A stretch of 48,136 bases of DNA, from NCBI GenBank assembly GCA_038893835.1, contig JAWAQR010000009.1, positions 1 to 48,136 on the forward strand, written 5' to 3'. Positions 1 to 48,136 of this stretch are shown here, in pieces (position 1 is the first letter of the stretch; each line of letters starts with the position of its first letter). The stretch is from Archaeoglobaceae archaeon. Lineage in GTDB: Archaea; Halobacteriota; Archaeoglobi; Archaeoglobales; Archaeoglobaceae. Position numbers and translations under genes: made by a program. The notes beneath the pieces are model-generated. The model did not search any database. It had not been told where the DNA came from and saw nothing but the letters and a program-made list of their open reading frames with translations.

Positions 1-1
1 A

Positions 2-391
2 TACTTTTTAATCCTTTATTACTCCTTCCAGAAAGTTCATATGCTCGAGATAATTTTTGCACAGATACTGGCAAAATTCTCAATGCTCATCCTTTTAACT
101 ACCTCCAAACCAGCTTGGGAGGGATTGGGAGCGTACATGATGCAATTTGCGAGAAAAAGAGATCTGCTTATAGGCTCAATACCACTTATTCTCATTCTTT
201 TCAATCCCTTATTTATAATTCCAACACTCCTAGCCATCTCGATTACGGTTGCCGTTCGTATATATGCGGAAAGGATCTTCGGCGGAATGAGTGGAGACGT
301 GATTGGAGCATGCAATTGCATTTCTTTTTCAGCCGTCCTTCTCTTTTTTTCCCTCGAAACAGATATATCCCTGTTCTTTCTAGGGATTTGA
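2..391 (+). CDS. cobS: Adenosylcobinamide-GDP ribazoletransferase (cobalamin synthase), 5'-truncated by the window edge
   Basis: Frame is open from position 2. Hydrophobic protein with EGLG and the C-terminal FGGMSGDVIGA motif typical of CobS. Confidence 0.8.
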   Translation, partial: YFLILYYSFQKVHMLEIIFAQILAKFSMLILLTTSKPAWEGLGAYMMQFARKRDLLIGSIPLILILFNPLFIIPTLLAISITVAVRIYAERIFGGMSGDVIGACNCISFSAVLLFFSLETDISLFFLGI

Positions 392-1519
392 ATGATAAAT
401 GCAGTCTTCGAAATAGAATCTGGAAAGATTAAAAAAATATATGCGAGTTCCAAATATCCGAGTGAGCAGAAAGGAAACGTTTTTTACGATTCACCAATAG
501 TTCCAAACCTCAGTTTTGCAGATGAGATGCCAAAAAAGCTTGAATGTCTTCATGCCATTGTGGCCTTTCGTCCATCGTATATATTAATCTCCCGTGACGT
601 TCTTGGAGGGAAACCGATTTACTATGATTCCTGTGGAATCTCATCTTTTAGATCTTTACTCGAAAATCCCCAGAGTGTTCTTCCTGGAGAAATTATCAAA
701 ATCGACTATTCAGGAAATATTCTTGAGAGAAGGAGGTTTTTCTTTGAAGAAGTATTTAAAAAGGAGGAAATAGAATATGAAGAGGCGAAAGAGAAAATTT
801 TAAAGTGCTTAGAAAATTTTAGGTTCAAGAATGCCTGTATAGCTTTTTCTGGAGGAATAGATTCATCTTTACTCGCTTCACTCCACGACTTACCACTCAT
901 CGCAGTAACGGCTAGTGATGAGGAGGAAAAGTGGATACTGCATGCTGCAAAGAAAATCGCTAGAGACGTTGAAATACTGAAGGTAAATGAGGAGGTTGTT
1001 GTAACTTCTCTACCAAAGGTTGCAAGGATCATAGAGGATAGCAGCTTTCTTCAATTATCCATCGCTGTTCCTCTACATCTAGTTTTTGAGTTTGCGAAAA
1101 AACTCGGTTTTAGCGAAGTTGTTTTGGGCCAAGGAGCTGATGAGCTCTTTGGAGGGTATAAGAGGTATGAGAGTTTAAGTGAAGAAGAACTCGAGAAATT
1201 CTTGCTGCGAGATATTGCTGAGATCGGTGAAAAAAATCTAGTGAGAGATGCGAAGCTTTCATATGCTTCAGAGATAAAAATCATACTCCCCTACTTAAAC
1301 TGGGAAGTTATAAGGACTGCGATAAACGTTTCGGTTAAGGATAAGATCAGGGAAATCAACGGTAAGAAAGTAAGGAAATATATTTTAAGGGACATTGCAA
1401 AAGATGTACTTCCAGGGGAAATAGTATGGAAAGAGAAGAAGGCAATTCAGTATTCCACAGGAATTGCAAAGATGATGAAAAAATTGTCTTCACAGACTAC
1501 GAGGGGCCATGGGTTTTAA
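392..1519 (+). CDS. Asparagine synthetase B-like ATP pyrophosphatase with a degenerate N-terminal glutaminase domain
   Basis: PP-loop AFSGGIDSS, GQGADELFGGY, RDVLGGKPIYY and KKAIQYSTG are present. No N-terminal Cys. Confidence 0.8.
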   Translation: MINAVFEIESGKIKKIYASSKYPSEQKGNVFYDSPIVPNLSFADEMPKKLECLHAIVAFRPSYILISRDVLGGKPIYYDSCGISSFRSLLENPQSVLPGEIIKIDYSGNILERRRFFFEEVFKKEEIEYEEAKEKILKCLENFRFKNACIAFSGGIDSSLLASLHDLPLIAVTASDEEEKWILHAAKKIARDVEILKVNEEVVVTSLPKVARIIEDSSFLQLSIAVPLHLVFEFAKKLGFSEVVLGQGADELFGGYKRYESLSEEELEKFLLRDIAEIGEKNLVRDAKLSYASEIKIILPYLNWEVIRTAINVSVKDKIREINGKKVRKYILRDIAKDVLPGEIVWKEKKAIQYSTGIAKMMKKLSSQTTRGHGF

Positions 1520-2358
1520 ATGATTTCGCCTACGAACTCTGCATGGCGATCTTCAACAATGACAGGTTTTTTAGAAACATAAGCGAATACGATGACTATT
1601 TGTACTACGTGGTAAAAAAGGAAGGATATGAAGCCGGTTATACGCTGAAGTTGATAGCACCCTTCATTTCTGCAAGTGGGCAATTGAATTTCGATGATCT
1701 GATAAAGGATGTCATTTTTATCCCAGATGCGAGATTTGCAGCAAAAAAAATAATGGAGCTGTGCAGAGTGGTTGTAATCTCAACGGCCCCATTGAAGTTT
1801 GTTGAAAAAACTGCAAAAATTTTGGGGTTTAAGGAAATTCATGCAAGCGATTTGGATTTCAAAATAGAAATGGACGAGTTTATGAAAAAAGATCTAATTG
1901 AAAAAGTTGATTTTATCTCATCACTGAGCGGTGAAGAGCTTTATAGGACGATGGAAGAAATTTTTTCGAAGATTTGGAATCTCGTTGATAAATTGAAAGT
2001 CATCGGAGCAAAAGAAAAGGCTGAGATTCTGGAAAGTTACGATCCAAAGAGACCAATTGCCATTGGTGATAGCATAACGGATTGTAAGATGTTCGAAAAA
2101 GCCAGAGAACTTGATGGAATTGCAATAGCATTCAATGGAAATAAATATGCGATTGAAAAAGCAGACTTTGCCGTAATCAGCTACACAGCTAAAGCACATG
2201 CGATTTTGGTTGAGGAAATTTTAAAAGGCAGAGTTCCGAAATTGGAAAAAAAGATAGGAAAAGTTTTCAAAGTCAGCGAATCAAAGCTGGATGAAATCGT
2301 GAGGGAATCCATGAAAATTAGGGTAAAGCTTCGGGGCTTAGCCGGGAGCTTGGGTTGA
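1426..2358 (+). CDS. HAD-superfamily phosphatase-like protein (DxEGP type, EhaR-related); start uncertain
   Basis: Motif I FTDYEGP, motif II VVIST, motif IV GDSITD and AFNGN. Confidence 0.7.
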   Translation: MEREEGNSVFHRNCKDDEKIVFTDYEGPWVLNDFAYELCMAIFNNDRFFRNISEYDDYLYYVVKKEGYEAGYTLKLIAPFISASGQLNFDDLIKDVIFIPDARFAAKKIMELCRVVVISTAPLKFVEKTAKILGFKEIHASDLDFKIEMDEFMKKDLIEKVDFISSLSGEELYRTMEEIFSKIWNLVDKLKVIGAKEKAEILESYDPKRPIAIGDSITDCKMFEKARELDGIAIAFNGNKYAIEKADFAVISYTAKAHAILVEEILKGRVPKLEKKIGKVFKVSESKLDEIVRESMKIRVKLRGLAGSLG

Positions 2359-3603
2359 TCTAAGCTTTTGAAGTAGTTCCATTGCATAATCAACCCTTAT
2401 CTTACCATCCTTTACCATCTTTTCCGCAATTAGATCTATCTCCTCCCCTTTAGCCCCCGCCATTATTGCGATGTTTCTGGCATGTAACTCCATATGACCT
2501 CGCTGAATTCCTTCCGTTGCAAGTGCTCTCAGTGCTGCGAAGTTTTGGGCTAATCCCAGAGCCGCTGCAACCCTTGCCAGCTCCTCTCCACTTTTGACGC
2601 CGAGTATCTTCAAACATATCCTAGCAATCGGATTCGTATGCGTAGCACCTCCAATGATTCCTGCCTGAATTGGAAGTTCGATGAAGCCAACCAAATCTCC
2701 CTCTTCGTTCACTTCATACTTCGTGAGCGGTTTATATCCGTTAATGGCAGCATAACCATGCGCTCCCGCTTCAACCGCTCTGAAATCGTTTCCGGTAGCT
2801 ATCATCAATGCGGAGATACCGTTCATTATTCCCTTATTGTGCGTCGCACATCTGAATGGATCAGCTTCTGCAAAAGCATAGGCTTTCATAATTCCTTCAA
2901 CGACTTCTTTTCCACCAATTACTTCCCTCTTAAACACAGCTCTTGCTCTTGCAAGCCTGTAGATTGCAAGGTTGGAAATTATTCTGAGAAGGGCTCTTGC
3001 ATTTGCTATTCTCGCAACAATTGGAGCGACTTTTTCGCACATCGTGTTCACGGCATTCGCTCCCATTGCATCGCGGACGTCGACGATTAAATGGACGATT
3101 AGCATTTTACCAAACATTGTGTCTATAATCCTAACCTCCAAATCCCTACATCCACCTCCAACCTTCAAAAGCACTGGATCGCATTCGTTTGCCTTCGAGA
3201 TTATTTCTTCCTTGTTCTTTAGAATTTCAAACTTTGCAAGATAGGGGTTCTTAACATCGACGAGCTGGATTTGTCCTATCATCAGCGGTGCAGTGAAATC
3301 CGTTATAAAGCCACCACCTTCTCTCGCCATTTTTGCGGCGTTGCTCGCTGCAGCAACAACGCTGGGCTCTTCGATGACCATTGGGATTAGATAATCTTTT
3401 CCATCGATCAGGAAGTTCGTTGCAACTGCCAAAGGCAATTCAAAGGTTCCAATCACGTTCTCAATCATTCTGTTTGCCAAATCGATTGAAAGCTTCGAAG
3501 TGGAATATATCGCCTTAACCTCTTCCTCCGTTAACTTGGCAATTTCAGCGACCTTCTTCAACCTTTCTTCCACACTCAGATTATAAAAACCTGGCAAACG
3601 CAT
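2338..3603 (-). CDS. mvaA: Hydroxymethylglutaryl-CoA reductase, class II (bacterial/degradative type)
   Basis: ENVIG, EEPSVVAAAS, DAMGANAVN, THNKGIMNG and GIQRGHMELH. Start set at MRLPGFY. Confidence 0.95.
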   Translation of the reverse strand: MRLPGFYNLSVEERLKKVAEIAKLTEEEVKAIYSTSKLSIDLANRMIENVIGTFELPLAVATNFLIDGKDYLIPMVIEEPSVVAAASNAAKMAREGGGFITDFTAPLMIGQIQLVDVKNPYLAKFEILKNKEEIISKANECDPVLLKVGGGCRDLEVRIIDTMFGKMLIVHLIVDVRDAMGANAVNTMCEKVAPIVARIANARALLRIISNLAIYRLARARAVFKREVIGGKEVVEGIMKAYAFAEADPFRCATHNKGIMNGISALMIATGNDFRAVEAGAHGYAAINGYKPLTKYEVNEEGDLVGFIELPIQAGIIGGATHTNPIARICLKILGVKSGEELARVAAALGLAQNFAALRALATEGIQRGHMELHARNIAIMAGAKGEEIDLIAEKMVKDGKIRVDYAMELLQKLRSTQAPG

Positions 3604-3710
3604 GAAGTAAGTTTGGGGAGAACATAAATCACTTTTGGATATCGACAATTTTCCAATTTAGAACAAAAAACTTAAAATCTATCTACAACCAAAGATTATC
3701 TGGTGAGATC

Positions 3711-4253
3711 ATGCACACGGACTTACCAGTGAAGGAAATAATGACAACGAGGGTTTGCAAAGCAAATGCAGATGAGAACGTCCAAGAAGTTGCGAAAAAA
3801 ATGGTCGCTTTCGGTGTTGGAAGTGCGATAATAATGAAGGATGATAAGCCAGTAGGTATAGTAACTGAGAAAGATTTGATAGCTAAGATAGTCGCGAAAA
3901 ATAGAATACCATCTTCTGTCAAAGTTTCCGAGATCATGAGTTCTCCGTTGATAACGATAAAGCCAAACACAAGTGTTAGAGAGGCTGCGAACCTGATGAT
4001 AAAGAGAGGAATAAGAAGGTTGCCAATAGTAAATAACTCGGGACAGTTAATAGGGATAATAACGGACAACGACATATTAGAGATTTCGCTAGATCTCGGA
4101 GAGTTTGCAGCCCTTGTAAAGGAGCATGCAATAGGATATGCTGCAGAGGAAACGAGTGGAATTTGTGAGAAATGTGGTAAACATTCAGACATTCTTGTAG
4201 AAGTTGATGGGCTTCACGTCTGTGAGGATTGTGCTGGGGAGAGGGAGGATTAA
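3711..4253 (+). CDS. CBS-pair protein with a C-terminal zinc ribbon
   Basis: Two CBS repeats (VKEIMT..GIVTEKD; IMS..GIITDND) plus CEKC...CEDC. GGTGA RBS upstream. Confidence 0.88.
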   Translation: MHTDLPVKEIMTTRVCKANADENVQEVAKKMVAFGVGSAIIMKDDKPVGIVTEKDLIAKIVAKNRIPSSVKVSEIMSSPLITIKPNTSVREAANLMIKRGIRRLPIVNNSGQLIGIITDNDILEISLDLGEFAALVKEHAIGYAAEETSGICEKCGKHSDILVEVDGLHVCEDCAGERED

Positions 4254-5128
4254 TGGTCGATCTGAATTCCAAAGTGATGGAAATAGCTACCAAAGATGTG
4301 CAAACGCTCCCACAAACTGCAACGATAATGAATGCGATGAAGTTCATGCTCAGCAAGAACTTCAGAAGATTTCCGATTACTGATGCTGGGACAAAAAGGC
4401 TACGTGGAGTTATAACGGCAACAGATTTCGTGAACTTCTTTGGAGGGGGAAGCAAGTATGGAATAGTTAGGAACAGATATGGGGGGAACCTTTCCGCAGC
4501 AGTCAATGCAGAAGTTAAGGAAATAATGGAAAGAAACGTTTTCTACGTCACGAAAGATGAAAGTATAAAAGATCTTATCGATTTGATGTTCGAAAATAGA
4601 ATTGGAGGATGCCCCGTGGTTGATGAGGATGAAGTAGTAGTCGGAATCGTAACTGAGAGAGATATACTGAAGCTCCTAGCTAAAAATAGAAAGATCGATG
4701 GAGTGGCCTCAGAATTCATGACCAAAAGCGTCGTAACAATCGGTGCTAGGGATACGATTGAGAAGGCAATGAAGACGATGATAAATAGAAGGTTCAGGAG
4801 GTTGCCGGTGATAGAGGATGGAATACTGATAGGCATGATAACTTCGAGAGAGATTCTAGCTTACTTTGGAAAAGGAGAAGCTTTCAGAATGCTCGAGTAT
4901 GGAGATGTATGGGAGGCAATAAGAAAGCCAGTTTCAACGATTCTGGCAAATGAGGAAATAAACATGCATCGCGAAATTCTGATTTTTCCAAAGGATGTTT
5001 TACTTTCACAAGTCGTCTCTTCGATGCTGGAAAAAGGTCATGGAGTTGCTCTGATCGTTGAAGAGGGGAAATTGGAAGGAATAATAACAGAGAGAGATTT
5101 GATAAGGTTTTTGTATGAGAGCTCATGA
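4253..5128 (+). CDS. Four-CBS-domain protein
   Basis: Four G-I-x-T-x-x-D/E CBS motifs. TAATG overlap with the upstream gene and a GGAGG RBS. Confidence 0.88.
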   Translation: MVDLNSKVMEIATKDVQTLPQTATIMNAMKFMLSKNFRRFPITDAGTKRLRGVITATDFVNFFGGGSKYGIVRNRYGGNLSAAVNAEVKEIMERNVFYVTKDESIKDLIDLMFENRIGGCPVVDEDEVVVGIVTERDILKLLAKNRKIDGVASEFMTKSVVTIGARDTIEKAMKTMINRRFRRLPVIEDGILIGMITSREILAYFGKGEAFRMLEYGDVWEAIRKPVSTILANEEINMHREILIFPKDVLLSQVVSSMLEKGHGVALIVEEGKLEGIITERDLIRFLYESS

Positions 5129-6255
5129 GTTTTGTTGCCGAAGCCTTAGGTCTTTCTAAATTTTCTGCAGATAGGCTAAGGGAAAGAGGGATTCTAAAAA
5201 AAGCTTTTATAAAATCTAAGATCTTCGATGATATAATAGATGCGTACAGGCTTGAAAAGAAGTTTGGCCCTTATGAAGAGGGGACTGTCGTCATAAAGGG
5301 TATTGATGGATTGAAGGTTGTTAGAGGTTTTCCGAAGATAAGGCGAATTCTACACCTCGAGGCGGGATTGAAGAGACACTTTGGGGAAAGGGAAATCGTG
5401 GTTGAAGAAAAGATGAATGGATACAATGTGAGAATAGTTAAAGTTGGAAAAAAGATTTACGCAATAACCCGGGGAGGGCTTATATGTCCTTATACAACGG
5501 AAAAGGCTAGGGAGAAAGTGAGCGAAGATTTCTTCAACGAATACTCTGAATTCATGCTTTGCTGCGAGGCTGTGGGAAAAGCTTCGCCATATGTAATGGA
5601 TCAGTATGGTATAGAAGGTCTGGAGTTCTTCCTATTTGATGTTAGGCATTGCAGAAGCAACGTTCCTTTAAGCATTCGGAGAAAGGAGGAGATAGCTAAA
5701 AATTTTGGACTCAAGATCGTTGAAATTCTAAAAAAATGTAAGGCAACAGATATTGAGGAAATAAAAAAAGTGATAGTTGAGTTGCACAGAAAAAATAGAG
5801 AAGGGGTTGTTTTTAAAGATGTGGAAATGAAGCTGGAACCTTTAAAATATACTACTAGCTATGCAAACTGCAACGATCTCGCCTATGCGTTCAGATATTT
5901 TGAGGAATATGGAAGAGATTTTATGCTGGCTAGGATAATAAGAGAGGCTTTTCAGGCATTTGAATTTGGATACAGTGATGAAAGAGCTCTTAGACTAGGA
6001 AGAGCATTGCTTAAGTCTGCGATTGAGAGCATTGAAAAAGTTAAGAATTGTGAAGAAGTTGTTGAAACCAGTAGACTCATTTTTAATAATGAAGAGGTAT
6101 ATGAGGCTTTCAAAATGCATATGAAACTTCTTGGAATCAGTTTTAGGGAATTAGAAGTTAAAAAGGGAGAGAAGGGAATGGAAGTGGTAATTGCAAGAGT
6201 TATGAGGGCAACCACGGATAGGATAAGAAGTCTTCTGGAGGGTAATCCATGGTGA
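5125..6255 (+). CDS. ATP-dependent RNA ligase, archaeal Rnl3 (Pab1020/MthRnl) family
   Basis: Motif I EEKMNGYNVR, TRGGLICPYTT, FFLFD, REGVVFK, LKYTT and the C-terminal dimerisation region. Confidence 0.9.
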   Translation: MSFVAEALGLSKFSADRLRERGILKKAFIKSKIFDDIIDAYRLEKKFGPYEEGTVVIKGIDGLKVVRGFPKIRRILHLEAGLKRHFGEREIVVEEKMNGYNVRIVKVGKKIYAITRGGLICPYTTEKAREKVSEDFFNEYSEFMLCCEAVGKASPYVMDQYGIEGLEFFLFDVRHCRSNVPLSIRRKEEIAKNFGLKIVEILKKCKATDIEEIKKVIVELHRKNREGVVFKDVEMKLEPLKYTTSYANCNDLAYAFRYFEEYGRDFMLARIIREAFQAFEFGYSDERALRLGRALLKSAIESIEKVKNCEEVVETSRLIFNNEEVYEAFKMHMKLLGISFRELEVKKGEKGMEVVIARVMRATTDRIRSLLEGNPW

Positions 6256-7250
6256 CCTGCGCTGGTGTAGATGCTGGGACTAGGGATTATGAGATAGTAG
6301 TCTTGAATAAAGGGGACTGTGAGGTTTACAAATTTGAAACCGGAAAGATAAAAGATAATCCCAGTGATTTTTTGGAAACTTTGCGAAGCATTGAAGCAGA
6401 TACAATCGCGGGTCTTTCAGGATATGGATTACCTATAAAAAAATTTACAGAGCTCAGAGATGAGGAAGTATTTTTGATGACTTTAAATCTGGATAAAGAG
6501 GCTAGCATTGGTTTGAGAAGGATAATAGGGGAAATTAGGAAATGGGGATCAAACTTCTACACAATCCCAGGAGTGATCCATCTGCCATCTGTTCCGGAAT
6601 GGAGAAAGTTCAATCGAATAGACCTTGGAACATATGATAAGGTCTGTTCGGTTGTTTTAGCTGTTTTAGAGTTATCTGAGGAAATAGAACTTGAAAAACA
6701 GAATTTTTTACTTGCAGAAGTTGGTTATGGATTTACCTCTGCAATTGCTGTAAAGAATGGAAAAATAGTTGACGGAATCGGTGGAACTTCTGGATTTATG
6801 GGATACTCTTCTCTTGGCTCAATTGATGCTGAGCTCGCGTATCTTCTCGGAGATTTTCCAAAAGAGCTCATATTTAGCGGAGGTGTTAAGAGCTTTGTTT
6901 CTGAAAGAGGTGGAAACGAATTAGAAATCCTTTCCGAATTCGTGATTAAAAACTTAAAGGCAGTTGAAGTTAGCACAAAAGCTGAAATCTGCTTTCTCTC
7001 TGGAAAATTTGCAGAGAAAGTGGAAAGAAGAGTAAGAGAATTCTATGAGACAAGAATCCTTAGAGGTTACTGTAAAGGAAAACAATCCGCACAAGGAGCT
7101 GCAATTGTGGCAAATGCGATTGCTGACGGAGAGTTTAGAAAAATTGTAGAGCATCTAGAAATTTTCAATGCAAAAGGCAGCATTTTCGATTATCTTTCAA
7201 GTTATATAAAAAATAAAATTTTAAAAAGATTAAATAAATTAGATGTTTAA
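6249..7250 (+). CDS. DUF1464 family ASKHA-fold (butyrate kinase-related) protein
   Basis: GVDAGT, SGYGLP, PGVIHLPSVP, NRIDLGTYDK and IVDGIGGT. Confidence 0.8.
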   Translation: MVTCAGVDAGTRDYEIVVLNKGDCEVYKFETGKIKDNPSDFLETLRSIEADTIAGLSGYGLPIKKFTELRDEEVFLMTLNLDKEASIGLRRIIGEIRKWGSNFYTIPGVIHLPSVPEWRKFNRIDLGTYDKVCSVVLAVLELSEEIELEKQNFLLAEVGYGFTSAIAVKNGKIVDGIGGTSGFMGYSSLGSIDAELAYLLGDFPKELIFSGGVKSFVSERGGNELEILSEFVIKNLKAVEVSTKAEICFLSGKFAEKVERRVREFYETRILRGYCKGKQSAQGAAIVANAIADGEFRKIVEHLEIFNAKGSIFDYLSSYIKNKILKRLNKLDV

Positions 7251-7730
7251 ATCACCATATTTCTTTATGTAATTCACAATTCCCCCTTCCCTTAAAATTG
7301 AGAGCATGAAGCTGGGAAGGGGTTTGGACTGTATCGTCCCTCTGGCAGTAACTATTAATCCCTTCTCAGGGTCAACTTCTATTTCCTCACCATCATTTAT
7401 TGCATCGGTATTCGCTATTAGCAGGGGAAGTCCAACGTTTATCGCATTCCTGTAGAATATTCTCGAAAAAGATTTTGCTATAACTGCACTTATTCCAGAT
7501 ATTTTCAAGGCTAAAGGTGCATGTTCTCTGCTACTCCCCATTCCAAAATTTCTACCAGCAACTATGAAATCACCTGGTTTGAACTTTTTCACAAACTCCG
7601 GATCTGCATCTTCCATTATATGTTTCGCAAGTTCGGGCAAATTGCTGCGGAGATGATAATACCTGCCAGGTACTATGTGATCTGTTGAAATGTTATCCCC
7701 AAATTTCCACGCCCTACCTCTTAACCTCAT
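7239..7730 (-). CDS. leuD: 3-isopropylmalate dehydratase / homoaconitase small subunit
   Basis: WKFGDNISTD, GRNFGMGSSREHA and SFSRIFYRNAINVG. GGTGA RBS before MRLRG. Confidence 0.9.
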   Translation of the reverse strand: MRLRGRAWKFGDNISTDHIVPGRYYHLRSNLPELAKHIMEDADPEFVKKFKPGDFIVAGRNFGMGSSREHAPLALKISGISAVIAKSFSRIFYRNAINVGLPLLIANTDAINDGEEIEVDPEKGLIVTARGTIQSKPLPSFMLSILREGGIVNYIKKYGDLNI

Positions 7731-7798
7731 ATTTTCACCTGTAAAAAACGCTTTTTTATTTGCAGCAACGCTTATAAACATTTCGAAAAAGCAATTGC

Positions 7799-8191
7799 AT
7801 GGAGTTCAGAGTTGTTATCTCAGACCCAAAAACTGGCAAAGCGTATCAGAAAGTCGTAACAGGAGCAAATGCAAATAGATTAATAGGTAAGCAGATAGGA
7901 GATGTAATAAGTGGAACAATCGTAGACTTGCCGCCTGATTATGAATTGCAAATTACTGGTGGATCGGACAAAGATGGATTTCCAATGAGACCAGATATTC
8001 CAGGAGCAGTGAGAAAGAAGATTCTCCTTTCCGGTGGAGTTGGATTTAGGCCAAAGGAAAGGGGGCTTAGGAAGAGAAAAATAGTACGTGGCAGGGTAAT
8101 ATCGAAGGACATAGTTCAGATAAACATGAAGATAGTAAAGCATGGCAAGATTCCTGTGGAGGAGATTCTAAAGAAGAATGCCTCTGCTTAA
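7799..8191 (+). CDS. rps6e: 30S ribosomal protein S6e
   Basis: ITGGSDKDGFPMRPD and RKRKIVRG motifs. Confidence 0.97.
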   Translation: MEFRVVISDPKTGKAYQKVVTGANANRLIGKQIGDVISGTIVDLPPDYELQITGGSDKDGFPMRPDIPGAVRKKILLSGGVGFRPKERGLRKRKIVRGRVISKDIVQINMKIVKHGKIPVEEILKKNASA

Positions 8192-8792
8192 CGATAAAAA
8201 AAGAGCCAGAAATTTTTACAAGTATTTTTCGTTGATCTACGACTACGTAAATCCAATCTTCTATTCAAAGGAGATGCGAAGAAAAGTGATCGAAATGGCT
8301 GAGTTAAGCAGAGATAGCCTTGTCGTTGAAATAGGATCAGGAACGGGTTATACAACGGAAGGAATAGCGGAGATAGTTCCACCGGAGAGAATATTTTGCG
8401 TTGATATAACTCCTGAGCAGATAAAAAGGGCCAAGAATAAAATTAAAGCAAATTTTATAATAGGAGATGCAGAAAATTTACCTTTCAAGGATAACGTTTT
8501 CGATTCCGCAATATCTGCGGGGAGCATTGAATACTGGCCAAATCCGCTTAAAGGTATCAAAGAACTTGTAAGGGTAACGAAGAGTGATGGAAAAGTCGTG
8601 ATCCTTGCCCCAAGAAAGCCAGAAAATCCGATTATCAGAAGAATTGCAGAGAAAATAATGCTATTTCCATCTACGGATGAGTGTATCAACTGGTTCAGAA
8701 AGGCGGGGTTGAAGGATATAGAATATGTGGAAATGGGGCCATATAGATTCTGGAGCAAGTTAGTCGTGATAATCGCGGGAAGGGTTCCTTAG
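8178..8792 (+). CDS. Class I SAM-dependent methyltransferase (UbiE/MenG-like)
   Basis: VEIGSGTG, VDIT, GDAENLPF and SAGSIEYWP. Confidence 0.88.
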   Translation: MPLLNDKKRARNFYKYFSLIYDYVNPIFYSKEMRRKVIEMAELSRDSLVVEIGSGTGYTTEGIAEIVPPERIFCVDITPEQIKRAKNKIKANFIIGDAENLPFKDNVFDSAISAGSIEYWPNPLKGIKELVRVTKSDGKVVILAPRKPENPIIRRIAEKIMLFPSTDECINWFRKAGLKDIEYVEMGPYRFWSKLVVIIAGRVP

Positions 8793-9767
8793 ATGGGCTG
8801 GAAAAGTGCAACACTTGGAGTTCTGCTCAGCTTATTGACAATGTATGTCATTTTTAAACTTACGGAGACAAGTTTAACATGGCAAACACTCACAAATTTG
8901 AATCCAATTTATCTATTACTTGCATTCGTTCTTCAAGTAATTTTTTGGGTCTTTTGGGCTGTAAGGCTAAGGATGATTACGCTTTACACGGGTTTTAGGA
9001 TTTCATACTTTTATTCCTTAAAAATAACGCTTTCCAGCATGTTTGTAGCAGCTATAACACCATCGTCTGCAGGAGGGGAGCCGGTAAGGATAAAGATGGT
9101 ATCCGATAAAGGCGTTCCAATAGGAGCGAGCACTCTTGTAGTTTTGACGGAAAGGATCCTAGATTCTTTATTTTTTGCAACTGCCCTACCGATCTTTTTA
9201 ATTCTCACTGGATTCTCAACTGCACTCGGCTTCAAAGTTGCTATACTTTTTTCCATAATCCTTCTCTCATTCATTTACCTGCTCTATCATATCTTAAAAA
9301 ACGAGCATGGAATAAAGCGGTTCTCCCAGATCATAGCAAAAATTGTTAGAAAAAAGGGTTTTGAGGAAAAAGTTGAGAGAGAACTGAGAAATTTCAAGAT
9401 TGGAACTCAGATTCTTTCAAAACCTAGAAAATTGGTTCATCTATTTTCTCTTACAGCGATGATGTGGAGCGCAGGATTCATGATTCCCTCCTCACTTCTT
9501 ATTGCGATGAACAGCGATCCACAGTATTTGCTTTCTTATACTTCCCAGCTAATCCTAGTCATAATCTCCCTAATCCCCATAACTCCAGGGAGTAGCGGCT
9601 TGGTGGAGGTGACGATGGCTTATCTATACTCAAACTTCGTCCCCTTCAGCATACTGGGCTCCCTAATCGTAATATGGAGATTCATAACTTATCATATGAA
9701 CATAATATTTGGACTGATTGCGCTCAACATCTCTGCGATTGGGAAGTTTTTTGGAAAACGATCGTAA
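8793..9767 (+). CDS. UPF0104 / LPG-synthase transmembrane (putative flippase) protein
   Basis: Multi-TM protein with ITPSSAGGEP, ERILD, PITPGSSG and WRFITY. Confidence 0.85.
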   Translation: MGWKSATLGVLLSLLTMYVIFKLTETSLTWQTLTNLNPIYLLLAFVLQVIFWVFWAVRLRMITLYTGFRISYFYSLKITLSSMFVAAITPSSAGGEPVRIKMVSDKGVPIGASTLVVLTERILDSLFFATALPIFLILTGFSTALGFKVAILFSIILLSFIYLLYHILKNEHGIKRFSQIIAKIVRKKGFEEKVERELRNFKIGTQILSKPRKLVHLFSLTAMMWSAGFMIPSSLLIAMNSDPQYLLSYTSQLILVIISLIPITPGSSGLVEVTMAYLYSNFVPFSILGSLIVIWRFITYHMNIIFGLIALNISAIGKFFGKRS

Positions 9768-9794
9768 GATTGAAATTGTGATAGATATCCCTTT

Positions 9795-10616
9795 ATGATC
9801 ATCACAGACAACCACATGCACATTTACAGACATCTTGGATTAAAGGCACTGGAGCAGTTCAAATCTGCAGGAGGGACCCATGTGCTTTTAGTTTCTCTTC
9901 TAAGCCATCACTACGACGTTCATCCAAAAGAGGGAAAAGATTTTAAAAGAGTATTCGAAAGTCATCTGAGCTTGGTAAAAAAGGCGAATAAAATTGTAAA
10001 TGCCTATGCTGTTTTAAGCGTTCATCCAGCTGAAATTACGATTCTGGGATCGAGACTGGGATTTGAAAGGGCAGCTGAGATTATGAAAGAAGCCCTAGAA
10101 ATAGCTGGAGAATACGTTGCAAAAGGGGAAGCGATTGCAATAAAGAGCGGTAGACCTCATTATAAAGTTGATGCTTTTGTCTGGAAGCTGAGCAATGAAA
10201 TAATGATGCACGCCTTTGAGATTGCAAAAGAAATAAACTGCGCTGTTCAGCTGCATACGGAGAGCTTTACATTCGAAGGGATGAAAGAAATTGCAGAAAT
10301 GGCAGATAAAGTTGGCTTGAAAAGAGATAAAGTTGTAAAGCATTTCTCACCACCAAAGGTTAAAGAGTTTGAGGAAATTGGCATTTTTCCATCCGTAATT
10401 GCAGGAGATGATAATGCGATAACCGCTGCTAAACAGGGAACTAGATTTGTACTGGAAACGGATTATCTGGATGATCCAAAGCGACCTGGAGCTGTTTTGG
10501 GTCCAAAAACTGTTCCAAAAAAGATAAAAGAGTTGCTGGAAAAAGGTTTTGATGAATCTTTCATCGATGAAATCTGTGCAAGGAACATAGAGAAAATATA
10601 TGGGATAGAGCTATGA
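9795..10616 (+). CDS. TatD-family metal-dependent hydrolase
   Basis: DNHMH, GRPHY, QLHTE, KHF and ETDYLDDPKRPGAVLGP. Confidence 0.87.
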   Translation: MIITDNHMHIYRHLGLKALEQFKSAGGTHVLLVSLLSHHYDVHPKEGKDFKRVFESHLSLVKKANKIVNAYAVLSVHPAEITILGSRLGFERAAEIMKEALEIAGEYVAKGEAIAIKSGRPHYKVDAFVWKLSNEIMMHAFEIAKEINCAVQLHTESFTFEGMKEIAEMADKVGLKRDKVVKHFSPPKVKEFEEIGIFPSVIAGDDNAITAAKQGTRFVLETDYLDDPKRPGAVLGPKTVPKKIKELLEKGFDESFIDEICARNIEKIYGIEL

Positions 10617-11527
10617 AGGGTAAAATACTTGAGGATTTCGCGGTTTTAAATGCTACAATGGATCTGATAAGATCCGGATTTGGGCAGAAGAGGGGGGAAA
10701 AGATTTATCTCCACCCAATTGAAGCGTTGTATTTGCAGCTTATTGGAAAAGCAAACTTCGGTGAGCTAAAGGATGTTGTAGAGTGGGTGAAGAAAAAAGT
10801 GGCCAAGTTTCCGGAGATATTCTTTGTATACCAAGATTTAAGAAAAAAGGGGAAGAAAGTAAGAGTAGAAGATAATTTTATTTTTGTTAAAAAATTATTT
10901 TTACCAATTTCTGAGAAGGATGCGATTTCTTTCGAAGAAGTCAAGAAACTGCTCTCTGAATTTGGCGAGTTCATGCTTGCAATCGTTGATGAGGAGAGTG
11001 AGGTGACATATTATTCCGTAAAAAAACCTGTAATGCAGGGTGAGCAGATTGAAAATTTGCCAAAGATACATGGAAGCTTCTTTAAAGATAGAGTTATAAC
11101 CAAAGACGTTGAGATATTCAGAAAGTACTTTTACGGTAACGAACTCGATGGTTTTGTCGTTCTTTCCATGCTTGAAAGCGTTTATTTGCTGGAGAAAGGT
11201 GTTTTAGAAGTAGACAAGGCTGAGGAGATGCTGGAAATTGCCAAGAATTCGGAAGAATTTGAGGAAAGATTCAAAGTTTACAGAGATTTGAAGGATAGAA
11301 AGTTCGTTGTAAAGACTGGATTTAAGTTTGGGAGTGATTTCAGGGTTTACAGAAAAGTGGAATCACTAGAGCAGCTCCCTCATTCTGAATTCATGATTTC
11401 TATAGTAAAAGATGCAATCAGTGCGAAAGAGTTGTCAAGGACTGTTAGAATTGCAAATAGTGTGCGAAAAAAAGCTGTATTCGTATGGAAAGGAGAGTAT
11501 TTCCTATTTGAATGGGTGAGGATATGA
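10613..11527 (+). CDS. endA: tRNA-splicing endonuclease, homodimeric (alpha2) type
   Basis: Internally duplicated ~300-aa fold. KTGFKFGSDFRVY, PHS and SVRK supply the Tyr-His-Lys triad. Confidence 0.93.
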   Translation: MKGKILEDFAVLNATMDLIRSGFGQKRGEKIYLHPIEALYLQLIGKANFGELKDVVEWVKKKVAKFPEIFFVYQDLRKKGKKVRVEDNFIFVKKLFLPISEKDAISFEEVKKLLSEFGEFMLAIVDEESEVTYYSVKKPVMQGEQIENLPKIHGSFFKDRVITKDVEIFRKYFYGNELDGFVVLSMLESVYLLEKGVLEVDKAEEMLEIAKNSEEFEERFKVYRDLKDRKFVVKTGFKFGSDFRVYRKVESLEQLPHSEFMISIVKDAISAKELSRTVRIANSVRKKAVFVWKGEYFLFEWVRI

Positions 11528-12066
11528 AAATAGTTGTTGGTTCAAAAAATCCGACTAAAATAGAGGGGACAAGGCTTGCATTTGAGCAGTTCTTTGGCAA
11601 AGTAGAGATTGAGAGTGTTGAAATCAAAACAAAGAATCAGCCTTTTGATGAAGAAACAATTAATGGAGCCATAGAAAGGGCTATTAGAAGTTATTCCGAT
11701 GAATTTGATTTCTCAGTCGGAATTGAGGCTGGTTTAATCAGAATTTCACACACGATCAGCGGATATATGGACTTCCAAGTAGCGGCGATTTTCAATGGAG
11801 AAACGTTTACTCTTGGCTTTGGTCCTGGTTTTGAATATCCTAAGAAGGTGGTCGAGCTTGCAAAGGCTGGAATAGAAGTTGGAAAAACGATGGAAAAAAT
11901 CTCAGGAATTGAGCAGATTGGAAAAAAAGTGGGAGCGATATACTACCTGAGCAAAGGAGTAATTTCTAGGATTGAACTCTCAAAAATTGCTGTAACCATG
12001 GCTTTACTGCCCTGGATAAACAGGGAGATATATGAGATAGATAATCAAAAATTTTTAAAACTTTAG
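11524..12066 (+). CDS. yjjX: Inosine/xanthosine triphosphatase
   Basis: VGSKNPTK, QPF..ETINGAIERA, VGIEAG and GAIYYLS. Confidence 0.88.
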   Translation: MKIVVGSKNPTKIEGTRLAFEQFFGKVEIESVEIKTKNQPFDEETINGAIERAIRSYSDEFDFSVGIEAGLIRISHTISGYMDFQVAAIFNGETFTLGFGPGFEYPKKVVELAKAGIEVGKTMEKISGIEQIGKKVGAIYYLSKGVISRIELSKIAVTMALLPWINREIYEIDNQKFLKL

Positions 12067-12080
12067 GTAAAAGTTAAGTT

Positions 12081-12863
12081 GTGTGGCTGAGGATATCGAG
12101 TTCCACAGATAAGAAAGAGATTCTCGAAATCGCTTCAAGACTCAGAGAGCTTGGGGCTAGAGTAGAGATAAGGGAATGGATAGATTGGGATGTTGATGAG
12201 ATACGTGCAGTCAAAGGAAAGCTGAGTGAGCTGAAGAAAAAAGGTATAGATTTGGGCGAATGGGAAAAAAGGATTGAAATAATAAGAGAACTTTTGAAGA
12301 AGAATCTGAGCAAAGAAGACTTTGAATACGAATTAATGAAGAGAATGTTTCCTGACTTATCGCTGGAAGGAAATGTCGAGGAGATTGCTGAGAAGTTGAT
12401 AAATGCAAAAACGATGATGAGAGAGGTTGAGACATTTCTTGCCATAAACGGGATAAAATTTGGGAAGAACATGGAGCTACCAGAGGATCCGGAAGTTTTC
12501 ATCGAAACGTGGGATGAGAGTGCAAAGGAGATAATAAAGGTCAGTTTTTATCCCGTAACGGAAATATACGTTGATGTTATGAGTGTTCTTGGAGCAGATT
12601 TTGGAAAAGTCTCTTCAGCTGATTTTGAGGAAGTTGTTTTGGCAAGTGTTCTGGAGATAATTGGAGAAATGGTGGCGGAAGTTGAGAAATGGGGAGCCAG
12701 AGATCTCAAATCTCTAGCAGAATTGAGCAGCGGTGTAATAGAGGGAGAAGATTGGAACTTCGTCATCGACTGTAGCGAAATATTTGAGAACATAATAAAA
12801 TCACTTGAAAAATCCGGTATATTTAGAGTTTCCGGAAACATCGTAAGGCTGAGGGAGAAATGA
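12081..12863 (+). CDS. Acidic hypothetical protein, possible C-terminal winged helix
   Basis: 260-aa ORF with a GTG start and genome-typical codon usage. ATGA-coupled to kptA. Confidence 0.7.
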   Translation: MWLRISSSTDKKEILEIASRLRELGARVEIREWIDWDVDEIRAVKGKLSELKKKGIDLGEWEKRIEIIRELLKKNLSKEDFEYELMKRMFPDLSLEGNVEEIAEKLINAKTMMREVETFLAINGIKFGKNMELPEDPEVFIETWDESAKEIIKVSFYPVTEIYVDVMSVLGADFGKVSSADFEEVVLASVLEIIGEMVAEVEKWGARDLKSLAELSSGVIEGEDWNFVIDCSEIFENIIKSLEKSGIFRVSGNIVRLREK

Positions 12864-13504
12864 TGGAGGAGATAAGATTTTGTCCCGAACATGGTTTTTA
12901 TAGGGGAGAGTTCTGTAGCTGTGGTGTAAAGGGTGAAGTTGTTCTAGAGAAAGAAAAGGTCGAAAAACTTGGAAAATTCGTTTCTGGGATTTTAAGACAT
13001 TTTCCGCATAAATTCAATCTGAAAATCGATGAAAATGGATGGGTTGATTTCGAATCGCTTTCAAGAGTTGTGGAAAAGAAGTATCGATGGGCAAACAAGT
13101 GGTTGCTCAAAGCCTTGATTTACAGCGATTCGAAGAAGAGATATGAGATGAGGGATGAAAAGATAAGAGCCAGATATGGGCACAGCATTGATGTAAAGCT
13201 AACAGATATGCCATTGTCCAATGAAGATGTTCTATATTATGGCACGAATGAAGAAGAGATGAGTAGATTGCTAGAAATAGGGATAAAACCTGTAAACCAG
13301 AGCTATGTTCACCTCTCAACCACCTTTGAGAAAAGTGTGGAAGTCGCGATTTTGAGGGGTGGAAGACCAATAATACTCGAAATAGATGCAAAAAAGGCGA
13401 GAGAAGATGGAATAAAAATTATAAAGGCTAATGATCACATTGCACTAGCAAAAGAGATCCCGGCAAAGTACATCAAAAAAATTCAGTATTTATCTTCGTC
13501 GTAA
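12860..13504 (+). CDS. kptA: RNA 2'-phosphotransferase (Tpt1/KptA) with an N-terminal Zn-finger-like extension
   Basis: SGILRH, DENGWV, KKRYE, IRARYGHS and VHLS. N-terminal CPEH..CSC. Confidence 0.9.
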   Translation: MMEEIRFCPEHGFYRGEFCSCGVKGEVVLEKEKVEKLGKFVSGILRHFPHKFNLKIDENGWVDFESLSRVVEKKYRWANKWLLKALIYSDSKKRYEMRDEKIRARYGHSIDVKLTDMPLSNEDVLYYGTNEEEMSRLLEIGIKPVNQSYVHLSTTFEKSVEVAILRGGRPIILEIDAKKAREDGIKIIKANDHIALAKEIPAKYIKKIQYLSSS

Positions 13505-13737
13505 TAGTAATATTCTTCCTCTTCGAATTCCTCTTCTTCCTCTTCTTCAAAATCTTCCTCGTAACTTTCTAAATCCTCGATGTCGAATTCCTCGTTTGTG
13601 TCTAAAAGCAGGATTTTTCCTTCCTGATAGATCATAACGCACTCGCAGAACTTGCAGCGAATTTCAACACCCGTATATAAATCAGTTATTTCAATCTCCT
13701 CTCCACATGAGGGGCACATTATTACCTTCACAGCCAT
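13483..13737 (-). CDS. Small zinc-ribbon protein with a very acidic tail (LysW-like fold, no EDWGE end)
   Basis: CPSC...CKFC followed by a poly-Glu and YYYY tail. A TATA box lies ~26-31 nt upstream of the ATG. Confidence 0.7.
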   Translation of the reverse strand: MAVKVIMCPSCGEEIEITDLYTGVEIRCKFCECVMIYQEGKILLLDTNEEFDIEDLESYEEDFEEEEEEEFEEEEYYYYDEDKY

Positions 13738-13759
13738 AGATTTAATTTTTGAGATTCTT

Positions 13760-13815
13760 AGATTTAAATTTTGCGCTCTCAATTAATGGTCAACTGGGGA
13801 AAGTCTTATTAACAG
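13760..13815. promoter_or_regulatory. Divergent BRE/TATA promoters for the zinc-ribbon gene (-) and tRNA-Ser (+)
   Basis: Minus strand GCGCAAAA-TTTAAAT (TTTAAA at 13763-13768). Plus strand GGGAAAGT-CTTATTAA ~25 nt before the tRNA. Confidence 0.55.
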
Positions 13816-13835
13816 TAAAACCTAAAACATCTTGA

Positions 13836-13916
13836 GCTGGGGTTGCCGAGTGGTAAGGCGACAGCCTGCTAAGCTGTTGGGCTTTGCCCGCGTGGGTTCG
13901 AATCCCACCCCCAGCG
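13836..13916 (+). tRNA. tRNA-Ser(GCT)
   Basis: Acceptor stem GCTGGGG/CCCCAGC, anticodon arm ACAGC-CT-GCT-AA-GCTGT, long variable arm, GGTTCGAATCC, discriminator G. CCA is not encoded. Confidence 0.97.
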
Positions 13917-14029
13917 CTTTTATTCTTTGAAAACCTAACAGCTTTTGCTAAAAGAGTTATGAAAATTTTTATACTGATTCCAAAATTTAAGACAGAGTTT
14001 TGCTCAACGTTTCCGATGGTAGAAAAAAC

Positions 14030-14404
14030 ATGAGCATAACTCTTTCCCTACTTGGCCAGTTAATGGCTGTTGACGGGGTTCTCGATTGAAGAAAAGAAAG
14101 AACTTGAAGCTTTGAGCTGGCTACTATCCCCTCAATTGGGGAATACACATTTGCAAATCGAAAAGTGAGTTATAGAAACAACCTTGACAACATAGTCATA
14201 GCGATTTTACTGTATCTGATCAAAAAGAGACTAGAAAAGATCAATATTTCAAATCCTTTTACAGAGGCGCAGAAAGTTGAAAAAAGAGGAGAAAGGGTTG
14301 AACGATTTTGAAATACTCCACTCTGATTCCTTGGAACAAAATAGAAGAGTTGCTGAGAATGATGGATGAAAAAATTGCCGAGTATACGGGGTTAAAAGAT
14401 AACT
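14030..14404 (+). pseudogene. Probable decayed gene fragments downstream of tRNA-Ser
   Basis: Stop-free run of 63 codons at 14120-14311 with no ATG, plus protein-like pieces in other frames (FSIEEKKELEALSW; PWNKIEELLRMMDEKIAEY). Confidence 0.35.
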
Positions 14405-14992
14405 TCATATAATCGGTTGTTCAGGTTCGTTCAAAATTTGAAGGAGTTTTTCCAAAGTATTTACTCCAACTTTAAGCAATCTGAGCAACTGTATCTGGAA
14501 GATTTGTGCAGCTAAAAATGCGTCTGCGAGTGCATTGTGTCTGTAAGGTGTCCTTAATCCATATTTTTTTGCAAGAGCTTCGAGATTTGGTGATTCAACA
14601 TATTTTTCCCCGATAAATCTGCTCAAAACCTTGTCGACCTTCATTATTTCTATCGTTTGAGCTTTAAAATCTTTTAAAGCATTTTTTAAGAAGGCATAGT
14701 CAACTTCAACGCAAAAGCCAACGATTATACTATCTCTGAGCATTTCATAAACTCTTTGAGATATTTCTTCGAAAAAAGGTGCATTTCTGAGATCTCTCTC
14801 ACTTATTCCATGAATCTTCAAAGTTTTTAACTTCAGCCTTTTGGGTTTTACCAGAGAGTAAAAGGAGTTGCTGGATAAAATTTTGAGACCCTCTATTGGA
14901 ATTATTCCAATAGCAATTATTTCATCTTTGTACGGATCTAAACCCGTTGTTTCCAGATCCAAGCTGGCAAATTTCGTGTCCCTTATGTTCAT
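14405..14992 (-). CDS. DEDDh 3'-5' exonuclease (DnaQ/PolC-exo-like)
   Basis: ExoI SLDLETTG, ExoII VD and ExoIII HNALADA. Overlaps the DUF294 gene by 4 nt. Confidence 0.9.
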   Translation of the reverse strand: MNIRDTKFASLDLETTGLDPYKDEIIAIGIIPIEGLKILSSNSFYSLVKPKRLKLKTLKIHGISERDLRNAPFFEEISQRVYEMLRDSIIVGFCVEVDYAFLKNALKDFKAQTIEIMKVDKVLSRFIGEKYVESPNLEALAKKYGLRTPYRHNALADAFLAAQIFQIQLLRLLKVGVNTLEKLLQILNEPEQPII

Positions 14993-16761
14993 ATTCCTCT
15001 CTCCACAAAAAACCTGCCTTTCAAAAACTTTTCAAAATCCTTCACAATTCTAAGCGCATCTTTCAATGCAAACTGATTAATTCTGCTTAAATCTCTGAGC
15101 TTCAAAACGTTGCCCTTCCCTTCTACCTGATTCTTCAATCTCAGGTTTTGCAAAAGCTCGTAGCTGTCTAGAATGCTCTTTACAAAATCTTCATTTAGAA
15201 TCCCCATTTCCACGAGTTTAATCAACCTTTCTCTCGTGTTCGCTATTTCCAGTATTTTATTCTCTAGCGCAAGAACCCTAGTACAGTTCACAATCGGATA
15301 TATTCCAAATTTCTTGAGATCGATCTCATTCACCCCTCTTATACCACCGATCTTCGGCGGTTCTAGCAATGTGGCATCATTTGATAAATGTCTTAGAACT
15401 TGTGCATTCACCCTTTCATTTATGAAGCTAAAAAGTTCGTTTAAAAGCTCCTTTTTTCCATAAATCGCCCTCATGTCGAGAAAGACTGTGAGTAACCTTA
15501 TGTTTTCCGGTGTGAATTCGTTCATCCATTTCCTGAACCTGTTCTTCCATTCCTCTATATCCATGCACCAGTTCATTGCCATATAACCACCACTACACTT
15601 CGGAATGCCTACGAATTCCAAGCTATCATTTACTTTTCTTGCAAAATCCCTCATTCTCTCCCCATCCTCCTCACATATGATCATGTTATCCTGATCCGTC
15701 GCCAATATCTGCTCTTTTCTTGCAGAACTTCCCATGTGAACCCAAACAAATTCTGGAAGCTTTCCAAACTCTCTGGATTGATTTCTCTCAACTATATCTA
15801 TCACCTTTTCTGTTAGCAAATCGTAAAAGCTTGAGATTAGCAATGAGAGTTCGTAAAATCCCATTCCCTTAATTGCAAGGTTCTTTATCGTCTCAAATAT
15901 CTTTTCATTTATGGACTTCACTTCTTCAATACTCGTAGCTTTTCCGAGCTTTCTATGTAAAATTGAAATTGACGTGAAGGGTTCAAATTGGGCCATTATG
16001 TCCTTGATTGAAATGACGCCGAATAATTTCCCATATCTGGTCACAACAAGATGGTTTATCCTTTTAGACGTGAGAATTTGATAAGCTTCAAATAAAGGAC
16101 GGTCGAATTCGATGCTGAACACAGGGCTGCTCATATACGCTGAAACTTTCTCATCCTTGTTTAAACCATGGATTACGAACTTTCTCAAATCCCTGTTTGT
16201 AAAGATTCCCACTGGAGTCATGTCGTTCTTAACAACAACTATGGATCCAACTCCATTTAGCTCCATCTTCACCGCAGCATCTCTTATGCTGGTATATGCA
16301 TCGCAAAATACTGGTTTCTTGGTAATGCAATCTGAAACCCTCATCAGAAGCGCATCGCTTAGCTCCTTTCTCTCGAATAAAGACGCTAGACCTCTATAAT
16401 CTCTTTTTACGATTTTTTCAAAAAATTCTCTGAAAAATTTGTTTTCCGAAGCGATTCTGTCAATATACTCCTTTTTTATCGTGAAGCAAATCGTATCAGA
16501 ATTTGCTACAGCCTTTGAATTTTCGTAAATACCCAGCCCAAACAGATCCCCTTTCTCGAACTCCTCGATCAGTTCCCCGTTTTGGTAGAGCCCCACGCTA
16601 CCCGAGAAAACAATATAAATTTTTTTTGGAATACCAGAAAATATTATTTCTCCCTCCTCAAAGGCTTCAACGTCGATTTTGGTGACGATGAATTCGATTT
16701 CGTCTTCAGTTAAAAGATCGAACGGTTTTATCTTTTTTATGAATTCTCTCGGCGGTATCAT
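14989..16761 (-). CDS. cNMP-binding + CBS-pair + DUF294 nucleotidyltransferase protein
   Basis: N-terminal cNMP fold (GEIIF..GDLFG), two CBS domains, Pol-beta motif MGSSARKEQILATDQDN, CSGGYMA and DLKKFG. Start set at MIPPREF. Confidence 0.9.
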   Translation of the reverse strand: MIPPREFIKKIKPFDLLTEDEIEFIVTKIDVEAFEEGEIIFSGIPKKIYIVFSGSVGLYQNGELIEEFEKGDLFGLGIYENSKAVANSDTICFTIKKEYIDRIASENKFFREFFEKIVKRDYRGLASLFERKELSDALLMRVSDCITKKPVFCDAYTSIRDAAVKMELNGVGSIVVVKNDMTPVGIFTNRDLRKFVIHGLNKDEKVSAYMSSPVFSIEFDRPLFEAYQILTSKRINHLVVTRYGKLFGVISIKDIMAQFEPFTSISILHRKLGKATSIEEVKSINEKIFETIKNLAIKGMGFYELSLLISSFYDLLTEKVIDIVERNQSREFGKLPEFVWVHMGSSARKEQILATDQDNMIICEEDGERMRDFARKVNDSLEFVGIPKCSGGYMAMNWCMDIEEWKNRFRKWMNEFTPENIRLLTVFLDMRAIYGKKELLNELFSFINERVNAQVLRHLSNDATLLEPPKIGGIRGVNEIDLKKFGIYPIVNCTRVLALENKILEIANTRERLIKLVEMGILNEDFVKSILDSYELLQNLRLKNQVEGKGNVLKLRDLSRINQFALKDALRIVKDFEKFLKGRFFVERGI

Positions 16762-16867
16762 TGATTTATGATTGTAATAACGTAAATTAAATTTTCTATT
16801 ATCATAACAAATGACAAAAATCGTAAAATTTAAATAGTGTGAAATATTTATCATAATCGGTGATCGT
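16762..16867. promoter_or_regulatory. Divergent promoter region with repeated TTAT-N-ATAA pseudo-palindromes
   Basis: TTTAAATA at 16829-16836, GGTGA RBS at 16859, TTATCATAA at 16799 and 16848. Confidence 0.5.
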
Positions 16868-17110
16868 ATGCCTTGGCCGCCTAAGGTGTTTTGGGTAGGT
16901 GTAGTGTTGATATATGGAACTGCTGCCCTCTGCTGGATTCTCGAAGCGACGATGAAGATCAACAAGATACCAGCGGCACCCATATGGTATACAGCGATCT
17001 GGGGAACCTTCCTGCTACCAGTAATAGTCTCCATTCTGTACTTCTACTTCCCAGAGAGAGCTGAGGCTAAGAGGGCTAAGGAAAAGGCTGAAAAGAAGGA
17101 GGTGACATAA
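16868..17110 (+). CDS. Small two-TM membrane protein, partner of the solute:sodium symporter (YjcH/DUF485/DUF4212-like position)
   Basis: 80 aa with two hydrophobic helices and a charged tail. It has an RBS and abuts the symporter gene. Confidence 0.8.
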   Translation: MPWPPKVFWVGVVLIYGTAALCWILEATMKINKIPAAPIWYTAIWGTFLLPVIVSILYFYFPERAEAKRAKEKAEKKEVT

Positions 17111-18724
17111 ATGGCTGAAGGCGTAGATCCCATTGTGATAGGGATTGTAGCCTTATATCTCATCGCCGTCGTCGTAATCGGTTATTTCTCTCGTCTCAGG
17201 CTTAAGAGTGCAATGGACTATTATGTGGCTGGTAGAAGAATTGGTGCCGTCGTCAACGGTTTGGCTTTAGAATCAACGTATCTCAGCCCAGCATCGATGC
17301 TCGGTTTACCTGCATACATATTCTTAATCGGTTATCCATTCTGGTGGGCGATGGTCGCAATCATTTGTGGAATGCCTTTAGCGACGCTTTTAACAGCTTC
17401 AGCCCTTAGAAAATATGCTCCAGTAAGTTTCGCTGATTACTACGCGGATCGCTTTGGTGATGAAAAATTGAGATGGTGGATTGGAATAATAGTCATTGTA
17501 GGCGCTATACTGTACATAACTTTATCACTGGTCGGCATGGCTCTTTTCATGGTTGCAATTCTTAAGATGCCTTACATCATAGCCCTTATTATTGGAACTA
17601 TAATTACGATGTTTTACGTAGTTTATGGAGGTATGATTGCGACAAGTTGGAACGCTGCTATGCAGGCAGTGGTGATGAGTTTAGCTGCAATAATAGCTGC
17701 GATTGCAATTGTCTGGCAGCTAGGCGGATTTGAGGGAGTTTATTTCGCAGCTCAGCAATCATATGCAAAAATCTGGAACACTCCAGCCGATGCTCCTGAT
17801 GTAGCACATATCTTCAGCGGATCTTGGGTGGCAATTCTTTGCTGGTACTTCATCTGGCATTACGGCTTTGCTACGATGCCGTACACAGTTGTGCGCTTCT
17901 TCACGGTGATGGACATAAAGACTGCAAGAAGGAGCATTTTCTGGTGCACTTTGATTGCAGGTGCTTTCTACGTTGCACTTCAGCTCATCGGAATAACTGC
18001 AAAGTACATGATTGAAAATTACCACCCAATCGCGGTTGCAGCTGGTAAAAATCTGACAGCAATGCAAGTTCTCGGACAAATTCAGAAGACTTATGGAATA
18101 GGAACTGTAGTAGATTATTCGATGATTGCAGCAGTTGAAGCACTTGGAAACCCAGCAATTCTTGGCATTCTTTGCGCAGGTGGTTTAGCGATCGCGATGT
18201 CTACAGCTGCTGGTTGGGCAGTTGTGGTTAATACGCTGATCGCAAGGGACTGGATGGTAAAACTCCTGAAATGGAAGAAGGCTGAAGAGAAACCGGTATT
18301 ATATGGAAGAATTATAGCATTCATCTTCCTGCTAATTGGATTCCTGATCGCAATTGCGCCTCCAGCACTAGTTCTAGACTTAAGTGGCTGGGCCTTTGTG
18401 GTCATAATATGTAGCATTGGTCCTGGACTGATACTTGGACTCTGGTGGAAGAGGGCAACTAGAGCTGCGATGTGGATAACTGCAATTGTAATGTTCATTC
18501 TGAGCATGATCGCATGGATGAGAGCTTACTTTGTGCTAGGTCATCATGCTAGATTCTTCCTCAACGACATCTTGTTTGGCAATCCGAATGCTTTGATTAC
18601 ACCGCATCAAACCTGGTTGATTCCAGTAGGTTTCATAGTCTTTATAATAGTTTCACTGTTAACCAAGCCGCCTGAGGAAGAAAGAGTACAGAAGTACTGT
18701 GTTGAACTTACAAAGGAAGTTTAA
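17111..18724 (+). CDS. Sodium:solute symporter, ActP-like monocarboxylate permease
   Basis: DYYVAGR, YLSPASMLG, GGMIATSW, MPYTVVRFFTV and AMSTAAG. About 13 TM segments. Confidence 0.9.
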   Translation: MAEGVDPIVIGIVALYLIAVVVIGYFSRLRLKSAMDYYVAGRRIGAVVNGLALESTYLSPASMLGLPAYIFLIGYPFWWAMVAIICGMPLATLLTASALRKYAPVSFADYYADRFGDEKLRWWIGIIVIVGAILYITLSLVGMALFMVAILKMPYIIALIIGTIITMFYVVYGGMIATSWNAAMQAVVMSLAAIIAAIAIVWQLGGFEGVYFAAQQSYAKIWNTPADAPDVAHIFSGSWVAILCWYFIWHYGFATMPYTVVRFFTVMDIKTARRSIFWCTLIAGAFYVALQLIGITAKYMIENYHPIAVAAGKNLTAMQVLGQIQKTYGIGTVVDYSMIAAVEALGNPAILGILCAGGLAIAMSTAAGWAVVVNTLIARDWMVKLLKWKKAEEKPVLYGRIIAFIFLLIGFLIAIAPPALVLDLSGWAFVVIICSIGPGLILGLWWKRATRAAMWITAIVMFILSMIAWMRAYFVLGHHARFFLNDILFGNPNALITPHQTWLIPVGFIVFIIVSLLTKPPEEERVQKYCVELTKEV

Positions 18725-18763
18725 ATTTTTTAATTTAATTAAAATTATTTTTTTGGTGGTTAT

Positions 18764-20677
18764 ATGCAGATTTTTAAAGAATTGTGGAAAATGGAAAAAG
18801 ATGATCCGAAGAGGTTCTGGAATGAATTAGCAATGAAGGCAATGGATGACATTTATTGGTTCAAAGCATGGGAAAAGGTCTTTGAATGGGATTATCCGAG
18901 ATTTTCATGGTTCAAAGGAGGGAAAACAAACATCGCCTATAACTGTCTCGATTATAAAGTTAAAAGATTTGCATCCAAACCAGCGTATATTTATGAGAAT
19001 CCAGAGCTGGATTTAAGTTACTCTATAACATATTCCCAGCTCTTCAGCTTGGTTAAAAAATTCGCCTCAGCTCTTCGCGGATCCGGAATTAAAAGGGGAG
19101 ATAGAGTTTTACTTTATCTTCCCAATTCTATAGAAGCTGCTGCAATGATCCTAGCATGCGCGAGGATTGGTGCAATCTCTGTAACAGTCTTTGCAGGTTT
19201 TTCGCCGAAGGCTGTAGCTGATAGAATTGAGCTTACGACACCAAAGCTGATATTCACGCAGGACTTCGCATCTAGAAGGGGGAAAGTTATAAGGCTTAAG
19301 GAGAACATAGACATCGCTTTGAGCATGGTTCCAAAGCTGGAAGCTAAGGTAGTTTTAAAGAGAGCTATGCCAGAATTAGATCTTGAGCTTTCTGACAGGG
19401 ATATTCTGCTCAAGGATTTTCTAAAACTCGGTAAAGGAGAGAGTAGTGAATATGTGGAGATGGATGCAATGGATCCCATATTCGTGATGCCAACATCTGG
19501 AACAACTGCGAAGCCGAAACCAGTCGTGCATGTGCAAGGAGGGTATCAGATATGGAACTACTACGCAGCCAAATGGATCTATGGTCTGAACTCTGAAGAT
19601 GTGATATTCAACACATCTGACATCGGCTGGATTGTGGGGCAGAGTTACATGATCTTCGGCCCTCTGTTAACTGGAGCTACCTGCATTCTTTACGATGGGA
19701 CACCAGACTATCCAGAGCCAGGAGTATGGTGGGAAGTCGTTGAAAGAAACAGGGCAACTTTGATCTGGACTTCTCCAACAGGAGCTAGGATATTGAGAAA
19801 GATAGGAGTTGAAAAGGCCAAAGAGTATGATCTAAGTTCTGTTAAACGTGTTGTTTGTGCGGGAGAAGTTCTAAATCCTGAGGTTTGGTCATGGCTTTAT
19901 AGGGATGTATTTGAGGAACAAATACCAGTGATAGATCACATGTGGCAAACTGAAACAACAGGTGCAATCTTTGGTTATCCCTATGGTCTGCTGGGCGATG
20001 AAGTAAAGAAGTTCATAAAACCCGGCTCAGCTGGCTTACCCTTACCAGGTGTCGATCCAGTCGTTATGGATGAGAATGGAAAAGAGCTTGGATCGAATGA
20101 AAAGGGAGTGCTATATTTGAGAAGACCATTCCCCGGACTTACACCGACGCTTTGGGACAGTTTTGAAAGATATGTCCGCTCATATTGGGAAACTGGAGTT
20201 TCCGGGCTTTACTGCACAGGAGATGCAGCATTCATAGATGCAGATGGATACGTTTGGTTCACTGGAAGGGCTGATGAAGTTATAAAAATTGCAGGACACA
20301 GAATTGGAACAATTGAAGTTGAAAACGCCCTTATCAGCCATCCAGCGGTTGCTGAAGCAGGTGTCTGTGGAGTTCCAGATGAGCTTCGTGGAGAGGTTGC
20401 TGCTGCATTCGTCGTGCTAAAGCAGGGATTTTATCCGAGCGAGGAATTAAAAAAGAATATAATAGAACACGTTAGGAAAACACTTGGACCGATAGTTGTC
20501 TTCAGAGACATACAGTTCGTAAACATGCTACCAAAGACGAGAAGCGGAAAGATCATGCGAAGAGTGATGAAAAGACTTTTCCTCGGTCAGGAACTTGGAG
20601 ATCTTTCTACAATTGAAGAAGAGGCTTCGATCGCAGAAATTCGTGAAGCTGTGGAAAAGCTGAGGCGAGTTGCATGA
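18764..20677 (+). CDS. AMP-forming short-chain acyl-CoA synthetase (Acs/PrpE family)
   Basis: TSGTTAKPK, SDIGW, WQTE, GRADEVIKIAGHRIG and LPKTRSGK. Confidence 0.92.
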   Translation: MQIFKELWKMEKDDPKRFWNELAMKAMDDIYWFKAWEKVFEWDYPRFSWFKGGKTNIAYNCLDYKVKRFASKPAYIYENPELDLSYSITYSQLFSLVKKFASALRGSGIKRGDRVLLYLPNSIEAAAMILACARIGAISVTVFAGFSPKAVADRIELTTPKLIFTQDFASRRGKVIRLKENIDIALSMVPKLEAKVVLKRAMPELDLELSDRDILLKDFLKLGKGESSEYVEMDAMDPIFVMPTSGTTAKPKPVVHVQGGYQIWNYYAAKWIYGLNSEDVIFNTSDIGWIVGQSYMIFGPLLTGATCILYDGTPDYPEPGVWWEVVERNRATLIWTSPTGARILRKIGVEKAKEYDLSSVKRVVCAGEVLNPEVWSWLYRDVFEEQIPVIDHMWQTETTGAIFGYPYGLLGDEVKKFIKPGSAGLPLPGVDPVVMDENGKELGSNEKGVLYLRRPFPGLTPTLWDSFERYVRSYWETGVSGLYCTGDAAFIDADGYVWFTGRADEVIKIAGHRIGTIEVENALISHPAVAEAGVCGVPDELRGEVAAAFVVLKQGFYPSEELKKNIIEHVRKTLGPIVVFRDIQFVNMLPKTRSGKIMRRVMKRLFLGQELGDLSTIEEEASIAEIREAVEKLRRVA

Positions 20678-21426
20678 CACCCAAGGAATTTGCTAAGGTC
20701 ATAGAACGCTATATACGTCCGCAGACTTTTCCAATAGCTTTTAAGTTTGGTGATGATGAAAGGGCTAGAAAGTTGAAGGACTTGACAATCTGCCAGATCT
20801 ACAACATTTCACGCAGATACGGCTGGTTTCTGAAATTTGACGTTGAAACCGCTTGCCCCTTAGGAATCATCGCTTATGGATTCGCCGAGCCAGATGAGCT
20901 TTACAAATCAGGAAAGCTTGCATATGAAGCTGGATATGCTATGAACGAAGAAATTGGAAAGAAATTCGAAGAAGTTGTGCCAAAGCTCAAAGGTTACAGT
21001 TCTTGCCTCGTTGCGCCATTGGAAAGAGAGGACTTCATCCCAAATCCAGACTTCGTTGTTGTTTACGCAACTCCAGCGCAAATTCTTCGCTTTGTTCACG
21101 CTTACCTTTACAACAAGGGCGGGAAAGTTGAAACTTCAATCCTCGGCAGAGGCGCATGTGCCGAGTTTCTTGATGCGTTCATACACAAGAAGCTAAGGAT
21201 CGTGATCCCATGCTATGGCGATAGACTTTTTGGCTTAACGCAAGATCACGAAATGGCGGTGGCTTTTCCGTTTGAAATCGCGGAAGAGATCGCGAAAGGT
21301 CTTGAAGAGACACACAAGCGGGGAATTCGCTATCCAATTCCGAACACAGCTCTTCGTGTTCCTTTACCAATGATAGAGAGTTACAAGAAGTCAGTTGAAT
21401 CCATGAGAAAGTCTCGCGAGAGCTAA
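20674..21426 (+). CDS. DUF169 family protein
   Basis: ICQ..SRRYG, CPLG, GAC and PCYGDR. ATGA overlap with the ligase. Confidence 0.8.
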   Translation: MTPKEFAKVIERYIRPQTFPIAFKFGDDERARKLKDLTICQIYNISRRYGWFLKFDVETACPLGIIAYGFAEPDELYKSGKLAYEAGYAMNEEIGKKFEEVVPKLKGYSSCLVAPLEREDFIPNPDFVVVYATPAQILRFVHAYLYNKGGKVETSILGRGACAEFLDAFIHKKLRIVIPCYGDRLFGLTQDHEMAVAFPFEIAEEIAKGLEETHKRGIRYPIPNTALRVPLPMIESYKKSVESMRKSRES

Positions 21427-23328
21427 GGCGCATCTTTCGATCGAATCGAAAAGAATACAGTCAAGATTTTTCTTCTTTTTTTCAAAATCTTCCGGATTTG
21501 TCACATAAACGACGATCTCATCATGAAAGAGCTCCTTCATAATCTCTTCCGGTATAACCCAGCTCGGTGGAGCGACTGCATAGCAAAAAACTACTGCGCC
21601 CACGTTTTCATCTTTTTTGAGCAAATCTAGGATTCTTTTGAGCTTTAAAGCGTCGAGACCACTGAAAGAAACGTCAACGGGATTGTCTCTGTGTGTTATC
21701 GGTGGTAAAATTTTTCTGAGTTCTTCGAGCGTTTCTCCGCTTAACTTCGAAAGTCTTCCACCGTTGCTCTCGAGGATGTCTGCGAAAACAATTCCGAGAC
21801 CAGCTTGTATTGTCACTACTGCAACGCTTCTAATTCGCCCGAATTTCTCCGCAAGTACTGCAACATCTATGAGCTCTGTCGGAGATTCAACAACAATTCC
21901 CTTCGCCTGCTTCACGGCTGAAGTAAAGATCTTATAATTCCCCGCTAAACTTCCCGTGTGACTCAAGGAAGCTTTATCTGCAACTTCGCTTCTCCCAGCT
22001 TTTAAAACAACTGCAATTTTCCCTGCTTCATTGAGCTTTTTCAGTGCATCGAAGAAAGCTCTCCCATTTTCGAGTCCTTCAACGTAAACTGCAACGACTT
22101 TCGTGCTCTTGTCTTTTGCGAGGAACTCGAGCACGTCTGGAAAATCGACGTCGCAACGATTGCCTAAATGAATCACGTAACTAAAACCGACGTCGCTGAA
22201 CCTGTGCAAAACGTAGTGACAAATGCCACCGCTTTGGGAAACCAAAGCAATTTTTCCGGGCTTTAACTTGCTGAACTCTGGCGTGAAGCTTGCGTTTAAG
22301 TTCTCGAGCACGTTTACAAAGCCAAAAACGTTTGGACCTATGATTCTTATCCATTTGCTCAATTCTCTCAGTCTTCCCTCTCTTTTCTTTCCTTCTTCGA
22401 TTTCCGCTTCTTTAAATCCTGCAGAGATTATTAGAGCTTCTTTAGCCTTCCCGATTAGTTTCTCAACAGCCTCAACTACCTTTTCTGCCGGCAAGGCTAT
22501 TATCGCGAGATCTACCTCAGGAAGATCTTCAATCGAGTTCAAAACCTTCAAACCATCGATTTCCGACAGATTTGGATTCACAGGGTAGATTTCCGCTTTG
22601 CTTGTTTTCAGGCTTTGCAAAACTGCGTAGCCGACTTTCAGGGGATTGCTTGAAGCTCCAACCACTGCGATCTTCTTTGCATTAAAACTCACTTCTCGGA
22701 TCTTTGTTTCGAAGTCTCTTCTCTTTCCGATCACGATTCTCGCATCTGCTACCGCATAGCCTTTTTCGTAAACAAAGACTGGGTTGAGATCCATTTCTAA
22801 GATGTTCTCTTTTTCAACGATCTCGCTTACCTTAACCGCAAGCTCTATAATCGCTTCTTTATCGAACTTCTTTCCTCGATAGCTAAAGATATCCTTCGAC
22901 CTGAGCTCGTTGAGCATTTCTTCAACGTCATTTTTGTTCACTGGGATTAAGCGAACGCTGTAGTCCTTTAAAGCCTCAACGTAAAATCCGCCAAGACCCA
23001 AGGCTAAAAAGCTTCCAAACTGCGAATCTTCTGCAACTCCGATGAAGATCTCAAGCCCTTTTTCGAGCATTGGCTGAACGTTGACACCTTCTGCAAATCT
23101 AATCGAGATAAGCTCTTTGAAGTTCTCAACTGCCTCTTTTTCAGAGTTTACAAATCTAACTCCTCCAACCTCGCTTTTGTGCGAAATTCTACGTGAAGCA
23201 ACTTTCAAAACAGCTGGAAAGCCAATAACTTTAAGGGCTTGAAGAAGTTCCTTCTCGTTTTTTACAAAAACACACTTTGCAGTCCTTATCCCATAGCTTT
23301 CGAGCAAAGCCTTTGCTTCATGTTCCAT
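21391..23328 (-). CDS. ADP-forming acyl-CoA synthetase, fused beta-alpha
   Basis: ATP-grasp region (EHEAK, HKSEVGGV, DLNPV) followed by the CoA-binding region (VGAS, GPN, SQSG) and phospho-His SHTGSLAG. Confidence 0.9.
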   Translation of the reverse strand: MEHEAKALLESYGIRTAKCVFVKNEKELLQALKVIGFPAVLKVASRRISHKSEVGGVRFVNSEKEAVENFKELISIRFAEGVNVQPMLEKGLEIFIGVAEDSQFGSFLALGLGGFYVEALKDYSVRLIPVNKNDVEEMLNELRSKDIFSYRGKKFDKEAIIELAVKVSEIVEKENILEMDLNPVFVYEKGYAVADARIVIGKRRDFETKIREVSFNAKKIAVVGASSNPLKVGYAVLQSLKTSKAEIYPVNPNLSEIDGLKVLNSIEDLPEVDLAIIALPAEKVVEAVEKLIGKAKEALIISAGFKEAEIEEGKKREGRLRELSKWIRIIGPNVFGFVNVLENLNASFTPEFSKLKPGKIALVSQSGGICHYVLHRFSDVGFSYVIHLGNRCDVDFPDVLEFLAKDKSTKVVAVYVEGLENGRAFFDALKKLNEAGKIAVVLKAGRSEVADKASLSHTGSLAGNYKIFTSAVKQAKGIVVESPTELIDVAVLAEKFGRIRSVAVVTIQAGLGIVFADILESNGGRLSKLSGETLEELRKILPPITHRDNPVDVSFSGLDALKLKRILDLLKKDENVGAVVFCYAVAPPSWVIPEEIMKELFHDEIVVYVTNPEDFEKKKKNLDCILFDSIERCALALARLSHGFN

Positions 23329-23335
23329 TAAAAAA

Positions 23336-24988
23336 TTAGAAAATTTCTGGTGCTCTGTATTCTCCAAAAACTTCTCTGAGCGCATCTGCTATCTCACCAA
23401 GTGTAGCTTTGGCTTTAACGCAATCTATAACGTATGGCATCAGGTTTGCATCACCTTCAGCAGCCTTCTTTAGCCTTTCAAGCGCCCTGTCTACATCTCC
23501 CTTATCCCTGTTTTCTCTAAACTTTCTTAGCCTTGTAATCTGCTTTTCAACGACTTCCTTTGGAACCCTTAGAAGTTCGATCTGAATTTCCTCCTCTATT
23601 TGATACTTGTTAACTCCTACAACTGTCAGTTCTCCACTTTCAATCGCCTTCTGCTTTTCATAAGCCGACTTCTGAATTTCCCTCTGCACAAATCCACTTT
23701 CTATGGCCTTTATCATTCCGCCCATTTCATCTATTTTTTCAATGTACTTCATCGCCTCTTCTTCAATCTTGTCTGTAAGCCATTCCACATAATAGCTTCC
23801 ACCCAAGGGATCGATAACATCAGCTACTCCAAGCTCTTCAGCGATTATCTGCTGGGTCCTTAGAGCTATTCTTACTGCCTTCTCCGTTGGCAGACAAAGT
23901 GCCTCATCAAAGCTGTTTGTATGCAAGCTTTGGCAACCTCCAAGCACAGCTGCCAATGCCTGCATTGCAACCCTAACAATGTTCAATTCAGGCTGCTGAG
24001 CTGTTAACGTGCAACCAGCAGTTTGAACATGGAAACGAAGCATCATCGACTGCGGTTTCTTTGCATTAAATCGCTCCTTCATTATTCTTGCCCATAATCT
24101 TCTAGCAGCCCTGAACTTCGCAACCTCTTCGAAAAGATTGTTTCCAGCAGAGAAAAAGAAGCTGAGCTGTGGAGCAAAGTCATCAACATCTATCCCACGT
24201 TCCAGCACTTTTTCCACATAAGTTATGCCGTTTGCAAGGGTGAATGCAACCTCTTGCACAGGCGTAGCGCCAGCTTCTTCCATGTGATACCCTGAAATGC
24301 TTATAGAATTCCAGTTTGGCATTTCTTTCGCGCAGAAGACGATTATATCTGTCGCCAGTCTGAGTGATGGTTCTGGGGGATATATATAGGTTCCCCTTGC
24401 TATATATTCTTTCAACATGTCATTCTGAACCGTTCCGCGAAGCTCTGCGATGTTAGCTCCTTGAGATTGCGCTACTAGTATGTACATGGCTAGGATTTGA
24501 GCACATGTGGAATTTATCGTCATTGAAGTCGAAACCTTTGCCAAGGGAATTCCGTCGAACAGGATTTGCATGTCCTCTATTGTGGATATTGCAACCCCAA
24601 CTTTCCCAACTTCACCAAGAGCCATTGGATGATCGCTGTCATAGCCTATTTGTGTTGGTAAGTCGAAAGCAACACTTAAACCAGTCTGACCTTGCGATAA
24701 AAGGAATTTGTACCTCTTATTCGTCTCTTCAGCGGTTCCAAAACCAGCATATTGTCTCATTGTCCAAAATCTGCCACGATACATTGTTGGATAAATTCCG
24801 CGAGTGAATGGATAAACACCAGGATATCCAAGCTTCTTTTCATACTCTGGATATTCTATGCCAAGATCTTCCGGAGTGTAAAGTCTATCTACAACAAAAC
24901 CAGAACTGACTTTGAACTCCTTTTTCCTTTCAGGAGCCTTTTTTATAAATGGAGCTACAACTTTTTCCTCCCATTCTCTCTTGTTCAT
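23336..24988 (-). CDS. Methylmalonyl-CoA mutase, large (substrate-binding) subunit
   Basis: YPFTRG, RQYAGFG, KEYIARG, SISGYH and [11 protein letters not shown]. Confidence 0.95.
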
Positions 24989-24992
24989 AAAA

Positions 24993-25403
24993 TCACCCCA
25001 ATCTTATAATTGGCGAATCTTTCAAAACCTTATCACCCACTTTCACCAAAATCTCAACAACCTTTCCACTTATCGAAGCCTTTATCGGATTCTCCATTTT
25101 CATCGCTTCGATTACAGCAACAATATCTCCTTCCTTAATTTCATCTCCTACCTTCACAAAGATCTTTGTTACAATTCCATTCATCGGAGCCTTTATAACC
25201 TTTCCTTCCACTTTCTCAGCTTTAACAACTTTCTCAGCTATTTTTTCTGATGGAGTTTCAATCGAAATTGTCTTAACTTCAATCTTCGGCCTTACTTCTA
25301 TCAAAGCCGTTTTTCCGTTCACCTTCACTTGGTATAAATTTGCACCAACCTCCTCAACTTCAACCTCGTAAATTTTTCCGCCAACCTCAACTTTATAAAT
25401 CAT
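24993..25403 (-). CDS. Biotin carboxyl carrier protein
   Basis: EAMKMEN biotinylation motif. Start set at MIYKVEV. Confidence 0.93.
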
Positions 25404-25528
25404 GACATCATCCTCGCAGAAAGCTTCCAAACTTTTGGAACTTCCTTGATTTCAATCGGCTTCTCCTTTTCCTTCAAATACTTATGAATTGCTGCCAAAG
25501 CTGCTGCAAATTCTTCAGCTGACAGCAT
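25400..25528 (-). CDS. 42-aa acyl-CoA carboxylase/decarboxylase small subunit (epsilon/PccX/delta-C-terminal-like), absent from the ORF track
   Basis: Hand translation: [42 protein letters not shown]. It fills the gap between carboxyltransferase and BCCP, with an ATGA overlap. Confidence 0.8.
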   Translation of the reverse strand: MLSAEEFAAALAAIHKYLKEKEKPIEIKEVPKVWKLSARMMS

Positions 25529-25533
25529 AAATA

Positions 25534-27078
25534 TCACACTGGAATGTTGTCATGCTTCTTTGGTGGCAATCTCTCACGCTTACTCTCCAGAATTCTAAGA
25601 GCTGAGATTATCTTAACTCTAGTGTACTTTGGATCTATTACATCATCCACATATCCACGAGCCGCAGCTCTGTACGGATTTGCAAATTTCTCCCTATACT
25701 CCTTTATCTTCGCTTCCCTCATAGCCTTTGGATCGCTTGCGCTTGAAATCTCTTTTCTAAAAACTATCTCTGCCGCACCCTCTGGACCCATTACTGCGAT
25801 TTCTGCAGTTGGATAAGCAAAGACGATATCTGCTCCAAGATGTTTGCTTCCCATGGCAATGTAAGCACCTCCATAAGCCTTTCTGACAATAACTGTAACC
25901 ATTGGAACTGTCGCTTCGCTATAAGCAAAAAGAACCTTTGCTCCATGCCTTATAATACCGCCATATTCCTGCTCCACTCCTGGCAAGTAGCCTGGGACAT
26001 CAACGAAAGTTATAATTGGAATGTTGAAGCAATCGCAGAAGCGGACAAATCGGGCAATTTTGTCGCTGCTATCTATGTCAAGACAGCCGGCCAGATGCAT
26101 TGGATTGTTCGCAACTATTCCAACGCTGTAACCATCTATCCTAGCAAAACCTACGATGGCATTTGGAGCGTAATACTTGTGAATTTCGAAGAATTCACCG
26201 TTGTCAACAACTGCATTTATTATCGCATGCATGTCATATGGCTTCTGTGGATCATCTGGAATTATTTCATATATCTCCGGAGTTAACCTAGAAGGACTAT
26301 CCTTGCTTTCAACTCTGGGAGGATCTTCCATGTTGTTCAGAGGCAGATAACTCAGGAGTTTTCTGACCAGTCTCATCGCATCTTCATCGTTTTCAGCTAC
26401 TAGGTGACAGTTACCACTCCTCATCGCATGCGCCTCCCATCCGCCAAGTTCAAAGGCTGTAACATCTTCACCTGTTACAGCTTTCACAACAGCTGGCCCT
26501 GTTATGAACATGTAGCAGTTTGGATTCTTTGTCATTATTATGAAATCCCCAATGGCTGGACTGTAAACTGCCCCACCAGCACATGGGCCAAGGATGACGC
26601 TAATTTGTGGAATCACACCACTTGCAAGCGTGTTTCGATAAAATATATCCCCGTATCCCTTTAAAGCATCTACTCCTTCTTGAATTCTTGCTCCTCCGCT
26701 GTCGTTGAGACCAACAACCGGAATACCGACCTTCATTGCAAAGTCTAGTAAATAAGCGATCTTGTAACCATGCATTTCTCCAAGACTCCCTCCCATTACC
26801 GTGAAATCCTGAGCAAAGACGGCGACAGGTCTTCCATCTACGGTTCCATAGCCTGTAATGACTCCATCAGCTGGTAGGTCCATTTTATCCAATCCAAAAT
26901 CCGTATTTCTCTTCTCAACAAATGGATTGAGCTCCACAAAGCTTCCTGGATCTAGAAGTAAATCTATTCTCTCTCTTGCAGTTAGCTTTCCTTGCTCATG
27001 CTGTTTCTGTATTCTTTCGTCACCTCCCATCTTCAGTATCTTTTCCCTCCTTCTATACAATTCTCTCAGCGCCTCCAT
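25534..27078 (-). CDS. Acyl-CoA carboxyltransferase (propionyl-CoA carboxylase beta / methylmalonyl-CoA decarboxylase alpha)
   Basis: [37 protein letters not shown] and KKHDNIP. Confidence 0.95.
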
Positions 27079-27079
27079 C

Positions 27080-27469
27080 TCAACCCTCCACGAATTCTAA
27101 AAGAACACCATGTGTGCTTTTTGGATGCAGAAATGCAACCTTCTTCCCTCCAGCCCCTATTCTTGGCCTCTCATCGATCAACTTTATTCCAGAATTCTTT
27201 GCAATTTCTAGCGATCTCTCTATGTTTTCCACATTTATCGCTATATGATGCACACCCTCGCCACGGGAAGATATGAATTTTGCAATTACAGAATCTTCTG
27301 CAGTTGCTTCAAGCAGCTCTATCTTGCTTTCCCCAATCGGAAGCATCGCCACTTTTACCTTCTGCTCCTTAACCTCCTCTATATTTTTAACCTTAAATCC
27401 GAGTGACTCAAACGTCTTAATCGCCTCTTCTAGGTTTTTAACAGCTATTCCTATATGATCAATCTTCAT
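27080..27469 (-). CDS. mce: Methylmalonyl-CoA epimerase
   Basis: [21 protein letters not shown] and [13 protein letters not shown]. Confidence 0.95.
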
Positions 27470-27475
27470 AGCATT

Positions 27476-27895
27476 TCACCTCCCAATTTTTGATACCTCC
27501 CTTCTTATGAATTCCGCTATATCGCTAATCTTTGTTCCTGGAGTAAAAACTTCAGATACTCCGAGCTCTTTTAAAATCTTAACATCATCTTGCGGAATTA
27601 TCCCTCCTACGATTACTATTAAATCCTTTCCAGGTTCAAGACCTCTTTTTTTCAGCTCCTCTATCACCATCGGCACCAGCTCAAGGTGAGCTCCGCTAAG
27701 AATGCTCAAACCCAAAACCTGAACATCTTCCTGCAATGCAGTCTCAGCTATCTCCGCAGGTGTCCTTCTTATCCCAGTATATATAACTTCAAAGCCTGCA
27801 TCCCTCAAACCGCGAGCAACAACTTTTGCTCCACGATCATGCCCATCTAGTCCTGGTTTAGCTATGAGAACCCTTATTTTCTTCATTTCAAGCAT
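27476..27895 (-). CDS. Methylmalonyl-CoA mutase, cobalamin-binding small subunit
   Basis: [17 protein letters not shown] and GGIIP. Confidence 0.95.
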
Positions 27896-27919
27896 GAAAT
27901 CACCTCAACATTAAAAAAT

Positions 27920-29323
27920 TTAACCTTTTATATCCAAGAGATCGCAAACAGCTTTCTCCCTCTTTGCAAGATCGGAGAAATATTGTAGAAAAATCAGCGC
28001 TGCACTTGGTGATCCACCGCCATGGAAGGCGCCGACTAAATGGGAACTCATAACCCAAAATTCAACAAATTTTATTATTTTCATTCTATCTTCAGCTGAA
28101 AACTTTTCGCTACCCTTCATGAACTCTTCAATGATTGGGCCAATATCTCCCTTCAAATCAAACTCAGATGGTGCAGTAGCAGGAATTCCACCGGCGATAT
28201 CGATCAAATTCGCTATGCACTTAAGAAATCCCTCTACTCCAACGATCTTAGCAGAATTCGATATCTCCCTACTCGGCTGCCATGAATCCGCGACTCTGTA
28301 ACCCTTCACAGCTCCGCCAACTGCTATGGCATGTGCAGACTCGCTGAAGGCAATTATTTCAGCAACTTTCTGCCTAAGGGCTGGTACGTTTTCAAGTCCG
28401 TTAACCTTCAGCATCATACTCGCAGCTCCTGCAATGGAATCCATGAATCCCGATTTACATGCAGCGCCAACGCAACGATGTGAGCAGGCAAAAATCGTTA
28501 GCAGTTCTCTAACCGCTTTCAAATCTTGGAAAATGAAAACTCTTTCCCAAGGAATGAAAGTCTCCTTGAATATTATCATACAAGTTGTTCTATCACCAAA
28601 TTTTGGATTTCCCATCTCGAATTTCCCTCCTTCTCTGAACTTTGCCTGAATTCCAGTGTTCTGCAAAACGAACTTCACGTCATCATCTGGCAAAGAGGCG
28701 AAAGCTATTGCAAATTTCTCTTCACCCTCCTTAAACGTCTGAGTTGGTAGAACGAAGTTTACATCCGCAGCAAAAGCCCCGCTTTGATGAATCTTTGCAC
28801 CGCTTACATAAATCCCATTCTCATCCTTTCTAATTACCCTCACAAACATGTTTTCCTGCTGAAGAGGTCTCTTACTTCTATCTCCCTTCACATCCGTTAA
28901 CGCTGAAGTGCAGGCAAAATCGTTTTTCTGAATTTCCTTCAAAAACTTTAGAAATCTCTTGTGATAGTCCGTTCCCTCTCTTTCATCTACCATTTTGGTA
29001 ACTGGGTAAAGAGAATTTATCGCATCACATCCGGTGCAGCGATAGTTGCAAGTTGCAAGTCTCAAACTAAGCTCCCTTTGAAAGTCGTATCTTTTTATCA
29101 AATCCTCTGCATTTTTCATCACAGCGTTTAAAATATTCACTTTTTCACCAATAAGATCTGAAAAAACCGCATAATCAGATGCGAGGTCGTAAGTCATTGC
29201 TATCGCATTGATAACTGGTCTTATGTTTGGATGGTTTATCCAATCCTCAACTCTTTTTCCCGCAACATATATCGCCCTCTTATAACCATTCAATCTTTCA
29301 ACATATTCCTTCCCGCTAATCAT
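27920..29323 (-). CDS. 4-hydroxybutyryl-CoA dehydratase-like FAD/[4Fe-4S] protein (HpaB/AbfD family)
   Basis: CNYRC and HRCVGAAC give the 3Cys+His cluster ligands. TDVKGDRS, GAKIHQS and HGGGSP are also present. Confidence 0.87.
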   Translation of the reverse strand: MISGKEYVERLNGYKRAIYVAGKRVEDWINHPNIRPVINAIAMTYDLASDYAVFSDLIGEKVNILNAVMKNAEDLIKRYDFQRELSLRLATCNYRCTGCDAINSLYPVTKMVDEREGTDYHKRFLKFLKEIQKNDFACTSALTDVKGDRSKRPLQQENMFVRVIRKDENGIYVSGAKIHQSGAFAADVNFVLPTQTFKEGEEKFAIAFASLPDDDVKFVLQNTGIQAKFREGGKFEMGNPKFGDRTTCMIIFKETFIPWERVFIFQDLKAVRELLTIFACSHRCVGAACKSGFMDSIAGAASMMLKVNGLENVPALRQKVAEIIAFSESAHAIAVGGAVKGYRVADSWQPSREISNSAKIVGVEGFLKCIANLIDIAGGIPATAPSEFDLKGDIGPIIEEFMKGSEKFSAEDRMKIIKFVEFWVMSSHLVGAFHGGGSPSAALIFLQYFSDLAKREKAVCDLLDIKG

Positions 29324-29327
29324 CTAA

Positions 29328-30089
29328 TCACCCCCAATTTGGCCTTCTTTTCTCAAAAAACGCCTTAATTCCCTCCCTCGCAAATTTCGAACTTGAATGC
29401 AAAGCTATCGTTTCCGTGGCAAATTTAAGCGCGGAAAAGTCTTCCATAAACATCTGACTATAGAAAAACCTTTTCCCCGATTCAAGAACCTCAAGCGGAA
29501 ATCTCGCAATTTTCTTCGCAATTTCCTCTGTTTCCTTCTCAAGCGCTTCATCTTTCACCACCTTATTAACAAGCCCAATTCTCAGCGCCTCCTCAGCGTT
29601 GATGGGATCTCCAAGAATTCCGAGTTCAAATGCCTTCTTTCTTCCAACGTTTCTGCTCACAAACACAATTGGAGTAAAGCAAAAAAGCCCTATGTTCACA
29701 CCAGGAGTTGCAAATTTTGCATTTTCAGAAGCTATTGCTAAATCGCAGGCTGCAACTAACTGACAGCCCGCAGCATAAGCAACTCCGCGAACCATTGCGA
29801 TGAATGGCTGAGGGGCGCTGCGTATTGCGAACATAACCTTAAAGCATTGCAAAAACAATTTTTCAACTTCAATTGGGTCCAATTCATAAATCTCCCTCAA
29901 ATCGTGTCCAGCAGAGAAATTTTTTCCAGCACCAGTTAAAATGACAACCCTAACATTCCTTTCTTCCGATATTTTCTTTATTAACCGTTCTAGATCACAT
30001 AGAGTTTCGAGCGAGAGAGGATTTATTTTTTCTGGATTGTTAAGAGTTATCTTTCCAATCCTTTCTCTTTCTTCGTATAAAACTCTCAT
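29328..30089 (-). CDS. Crotonase-fold protein (ECHDC3-like) lacking both catalytic Glu
   Basis: FSAGHDL, AAGCQLVAACD and FATPGVNIGLFC. Confidence 0.88.
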   Translation of the reverse strand: MRVLYEERERIGKITLNNPEKINPLSLETLCDLERLIKKISEERNVRVVILTGAGKNFSAGHDLREIYELDPIEVEKLFLQCFKVMFAIRSAPQPFIAMVRGVAYAAGCQLVAACDLAIASENAKFATPGVNIGLFCFTPIVFVSRNVGRKKAFELGILGDPINAEEALRIGLVNKVVKDEALEKETEEIAKKIARFPLEVLESGKRFFYSQMFMEDFSALKFATETIALHSSSKFAREGIKAFFEKRRPNWG

Positions 30090-30095
30090 AAATAC

Positions 30096-30170
30096 TGATG
30101 GTACCATCAAAAATAAAAGCTTTTTTGAATTAAACCTTTGATGATTCAAAAAAGAAAAAGTTAAATAAGC
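30096..30170. promoter_or_regulatory. Divergent promoter with two inverted repeats (candidate operators)
   Basis: Perfect palindrome TGATGGTACCATCA at 30096-30109. CTTTTTTGAAT-N13-ATTCAAAAAAG at 30120-30154. BRE/TATA GAAAAAG-TTAAATA at 30154-30167. Confidence 0.6.
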
Positions 30171-30199
30171 AATTAAACTCATTTTTTATTGGTGATTAA

Positions 30200-31339
30200 A
30201 TGCCTGCTATAGTTGGAGTAGGTTACAGCGGTTTTAATACAAATACACCTGATCTCAGCTGGAAAGAAATCATGTACGAAGCTGCTGTCAGAGCTTACGA
30301 AGATGCTGGAATAAATCCAAGAAGAGATGTGGACAGCTTTGTAACATGTGCCGAGGACTTTTACGAAGGATTTGCAATCTTCGATGAATTTGTTCCAGAT
30401 CAGTTGGGCGCAGTTTTAAAACCAACGTGCACAATCTGCTCAGATTTCCTCTATGGACTCGCTACTGCATATATGCAAATAGAGAGTGGACTGGCAAACA
30501 TCGTAGTTGTTGAAGCCCATAGCAAGGCGAGTGACATGAAAACCTTTGGAGAAATAATAAGACATGCGATGGATCCAATTTGGCTAAAGGGTGTTACCAA
30601 AGCACACCCATACTACTTTGCAGCTTTGGAGATGAGCTATTACATAAATAAATATGGTATAAAGGAAGAGGCAATTGCAGAGGTTGTTGTGAAGAATAAG
30701 AAGAATGCAATTCTGAACGATGCTGCTCCTTACGGTGCAAAGCTGACCATAGATGATGTGCTAAAAAGCCCATTTGTTTTCTACCCAATGAGAAAAATAG
30801 AGATCGCCGAACGCTCCGATGGAGCGATAGTTTTCGTAGTAGCCAGTGATGAGGTTGCCAGAAAGCTTACGGATACACCAGTATGGATAAAAGGTATCGG
30901 CTGGTGGAGTGAAACTAGCAACTACGATACGATGAGTTTTGAGGCTCTTTATGCCTATAAAGCAGGAAAAATGGCTTATAAAATGGCAGAAATAGAAGTT
31001 CCGTCCAGAGAAGTTGATATTGCAGAAGTTGATGATAGATTTGCGTTCAAAGAATTACAGCACATCGTAGCATTGCAGCTTGCCAGAAAATATGAAGTGT
31101 GCGATCTGATGCTTGAAGGATATTTCTCGAGAAATGGTTCACTACCCGTTAATGTCTCCGGTGGAAATCTTGGAGTTGGGAACTTGCTAGAAGCCACTGG
31201 TGGACAGAAGGCACTTGAAATAGTTTTACAGTTACGCGGAGAGGCTGGGAAAAGACAGGTGGATTGTGAAGTTGGAGTTGCGCAAAGCTGGCGTTATGTT
31301 CCAACTGCAAGTGGTGCAGTTGCCATTTTCGGGGTGTGA
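30200..31339 (+). CDS. Thiolase-fold (SCP-x type) protein, non-canonical active site
   Basis: AIVGVG, VKNKKNA, DGA and VNVSGGNLGVGN. Confidence 0.88.
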   Translation: MPAIVGVGYSGFNTNTPDLSWKEIMYEAAVRAYEDAGINPRRDVDSFVTCAEDFYEGFAIFDEFVPDQLGAVLKPTCTICSDFLYGLATAYMQIESGLANIVVVEAHSKASDMKTFGEIIRHAMDPIWLKGVTKAHPYYFAALEMSYYINKYGIKEEAIAEVVVKNKKNAILNDAAPYGAKLTIDDVLKSPFVFYPMRKIEIAERSDGAIVFVVASDEVARKLTDTPVWIKGIGWWSETSNYDTMSFEALYAYKAGKMAYKMAEIEVPSREVDIAEVDDRFAFKELQHIVALQLARKYEVCDLMLEGYFSRNGSLPVNVSGGNLGVGNLLEATGGQKALEIVLQLRGEAGKRQVDCEVGVAQSWRYVPTASGAVAIFGV

Positions 31340-31342
31340 TGT

Positions 31343-32545
31343 ATGGAGATTGAGCTCGTAAAGGGTTTAAAGTTTCATAAAAAGCAAGATGTTGCAATTG
31401 TTGGCGCCGGAATGACGACTTTCAAGCGGAGATTGCTTGAAACAGGTAAAGAACTTTCATACTTTGCTGTCAAACAAGCCTTGGAAGAGGCCGGATTGGA
31501 AATAAAGGATATAGAAATGGTAGTTCTTGGTTCAGCTCCAGATGCTTTCGATGGTACTGCTTTAAAGGGCGAGTACTTGCTCGATGGTGCAGGCGGGAGC
31601 GATCGTCCATATATGAGAGTCTTTGTGGGCGGTGGTACAGCTGTCTTTGCTCCAATCGCTGGTTACTGGCATGTGGCAAGCGGATTGGCTGACGTTTGCC
31701 TTGTCGTTTGTGAAGAAAAAATGTCATGCTGCTATCCGCATCCACAATCAGCGTTCAAATACATCTGGGATCCAATTCTTGAAAGGCCACTTAAGCCAAA
31801 CCTCATATGGATCTTTGCACTGGAAATGCAACGCTATATGCATGTTAACAATGTGAAGCATGAAGATATCGCACTGGTTTCGGTTAAAAACAAGGCAAAT
31901 GCTCTAGACCATCCATGTGCGCAGGTTGCGGAAAAGATTACAGTTGAAGACGTGCTGAAAAGCGAACCAATGGCCTTGCCTGTAAGAAGACTTGACGTTT
32001 CACCACCAAGCGATGGTGCTGCGGCACTTATAATGGTCGCACCCCACATTGCAAGGCAGCTGACAGATGAGCCTGTCTGGGTTACAGGGGTAGGCTGGTG
32101 CCTTGATACTACGCATTGGACAAATCGTGACTTGTATTTCCCGAGATATGTTGCAGAAGCTGCAAGAATGGCCTATAGAATGGCCCATATAACAGATCCA
32201 AGGAAGCAAATAGACGTGGCAGAGCCTTATGATCCGTTCGATTACAAGGAGCTCCACCACATGGAAGGACTTGGACTTGCTAGAAAGGGAGAAGCGCCAA
32301 TTTTAACGAGAGAAGGTGTAACTGCCAGAGATGGAGATTTGCCAGTGTGTCCATCTGGTGGATTGCTAGGTGTAGGAAATCCAATCGCAGCAGCAATGGG
32401 TGTTAAGGCTTGCGAAATTTACTGGCAGCTTGCATATAGAGCTGGGAAGAGGCAAGTTGCGAAGGAAGTAACTACTGGTGTCTGCCAAGCTTGGGGAGAT
32501 TTGATGCAGATTGGGACCGTGATGGTTATGTCGAATAAGAGGTGA
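31343..32545 (+). CDS. Thiolase-fold (SCP-x type) protein, non-canonical active site
   Basis: VAIVGAGMT, EEKMS, SPPSDGAAA, EPYDPF and PSGGLLGVGNP. Confidence 0.88.
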   Translation: MEIELVKGLKFHKKQDVAIVGAGMTTFKRRLLETGKELSYFAVKQALEEAGLEIKDIEMVVLGSAPDAFDGTALKGEYLLDGAGGSDRPYMRVFVGGGTAVFAPIAGYWHVASGLADVCLVVCEEKMSCCYPHPQSAFKYIWDPILERPLKPNLIWIFALEMQRYMHVNNVKHEDIALVSVKNKANALDHPCAQVAEKITVEDVLKSEPMALPVRRLDVSPPSDGAAALIMVAPHIARQLTDEPVWVTGVGWCLDTTHWTNRDLYFPRYVAEAARMAYRMAHITDPRKQIDVAEPYDPFDYKELHHMEGLGLARKGEAPILTREGVTARDGDLPVCPSGGLLGVGNPIAAAMGVKACEIYWQLAYRAGKRQVAKEVTTGVCQAWGDLMQIGTVMVMSNKR

Positions 32546-32549
32546 AATT

Positions 32550-33080
32550 ATGGCTGTTGGAAAGAAGAAATTGGAGTGCCCTCCATATGCTGAAGGAACT
32601 CCAATTTCTGAGGCGGATATAAGCAATAGGAAAGTAACTTTCTTCGAAGATCATCCGAACCTAGTTTATTCTTGGACAGCTGGACAGGCGATGAGCAGAT
32701 TTCTTAATGAGCTTAAGAATGGAAGGTTAATTGCGACGAAGTGCGAAAGATGCAATCGAGTGATTTTCCCACCTAGGATTTACTGCGAGCTTTGTTATAA
32801 GCCAATAGACGGATGGGTTTACGTTAAGGATACCGGAACCGTGCAAACTTTCTCCATTTCCTACATCGATCCAGATGCGAGACCTTTGGATAAGCCGGTG
32901 ATAGTTGCGGTTATAGCAGTTGATGGTGCCTCAAAGAATATGGGGATCCTGCACATCCTCGGTGAAGTTGAACCGGAAAAAGTCTACATTGGAATGCGTG
33001 TAAAAGCTGTTTGGAAGCCGGAAAATGAGAGAAGAGGTGAAATTACAGACATAAAGTACTGGAAACCATTGGAGGTGTGA
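32550..33080 (+). CDS. DUF35 Zn-ribbon/OB-fold protein
   Basis: CERC..PPRIYCELC and IGMRVKAVW. Confidence 0.9.
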   Translation: MAVGKKKLECPPYAEGTPISEADISNRKVTFFEDHPNLVYSWTAGQAMSRFLNELKNGRLIATKCERCNRVIFPPRIYCELCYKPIDGWVYVKDTGTVQTFSISYIDPDARPLDKPVIVAVIAVDGASKNMGILHILGEVEPEKVYIGMRVKAVWKPENERRGEITDIKYWKPLEV

Positions 33081-33541
33081 AAATGATTGAAAAAATTGTT
33101 GATCCAGAAAAACTCCGTCATTATCCGCCTGGTGGAGGAAAAATAGAGCTTTACTGGATTTACACGAGTGGGAGAGCTGGAGATTTGTTTTTTAAAAAGC
33201 TGAAGGAGGGAAAATTCATCGCTGCTAAATGCAAGAAATGCGGCCATCGCTTTTTCCCGCCTAGGATTTATTGCGAGTTTGATTTTAGCGATACTGAATT
33301 CTATGAAGTGAGTGGAGAGGGGTGCATTGAAGCCTTTACCATTGCAAAGCTAGATTTGAACGAACAACCAATGGAAGAGATAATAGCTCTAATAAAGCTT
33401 GACGGAACAGATGGGAGGATTATACATGTTATAAAAGAGGCAAAGGAAGTTTGCATAGGGATGAGAGTAAAGCCTGTGCTTAAGAAGCCGGAAGAAATGA
33501 CAGGGACGATTTCCGACATAGCGTATTTTAAACCAGTTTAA
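33077..33541 (+). CDS. DUF35 Zn-ribbon/OB-fold protein
   Basis: CKKC..PPRIYCEFD and IGMRVKPV. Confidence 0.9.
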   Translation: MKMIEKIVDPEKLRHYPPGGGKIELYWIYTSGRAGDLFFKKLKEGKFIAAKCKKCGHRFFPPRIYCEFDFSDTEFYEVSGEGCIEAFTIAKLDLNEQPMEEIIALIKLDGTDGRIIHVIKEAKEVCIGMRVKPVLKKPEEMTGTISDIAYFKPV

Positions 33542-33563
33542 TTTTATTATTTTGGTGATAGAT

Positions 33564-34745
33564 ATGGATTTTGAGTTCAACGAAGATCAAAAGATGATTG
33601 CAAACACAGCAAAAGAGATTGCTGAAGATTTTCCACCTGAATACTGGAGGGAAAAGGAAGAAAAAGGTGAGTTCGCGGAAGAGTTCTTCAAGGCAATTGC
33701 AAAAGCTGGTTTCTTTGGAATTGTGATTCCAGAAGAGTATGGGGGTTCAGGATATGGAATTACAGAACTTTTGATTGCGATGGAAGAATTGGCTGCAAAC
33801 GGCTGTGGAATGGCAGGGGTTTGGTATTTAATGCTGACAGAAGTTTTTGGAGGTTTAACAATAGTGAGACATGGGACGGAGAAACAGAAAGAAAAATATT
33901 TACCAAAGATTGCCAAAGGTGAGCTTGAGTTTTGCATGGCCTTGACTGAGCCGGATGCTGGGACTAATACGCTTGCGATAAAGACGAGGGCAGTTAAAGA
34001 TGGCGATGAGTGGGTGATAAATGGGAACAAGATATGGATAAGCGGTGCAGATAGAGCTAAGGGAATGCTAATCGTTGCCAGAACTACACCTCTAGAAAAG
34101 GCACCAAAGAAAACATTTGGACTTAGTCTTTTCATAGCTGATTTACCAAATAAAGCTGTGAAGATCAATCCAATTCCAAAGCACGCCATAAATTATTCAA
34201 AAAGTTGCGAAGTGAGTTTTAACGATCTTCGTTTGCCAAGTGATGCGCTAATTCCACCATTGGATGAAGGGTGGTATTTGATACTCGATACGCTCAATCC
34301 AGAAAGAATGGGTTTCGCAACTGCAGCGATTGGAATAAGTAGATTGGCGATAAAAAAAGCTGTTGAATATTCAAAACAGAGAAAGGTTTTTGCTGATCCA
34401 ATTGGAAGTTATCAAGGATTGCAGTTTCCAATCGCCGAGGCTTACTCGATGCTTGAATGTGCGAAGCTTATGAACTTCAAAGCAGCATGGCTTTATGATA
34501 AAAAGGCAAGTTACAGAGAAGTGGGAGCCTTTGCGAACATGGCAAAGATCGTAGCTGTTGAAGCTGGGATAAAAGCCGTTTACTGGGCAATGCAGACTTT
34601 TGGCGGATATGGGTATGCGAAAGAATACGATGTTGAGAGATGGTGGAGGGAGATAAATCTCATCCGCTTGGCTCCTGTTACGCAACAGATGGCTCTGAAT
34701 TACATAGCCGAACACGTTCTAGGTTTTCCGAAAAGTTATAGATGA
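33564..34745 (+). CDS. Acyl-CoA dehydrogenase
   Basis: IPEEYGG, ALTEPDAGT, NGNKIWIS, LNPER and QTFGGYGY. Confidence 0.95.
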   Translation: MDFEFNEDQKMIANTAKEIAEDFPPEYWREKEEKGEFAEEFFKAIAKAGFFGIVIPEEYGGSGYGITELLIAMEELAANGCGMAGVWYLMLTEVFGGLTIVRHGTEKQKEKYLPKIAKGELEFCMALTEPDAGTNTLAIKTRAVKDGDEWVINGNKIWISGADRAKGMLIVARTTPLEKAPKKTFGLSLFIADLPNKAVKINPIPKHAINYSKSCEVSFNDLRLPSDALIPPLDEGWYLILDTLNPERMGFATAAIGISRLAIKKAVEYSKQRKVFADPIGSYQGLQFPIAEAYSMLECAKLMNFKAAWLYDKKASYREVGAFANMAKIVAVEAGIKAVYWAMQTFGGYGYAKEYDVERWWREINLIRLAPVTQQMALNYIAEHVLGFPKSYR

Positions 34746-35521
34746 GTATGGCGGTTGAGATAAGAAAGGAAGAGGGAATTCTCTGGGTAAAATTCAATCG
34801 CCCAGAAGCGCTGAACGCGATAAATGAAGAAGTGATCAGAGGTCTTAGGAAAGCGATCAAAATTGCAAGGGAAGATAAGGAAGTCAGAGTGATGGTTTTG
34901 ACTGGAGAAGGTAGAGCTTTCTGTGCTGGAGCTGATGTAAAGATGTTTTCTAAGATGAACACATATGAGGCTAGAAGGATCATTGAAGAGCTTGGAAAAG
35001 CTTTGGAAGAGCTTGAAGATCTTGAAATTCCGGTAATAGCAGCTGTTAATGGCCTAGCTCTTGGTGGTGGTTGCGAAATAGCAATGGCATGCGATTTGAT
35101 AATAGCGAGTGAGAAGGCTGTTTTTGGTCAGCCGGAAATAAATTTGGGAATAATTCCAGGAGCAGGAGGGACGCAAAGGCTTGCCAGAATAGTTGGTTGG
35201 AAAAAGGCAATGGAATTATGTCTTACCGGGGAAAGAATAGATGCAAGAGAAGCGGAAAGGCTTGGTCTTGTGAACAGAGTTGTTGAGCATGATAAGCTAA
35301 TGGAGGAAGCGAAGAAATTTGCTGAAAAGTTGAAGACGAAATCTCCAAAAGCTCTTATGTTTGTAAAGCAAGCTGTGAATAGGGGTTTCAAGATGAGCTT
35401 GGAAAATGGCATAAAATACGAGCGAGACCTCTTCGCTCTATCTTTTGCCAGTAAGGATGCTGAAGAAGGAATAAGGGCTTTTGTTGAGAAAAGAGTTCCG
35501 AAGTTTGGTGAGAGAGAATGA
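34742..35521 (+). CDS. Enoyl-CoA hydratase
   Basis: AFCAGAD, GGGCE and QPEINLGIIPGAGGTQRL; both catalytic Glu are present. Confidence 0.95.
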   Translation: MSMAVEIRKEEGILWVKFNRPEALNAINEEVIRGLRKAIKIAREDKEVRVMVLTGEGRAFCAGADVKMFSKMNTYEARRIIEELGKALEELEDLEIPVIAAVNGLALGGGCEIAMACDLIIASEKAVFGQPEINLGIIPGAGGTQRLARIVGWKKAMELCLTGERIDAREAERLGLVNRVVEHDKLMEEAKKFAEKLKTKSPKALMFVKQAVNRGFKMSLENGIKYERDLFALSFASKDAEEGIRAFVEKRVPKFGERE

Positions 35522-36618
35522 AAGTCATATATTATTTTTTATTACTGTTGCTTCTGTTTTCAGCCTGTGTGCAGCAAAAAGAGGAGATAAGAATAGGGGT
35601 ACTAGTGCCGAAGACGGGTGAATTCTCCTCAGCAGGACTTGTGATGGAAAATGCTGCAAAGCTCGCTGAGAAACATGCTAAGGAATTTTTTGGTTTAAAC
35701 GTCAAAGTAGTGATAGCAGACTGTGGTGATAAGCCAGAGACTGCAAAAACAGCCTTTATTTCACTGGCACAGCAAGGAGTTGTTGCGATAGTTGGCGCAT
35801 ATTCTAGTCCACAGAGCTTAGTGCTTGCAGATACGGCAAAGGAATTGAAGGTTGTTTATATTGCAAGCGTTGCCTCAGCAGATCTTGAAAGTAAGGTTAA
35901 AGATGGAAATAAATTCGTCTTTAGAAACGCATACAATGTAACATACTGGGGCATTTTGGCCGTTGAATTTCTCGAAAAAATCGATGCAAAGAGCTATTAC
36001 TTAGTAGGCTATGATCCACTAAGAACCTTTAACGCGGCTTTGTTCAGCTTGATAAAGAACTCAACAAAAGCGGAGTTAAAGGGGGAAGATTGGATCAAAT
36101 CACCAAGCGTAGCTCCTGAAGATTATAAGAGAGCAGTTGAAAAAGCTTTGGCAAGCGATGCAGAAGTGATAATCCTTGGCGATCCTGGGGTAATGAGTGT
36201 GAGCTTTGTGAGAGAATATGCGATGAAGGGGGGAAAAGCGACAATCTATTCTGTCGGCGGAACGCTCGCTTTACCATACGTTTTGAGGAGTCTAAACGTC
36301 AACAACATCGCATTTCAGGCTGCTGCAATTGAAGGGGAAGAGAAGACTGTATTGACGAAGAAATACTTTGAAGATTACAAGGCTAATTTTAAAGAAGATG
36401 CGAACAACTATGCAGGAATTCTAACTTATGATGCGATTCTAATAGCTGCACAAGCGGCATCGAAAGGAAAGTTGATTGAAGAACTTGAAAAAGGTGAATT
36501 CATAGGAGCTGCTGGAATTTACAGCTTCAACGAAAATCATCAGGCAAAATGGGGAACTGAAAAGCTAAAGGGTAGTATCGGAATTTACAAGGATGGAAGA
36601 ATTGAGATTCTAAAATGA
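35518..36618 (+). CDS. HAAT/LIV-type ABC transporter substrate-binding lipoprotein
   Basis: Lipobox LLFSAC, IRIGVLVPKTG, VGAYSS and TYDA. Confidence 0.88.
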   Translation: MKVIYYFLLLLLLFSACVQQKEEIRIGVLVPKTGEFSSAGLVMENAAKLAEKHAKEFFGLNVKVVIADCGDKPETAKTAFISLAQQGVVAIVGAYSSPQSLVLADTAKELKVVYIASVASADLESKVKDGNKFVFRNAYNVTYWGILAVEFLEKIDAKSYYLVGYDPLRTFNAALFSLIKNSTKAELKGEDWIKSPSVAPEDYKRAVEKALASDAEVIILGDPGVMSVSFVREYAMKGGKATIYSVGGTLALPYVLRSLNVNNIAFQAAAIEGEEKTVLTKKYFEDYKANFKEDANNYAGILTYDAILIAAQAASKGKLIEELEKGEFIGAAGIYSFNENHQAKWGTEKLKGSIGIYKDGRIEILK

Positions 36619-37301
36619 TCTCCGAAATTCTAACTTCTTTTTTTTACTCAGCCTTTTCGGTCTCCATTCTCCTCTGCTATCGTGCTGGGAAAATACTGAA
36701 TCTATCCCTAGCCTCTCTATTTACTCTTGGAGCATATCTATCCCAAAGTCCAATCTTGGCAATTCTTCTTGGTGCAATGGTAGGTTTTTTATTGCATAAG
36801 ATTACAAAAAAGCTCAGCATAACCAAAGCCACAGTTTTTTCACTAGCTCTTGCAATTGCGATTGAGGAATTTCTTAGAATAATATTCAAAACCGAATACG
36901 TGATATTTCAAGTGAACAAAATAACCCTCCTTGGAGAAAGTATTCTGTTTCCTCATCTTCTTGCTGGGATAATATCGATGGGTTTCGTGATTCTTTTTCT
37001 GGCCTTTTTATTCACCGAAAAGTCAAAGAATTTGAAAATCGTTGAAGAAGATCCAGAGCTTGCCGAGTTGTATGGGGTGAGAGTTGAAAGAATGAGAATG
37101 TTTATTCTGACATCAACGGGAGCTTTAATAGCACTCCTGGGCTCCCTTCAAAACCCCGGAATAGTATATCCAACAATCGGCTGGCAGTACTTGATCTTTG
37201 CCGTGATTGTTGCGACTTTTGCCAACATCTTTGAGGAAAAGGCTTACATTTTTGCATTCATCTTTGCCCTTTTGGCGACATGCTTGCCAAAGCTATTCTG
37301 A
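36615..37301 (+). CDS. HAAT ABC permease (LivH-like, short)
   Basis: ILNLS and EDPELAELYGV; hydrophobic. Confidence 0.8.
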   Translation: MISEILTSFFYSAFSVSILLCYRAGKILNLSLASLFTLGAYLSQSPILAILLGAMVGFLLHKITKKLSITKATVFSLALAIAIEEFLRIIFKTEYVIFQVNKITLLGESILFPHLLAGIISMGFVILFLAFLFTEKSKNLKIVEEDPELAELYGVRVERMRMFILTSTGALIALLGSLQNPGIVYPTIGWQYLIFAVIVATFANIFEEKAYIFAFIFALLATCLPKLF

Positions 37302-38107
37302 TAACCTTACCTCTCCTAATACCTCCTCTCCTTGGTTACTATCCAACCTTCATAGCTTTGATGGCGATAAATCTTGGATTAATGGCAGTCGCATGGCATT
37401 TCATGGAAAAAGATGGCGGCTGGGTGAGTTTGGGACATTCAATTCCATTCGGAATCTCTGCTTATCTCTTCGCTCTTAATCCACAAATTACACCTCTATC
37501 TTTTCTCAGCTTTCTAATTCTCATCCTACTTTCTTTTACCGGAAAAAGACTCTTCCCATTTGCAACTTTCCTAGCATCAGTGGCTTTTTGGCAGCTCTCG
37601 CATTACCTCATAATCGATGGTAGGGGAGGAGAAGAGGGATTTAGAGTCGCAATCTCACTTCCCTTAGCAGACCTCTATGTAATTTCTGCAACTTTCTTCC
37701 TGCTCAGCTATTTGGGCCTAGAACTTCTAAGCAAATCAGAGCTTGGATTAAAAATAATGGCTGTCAGAGATGATGAGATCGCTGCTAGGAGCATAGGAAT
37801 TAGTCCAATTCTCTATAGATTTTTTGTTTTTCTTTTATCATCAACCCTTACATCGATTTCCGGTATTTTGCATGCACTAACGTTCTCCCATGTTTCCCCT
37901 ACTATATTCTCACCTTTCTACTCCCTTTTCCCATTCGTAGTCTCTGTAATTTCCATGGGAAAACGTTGGATCTTTTTAATTGGAAGTCTCTCAGTTATAA
38001 CAATATCCCATGTCCTGTCCTCAATAATTCCAGAAGCCCACTACGTTCTTTATTCAGCCGCGCTGATGCTCTTTTCAGCGGTGAAAAGGGATGTTGAAGA
38101 TAGTTGA
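37280..38107 (+). CDS. HAAT ABC permease (LivM-like)
   Basis: GWVSLGH, GGEEG and AVRDDEIAARSIGI. Confidence 0.85.
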   Translation: MLAKAILITLPLLIPPLLGYYPTFIALMAINLGLMAVAWHFMEKDGGWVSLGHSIPFGISAYLFALNPQITPLSFLSFLILILLSFTGKRLFPFATFLASVAFWQLSHYLIIDGRGGEEGFRVAISLPLADLYVISATFFLLSYLGLELLSKSELGLKIMAVRDDEIAARSIGISPILYRFFVFLLSSTLTSISGILHALTFSHVSPTIFSPFYSLFPFVVSVISMGKRWIFLIGSLSVITISHVLSSIIPEAHYVLYSAALMLFSAVKRDVEDS

Positions 38108-38723
38108 GTTATCAAAAGTCTATGGAAGATCTGCAGTTTTAAAGGGGATAAATCTGGAACTAAAAAAGGGGACATATTGCCTATTTGGTCCAAATGGCAG
38201 CGGAAAGACAACGCTTCTCAAGATAATTTCCGGGTTCGAGAAACCAACATGTGGAAGGATATTTTTTAAAGATTTGGAAATTACCGGGCTTAAAGCAGAA
38301 AGAATTTCGAAACTCGGCATAGCAATTGCATTTCAAATACCCCATGTCTTCTGGAATCTAAGTGTGGAGCAGAACATTTTCCTAGCCTGCAAAGATTGGG
38401 GAAAAGCTGAGGAAATTGCAGAAATGTTTAGACTCAAGGGAGAACTAAAATACCAGGCCAAAAAACTTTCACAAGGAAAATTGAAACTTTTGCAAATTTC
38501 AATGGCATTTGCAACAAAACCAAAACTCCTTTTGTTAGATGAACCATTTGCGGGTCTTGATGTTAGAAACGTGAGACTAATGTTGGAAATTCTAAAAGAA
38601 ATAAGGGCAGAGACATCGATGATAATTACTTCACACAGACCAAAACTTCTAAGAGGGATTGCGGATAGTTTCTTGGAATTAAAGGGTGGTAAGATTGTTG
38701 AAAGCCAAAAAAATCCTGTTTGA
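38091..38723 (+). CDS. ABC ATP-binding protein (LivG-like)
   Basis: GPNGSGKT, FQIP and LLLDEP. Confidence 0.9.
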   Translation: MLKIVELSKVYGRSAVLKGINLELKKGTYCLFGPNGSGKTTLLKIISGFEKPTCGRIFFKDLEITGLKAERISKLGIAIAFQIPHVFWNLSVEQNIFLACKDWGKAEEIAEMFRLKGELKYQAKKLSQGKLKLLQISMAFATKPKLLLLDEPFAGLDVRNVRLMLEILKEIRAETSMIITSHRPKLLRGIADSFLELKGGKIVESQKNPV

Positions 38724-39348
38724 AAGAAATTTTCGTATAATTCTGAATTTCGTAGATTTTGAAATAGAAAAAGGAATGACTCTAATCGTTGGACCAAATG
38801 CAAGTGGGAAGAGTACACTTCTTAAAGTTCTAGCCGGGGTTTATAAACCAAAAAGTGGTTCCATTTTTTTAGATTATAGAGAGATAACCCACTTACCTCC
38901 AAGCGAAAGGTTAAAGCTTGGAATCGTGCTCGCTCCTGAAAGAATGAGAATTGCCCTAAATCTAACCGTGGATGAGAATTTGAGTTTTTCAAGAAAAGAG
39001 AGAGCTTATGAGCTATTTCCTGAACTGGAAAAGATTAAAAATAGGAAAGGCAGGGAATTGAGCGGTGGGGAGAGACAAATGGTTGTCCTCGCAAGAGCTT
39101 TGGCTACAGAAGGAAAGTATTTTCTTCTTGATGAACCTTTTCAAGGTCTGCATGAAATTTACAAGCAAAGAATCATAGAAATACTCCAAGAACTTTCGAA
39201 GAAGGCTGCAATAGCAGTTGCGACGCATGATGAAATAGAAGAGCTGCTTGAAATAGCGAATGAAGTCTACATCCTCGTAAGTGGAGAAGTAAAGTTCTCT
39301 GGAAAAAAGGCTGATGGAGAAAAAATCGTCCGTGAAATGTTCCTTTAA
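38686..39348 (+). CDS. ABC ATP-binding protein (LivF-like)
   Basis: GPNASGKS, LSGGERQM and LLDEP. Confidence 0.9.
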   Translation: MVRLLKAKKILFERNFRIILNFVDFEIEKGMTLIVGPNASGKSTLLKVLAGVYKPKSGSIFLDYREITHLPPSERLKLGIVLAPERMRIALNLTVDENLSFSRKERAYELFPELEKIKNRKGRELSGGERQMVVLARALATEGKYFLLDEPFQGLHEIYKQRIIEILQELSKKAAIAVATHDEIEELLEIANEVYILVSGEVKFSGKKADGEKIVREMFL

Positions 39349-39383
39349 TAACAACTTTTTAAACTGAATGAAGAACATTTAAT

Positions 39384-40004
39384 GTGATAAAGTTCATTGG
39401 AGAACCTCTGGAAATTGCTGAGGAGAGAGAAATTGAGCTTATAATCGATGGAAAGGTCCATAAGATCATGTGCACTCCCAAAATGCTAAAAGAACTTGCA
39501 GTCGGTTTTGCAATTTCGGAGGGATTTGCAAATGACGTTGAAGATCTGGAAGTTGAAGTCAAGGATTATGTTGTGACTGTCAGAACTCTTAATCCTGTGA
39601 AAAAAGTTCGGAAAGTTGAAACCAATGCAAAATTCAAAATAGAGGATCTTAGAAAGAGTCTTTCTCTCCTTGAAATAGAGGAATACAAGAAGACTAGAGG
39701 TTATCACGTAGCAGCTGTGATTGCAAACAACGACCCGTTTATAGCCTATGACACAGGGAGGCATAATGCTGTGGATAAGGCAATTGGATTTGCTGCACTA
39801 AAAAAGGTGGATTTCAAAAAGTCTTATCTCCTACTCTCTGGCAGAATTTCTTTAGGAATTGCAATGAAATGCTTTAATGCCGGAATTCCACTCATAGTTT
39901 CAAAAGCTGCCATACTTGATTCTGCAATTGAATTCTGTATGAAAACTGGATTGTCAGCAGTTTCCTTTGCGACAAACATTGCACTCGGCAACGCGATCGA
40001 ATAG
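39384..40004 (+). CDS. fdhD: FdhD/NarQ family protein (short)
   Basis: MCTP, ELAVGF, TRGYH, DTGRHNAVDK and SGRIS. Confidence 0.85.
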   Translation: MIKFIGEPLEIAEEREIELIIDGKVHKIMCTPKMLKELAVGFAISEGFANDVEDLEVEVKDYVVTVRTLNPVKKVRKVETNAKFKIEDLRKSLSLLEIEEYKKTRGYHVAAVIANNDPFIAYDTGRHNAVDKAIGFAALKKVDFKKSYLLLSGRISLGIAMKCFNAGIPLIVSKAAILDSAIEFCMKTGLSAVSFATNIALGNAIE

Positions 40005-40032
40005 TTTTTAAAAAGAATCGTTTAGCAGTTTC

Positions 40033-40938
40033 ATGCTCGTCAAAGTGTATTTTCCTGATGGTCATCTAGAAAAACCCATATGGGATGCACTGCTAAGCGC
40101 TGGTTATAGACTTGGAAAGAGCGAGAGGGGTTATTTGATAGATGTAGATCATCCAAAGCTGATCTTCAAACAGGTTCGTCCACAGATAATGCCCCTTTAC
40201 ATCGAACTTGGAAAGGGAGATGCAGGAATAACTGGAGGAGACATTCTGGAAAACTGGAAACTGAAGTCTGAGTTAAAAAACGTACTAGTTCTCGATTACT
40301 TGCCCCTTCGTCCAACAAAGCTTGTTGCAGCGATATCGGAAGAAGTTTATCCGAACGTAAAGAGCATAGAGGATTTCAAAGCTGAAGTTGGAGGAAAAGT
40401 TGTTTACATAGCATCCGAGTTTCCTGAGATAGCGAAAAAATACGCTGAAAGACATGGATTGAACGCAATCGTTTTCGATCCAATTGGGAAAACTGAAGCA
40501 TCTATTCTCCCTCCATTACCAGAGGCGGATTTAATAATAGAGGTAACGGAATTCGGAACAACGCTTAAGGAGAACAGATGCAGAATAATAGATGTACTAA
40601 TGGATGTTCAGTCAGTTTTTATAGCTAACAGAGCATCTCTTGAGGATAAGGAAAAGAGAGAGGTACTGGAAAACCTAGTGACAGATATAAAAGAAGTTCT
40701 GAACTCCAGAAATCTCGTAAGTCTTTACTTCAACGTTCCGAAAGAGCAGGATTTAAAAAGGATAGTTGAATATCTGACAAACGAGGGTTTCGATCCTACG
40801 ATATCTCCACTTGCAAAGGGAGCGGCTGCAGTGCATATAGTTGTCGACAAGACAAAAGTGAAATTCCTTAAGCCAGTTTTAAGGAGCATGGGGGCAAAAA
40901 GGATTGGCACAAGCCCTGTAATAACCTTCGGCGATTGA
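40033..40938 (+). CDS. hisG: ATP phosphoribosyltransferase, long form, divergent
   Basis: RPQ..P, DAGITGGD and GTTLKEN, plus a C-terminal regulatory domain (PTISPL). Confidence 0.8.
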   Translation: MLVKVYFPDGHLEKPIWDALLSAGYRLGKSERGYLIDVDHPKLIFKQVRPQIMPLYIELGKGDAGITGGDILENWKLKSELKNVLVLDYLPLRPTKLVAAISEEVYPNVKSIEDFKAEVGGKVVYIASEFPEIAKKYAERHGLNAIVFDPIGKTEASILPPLPEADLIIEVTEFGTTLKENRCRIIDVLMDVQSVFIANRASLEDKEKREVLENLVTDIKEVLNSRNLVSLYFNVPKEQDLKRIVEYLTNEGFDPTISPLAKGAAAVHIVVDKTKVKFLKPVLRSMGAKRIGTSPVITFGD

Positions 40939-40990
40939 ATTAAAATGAGTTTTTAAGCAAAAATCTTAACTTCGACCCATATCTTATTCC

Positions 40991-41863
40991 ATGCAAAACG
41001 TCGAAGCCCTACTCGAAGCATTACCCTTTATCAAGGAATTCCATGGCACGACTATGGTTTTCAAAATCGGCGGACATGCGATGGTGAACGATGAAATTTT
41101 GGAGGAGACTGTAAAAGACATAATACTGCTTCAGTACATCGGAATAAAGCCCATCGTCGTCCATGGCGGTGGACCCGAGATATCTGAGAAAATGGAAAAA
41201 CTCGGCTTAAAGCCAAGATTTGTTGAAGGATTAAGAGTGACAGATAGAGAAACAATGGAAGTTGTAGAGATGGTTCTGGATGGAAAGATAAACTCGAAGA
41301 TAGTTGCTATGTTCATAAAAAATGGAGGAAAGGCTGTGGGTTTAAGTGGGAAGGATGGACTGCTGATAGTGGCTGAAAAAAAGCTGATGAAAATGAAAAA
41401 GGGGTTAGAAGAAGTGATAATTGATCTAGGCTTTGTTGGAGAGGCGAAGTTAGTTAATCCGACAATACTAAGAATTCTACTGGAAAATGGGTTCATTCCA
41501 GTAATTTCTCCAGTTTCAGCAGACTTAAACGGGAACTTATACAATCTAAATGCGGACAGCGTCGCTGGAGATATTGCAAGTGCTTTAAAGGCAAAGAAGC
41601 TTGTAATTCTTACCGATGTCCCTGGGATTTTAAGAGATGTGAAGGACAAAAACTCGCTGATTTCTAGGATAAAGCTCTCCGAACTTAGGCAGCTCTATGA
41701 GATGGGTGTTTTAAAAGGAGGAATGCTGCCAAAATTCGAGGCAATTGCCAAAGCCCTAGAAGGAGGGGTTGAGAAAGTTCATATAATTGACGGTTCAAGA
41801 AAACATGCAATTCTTCTAGAATTGTTCACTAGAGAGGGAATTGGGACAATGGTGGAGCTATGA
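40991..41863 (+). CDS. argB: Acetylglutamate kinase
   Basis: EALPFI, KIGG, VHGGGP, GLRVTD, NLNAD and GGMLPK. Confidence 0.95.
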   Translation: MQNVEALLEALPFIKEFHGTTMVFKIGGHAMVNDEILEETVKDIILLQYIGIKPIVVHGGGPEISEKMEKLGLKPRFVEGLRVTDRETMEVVEMVLDGKINSKIVAMFIKNGGKAVGLSGKDGLLIVAEKKLMKMKKGLEEVIIDLGFVGEAKLVNPTILRILLENGFIPVISPVSADLNGNLYNLNADSVAGDIASALKAKKLVILTDVPGILRDVKDKNSLISRIKLSELRQLYEMGVLKGGMLPKFEAIAKALEGGVEKVHIIDGSRKHAILLELFTREGIGTMVEL

Positions 41864-42651
41864 AAATTGGAACTCAACCAGACGTTCGTCATAATTTGAG
41901 GGAGGCTTTCGAATTCGTTGTGGACAACGACTTCAACCACATAGAACTGCTGATGGACCACCCTTTCTTTTGTCTTGAGTCCATAAACCATGATGAACTA
42001 ATAGAGCTCGTTTGGAGTTACGACGTTGAACTTCTCCTCCACGCTCCTGCAACTAGTACAAACTTCATCTCGATCAGCGAAACTATGAGGAGAGCAAGCT
42101 ATGAGGAAATGGAGAAAGTTTTACGCTTGGCAGATAAGTGCTGTGCTAGGGTTGTAACCTTCCACATAGGCTGGAACCCGAGTTTTGTGAACAATGGAAG
42201 TTTTTACTTTGATCGTGAAACTTTTGAAAAGCACAATGCAAGGGTTTTGAGGGAAGAGCTAAAGCCCTTTCTGCAGCATAGCCCAGTTACGTTGGCATTG
42301 GAAAATACGATACCTATAGAAGGGGAATTCAAAGCAGCTTTAAAGGAGATTCTCGATGAAACGAACCTCGCACTAACTTTAGACATAGGACATTACAACG
42401 TCAGCAGATGCGATTTCTTCATCGAAAACTTCGAAAGAGTTGTTAACATCCACGTTCACGACAACAATGGGAAAAGAGATGAGCACATAGCGCTTGGAAA
42501 GGGGATTGTGGATTTGAAAAAATTCCCACTTGAAAAGTTCGATGGTTATTTAACCATTGAAACCCGTGAAGTGAATTCAATACTTGAGACGAGAGATTAT
42601 TTAATCCGTTACCTAAACGAACTCTATGATCGCCAAAGAAATAGAGTTTGA
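41860..42651 (+). CDS. Xylose isomerase-like TIM-barrel (sugar phosphate isomerase/epimerase family) protein
   Basis: LHAP, FHIG, LEN, LDIGH, HVHDN..DEH and TIE. Confidence 0.85.
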   Translation: MKIGTQPDVRHNLREAFEFVVDNDFNHIELLMDHPFFCLESINHDELIELVWSYDVELLLHAPATSTNFISISETMRRASYEEMEKVLRLADKCCARVVTFHIGWNPSFVNNGSFYFDRETFEKHNARVLREELKPFLQHSPVTLALENTIPIEGEFKAALKEILDETNLALTLDIGHYNVSRCDFFIENFERVVNIHVHDNNGKRDEHIALGKGIVDLKKFPLEKFDGYLTIETREVNSILETRDYLIRYLNELYDRQRNRV

Positions 42652-43849
42652 AGGTCACCTAATTGATTCCATGATACTTCCCAAGGTTCTCGATTTAATC
42701 CTAGACCTTGACGGAGAATTTGAAATAGTGGAATTCAGAATAGGAAAAAGAAAGGAGGATTACAGCTATGCGAGAATGATAGTCTTCGGTGAAAATGAAG
42801 ATCACCTGAACTTGATTCTAAAGGAGCTACATAAGATGGGAGCAAGAATTCCGGAAGCTGAAGAAGTCGAACTTCTTCCAGCTCCAGCTGATAAAGTTCT
42901 GCCAGATAATTTCTACGTCACAACAAATCACAGAACCTTTGTCCATTACAGAGGGAAATGGATAGAAGTAGAAGGAATTGCGATGGACAGAGTAATAGTG
43001 CTAAGAGATGATAAGGCGATTTGTTTGTCGATAAATGAGGTTAAGAAAGGAGATCTCGTCGTCGTTGGGGAAAAAGGGGTAAGAATTATTCCGCCCGAAA
43101 GGCCGAGAAAGTCCACTTATTTCGAGTTTATGGGAGGGAAAGTCTCTTCTGAGAGACCAACGGAGAAAATGATAGAAATGATTGCAAGAGAAATTTTTGA
43201 AATTAAAAAATCAGGCGGGAAAATAGCTGTAGTTGCCGGGCCTGCTGTGAATCATACTGCCGCTAGAGATGCTTTAGCGGGAATGATAAGAGATGGCTTC
43301 GTAGATTTGCTACTCTCAGGTAATGCTTTAGCTGTGCATGACATAGAAATTTCTCTTTTTGGAACATCACTGGGGATGGATATAAAAACTGGAAAGCCTG
43401 TACCTGGTGGTAATAGGCATCATCTTTATACCATTAGCAAGATAATTGCTGCAGGTGGGATAAGAAGGGCTGTTGAGAAGGGGATAGTGAAGGATGGAAT
43501 AATGTTTGAGTGTGTTCGAAAAGGGATTCCATTCATTCTTGCAGGCTCAATAAGGGATGATGGACCTCTGCCTGAAGTAATAACAGATGTGATGGTTGCA
43601 AAGGCTGAGATGAAGAGAGCTCTCGAAGGTATAGACATGGTTTTGATGCTAGCAACAGCTCTTCATAGCATCGCAGTTGGAAATTTACTCCCTTCTTGGG
43701 TAAAGACGATTTGCGTAGATACAAATCCTGCAACTGTAATGAAGCTTATGGATCGCGGAACACATCAGGCAATCGGAGTGGTCACGGATGTTGGTCTCTT
43801 TTTGCCAGTTTTGTATGAAAAGCTGAAAAAGCTTTCAGAAACTAGTTAG
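42626..43849 (+). CDS. TIGR00300 family protein (ornithine cyclodeaminase-like, homologous to the AgrE/ArgZ C-terminal part)
   Basis: EGHLIDS, FEFM...SSERP, GNALAVHDIE, LAGSIRDDGPLP and KLMDRG. Confidence 0.88.
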   Translation: MIAKEIEFEGHLIDSMILPKVLDLILDLDGEFEIVEFRIGKRKEDYSYARMIVFGENEDHLNLILKELHKMGARIPEAEEVELLPAPADKVLPDNFYVTTNHRTFVHYRGKWIEVEGIAMDRVIVLRDDKAICLSINEVKKGDLVVVGEKGVRIIPPERPRKSTYFEFMGGKVSSERPTEKMIEMIAREIFEIKKSGGKIAVVAGPAVNHTAARDALAGMIRDGFVDLLLSGNALAVHDIEISLFGTSLGMDIKTGKPVPGGNRHHLYTISKIIAAGGIRRAVEKGIVKDGIMFECVRKGIPFILAGSIRDDGPLPEVITDVMVAKAEMKRALEGIDMVLMLATALHSIAVGNLLPSWVKTICVDTNPATVMKLMDRGTHQAIGVVTDVGLFLPVLYEKLKKLSETS

Positions 43850-43899
43850 GCTGGAACCTTACATTTTAGTCAATTTTATATATATGGCAAATCAATTTG

Positions 43900-44433
43900 A
43901 GTTAAAAAGATTCACCACTTTGGTTATGTAGTCTTGGTATATCTACCCTTTCACAGCTACAAATTATTTCAGCTCCATCCTTACCATGATATAAGCGTAA
44001 TCGTAATCTTTCCATGGATTTTTCCTATGTTTAAATCATCGATCTCCGAAAAATACCTATTATACCTAGCAGTTGTATTTAGCAAAATTCTTTGAATAAT
44101 ACGCACTTGAATACTTTGAAAAAACTGCCCCAGCTTCTATTGAGATGAGCCAGTCTCTATACCCAACCTAAGCCCTCCCCGCTGTTGTGTTCAGGATACT
44201 TTGCCGATGAAGTTGTAAAAGGCGAAGTAAACCATGTCGTTTGTCACAGTTACTGAAGGTTCGGAAATTGGAATGACTTCGCCATGAACTTTTTCGAAAA
44301 ATTGAGCTTTCCTTTATCAAAGCCTCAACATGAAAAGCCCTTCATTCACTTTCCTCAAATCCACGATTCTCGCGGATGCTGGAAATGTGCTCGAACTTAG
44401 GAACGAAACTTTCAAGATCATATTTTTAATCAT
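43900..44433 (-). pseudogene. Probable decayed gene remnant downstream of tRNA-Gly
   Basis: Short ORF 44421-44317 (MILKVSF...) behind a TTTATATA box. Stop-broken protein-like pieces follow (EKVHGEVIPISEPSVTVTNDMVYF; DWLISIEAGAVFSKYSSAYY; NPWKDYDYAYIMV). Confidence 0.35.
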
Positions 44434-44528
44434 AAATATATAAATTTGTTTCTTTTGATTCACCATCCAAAGAATTATCTTGCTGCTATAAAGTGCAAAC
44501 TTTGTCTTCTATTTAATTTTATCAAAAA

Positions 44529-44599
44529 TGCGCAGGCCGGGATTTGAACCCGGGCTAACGGCCTGGAAAGCCGTTGTCCTACCACTAGACTACCTGCGC
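44529..44599 (-). tRNA. tRNA-Gly(TCC)
   Basis: Reverse complement GCGCAGG...AACGGC-TT-TCC-AG-GCCGTT...GGTTCAAATCC..CCTGCGC-A. BRE/TATA CGAAAAAAA-TTTAAG ~25 nt upstream. Confidence 0.97.
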
Positions 44600-44670
44600 T
44601 TATAAGCAATAATACTTATAGCTTAAATTTTTTTCGACTCCTAACAACTATTAATTTACAAAATTTTTAT

Positions 44671-45486
44671 TTAAATTTTTAATCTTTTTAATATGCTGCT
44701 CAAAATCGAGAGAGAATATTCTCTAACTTCAAGCTCCCCAATTATCTCTATATCTTCAACTTTCAAACCAAAGGTCTCCATAGCAAGCCTTATGTGCTCA
44801 ACTTCCAGTGGATCTATGTTCATCAGCAAAGTAGCTACGAAATCGCTGGCGATGACTTCATCACTTGCAACGATGACACCATGCCTAACAGGTTTTGGGA
44901 ACATTTCCGAAAGATTTCCTGCAATTATCCCATCGACAATCGTCAATTTCGGCTTGATAAAGCATAGAAGGTCAACAAGCTTTTGACCTATCTTCCTATG
45001 CATATAAATCGCGGGCTTTTTCAGAAAACCCATGTTGTTCTTTATTCCAAGAGTGACTCTGGTCAAATGATGCACTTTCATCTTCGGAACACTTATAAAA
45101 CCATTTCTAGCCTTAATCGCAGTCTTTGCAATTTCAACCGATTTCAGAGCTCTTCCATTTATTTCAACTTCAACAAATTCATCATCGTTTAAATTCACAC
45201 ATCTCGCAATTTCTTTCAGCCCAAAGGCTCTAAAACATTCTTCAGCCGAATTTCTAAAGAAACCACCTTCCACGATTGTCAATTCCTTTCCATACTCCTT
45301 CGCCAGACACACAATCTCTTTCAGGAGATCTGGATGTGTGATACATCCATTCTCCGGATTATCGAATTTTAAAAAATTCGGTTTCAAAAAATCACATTTT
45401 TCAATATCGAAAACGTCAAAAATCTTCTCCAAAGATTTTCTAACCTTCCTATAACTCTCGACCTTTTCAACCAAGACTTTTGGCAT
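44671..45486 (-). CDS. DUF362 domain protein
   Basis: LKPN, THP, VPKMKVH and TLGIKNNMG. Confidence 0.85.
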   Translation of the reverse strand: MPKVLVEKVESYRKVRKSLEKIFDVFDIEKCDFLKPNFLKFDNPENGCITHPDLLKEIVCLAKEYGKELTIVEGGFFRNSAEECFRAFGLKEIARCVNLNDDEFVEVEINGRALKSVEIAKTAIKARNGFISVPKMKVHHLTRVTLGIKNNMGFLKKPAIYMHRKIGQKLVDLLCFIKPKLTIVDGIIAGNLSEMFPKPVRHGVIVASDEVIASDFVATLLMNIDPLEVEHIRLAMETFGLKVEDIEIIGELEVREYSLSILSSILKRLKI

Positions 45487-45487
45487 A

Positions 45488-46027
45488 TCATTTGCTCGCA
45501 TTTAAACGCATCAAATCATGCTTCGTTATTATCCCCAAAATTTTTCCCTTTTCAACAACTATTACAGCAGAATTTTCGAGCAAAAGTTTTGAAATTTCAG
45601 AAATTTCTGTTTTCGGACTTATTTCCGGAAAAGGAGGTTCAATTACATCTTTAACCAGTAAATCTCTTTTTCCCTCGTAAAAAGCTCTGAATACACCTCT
45701 TTCTGATACGCTTCCAACTATGTTCCCTTTATCAACAACTGGCATCTGCGATATCCCCTTCTCTATCATTATCCTAGCAACTTTCGAAATCGGATCATCA
45801 ACCTTTGCAACCAGAACAGGAGAGTTCATAACGTCTTCAGCCCTCTTTTTGCTCTCCATTTCTTCAAACACTCTCATTATTTTCTTTATAAGCGACAACT
45901 TTGGATCAAGAACTCCAGATTCGAGTTTTGCGATCAAAGATTGGCTAACTCCAACCTTCTCTGCAAGTTCCTTTTGGGTCATCCTGAGCTTCTTTCTTCT
46001 TTCCCTGATCTCTTCGGGTTCGATCAT
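45488..46027 (-). CDS. XRE-HTH + CBS transcriptional regulator
   Basis: MTQKELAEKVGVSQSLIAKLESG plus two CBS domains. Confidence 0.92.
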   Translation of the reverse strand: MIEPEEIRERRKKLRMTQKELAEKVGVSQSLIAKLESGVLDPKLSLIKKIMRVFEEMESKKRAEDVMNSPVLVAKVDDPISKVARIMIEKGISQMPVVDKGNIVGSVSERGVFRAFYEGKRDLLVKDVIEPPFPEISPKTEISEISKLLLENSAVIVVEKGKILGIITKHDLMRLNASK

Positions 46028-46028
46028 A

Positions 46029-46337
46029 TCAGTTGTATTCTCTCCAAGTCTTACCACATTTCGTGCATCTGAAAAATCTAACTTCACTCTCATCAGCCGC
46101 TCTAAGCTGTCTCATCCACCAGTAAGCTTCTGTATTTCCACACGCTGGACAAATCGCCTTCGTAGTTGGCAGAGTTTGTACTCTTTCTCCTTCTATTACC
46201 GGAATTTCATCCCTGTTTACCTCCGATTTTATAACAATCTTCTCATTTTTTGCTTCCTTCTCATATCCACATTTTCTGCAAACAGCTTTGTTTCCAGAAT
46301 AACGCATAAGGCTTTTACACTTTGGACAGAATTCCAC
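46029..46337 (-). CDS. tfs: Transcription factor S
   Basis: FCPKC..CRKC and CPAC..QLRAADE..FFRCTKC..WRE. GTG start. Confidence 0.95.
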   Translation of the reverse strand: MEFCPKCKSLMRYSGNKAVCRKCGYEKEAKNEKIVIKSEVNRDEIPVIEGERVQTLPTTKAICPACGNTEAYWWMRQLRAADESEVRFFRCTKCGKTWREYN

Positions 46338-46728
46338 GCAGTTTCACCTCCGCATCTTTGATCATCTTTTCATGATCAAAAGCCAGCTTTGGTAAGTTAT
46401 CTAATTCAAAAAGAGCAACTTCCCTTGCATCGCTGCCACTTTTCAGCTCACCCGCAATTGGAAGAACAATAAAGCAGATTGAGACAAAATGTCCTCTTGG
46501 ATCCCTATTTGGATCTGAATAAACTCCGACTAGACTGTGGATTTTTCCCCTCAATCCTGTCTCCTCCTCAACCTCTCTAAGAACCGCACTTTCCACTGTT
46601 TCCCCATATTCAACAATTCCTCCTGGCAATGCGTAAAAGTCCTTAAACGGCTCATTCTTTCTCTTCACAAGCACGATTTTCCCCTCATAGGGAATTATTG
46701 CATCGACTGTGAGCGTTATTTTCTTCAT
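46315..46728 (-). CDS. NUDIX hydrolase (ADP-ribose pyrophosphatase-like)
   Basis: Nudix box GGIVEYGETVESAVLREVEEETGL, RDPR and LAFDH. Confidence 0.92.
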   Translation of the reverse strand: MKKITLTVDAIIPYEGKIVLVKRKNEPFKDFYALPGGIVEYGETVESAVLREVEEETGLRGKIHSLVGVYSDPNRDPRGHFVSICFIVLPIAGELKSGSDAREVALFELDNLPKLAFDHEKMIKDAEVKLRGILSKV

Positions 46729-47351
46729 AAATCTAGAACCTTTGCTCGCCACAAATACTTTTTTAACTTTTCCAGACACCATTCAATCTTCCCCACTCTA
46801 TCCAATCTATGCGCATCACTACCTATTGAAATTGTCAGCTTTCTTTCCCTGCATTTTTCCAGAAAGTCATCCGGAGGACTTTTGTGATGAGAATTCAACT
46901 CAAGAGCGACTCCAAGTTCTTCTATTCTGTCCAAGAATATTTCTTCGAGTTTCTCATCTCTCGAATACTCAAACATGCTTGACAATGGATGTCCTATAGC
47001 ATCGATTTCATTGTTTTCAATACATTTAATAATTCTACTAAAATAATTATATGCATTCTCATGAACAGAAGCTATAACAAAGTCAAAGTCGAATTCGGGG
47101 AGAAAAATTTCTCCAAAACAATTTATCCCGCACTCTATTCCGCTTAAAATCTTTATTCCATAAATTTCCATTGCCAACTCTATTTCCTGCTCCCTATTCT
47201 TTGCTTTTTTCTCATCAAGCCCGAAGTTCAGCTCTATTGAATGATCAACTATTGCAATCTTCTTAATTCCCCTCTCCTTTGCTTTTTTAGCTATCTGTAA
47301 AACGCTGGCATTTCCATCTGAATAATTTGAGTGTATGTGTAAATCTAGCAT
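46725..47351 (-). CDS. PHP-domain phosphoesterase
   Basis: DLHIHS..SDG, DHS, GIE, GHP and GSDAH. Confidence 0.9.
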   Translation of the reverse strand: MLDLHIHSNYSDGNASVLQIAKKAKERGIKKIAIVDHSIELNFGLDEKKAKNREQEIELAMEIYGIKILSGIECGINCFGEIFLPEFDFDFVIASVHENAYNYFSRIIKCIENNEIDAIGHPLSSMFEYSRDEKLEEIFLDRIEELGVALELNSHHKSPPDDFLEKCRERKLTISIGSDAHRLDRVGKIEWCLEKLKKYLWRAKVLDL

Positions 47352-48136
47352 CAGATTTTCTCCTTTCTCAAATCTATTATATGTTTAACATCAGGGCCCG
47401 TTGAGATGAGTGTGACTGGAACTCTTATCTCAGCTTCAACATCTTCGATGAACCTCTTCGCCTTCGCCGTCAGCTTTCCCCATTCAGTAGCACCATAGCA
47501 TTCCTTGTCTAACTTGTCTATTCCTGTTATCGCAATCTGAGTCGCTCCGTTAACCATTGCAGAATACTTTGCAAGCTTTCCATCCCAGTATCCAACTCTC
47601 CTCCTTCTTCCAGTTACGGTTCCATATTCAACGATTCCAAGTCTTTCAGCTTCTTCAACCGGCATTTCTGTTGGAAATGGTCCTGCACCAACCCTTGTTG
47701 GAAAACACTTAAAGACAACTATCACATCGTCAATTTTCGTTGGTCCTACACCTACATCCGATGCTATTGCGGAAGCCGTTGTATCTTTTGAAGTAACATA
47801 TGGATAAGTTCCATAGTAAAGACTCAACCCAAAGCCCTGCGACCCCTCGATTAACACAAAATCTCCAGAATCTATGGCTTCATTTATCTCGAGAGGGACA
47901 TCCGTAAGGAAATCCTTTAACTCCGGCACATCTTTTGCCTGCTTTGCAACTCTACAAACTCTGTCCACATTTGCTGGACCGCAGCCAGTTCCAGTAGTTC
48001 CAATTTTTTTCAGATGCTCCTGAGTTCTGTCCATCTCGCAGTGCTTTGGCTCGATTATTGCACATCTATAATCCACTCTAGCCCTATCCGCAACTTTTAA
48101 AAGTTCCACTTCTTTTAGAAAAATTTCCGGATTTAC
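47351..48136 (-). CDS. purA: Adenylosuccinate synthetase (short archaeal form), 5'-truncated by the window edge
   Basis: [21 protein letters not shown] and [11 protein letters not shown]. Confidence 0.96.

Follow-up and report, generated by a model that had tools for sequence, protein, structure and literature searches.

A cNMP-CBS-DUF294 nucleotidyltransferase (NTase) encoded in an operon with an RNase_T nuclease is known from Pseudomonas. PP_0354/PP_0353 of P. putida/alloputida KT2440 form such an operon in the CrbS/R (MxtR/ErdR) regulon, and Pflu5625 of P. fluorescens is also a counterpart (PMC5715377; bioRxiv 10.64898/2026.09.07.749794; PMC9927547). In this published work, protein nucleotidylation has already been put forward. 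On pyruvate, deletion of pp_0353 (nuclease) is reported to impair growth of P. putida, as does deletion of actP-I, and deletion of pp_0354 (NTase) is described there as giving no growth defect (PMC9927547). For P. alloputida, a preprint reports that each of the two deletions, unlike transporter mutations, lowers growth on propionate, and that on acetate neither has an effect (bioRxiv 10.64898/2026.09.07.749794). DUF4212/SSS transporter genes of Shewanella and P. stutzeri are reported to be cofit with "COG2905 (RNase T domain protein)", a gene that lies nearby (bioRxiv 10.1101/072470). Our literature searches found no biochemistry or demonstrated reaction for any member of the DUF294/COG2905 family, in agreement with the original prediction, which knew of no demonstrated mechanism. 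The family is large: a profile of the NTase module matches 2342 clusters (50% identity) at E ≤ 1e-30 among 1.84 billion representatives. The pair itself is already known from Pseudomonas, and what is new here is its archaeal member.

That member lies in the window, by which we mean the whole 48,136-nucleotide stretch of DNA analysed, from an Archaeoglobaceae archaeon. We propose, with a probability of about 0.45, that the pair is an add-and-remove tagging switch in which a ligand-gated NTase acts as writer and a DEDDh exonuclease as eraser, tied to a carboxylate operon. All of the open reading frames (ORFs) that the original prediction had placed here were found in position, and the domains, Pol-beta motif, ATGA overlap and divergent spacer it described are all present. 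The features are:

14405..14992, minus strand: DEDDh (DnaQ-like) exonuclease, 195 aa (RNase_T, 2.7e-27); proposed remover (phosphodiesterase)
14989..16761, minus strand: sensor nucleotidyltransferase, 590 aa (Pfam; full-length homologue coverage; ATGA overlap with DEDDh)
16444..16665, minus strand: cNMP-binding-like beta-barrel, residues ~33-106 (PF00027 sub-threshold; predicted DEDDh docking surface)
15982..16359, minus strand: CBS pair, residues ~135-260 (PF00571, two stretches, 1.3e-21; CBS-domain PDB matches)
15010..15969, minus strand: GlnE/DrrA-like NTase module, residues 265-590 (structure model, VIA-align, Foldseek)
16762..16867, no strand: divergent spacer, 106 bp (two conserved A/T-rich blocks)
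16868..17110, plus strand: small membrane protein, 80 aa (hydrophobic ORF; probable small symporter subunit)
17111..18724, plus strand: sodium:solute symporter (SSS) family transporter, 537 aa (SSF, PF00474, 1.5e-48)
18764..20677, plus strand: AMP-forming acetate/short-chain acyl-CoA synthetase (Acs), 637 aa (Pfam ACAS_N, AMP-binding, AMP-binding_C)
20674..21426, plus strand: DUF169 protein, 250 aa (PF02596, 3.2e-47)

The longest NTase ORF (14989-17034, minus strand, 681 aa) overlaps the small-membrane-protein gene of the opposite strand by 167 nt. Given that homologues (586-606 aa) align from M92, with 100% of the 590-aa query covered, the true gene spans 14989-16761 and leaves a spacer at 16762-16867. 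With this start, the divergent spacer predicted at ~105 bp measures 106 bp. The 590-aa protein, counted from M92 of the 681-aa ORF, comprises in order a cNMP-like barrel, a CBS pair, the DUF294 NTase domain (4.5e-32, 111.2 bits; Pfam cut-off 21) and DUF294_C (8.6e-26, 90.9 bits; cut-off 22.5), the last two scoring above the curated thresholds. Its Pol-beta stretch translates as HMGSSARKEQILATDQDN, which agrees letter for letter with the intact GS-x2-R-x-EQ-x3-TDQD motif claimed earlier, and the Pol-beta G-S ... D-x-D plus the third acidic residue are present (GSSARKEQILATDQD). Gly344, Arg348, Glu350, Asp356, Gln357, Asp358, and Asp429 (numbered on the 590-aa protein) do not vary among 50 sequences. 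The coupling of the two genes claimed in the original prediction is seen in an ATGA in which the NTase stop overlaps the DEDDh start.

Four observations support the view that the NTase and the DEDDh protein are one functional unit: adjacency, fusions, a predicted complex, and the confinement of DEDDh to the neighbourhood of DUF294. Of 80 related loci, which come from Archaeoglobi, Nitrospirota, Desulfobacterota, and Bacillota, 77 have the DEDDh gene adjoining the NTase gene, so the proposed linkage is conserved and the pairing is not chance. The three loci lacking an adjacent DEDDh gene are L070, L095, and L099, and the L070 contig stops 33 nt past the NTase gene. The paired genes share a strand in 59 loci and lie on opposite strands in 18, with gaps mostly of -3 to +46 nt. 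Identities of the two proteins to those of the window covary (r = 0.95, 75 loci, whose kin are not independent). A DEDDh homologue occurs in 13 of 41 related archaeal genomes and sits beside DUF294 in all 13. The two are also found fused, as DEDDh-CBS-DUF294-DUF294_C (P0130) and in the reverse order as CBS-DUF294-DUF294_C-DEDDh (P0160).

Other family NTases are fused to a PHP domain (P0123, P0124, P0259), to an AP_endonuc_2 TIM barrel (archaeal locus L034), or to a GDSL hydrolase (P0272). The presence of non-homologous hydrolases in place of DEDDh fits an eraser role and the logic of a writer and an eraser, although PHP and AP_endonuc_2 domains commonly occur also in enzymes that process the 3' ends of nucleic acids.

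Complex prediction, which the original prediction had suggested as a check, gave a score of 0.75 for NTase and DEDDh in three runs, and the best of three controls scored 0.00. Of 157 solved complexes, 116 attain the mark used for this score, as do 2 of 215 mismatched pairs; these counts are rough since our own alignments were used. The runs share at least 87% of contacts, with partner pLDDT of at least 82, and the predicted interface lies on the barrel side of the NTase (residues 2-4, 6, 27-35, 89, and 91).

The barrel is the one part of the proposed cNMP-CBS-CBS-NTase architecture that does not fully stand: DUF294, DUF294_C, and the CBS pair are in place, but cNMP_binding (PF00027) scores 25.7 bits, under its 27.5 cut-off. 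In 50 sequences, arginine is absent from the four commonest residues at the position just ahead of the [ST]-A in the phosphate-binding cassette, where Ala, Ser, Leu, or Tyr is found instead. We take this position to be the site of the canonical phosphate-binding arginine; judged from these alignments, its loss makes cNMP sensing, and functional cyclic-nucleotide binding by the barrel, doubtful. The model instead predicts that the barrel is a docking site for DEDDh.

The NTase half (residues 265-590; model pLDDT 93.6) consists of a helical lead-in, a Pol-beta core (G-x11-D-x-D), and the HEPN-like DUF294_C. VIA-align matched this model to the two GlnE domains, AT (Z 27.7, rmsd 2.9, 298 residues aligned) and AR (Z 27.4), and to DrrA (Z 25.5), with 294-299 residues aligned over the top matches; next came partial DrrA chains (Z 12) and aminoglycoside NTases (Z at most 8). 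Foldseek agrees on GlnE and DrrA (E 5e-9 to 4e-8; for DrrA, E 5e-9 and TM 0.72). The modelled structure therefore supports a fold shared with the protein-AMPylating enzymes GlnE and DrrA, in line with the kinship of DUF294 to GlnD/GlnE-type protein nucleotidyltransferases that the original prediction cites as known, and a sequence search of solved structures found no relative of the NTase part and no detectable similarity to GlnE. A common fold with GlnE and DrrA does not prove a common acceptor.

The DEDDh protein matches RNase_T (PF00929) at 96.8 bits and TIGR00573 (dnaq) at 109 bits, and Asp12, Glu14, Asp98, His152, and Asp157 are invariant in 44 partners. The solved folds closest to its model (pLDDT 92.9) are the DinG exonuclease, Cas-linked DnaQ, the PolC exonuclease, and Pol III epsilon. 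Assignment as the Pol III epsilon proofreading subunit was rejected (dnaQ_proteo TIGR01406, 64.5 bits against a cut-off of 222.7); other epsilon equivalogs were likewise missed by far, and the host is an archaeon. This agrees with the original prediction's view that the nuclease is no DNA proofreader. By sequence and modelled fold it is an ordinary DnaQ-like nucleic-acid exonuclease with no protein-directed hallmark, a point against the eraser role.

The transporter operon runs divergently from the pair. An alignment of the spacer from six relatives contains invariant AAAATTTAAATA-type and TAAATTAAA-type A/T-rich blocks, suggesting that these 106 bp are likely to hold back-to-back archaeal promoters. 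The small membrane ORF ends one base before the SSS start, and its 80-aa product is probably a small subunit of the symporter. This protein matches no Pfam family, with DUF4212 and DUF485 absent even at E up to 10; among four orthologues scanned, only that of L028 gave a faint DUF485 match (E 0.36). The best NCBIfam model for the SSS is the VC_2705 family (TIGR03648, 183.5 bits, under the 320.75 cut-off). The ActP-like symporter of the original prediction is thus an SSF family transporter but not the ActP cation/acetate symporter, whose equivalog cut-offs it misses by far (TIGR02711, 117.7 bits against 1099; NF006903, 153.5 against 750). Acs exceeds the NF001208 subfamily cut-off (668.3 bits; cut-off 657) and falls under that of the TIGR02188 equivalog (653.9; cut-off 724.95); PrpE models score it lower.

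The small membrane protein and SSS genes adjoin the pair in 9 of 12 orthologous archaeal loci. Among the 41 archaeal genomes, 12 carry both the pair and an SSS orthologue, one the pair alone, one the SSS alone, and 27 neither. G008 carries the pair and no SSS orthologue at E ≤ 1e-20. Since G044 carries the pair with no TIGR03648-like match and another pair-bearing genome has only a weak one, the SSS is not a universal target. Other DUF294 paralogues have as neighbours an SSF symporter (L035) or, in L054 together with Acs and in L095, MFS transporters. No SSS gene was found within 10 kb in 61 of 62 bacterial loci sampled, and neighbours there were inconsistent. Acs is absent from two of the genomes (G005, G016) and a remnant in a third (G009), and DUF169 stays with the SSS despite this loss, following it directly in L023 and L033. 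The co-occurrence expected of DUF294, DEDDh, SSS, and Acs therefore holds for DEDDh and, within Archaeoglobi, strongly for SSS; the SSS link is weak in the sampled bacteria and that of Acs to the pair is loose.

What the analysis establishes is the domain content, the intact catalytic residues, the tight conservation of the pair, its fusions, the fold class, the predicted binding, and the SSS co-occurrence in Archaeoglobi. In the mechanism we envisage, the two minus-strand genes would encode a single regulatory machine. Its writer, the 590-aa ligand-gated GlnE/DrrA-type NTase, would receive a signal through the CBS pair, and perhaps through conserved cysteines, and would move an NMP, most likely AMP, from an NTP to a hydroxyl group of a protein target. 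Its eraser, the 195-aa DEDDh protein anchored on the N-terminal cNMP-like barrel, would hydrolyse the X-O-P(5'-nucleoside) phosphodiester to free 5'-NMP; the geometry of this bond is that cut by a 3'-5' exonuclease. The switch may be tied to the operon of a two-subunit symporter (small membrane protein, SSS, Acs, and DUF169), which would supply short-chain carboxylates to the neighbouring acyl-CoA/methylmalonyl-CoA pathway. Its likeliest output would be control of carboxylate uptake or activation, with the NTase setting the mark and the nuclease lifting it. That the acceptor is a protein is our inference, as are the choice of target and of nucleotide, the signal read, and the sign of the effect.

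The Pseudomonas genetics fit antagonism of NTase and nuclease in part. The reading of the nuclease as eraser, made in the original prediction, agrees with the hydrolase exchanges and with some of these phenotypes, but both mutants are impaired on propionate. Given the propionate and acetate phenotypes of both mutants, a simple "NTase off, nuclease on" transporter switch does not fit.

An alternative that we consider unlikely is a second-messenger pair, in which the product of the sensor-gated NTase is a free linear nucleotide or oligonucleotide that acts on transporters or other effectors and is degraded by DEDDh. The pair stands as a self-contained module of two genes whose genomic surroundings vary, which would suit this role. 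The NTase core is coupled, as signalling outputs are, to sensors of many kinds (PAS, Cache, canonical cNMP, CBS); 11 of 14 atypical-length family members scanned carry extra sensors only. DEDDh, PHP, and AP_endonuc_2 are moreover all nucleic-acid phosphodiesterase families. Hailong HalB, an oligonucleotide-making NTase, is among the weak structural matches, but it reaches Z 7.0 against 25-28 for the AMPylators, and a CD-NTase is matched only at a Foldseek E-value of 0.32. The conserved neighbours show no evident receptor domain for such a signal, and in PADLOC neither the NTase nor the small protein nor DUF169 matches a known anti-phage defence system, with DEDDh matching only generic DEDDh entries.

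Editing of RNA 3' ends is a rather improbable explanation. Here the NTase would tail an RNA (transporter mRNA, small RNA, or tRNA) and DEDDh would trim it, thereby setting the expression of uptake genes. DEDDh is nearest to nucleic-acid 3'-5' exonucleases, the nuclease-only pyruvate phenotype is compatible with this scheme, and mRNA degradation by pp_0353 is speculated upon by Henriquez et al. (PMC9927547). However, poly(A) polymerase, CCA-adding enzyme, and terminal uridylyltransferase are absent among the structural matches listed, which is not an exclusion; Rfam finds no RNA besides two tRNAs in the whole window; and an mRNA-specific device is not suggested by the convergent gene order seen at 18 of the 77 loci, nor by the large number of sensor fusions.

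Nucleotidylation of a small molecule appears very improbable. The NTase would then adenylylate a metabolite or xenobiotic as aminoglycoside NTases do, with an unrelated or scavenging nuclease. AadA, ANT(4'), and AAD(9) are the next structural class (Z ~7-8, Foldseek E ~4e-3), and the metabolic surroundings are rich in acyl-CoA chemistry, but the gap in structural score is large (Z 25-28 against 7-8), and this explanation does not account for an obligate, predicted-bound phosphodiesterase, the presence of sensor domains, or the fusions. Finally, the view of DEDDh as an exonuclease for DNA repair or proofreading, functionally untied to the NTase or transporter, as its best sequence models (Pol III epsilon, PolC, and DinG families) might suggest, is strongly disfavoured by adjacency in 77 of 80 loci in two domains of life, fusions in both orders, the predicted complex (0.75 against 0.00 for controls), and its occurrence only beside DUF294 across 41 related archaeal genomes.

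Returning to the tagging switch, we tentatively extend it to a broader proposal. DEDDh may be a dedicated protein de-nucleotidylase seated on the degenerate barrel of a GlnE/DrrA-type AMPylase, in a stand-alone, sensor-gated complex that turns carboxylate transporters on and off, and perhaps acyl-CoA synthetases too, in bacteria and archaea, with PHP, EndoIV-like, and SGNH domains as alternative erasers in other lineages. If true, this would add a class to the known deAMPylases and reveal a post-translational control of solute uptake that is widespread and common to two domains of life, with reversible nucleotidylation governing nutrient uptake in archaea; it would also explain long-noted CrbS/R targets in Pseudomonas and Vibrio-type acetate/pyruvate/propionate regulons. 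As the archaeal pair comes from the Archaeoglobaceae lineage, its proteins may be thermostable, and its compactness and predicted complex make it attractive for biochemistry and structure determination.

Among known systems, PP_0354/PP_0353 share the two-gene architecture and order, an equivalence drawn from the domain descriptions in the papers, and a tie to genes for acetate, pyruvate, and propionate uptake and activation (actP, yjcH, acs). The tie in Pseudomonas is a shared two-component regulator, whereas here it is divergent adjacency to the transporter operon, with no CrbS/R evident. Systems with DUF4212 (TIGR03647) and a VC_2705-type SSS likewise have a small membrane protein directly upstream of the SSS and an adjoining NTase-exonuclease pair; the archaeal SSS differs in scoring below the TIGR03648 cut-off, and the archaeal small protein matches neither DUF4212 nor DUF485.

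GlnE has an NTase module of the same fold, with the G-x11-D-x-D motif in both, and GlnE (the adenylyltransferase of glutamine synthetase) and GlnD (the uridylyltransferase/uridylyl-removing enzyme of PII) similarly bring writer and remover together in a single sensor-controlled enzyme or complex. GlnE takes off AMP with a second NTase domain and GlnD employs an HD domain for removal, whereas here a DEDDh exonuclease is the candidate remover, with a CBS pair and a cNMP-like barrel as sensors in place of ACT or regulatory linker domains. The Legionella protein DrrA/SidM matches the NTase fold over 294 residues, and its mark is reversed by a separate eraser protein, the deAMPylase SidD. DrrA is described as an effector that is secreted and targets Rab GTPases of the host, with an eraser of phosphatase fold (PMC12663964); here the genes belong to a housekeeping metabolic locus, with DEDDh as the candidate eraser. 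A nuclease precedent for the proposed eraser chemistry is RNase Z, which, as reported in the same source, hydrolyses protein-AMP phosphodiesters and so acts as deAMPylase for SelO (PMC12663964). RNase Z belongs to another nuclease family than DEDDh, its writer SelO is a pseudokinase, and the two are genetically unlinked.

The sensor nucleotidyltransferase (NTase) and the adjoining DEDDh exonuclease are one unit, on four lines of evidence: adjacency, fusions, co-inheritance and a predicted complex. The features concerned are these.

14405–14992, minus strand: DEDDh exonuclease, 195 aa (Pfam RNase_T)
Start 16761 (longest open reading frame starts at 17034), minus strand: sensor NTase, 590 aa from M92 (Pfam: weak cNMP_binding, two CBS, DUF294, DUF294_C)
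16762–16867: 106-bp spacer with two A/T-rich blocks
Plus strand, upstream of the symporter gene: small membrane protein, 80 aa
Plus strand, starting one base past the end of the small-protein gene: SSS (sodium:solute symporter) transporter
Plus strand, after SSS: AMP-forming acetyl/short-chain acyl-CoA synthetase (Acs)
Plus strand, after Acs: DUF169 protein
21391–34745, right flank: full methylmalonyl-CoA route (mutase large and B12 subunits, carboxyltransferase, biotin carrier, epimerase-type glyoxalase-fold protein), an ADP-forming acyl-CoA synthetase and beta-oxidation-type genes

The window belongs to an archaeon of the Archaeoglobaceae with a genome of 35 contigs (1.17 Mb), and the nearest named homologues of the NTase are Archaeoglobaceae and Archaeoglobus proteins. 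Sequence comparison puts the true NTase start almost certainly at M92 (16761) and not at 17034, because homologues are 586–606 aa long and align with 100% of the 590 residues, and because the longer form (681 aa, with a 91-codon N-terminal extension at 16762–17034, minus strand) would overlap the opposite-strand small-protein gene by 167 nt. Open frames of 680–684 aa also occur in two relatives (G015, G016), so automatic annotation may choose the wrong start. The NTase stop overlaps the DEDDh start as ATGA, in line with the coupling noted in the original prediction. The divergent promoter of ~105 bp proposed there corresponds to the 106-bp spacer; both of its A/T-rich blocks are invariant in an alignment across six relatives and are probably back-to-back archaeal promoters. 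Scanning for sigma-70 promoters and terminators gave counts expected by chance, the sigma-70 model being inapplicable to an archaeal host, and an Rfam search turned up two tRNAs in the whole window and nothing else, without any riboswitch or sRNA close to the operon. The NTase motif GS-x2-R-x-EQ-x3-TDQD is present as predicted, with its key residues invariant in 50 homologues, and all 44 partners examined share the five DEDDh residues.

An NTase profile search yielded 80 loci, 18 of them from archaea and 62 from bacteria (Nitrospirota, Desulfobacterota, 'Deltaproteobacteria' and Bacillota), and DEDDh directly adjoins the NTase in 77 of them. Three loci lack an adjacent DEDDh: L095, L099 and L070, whose contig stops 33 nt past the NTase gene. 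The paired genes are co-oriented in 59 loci and convergent in 18, the latter mostly from Bacillota. Bacillota DEDDh partners (L084–L115) carry an extra ~70–90 N-terminal residues, within which several sequences conserve the stretch Y-F-Y-E-x-D-C-x-x-L-N-R-K. Several Dethiobacter-type loci have DnaE, PFK, pyruvate kinase, a thioesterase and DUF1015 upstream, joined at L087 by a histone-deacetylase-family protein.

Fusions occur in both orders: DEDDh-CBS-CBS-DUF294-DUF294_C in P0130 and CBS-DUF294-DUF294_C-DEDDh in P0160. A further candidate, L079, was rejected because its long NTase frame and DEDDh are different frames of a single locus, a probable frameshift. Among 41 related genomes, a DEDDh homologue was found in 13, always beside DUF294 and nowhere else; the archaeal loci of this survey come from the same genomes as those of the 80-locus set, and the two sets are not independent. 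Across 75 loci, NTase and DEDDh identities to the window copies correlate with r = 0.95, a value inflated by relatedness. In a quick, Bacillota-rooted tree of 47 NTase modules, the Archaeoglobi form a grade around a Desulfobacterota/Nitrospirota clade and not one clade. The same tree implies three changes, at least two of them forced by starred branches, and hints that the module may have been transferred between domains.

The NTase–DEDDh pairing was also recovered by complex prediction, with a score of 0.75 in all three runs and 0.00 for the best control. Of 157 solved complexes, 116 reached this mark, as did 2 of 215 mismatched pairs; these counts apply only roughly here, because the present prediction used our own alignments. 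Contact agreement between runs was at least 87% and partner pLDDT at least 82. The predicted interface comprises NTase residues 2–4, 6, 27–35, 89 and 91, which belong to the N-terminal cNMP-like barrel, and DEDDh residues 36–41 and 149–174, the helix that bears H152 and D157. Searching the PDB with a profile of the NTase module (47 sequences) produced no match better than E 1.6, and a search with the whole protein matched CBS and cNMP domains only. With no sequence-detectable solved relative of the NTase, it seems unlikely that the complex score reflects a memorised structure.

A model of NTase residues 265–590, built from 47 sequences, reached a pLDDT of 93.6. A structural search against representatives placed it closest to the GlnE adenylylation domain (Z 27.7, rmsd 2.9, 298 aligned), the GlnE deadenylylation domain (Z 27.4) and the DrrA AMPylation domain (Z 25.5). 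Lower scores were obtained for partial DrrA chains (Z about 12), HEPN domains (Z about 10, matching the C-terminal helical part only), aminoglycoside NTases (Z about 7–8) and Hailong HalB (Z 7.0). Foldseek agrees, and PADLOC assigned no defence system. The spacing G344-x11-D356-x-D358 fits the motif of GlnE and DrrA. To our knowledge, every characterised enzyme of this class writes or removes AMP on protein tyrosines, and PMC12663964 describes them likewise. The modelled fold is the strongest pointer to a protein acceptor, although a shared fold is no proof of a shared acceptor.

On the sensory side, the 'cNMP' label of the barrel is doubtful, because its Pfam score is under the cut-off, because the position of the phosphate-binding Arg of the canonical cassette is A, S, L or Y in the NTase family, and because the complex model docks DEDDh on the barrel. 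In fusion P0130, the DEDDh domain occupies the usual barrel position. The CBS pair is intact. Three cysteines stand out across 50 NTase sequences (590-aa numbering): Cys92 in the cNMP-like barrel and Cys389 in the NTase core never vary, Cys153 in the first CBS domain hardly varies, and a redox input through them is conceivable.

The linkage proposed between the pair and the uptake operon stands in part: that to SSS is strong within Archaeoglobi, that to Acs is loose, and SSS lies within 10 kb of the NTase in only one of the 62 bacterial loci (L053). The small membrane protein and SSS adjoin the pair in 9 of 12 orthologous Archaeoglobi loci; of the other three, G002 has SSS 16 kb off, G023 has it on a separate contig, and G008 gave no match at E <= 1e-20. 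Of the 41 genomes, many of them kin and hence non-independent, 12 have both the pair and an SSS orthologue, one the pair only, one SSS only and 27 neither. The SSS-only genome, G014, is 91% complete and carries the gene right at the start of a contig. When the window is compared with the five complete loci nearest to it, three of the six have an intact Acs, two (G005, G016) have none, and one (G009) retains a remnant of ~50 codons between SSS and DUF169 (L030 13137–13289; L036 7848–8000). This remnant, together with clean absences at the matching place in L023 and L033, indicates that Acs loss was recent and repeated. DUF169 is kept in all six loci, including those without Acs; none of the papers listed as mentioning it appears to characterise it.

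A Pfam scan at E up to 10 found no DUF4212 in the small membrane protein, one orthologue of which has a faint DUF485 match, and a Pfam scan of 94 neighbouring ORFs in nine bacterial loci found no third conserved neighbour. SSS was rejected as a universal partner: a TIGR03648-like symporter occurs in four of five pair-bearing bacterial genomes, one of them above cut-off, and none was found in G044. Other DUF294 paralogues also lie beside transporters, at three loci. At L035 (5696–9005, minus strand; genome G022), a second NTase (CBS-CBS-DUF294-DUF294_C, 475 aa) lies directly downstream of a second symporter, an SSF-family protein of 590 aa, with no nuclease. At L054 (2–4614, minus strand), an MFS transporter and then Acs come after a cNMP-CBS-DUF294 protein whose cNMP domain is canonical (61.8 bits), without DEDDh; at L095 (9920–13187), an MFS gene stands beside the NTase, again without DEDDh.

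Given the methylmalonyl-CoA and acyl-CoA genes of the right flank, the operon probably serves to take up and activate acetate, propionate or acids like them. The same 21391–34745 region encodes a 4-hydroxybutyryl-CoA dehydratase-like HpaB-family protein, an enoyl-CoA hydratase, an acyl-CoA dehydrogenase and thiolase-like pairs with ChsH2-type OB/zinc-ribbon proteins. The left flank (10613–13917) carries tRNA-processing genes (tRNA-splicing endonuclease, DUF84 NTPase, Tpt1 RNA 2'-phosphotransferase) and a tRNA-Ser(GCU) gene, and other loci showed no link between these and the pair. Between the tRNA and the DEDDh stop, ~470 bp (13930–14404) hold only ORFs of 29–49 codons in shifting plus-strand frames and may be a decayed gene.

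The pair is known and discussed in bacteria. Two sources (PMC5715377; bioRxiv 10.64898/2026.09.07.749794) place it under the direct control of CrbS/R (MxtR/ErdR) in Pseudomonas, and regulation by nucleotidylation has already been put forward there. According to PMC9927547, deletion of the nuclease gene pp_0353 delays growth on pyruvate, like deletions of actP-I and yjcH; deletion of the NTase gene pp_0354 does not, and neither deletion matters on acetate. Such a nuclease-only defect is what one would expect if the writer inhibits and the eraser relieves. On propionate, however, both pair deletions are described as lowering growth and transporter mutants as not doing so (bioRxiv 10.64898/2026.09.07.749794); the switch must therefore act on more than ActP, and the simple model does not cover everything. 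Price et al. report cofitness between DUF4212/SSS genes and a 'COG2905 (RNase T domain protein)' encoded nearby (bioRxiv 10.1101/072470). We found no report in the literature of a biochemical activity for the pair.

The switch put forward in the original prediction is the best available explanation, and we give a probability of roughly 0.45 to the reading in which the NTase adds a nucleotide to a protein and DEDDh removes it. DEDDh would cleave protein-O-AMP as a 3'-5' exonuclease cleaves X-O-P(5'-nucleoside), releasing X-OH and 5'-NMP, and the bond geometry appears compatible with this chemistry. RNase Z, a nuclease, was newly shown to be a deAMPylase (PMC12663964).

By sequence and fold, DEDDh is an unremarkable DnaQ-like protein (nearest PolC exo, DinG exo, Cas-linked DnaQ and Pol III epsilon). 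PHP and EndoIV-type domains, found joined to other family members, are typical of enzymes that act on nucleic-acid 3' ends. Against a protein acceptor, whose strongest pointer is the modelled GlnE/DrrA-like fold, a free or RNA-borne nucleotide is therefore a serious rival as substrate. Of the two forms of this rival, a nucleotide messenger made by the NTase is the less improbable, at a little under half the weight of protein modification, and RNA 3'-end editing stands slightly lower still. Nucleotidylation of a small molecule is very improbable, with aminoglycoside NTases far down the structural ranking. That the two genes are mere coincidental neighbours is hardly credible given their adjacency, fusions and predicted complex, and some of the weight is assigned to none of these readings.

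New here are the archaeal distribution of the pair, the corrected NTase start, SSS and not Acs as the conserved companion in Archaeoglobi, the fusions in both orders, the alternative hydrolase partners and, from modelling, the assignment to the GlnE/DrrA fold (by a wide margin over other classes) and the predicted docking of the nuclease on a degenerate cNMP-like barrel. Protein modification by writer and eraser predicts repeated, independent joining of the NTase core to non-homologous phosphoesterases or hydrolases. A PHP domain shares a polypeptide with the NTase in P0123, P0124 and P0259; a 602-aa AP_endonuc_2 (xylose-isomerase-like TIM barrel)-DUF294-DUF294_C fusion without a DEDDh neighbour occurs at L034 (9339–11147, minus strand) in an archaeon of the same phylum (G036); and P0272 (702 aa) is a GDSL/SGNH hydrolase-CBS-DUF294-DUF294_C fusion. 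Among 14 members of atypical length, picked from 150 listed for the family, one carries DEDDh, one PHP and one GDSL, and 11 carry extra sensors only (PAS, Cache, canonical cNMP). These hydrolase fusions echo GlnD, which combines an NTase with an HD domain.

Follow-up and report, generated by a model that had tools for sequence, protein, structure and literature searches.

A row of four genes in an Archaeoglobaceae genome, encoding two thiolase-fold proteins (ThlA and ThlB) and two DUF35 proteins (DUF35a and DUF35b), represents a uniform, so far uncharacterised module of many archaea and bacteria, whose products probably form one complex and, judging by their sequences, probably perform a carbon–carbon reaction on CoA esters other than that of a thiolase. 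The reading that we favour, with a probability of roughly 0.45, is a single ThlA·ThlB·DUF35a·DUF35b complex in which ThlB would be the catalytic subunit and would cleave a CoA ester by a tyrosine-based, aldol-type reaction. We found no published account of a ThlA/ThlB/DUF35a/DUF35b module in the literature.

The module and its genomic setting

In the window (the whole 48,136-nucleotide stretch of DNA that was analysed), the four genes occupy positions 30200–33541 of the forward strand, with stop and start codons that adjoin or overlap. ThlA (30200..31339, 379 aa) and ThlB (31343..32545, 400 aa) both carry the thiolase fold in Pfam (Thiolase_C_1, Thiolase_N) and match the NCBIfam models NF004722 (PRK06066; 572.8 bits against a curated cut-off of 516) and NF004721 (PRK06065; 738.3 bits against 455), respectively, both of which are titled 'thiolase domain-containing protein'. 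DUF35a (32550..33080, 176 aa) and DUF35b (33077..33541; 154 aa from the GTG at 33077 or 152 aa from the ATG at 33083) each combine a rubredoxin-like zinc ribbon with an OB fold (zf-ChsH2 and OB_ChsH2_C in Pfam, the latter scoring 23.2 in DUF35b, below the cut-off of 27.1), and SSO2064 (3irb) is the best solved match for both. The ribbon of DUF35a (CxxC...CxxC, 32742–32795) keeps its four cysteines in 69 of 69 orthologues, while the fourth ligand of DUF35b (CxxC...CxxD, 33230–33283) is Cys in 40 and Asp in 30 of 70.

An acyl-CoA dehydrogenase gene (ACAD, 33552..34745), likely in one transcript with the module, begins on the same strand 10 nt 3′ of DUF35b; it overlaps by 4 nt a crotonase-type enoyl-CoA hydratase gene (ECH, 34742..35521), which is followed directly, with no gaps, by LivKHMGF-type ABC transporter genes (35518..39348), also on the forward strand. 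The module's operon contains no 3-hydroxyacyl-CoA dehydrogenase gene; elsewhere, the genome carries four dehydrogenase genes and three canonical Cys/His thiolase–DUF35 pairs. A divergent row on the reverse strand (23336..30182), which we regard as context outside the proposed complex, encodes a crotonase, an HpaB/AbfD-family protein, a B12-binding mutase subunit, a methylmalonyl-CoA epimerase, an mmdA-like carboxyltransferase (984 bits, under the profile cut-off of 998.8), a biotin carrier and a mutase large subunit.

The four genes stand in one order in 57 of 80 loci, covering at least seven archaeal lineages, and the order is identical in Chloroflexota and SAR324. In 25 bacterial loci, from Desulfobulbales and Myxococcota, ThlB and two DUF35 modules are fused into one protein of ~730 aa (ThlB-DUF35-DUF35), with ThlA encoded by a separate upstream gene; one such fused protein still scores 536.3 bits against NF004721. 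ThlA and ThlB form sister clades (SH-aLRT 100, 100 and 99) with mirrored topologies, and DUF35a and DUF35b also group as sister clades (support 92, 75 and 99). Read from these sequence phylogenies, the module is ancient and built on two sister duplications.

The initial annotation had derived the substrate, a branched or tertiary hydroxyacyl-CoA, from the co-transcribed ACAD and ECH. Support for this is local only: 9 of 15 diverse loci have an ACAD gene within 6 kb of the module, but a crotonase-type hydratase was found near it in only one of 15 diverse Pfam-annotated loci and in none of the bacterial loci examined; the link to the hydratase belongs mostly to Archaeoglobi loci. As for the further proposal that the reaction feeds propionyl-CoA to the divergent row, the recurrence of methylmalonyl-CoA genes is neutral as to propionyl-CoA being a product.

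Former active sites of the two thiolase-fold proteins

To establish residue equivalences, we aligned the two proteins with HMMER to the solved structures 7yvy, 4yzo and 6esq of thiolases and to trypanosomatid SCP2-thiolases; aligning them by MAFFT to the canonical paralogues encoded in the same genome led to the same equivalences. Conservation was read from two orthologue sets, one with up to 81 ThlB sequences and a second, mostly bacterial one with 54. The motifs quoted in the initial annotation are all present in the two genes, as verified in the translations and codon positions.

In ThlB, the segment RVFVGGGTA (31616–31642, with GGGT at 31628..31639) places Gly97 in the column of the nucleophilic Cys; in EPYDPF (YDPF at 32228..32239), the His-Asp-Cys-Phe of thiolases has become Tyr296-Asp-Pro298-Phe; and in GNPIAAAMG (GNP at 32375..32383), Asn346 takes the place of the His of Gly-His-Pro. 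These replacements are nearly fixed: G96 and G97 occur in 80/80 and 54/54 orthologues of the first and the mostly bacterial set, and Y296, P298 and N346 each in 81/81 and 53/54, which leaves essentially every ThlB orthologue without any of the four canonical thiolase catalytic residues. The loops of the former active site nevertheless hold invariant polar residues (Y296, D297, N346, D386 and H306), and ThlB, with 63–72% identity between phyla, is among the best-conserved proteins encoded in this neighbourhood, its mean column identity being 71% compared to 61% for ThlA.

ThlA is less uniform at the corresponding sites. Following a 3-residue deletion just before the nucleophile position, its TCTICSDF loop (30425..30448) carries Cys80 (30437–30439), the second Cys of TCTIC, in the nucleophile column of both alignments. 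In EVDDRF (31025..31042), Asp278 and Arg280 replace the His and Cys of HDCF, position 278 being Asp in 62, His in 8 and Cys in 1 sequence of the first set, and Asp in 23 and Ser in 22 of the mostly bacterial one; in GNLLEATG (31178..31201), Asn328 replaces the GHP His, with Asn in 56, Tyr in 8 and His in 3 sequences of the first set, and Asp in 27, Asn in 18 and His in 5 of the second. The claim that both proteins lack the canonical catalytic set is thus borne out by the residue alignments, except that ThlA is not Cys-less at this site. The annotation had itself named a TCTIC cysteine in the nucleophile position, together with ordinary acetoacetyl-CoA thiolysis by the complex, as evidence against its interpretation; such a residue does occur in this window, but it is retained in only 40/69 and 8/52 orthologues, and therefore Cys80 is not a family-wide nucleophile. 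ThlA has invariant polar residues of its own (E105, K109, D279, N318, W364 and R365, in 52/52 sequences of the mostly bacterial set), given which it may be more than a structural subunit.

The proposed complex and its relation to known systems

Structure prediction gave a ThlA–ThlB heterodimer with ipSAE values of 0.94, 0.94 and 0.93, compared to 0.01 for the best control (of 157 solved complexes, 116 reach the mark used, as do 2 of 215 mismatched pairs), with at least 91% of contacts common to the runs and a pLDDT of at least 88 for the partner. This score may, however, reflect the predictor's memory of solved thiolase homodimers, as the model uses the generic dimer face. The modelled interface holds 12 of 46 invariant ThlA residues (odds ratio 2.1, p 0.049). 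The ThlA monomer model reached a pLDDT of 88.2, that of ThlB only a moderate 75.3, and Foldseek aligned both with solved thiolases at TM 0.80–0.89. The initial annotation's 2+2 heteromer, with one strongly constrained, putatively catalytic subunit and one looser subunit, fits the gene order, the sister-clade trees, the fusion form and the heterodimer model.

In the complex that we propose, ThlA and ThlB would form the core as a heterodimer joined through the usual dimer face of thiolases, and each thiolase-fold subunit would bind one DUF35 protein, giving a 1:1:1:1 stoichiometry. ThlB would be the catalytic subunit, working like the steroid aldolases Ltp2 and Sal. Because Gly97 fills the nucleophile position, ThlB could not form an acyl-enzyme; instead, Tyr296, the candidate base, would take the proton from the β-hydroxyl of a 3-hydroxyacyl-CoA, the C2–C3 bond would be cleaved, and Asn346, a candidate oxyanion-hole amide, would hold the thioester enolate together with a backbone amide. 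The products would be a short acyl-CoA and an aldehyde or ketone. ThlA, whose old catalytic positions vary while its modelled interface is conserved, would serve mainly as a structural, pocket-shaping partner. A possible substrate is a short or 2-methyl-branched 3-hydroxyacyl-CoA supplied by the neighbouring dehydrogenase and hydratase.

The resemblance of ThlB to Ltp2 and Sal that the annotation had pointed out is real at the level of residues. In the published account (PMC12329534), the Tyr of TcLtp2 (Y294DHF) and of CtSal (Y302DCY) is the experimentally shown base, and CtSal has Gly in the nucleophile position and an amide residue, Gln352, 50 residues past that Tyr; going by this description, Asn346 of ThlB stands at the same spacing from Tyr296. 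With Ltp2-ChsH2 (6ok1) and Sal-Shy (9myr), ThlB shares the SCP2-thiolase fold, the loss of the nucleophilic Cys (G97), a Tyr-Asp at the HDCF position (Y296-D297), a residue other than His (in ThlB and Sal an amide) 50 positions further on, a partner of the DUF35 family and an ACAD in the pathway, whereas ThlA, with D278, lacks the Tyr-Asp tyrosine. The third motif residue, on the other hand, is Pro in ThlB instead of His or Cys, the DUF35 proteins of the module are free-standing or fused to ThlB and not joined to a MaoC hydratase, and the core is predicted to pair two paralogues in a heterodimer, with two distinct DUF35s and no steroid context. Both by alignment and by the 50-residue spacing, ThlB lacks the second catalytic residue of these enzymes, with Pro298 in the position of Cys304 of Sal and Asn346 in that of Tyr344 of Ltp2. 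The absence of both known acid catalysts speaks against the aldolase reading.

ThlB is not a member of the Ltp2/Sal clades: it matches an archaeal thiolase at an E-value of 7.6e-43, compared to 1.4e-16 for Ltp2 and 6.8e-16 for Sal, which rank only 26th and 44th among the solved structures in Foldseek. Since ThlB falls outside these clades, any likeness to the aldolases would be convergent. The archaeal DUF35-dependent thiolases (6et9/6esq) are closest in sequence and fold (TM 0.85) and share the DUF35 partnership, but their Cys, HDCF and GHP are intact and they form homodimers with a single type of DUF35, whereas the module has these residues replaced and consists of two paralogous pairs; as a canonical SCP2-type or archaeal thiolase (EC 2.3.1.9/16), ThlB has the fold but neither the nucleophilic Cys, nor the HDCF His and Cys, nor the GHP His. 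PhlACB and MucABC (5m3k and 9vbo) likewise combine two different thiolase-superfamily subunits, one of them non-catalytic, with DUF35. However, PhlA and the corresponding MucABC subunit resemble KAS III (9vbo_E is titled as a KAS III domain protein) and are not SCP2-type sister paralogues, PhlC has a catalytic Cys (a C88S mutant appears in the title of 9skm) that ThlB lacks, and there is one DUF35 instead of two, with E-values of only 1e-14; the module does not have the subunit make-up of a PhlACB-type acyltransferase. TbSLP (5ab4–5ab7), like ThlB, is described as having no Cys in the nucleophile column and a Tyr-Asp motif, in its case YDCF, but it keeps the motif Cys, the material available on it describes no DUF35 partner, and its sequence match to ThlB is weak (E 3.2e-4). 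In BbsAB (7pxp, titled benzoylsuccinyl-CoA thiolase), which ranks 4th in Foldseek, DUF35 and an SCP2-type fold act after an ACAD and a hydratase; BbsAB retains the thiolase catalytic Cys, the NCBIfam model of BbsB gives 107 bits, where the cut-off is 750, and the genome encodes no glycyl-radical enzyme.

Alternative chemistries and assemblies

Some neighbourhoods of the module would suit a 3-oxoacyl-CoA or methylmalonyl-CoA substrate equally well, which also counts against the aldolase reading. Mutase genes adjoin the module in seven Bathyarchaeia loci, as does the divergent row here, and lie directly upstream on the same strand in one bacterial locus, while a carboxyltransferase follows the module in another locus. 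These genes would agree with the same complex catalysing a different non-thiolytic enolate reaction, chiefly decarboxylation of a (methyl)malonyl-CoA-type ester or an isomerisation, using Asn346 and the backbone as an oxyanion hole and no nucleophile; moreover, the Cys-less relative TbSLP decarboxylates malonyl-CoA, although at the very low kcat of 0.005 per s, and CtSal shows no such activity, according to the same account (PMC12329534). We consider this unlikely, as 13 of 15 diverse loci have no mutase nearby, the window already contains an mmdA-like carboxyltransferase with a biotin carrier, and the invariant Tyr296 would be left unexplained.

The assembly could also differ from the one proposed, with ThlA and ThlB forming separate homodimers, each with its own DUF35, as two α2β2 complexes of one pathway. 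The thiolase-fold core is homodimeric in the DUF35 complexes covered by the descriptions available to us (α-β-β-α in Sal and α2-β2 in Saci_1121/1120), and the heterodimer score carries the caveat given above. What makes this arrangement improbable is the fusion form, in which both DUF35 modules are attached to ThlB and ThlA has none; two DUF35 modules on the fused ThlB, one per thiolase-fold subunit, fit a ThlA–ThlB core. In addition, wherever a contig end does not truncate the locus, the genes of both thiolase-fold proteins are almost always present, each of the 36 Archaeoglobi genomes with ThlB has one copy of its gene, and the trees of the two proteins mirror each other.

It is quite improbable that the complex has remained a thiolase or condensing enzyme, acting on short 3-oxoacyl-CoAs, through direct attack by CoA or through ThlA Cys80. 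The public name at JGI, acetyl-CoA C-acetyltransferase, and several Ato-like neighbours (a pair of family-I CoA-transferase subunits encoded immediately upstream in two loci, a short-chain fatty acid transporter in one and BKACE downstream in two) would agree with such a role, as would Cys80 itself in this window, but they are set against the loss of all four catalytic residues in ThlB, the inconstancy of Cys80, the Asp/Ser and Asn/Asp found at its partner His positions, and the three canonical thiolase–DUF35 pairs already in the genome. A catalytically dead complex that serves acyl-CoA enzymes as scaffold, carrier or regulator, conceivable in that both subunits lack the canonical residues and known complexes use DUF35 proteins as scaffolds, is very hard to reconcile with the conservation of ThlB between phyla and its invariant active-site polar residues.

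The tyrosine-based cleavage that we favour lends itself to a broader, and doubtful, extension, in which the module would be a previously unrecognised, widespread lyase acting on CoA esters in anaerobic archaea and bacteria, independent in origin from the steroid aldolases and pairing Tyr296 with a proton donor that is neither Cys nor Tyr, perhaps Asp386 or a ThlA residue lent across the dimer interface. Its substrates would be 3-hydroxyacyl-CoAs beyond the reach of dehydrogenase and thiolase, for example tertiary or 2-methyl-branched ones that originate in branched-chain amino acids or in isoprenoid acids. If this is true, these organisms would possess a branch of β-oxidation that is independent of dehydrogenase and thiolase and releases an aldehyde or ketone.

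Active-site residues of the two thiolase-fold proteins

The translations of ThlA (30200–31339, +) and ThlB (31343–32545, +), the two thiolase-fold proteins of the four-gene module, contain all of the motifs quoted in the initial annotation. Residue equivalences were derived from HMMER alignments to solved thiolases and from a MAFFT alignment with the paralogues of the window's own genome, and the two agree. In ThlB, Gly97 stands in place of the nucleophilic Cys, the HDCF motif has Tyr296 for its His and Pro298 for its Cys, and the His of the GHP motif gives way to Asn346. ThlA carries Asp278, Arg280 and Asn328 at the positions of the HDCF His, the HDCF Cys and the GHP His, respectively, while its Cys80, following a 3-residue deletion, occupies the nucleophile position. 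The proposal that both proteins lack the thiolase catalytic residues thus holds entirely for ThlB, whereas in ThlA three positions out of four conform to it and the nucleophile position does not. The active-site observation is real and lies far beyond chance, and ThlB cannot work as a thiolase.

Our first comparison set consisted of the best 80 loci from the 375 of 384 candidate stretches that encode a relative. Here, ThlB residues G96, G97, Y296, D297, P298, F299, G345, N346, P347 and I348 are invariant (80–81 of 81 rows). In a second set of ThlB-like sequences (n = 54, mostly bacterial), G97 is present in all 54 rows, and Y296, P298 and N346 in 53 each; the single deviant row, which has canonical residues, is probably not an orthologue. 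ThlA Cys80 is retained in 40 of 69 and in 8 of 52 rows, with Ser, Thr, Ala, Pro or Asp in the others, and positions 278 and 328 are likewise variable among orthologues. ThlA has its own invariant residues, namely E52, D53, T78, D82, E105, K109, D279, N318, W364 and R365 (52 of 52 rows). Between phyla, ThlB is 63–72% identical, as opposed to 43–60% for ThlA. As for the small partners, the four Cys residues of DUF35a are kept in 69 of 69 sequences. The zinc ribbon of DUF35b (33230–33283) reads CxxC...CxxD, the fourth ligand being Asp, a position filled by Asp in 30 and by Cys in 40 of 70 orthologues; this arrangement recalls the Cys3His1 ribbon described for the DUF35 protein Shy (PMC12329534).

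The genome to which the window belongs, with an estimated completeness of 97%, spans 1.17 Mb over 35 contigs; this is among the smaller sizes in the class, the other listed Archaeoglobi genomes measuring ~0.9–2.8 Mb. Its three further thiolase–DUF35 pairs (contigs C2, C6 and C12) retain the Cys, HDCF and GHP motifs; the active-site deviation is specific to the four-gene module. The genome encodes four 3-hydroxyacyl-CoA dehydrogenases and three canonical thiolases elsewhere, which indicates that the module supplements rather than replaces ordinary beta-oxidation. A fifth thiolase-fold paralogue, located outside the window (contig C16:14549–15769, −), has Asp at the nucleophile position (VENADASGG), keeps the His in both HDSF and GHA and has no adjacent DUF35 hit; it is another non-canonical thiolase-like protein of this genome.

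Gene order, fusion and origin of the module

All four genes occur in the order ThlA–ThlB–DUF35–DUF35 in 57 of the 80 best loci, and several of the remaining 23 end at a contig edge (e.g. L019, L028, L031 and L039). In Nitrososphaeria, the two DUF35 genes are found 2–3 kb away or on the opposite strand. Archaeal lineages with the module include Archaeoglobi, Bathyarchaeia, Thermoplasmatota, Promethearchaeota, Hermodarchaeota, Thermoprotei, Nitrososphaeria and Methanofastidiosia, and the four unfused genes retain their order in Chloroflexota, SAR324, Thorarchaeota and further Bathyarchaeia loci.

A search for longer ThlB relatives returned 143 proteins of 701–2000 residues (E ≤ 1e-20). The best 120 of these are nearly all 711–745 residues long, are 53–65% identical to ThlB and carry DUF35 domains, with alignments spanning 84–98% of the ThlB length (~96% in most). 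Seven long relatives were scanned against Pfam, and in two of them (P0006 and P0071) a ThlB domain at ~1–390 is followed by two DUF35 modules at ~445–550 and ~608–708. Desulfobulbales, Myxococcota/Bradymonadales and other bacteria provide at least 25 loci in which a separate ThlA gene is directly followed by the fused gene, often with a 4-nt overlap. The fused form still matches NF004721, the ThlB family, with 536 bits. Another database protein, P0015, joins an N-terminal glyoxalase/VOC domain to a ThlB part that scores 601 bits to NF004721; we rejected it as a link to methylmalonyl-CoA epimerase, as it has no similarity to the epimerase of the window and is a single metagenome record, and it may be a gene-calling artefact.

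Within the window's genome, ThlA and ThlB are mutual best paralogues (37.6% identity), as are DUF35a and DUF35b (37.7%). When 51 thiolase-fold sequences were placed in a tree, with seven other thiolases as the root, ThlA and ThlB formed sister clades (SH-aLRT 100 for each, 99 for their joint node) with mirrored internal topologies and much shorter branches in ThlB. DUF35a and DUF35b are likewise sister clades, with weaker support (92, 75 and 99). On these comparisons, the four-gene module is ancient and uniform. ThlB is up to 97% identical in related Archaeoglobaceae contigs. Above the family cut-off, it is found in 36 of 96 Archaeoglobi genomes (29 of 73 high-quality genomes, 11 of 21 genera), always in a single copy, and this distribution makes the module accessory, not essential.

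Predicted complex and candidate chemistry

In the complexes described in the literature examined, each thiolase-fold subunit has one DUF35 partner, as in the alpha-beta-beta-alpha assembly of the steroid side-chain retro-aldolase Sal (PMC12329534) and in alpha2-beta2 Saci_1121/1120 (Schmerling et al. preprint). Since the fused chain combines ThlB with two DUF35 domains beside a DUF35-free ThlA, a 1:1:1:1 complex is the simplest reading, and the earlier idea of a heteromer is well supported by the comparative evidence. In structure prediction, the ThlA–ThlB pair reached ipSAE values of 0.94, 0.94 and 0.93, compared with 0.01 for the best control; of 157 solved complexes, 116 attained this mark, as did 2 of 215 mismatched pairs. 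The runs shared at least 91% of contacts, with a partner pLDDT of at least 88. As the modelled contacts fall on the generic thiolase dimer face, the score may reflect memory of solved homodimers. The modelled interface involves ThlB residues 85–97 (including G96 and G97) and 385–387, and ThlA residues 51–67, 71–81 and 365. It contains 12 of the 46 invariant ThlA residues (odds ratio 2.1, p 0.049); the corresponding enrichment for ThlB was not significant.

The closest matches of both single-chain models (pLDDT 88.2 for ThlA and 75.3 for ThlB) are DUF35-associated archaeal thiolases. The top structural matches of ThlB are 6et9/6esq (TM 0.85), then 7yvy and BbsB, with the retro-aldolase Ltp2 ranking 26th and Sal 44th, while ThlA best matches 7yvy and the Sulfolobus tokodaii thiolase-like protein ST0096 (4yzo). 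SSO2064, from whose description the DUF35 fold is known, is the best solved match for DUF35a and DUF35b alike.

Could a Cys-less thiolase fold act as an aldolase? In TcLtp2, Tyr294 of the YDHF motif serves as the base and Tyr344 as the acid, whereas CtSal relies on Tyr302 and Cys304 of YDCY, its nucleophile position being Gly and its Gln352 corresponding to Tyr344 of Ltp2 (Rolfe et al. 2025, PMC12329534); both motifs are the counterpart of HDCF in SCP2-thiolase (PMC12329534). Like CtSal, ThlB combines a Gly in place of the nucleophile with Tyr-Asp and, 50 residues past the Tyr, an amide, but it bears Pro where Sal has its essential Cys, and unlike TcLtp2 it has no equivalent of Tyr344. We based this equivalence on the common HDCF position and the 50-residue spacing, because HMMER with the ThlB C-terminal domain aligned trypanosomatid thiolases instead. 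On this residue comparison, ThlB might perform a Tyr296-based aldol-type cleavage, for which the invariant Asp386, in the C-terminal loop that bears the oxyanion-hole Gly in relatives, would be a candidate proton donor. With one defining residue missing, aldolase chemistry is the best available, though unproven, reading of ThlB. Given that ThlB groups with archaeal thiolases and not with Ltp2 or Sal, any mechanistic likeness to these two would be convergent.

Genomic context and implications

The module opens a tightly packed plus-strand row (30200–39348) with 3–10 nt gaps or 4-nt overlaps, in which ThlA and ThlB are followed by DUF35a (32550–33080, +), DUF35b (33077 or 33083 to 33541, +, with two candidate starts), an acyl-CoA dehydrogenase (33552–34745, +), a crotonase-type enoyl-CoA hydratase (34742–35521, +) and a LivKHMGF-type ABC transporter (35518–39348, +). 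On the minus strand, the divergent row comprises genes for another crotonase, an HpaB/AbfD-family protein, both subunits (small and large) of a methylmalonyl-CoA-type mutase, methylmalonyl-CoA epimerase, an ADP-forming acyl-CoA synthetase, a biotin carrier and an mmdA-like carboxyltransferase (984 bits; cut-off 998.8), and may constitute a propionate/succinate/C4 conversion route. Its HpaB/AbfD-family gene (27920–29323, −), which forms one row with the genes at 23336–27895 (−), is possibly 4-hydroxybutyryl-CoA dehydratase-like, by family assignment only. The longest ORF of the divergent crotonase (29328–30182, −) begins 17 nt from the ThlA start; its crotonase domain begins at residue 38, Met26 or Met32 are likelier starts, and these would leave a shared promoter region of ~90–110 nt. 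Sigma-70 promoter and terminator scans, which are not meaningful for an archaeon, did not exceed shuffle expectation. Genes for tRNA-Ser(GCT) (13836–13917, +) and tRNA-Gly(TCC) (44529–44599, −) occupy the window's two ORF-poor gaps. The window, which encodes no canonical thiolase, also holds an HMG-CoA reductase gene (2338–3648, −), 27 kb away from the module.

Within 6 kb of the module in 15 diverse Pfam-annotated loci, an acyl-CoA dehydrogenase is encoded in 9, CoA transferases and acyl-CoA synthetases in 3 each, mutase genes, BKACE and a canonical thiolase–DUF35 pair in 2 each, and a crotonase in 1. Directly downstream of the module lie an aldehyde:ferredoxin oxidoreductase in one of these loci (L038:8354–10222, Promethearchaeota) and, in a single case, a PFL-like glycyl-radical enzyme (L073:8395–10791, Promethearchaeota). 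The latter, together with two family-III CoA transferases at another locus (L020), prompted a possible link to fumarate addition (Bbs/Ass-like), which we rejected as a general one because the window's genome has no PFL-like gene. In seven Bathyarchaeia loci, tblastn places mutase genes next to the module. Among bacteria, both mutase subunits lie directly upstream at L100; at L081, the downstream genes encode a dehydrogenase, an acyl-CoA synthetase and an acetyl-CoA hydrolase/transferase, and at L130 a carboxyltransferase follows the module. Chloroflexota loci mostly have housekeeping genes as neighbours. It is safe to conclude that the module belongs to short-chain acyl-CoA metabolism, with a recurrent link to the dehydrogenase and a lineage-specific one to the methylmalonyl-CoA route. 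The substrate initially proposed, a branched or tertiary 3-hydroxyacyl-CoA yielding propionyl-CoA, is compatible with this context, which does not single it out.

We found no description of the two-thiolase/two-DUF35 module, of PRK06065/PRK06066 or of the function of ST0096 in a search lying mostly outside subscription journals, where publication is possible. Schmerling et al. (preprint) studied a canonical ketothiolase/DUF35 pair and counted seven pairs in Sulfolobus acidocaldarius, with no account of Cys-less ones, although the supplements may list such pairs. NCBIfam names both families only, and uninformatively, 'thiolase domain-containing protein', and JGI names the fused form acetyl-CoA C-acetyltransferase. 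The module is a widespread, mis-annotated variant of known thiolase-fold/DUF35 systems. As an orthologue above the family cut-off is present in the genetically tractable S. acidocaldarius, the question is directly testable. As an obligate heterodimer of two SCP2-type thiolase-fold paralogues, served by two dedicated DUF35 partners, the predicted complex would be the first of its kind, and ThlB may represent a second, independent origin of Tyr-based chemistry in the thiolase fold. The module is highly conserved, single-copy wherever copies were counted, and spread across Archaeoglobi, Bathyarchaeia, Thermoplasmatota, Asgard archaea, Nitrososphaeria, Chloroflexota, Desulfobulbales and others. 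A systematic mis-assignment is therefore probable in the metabolic reconstructions of these anaerobes, which would lack one reaction.
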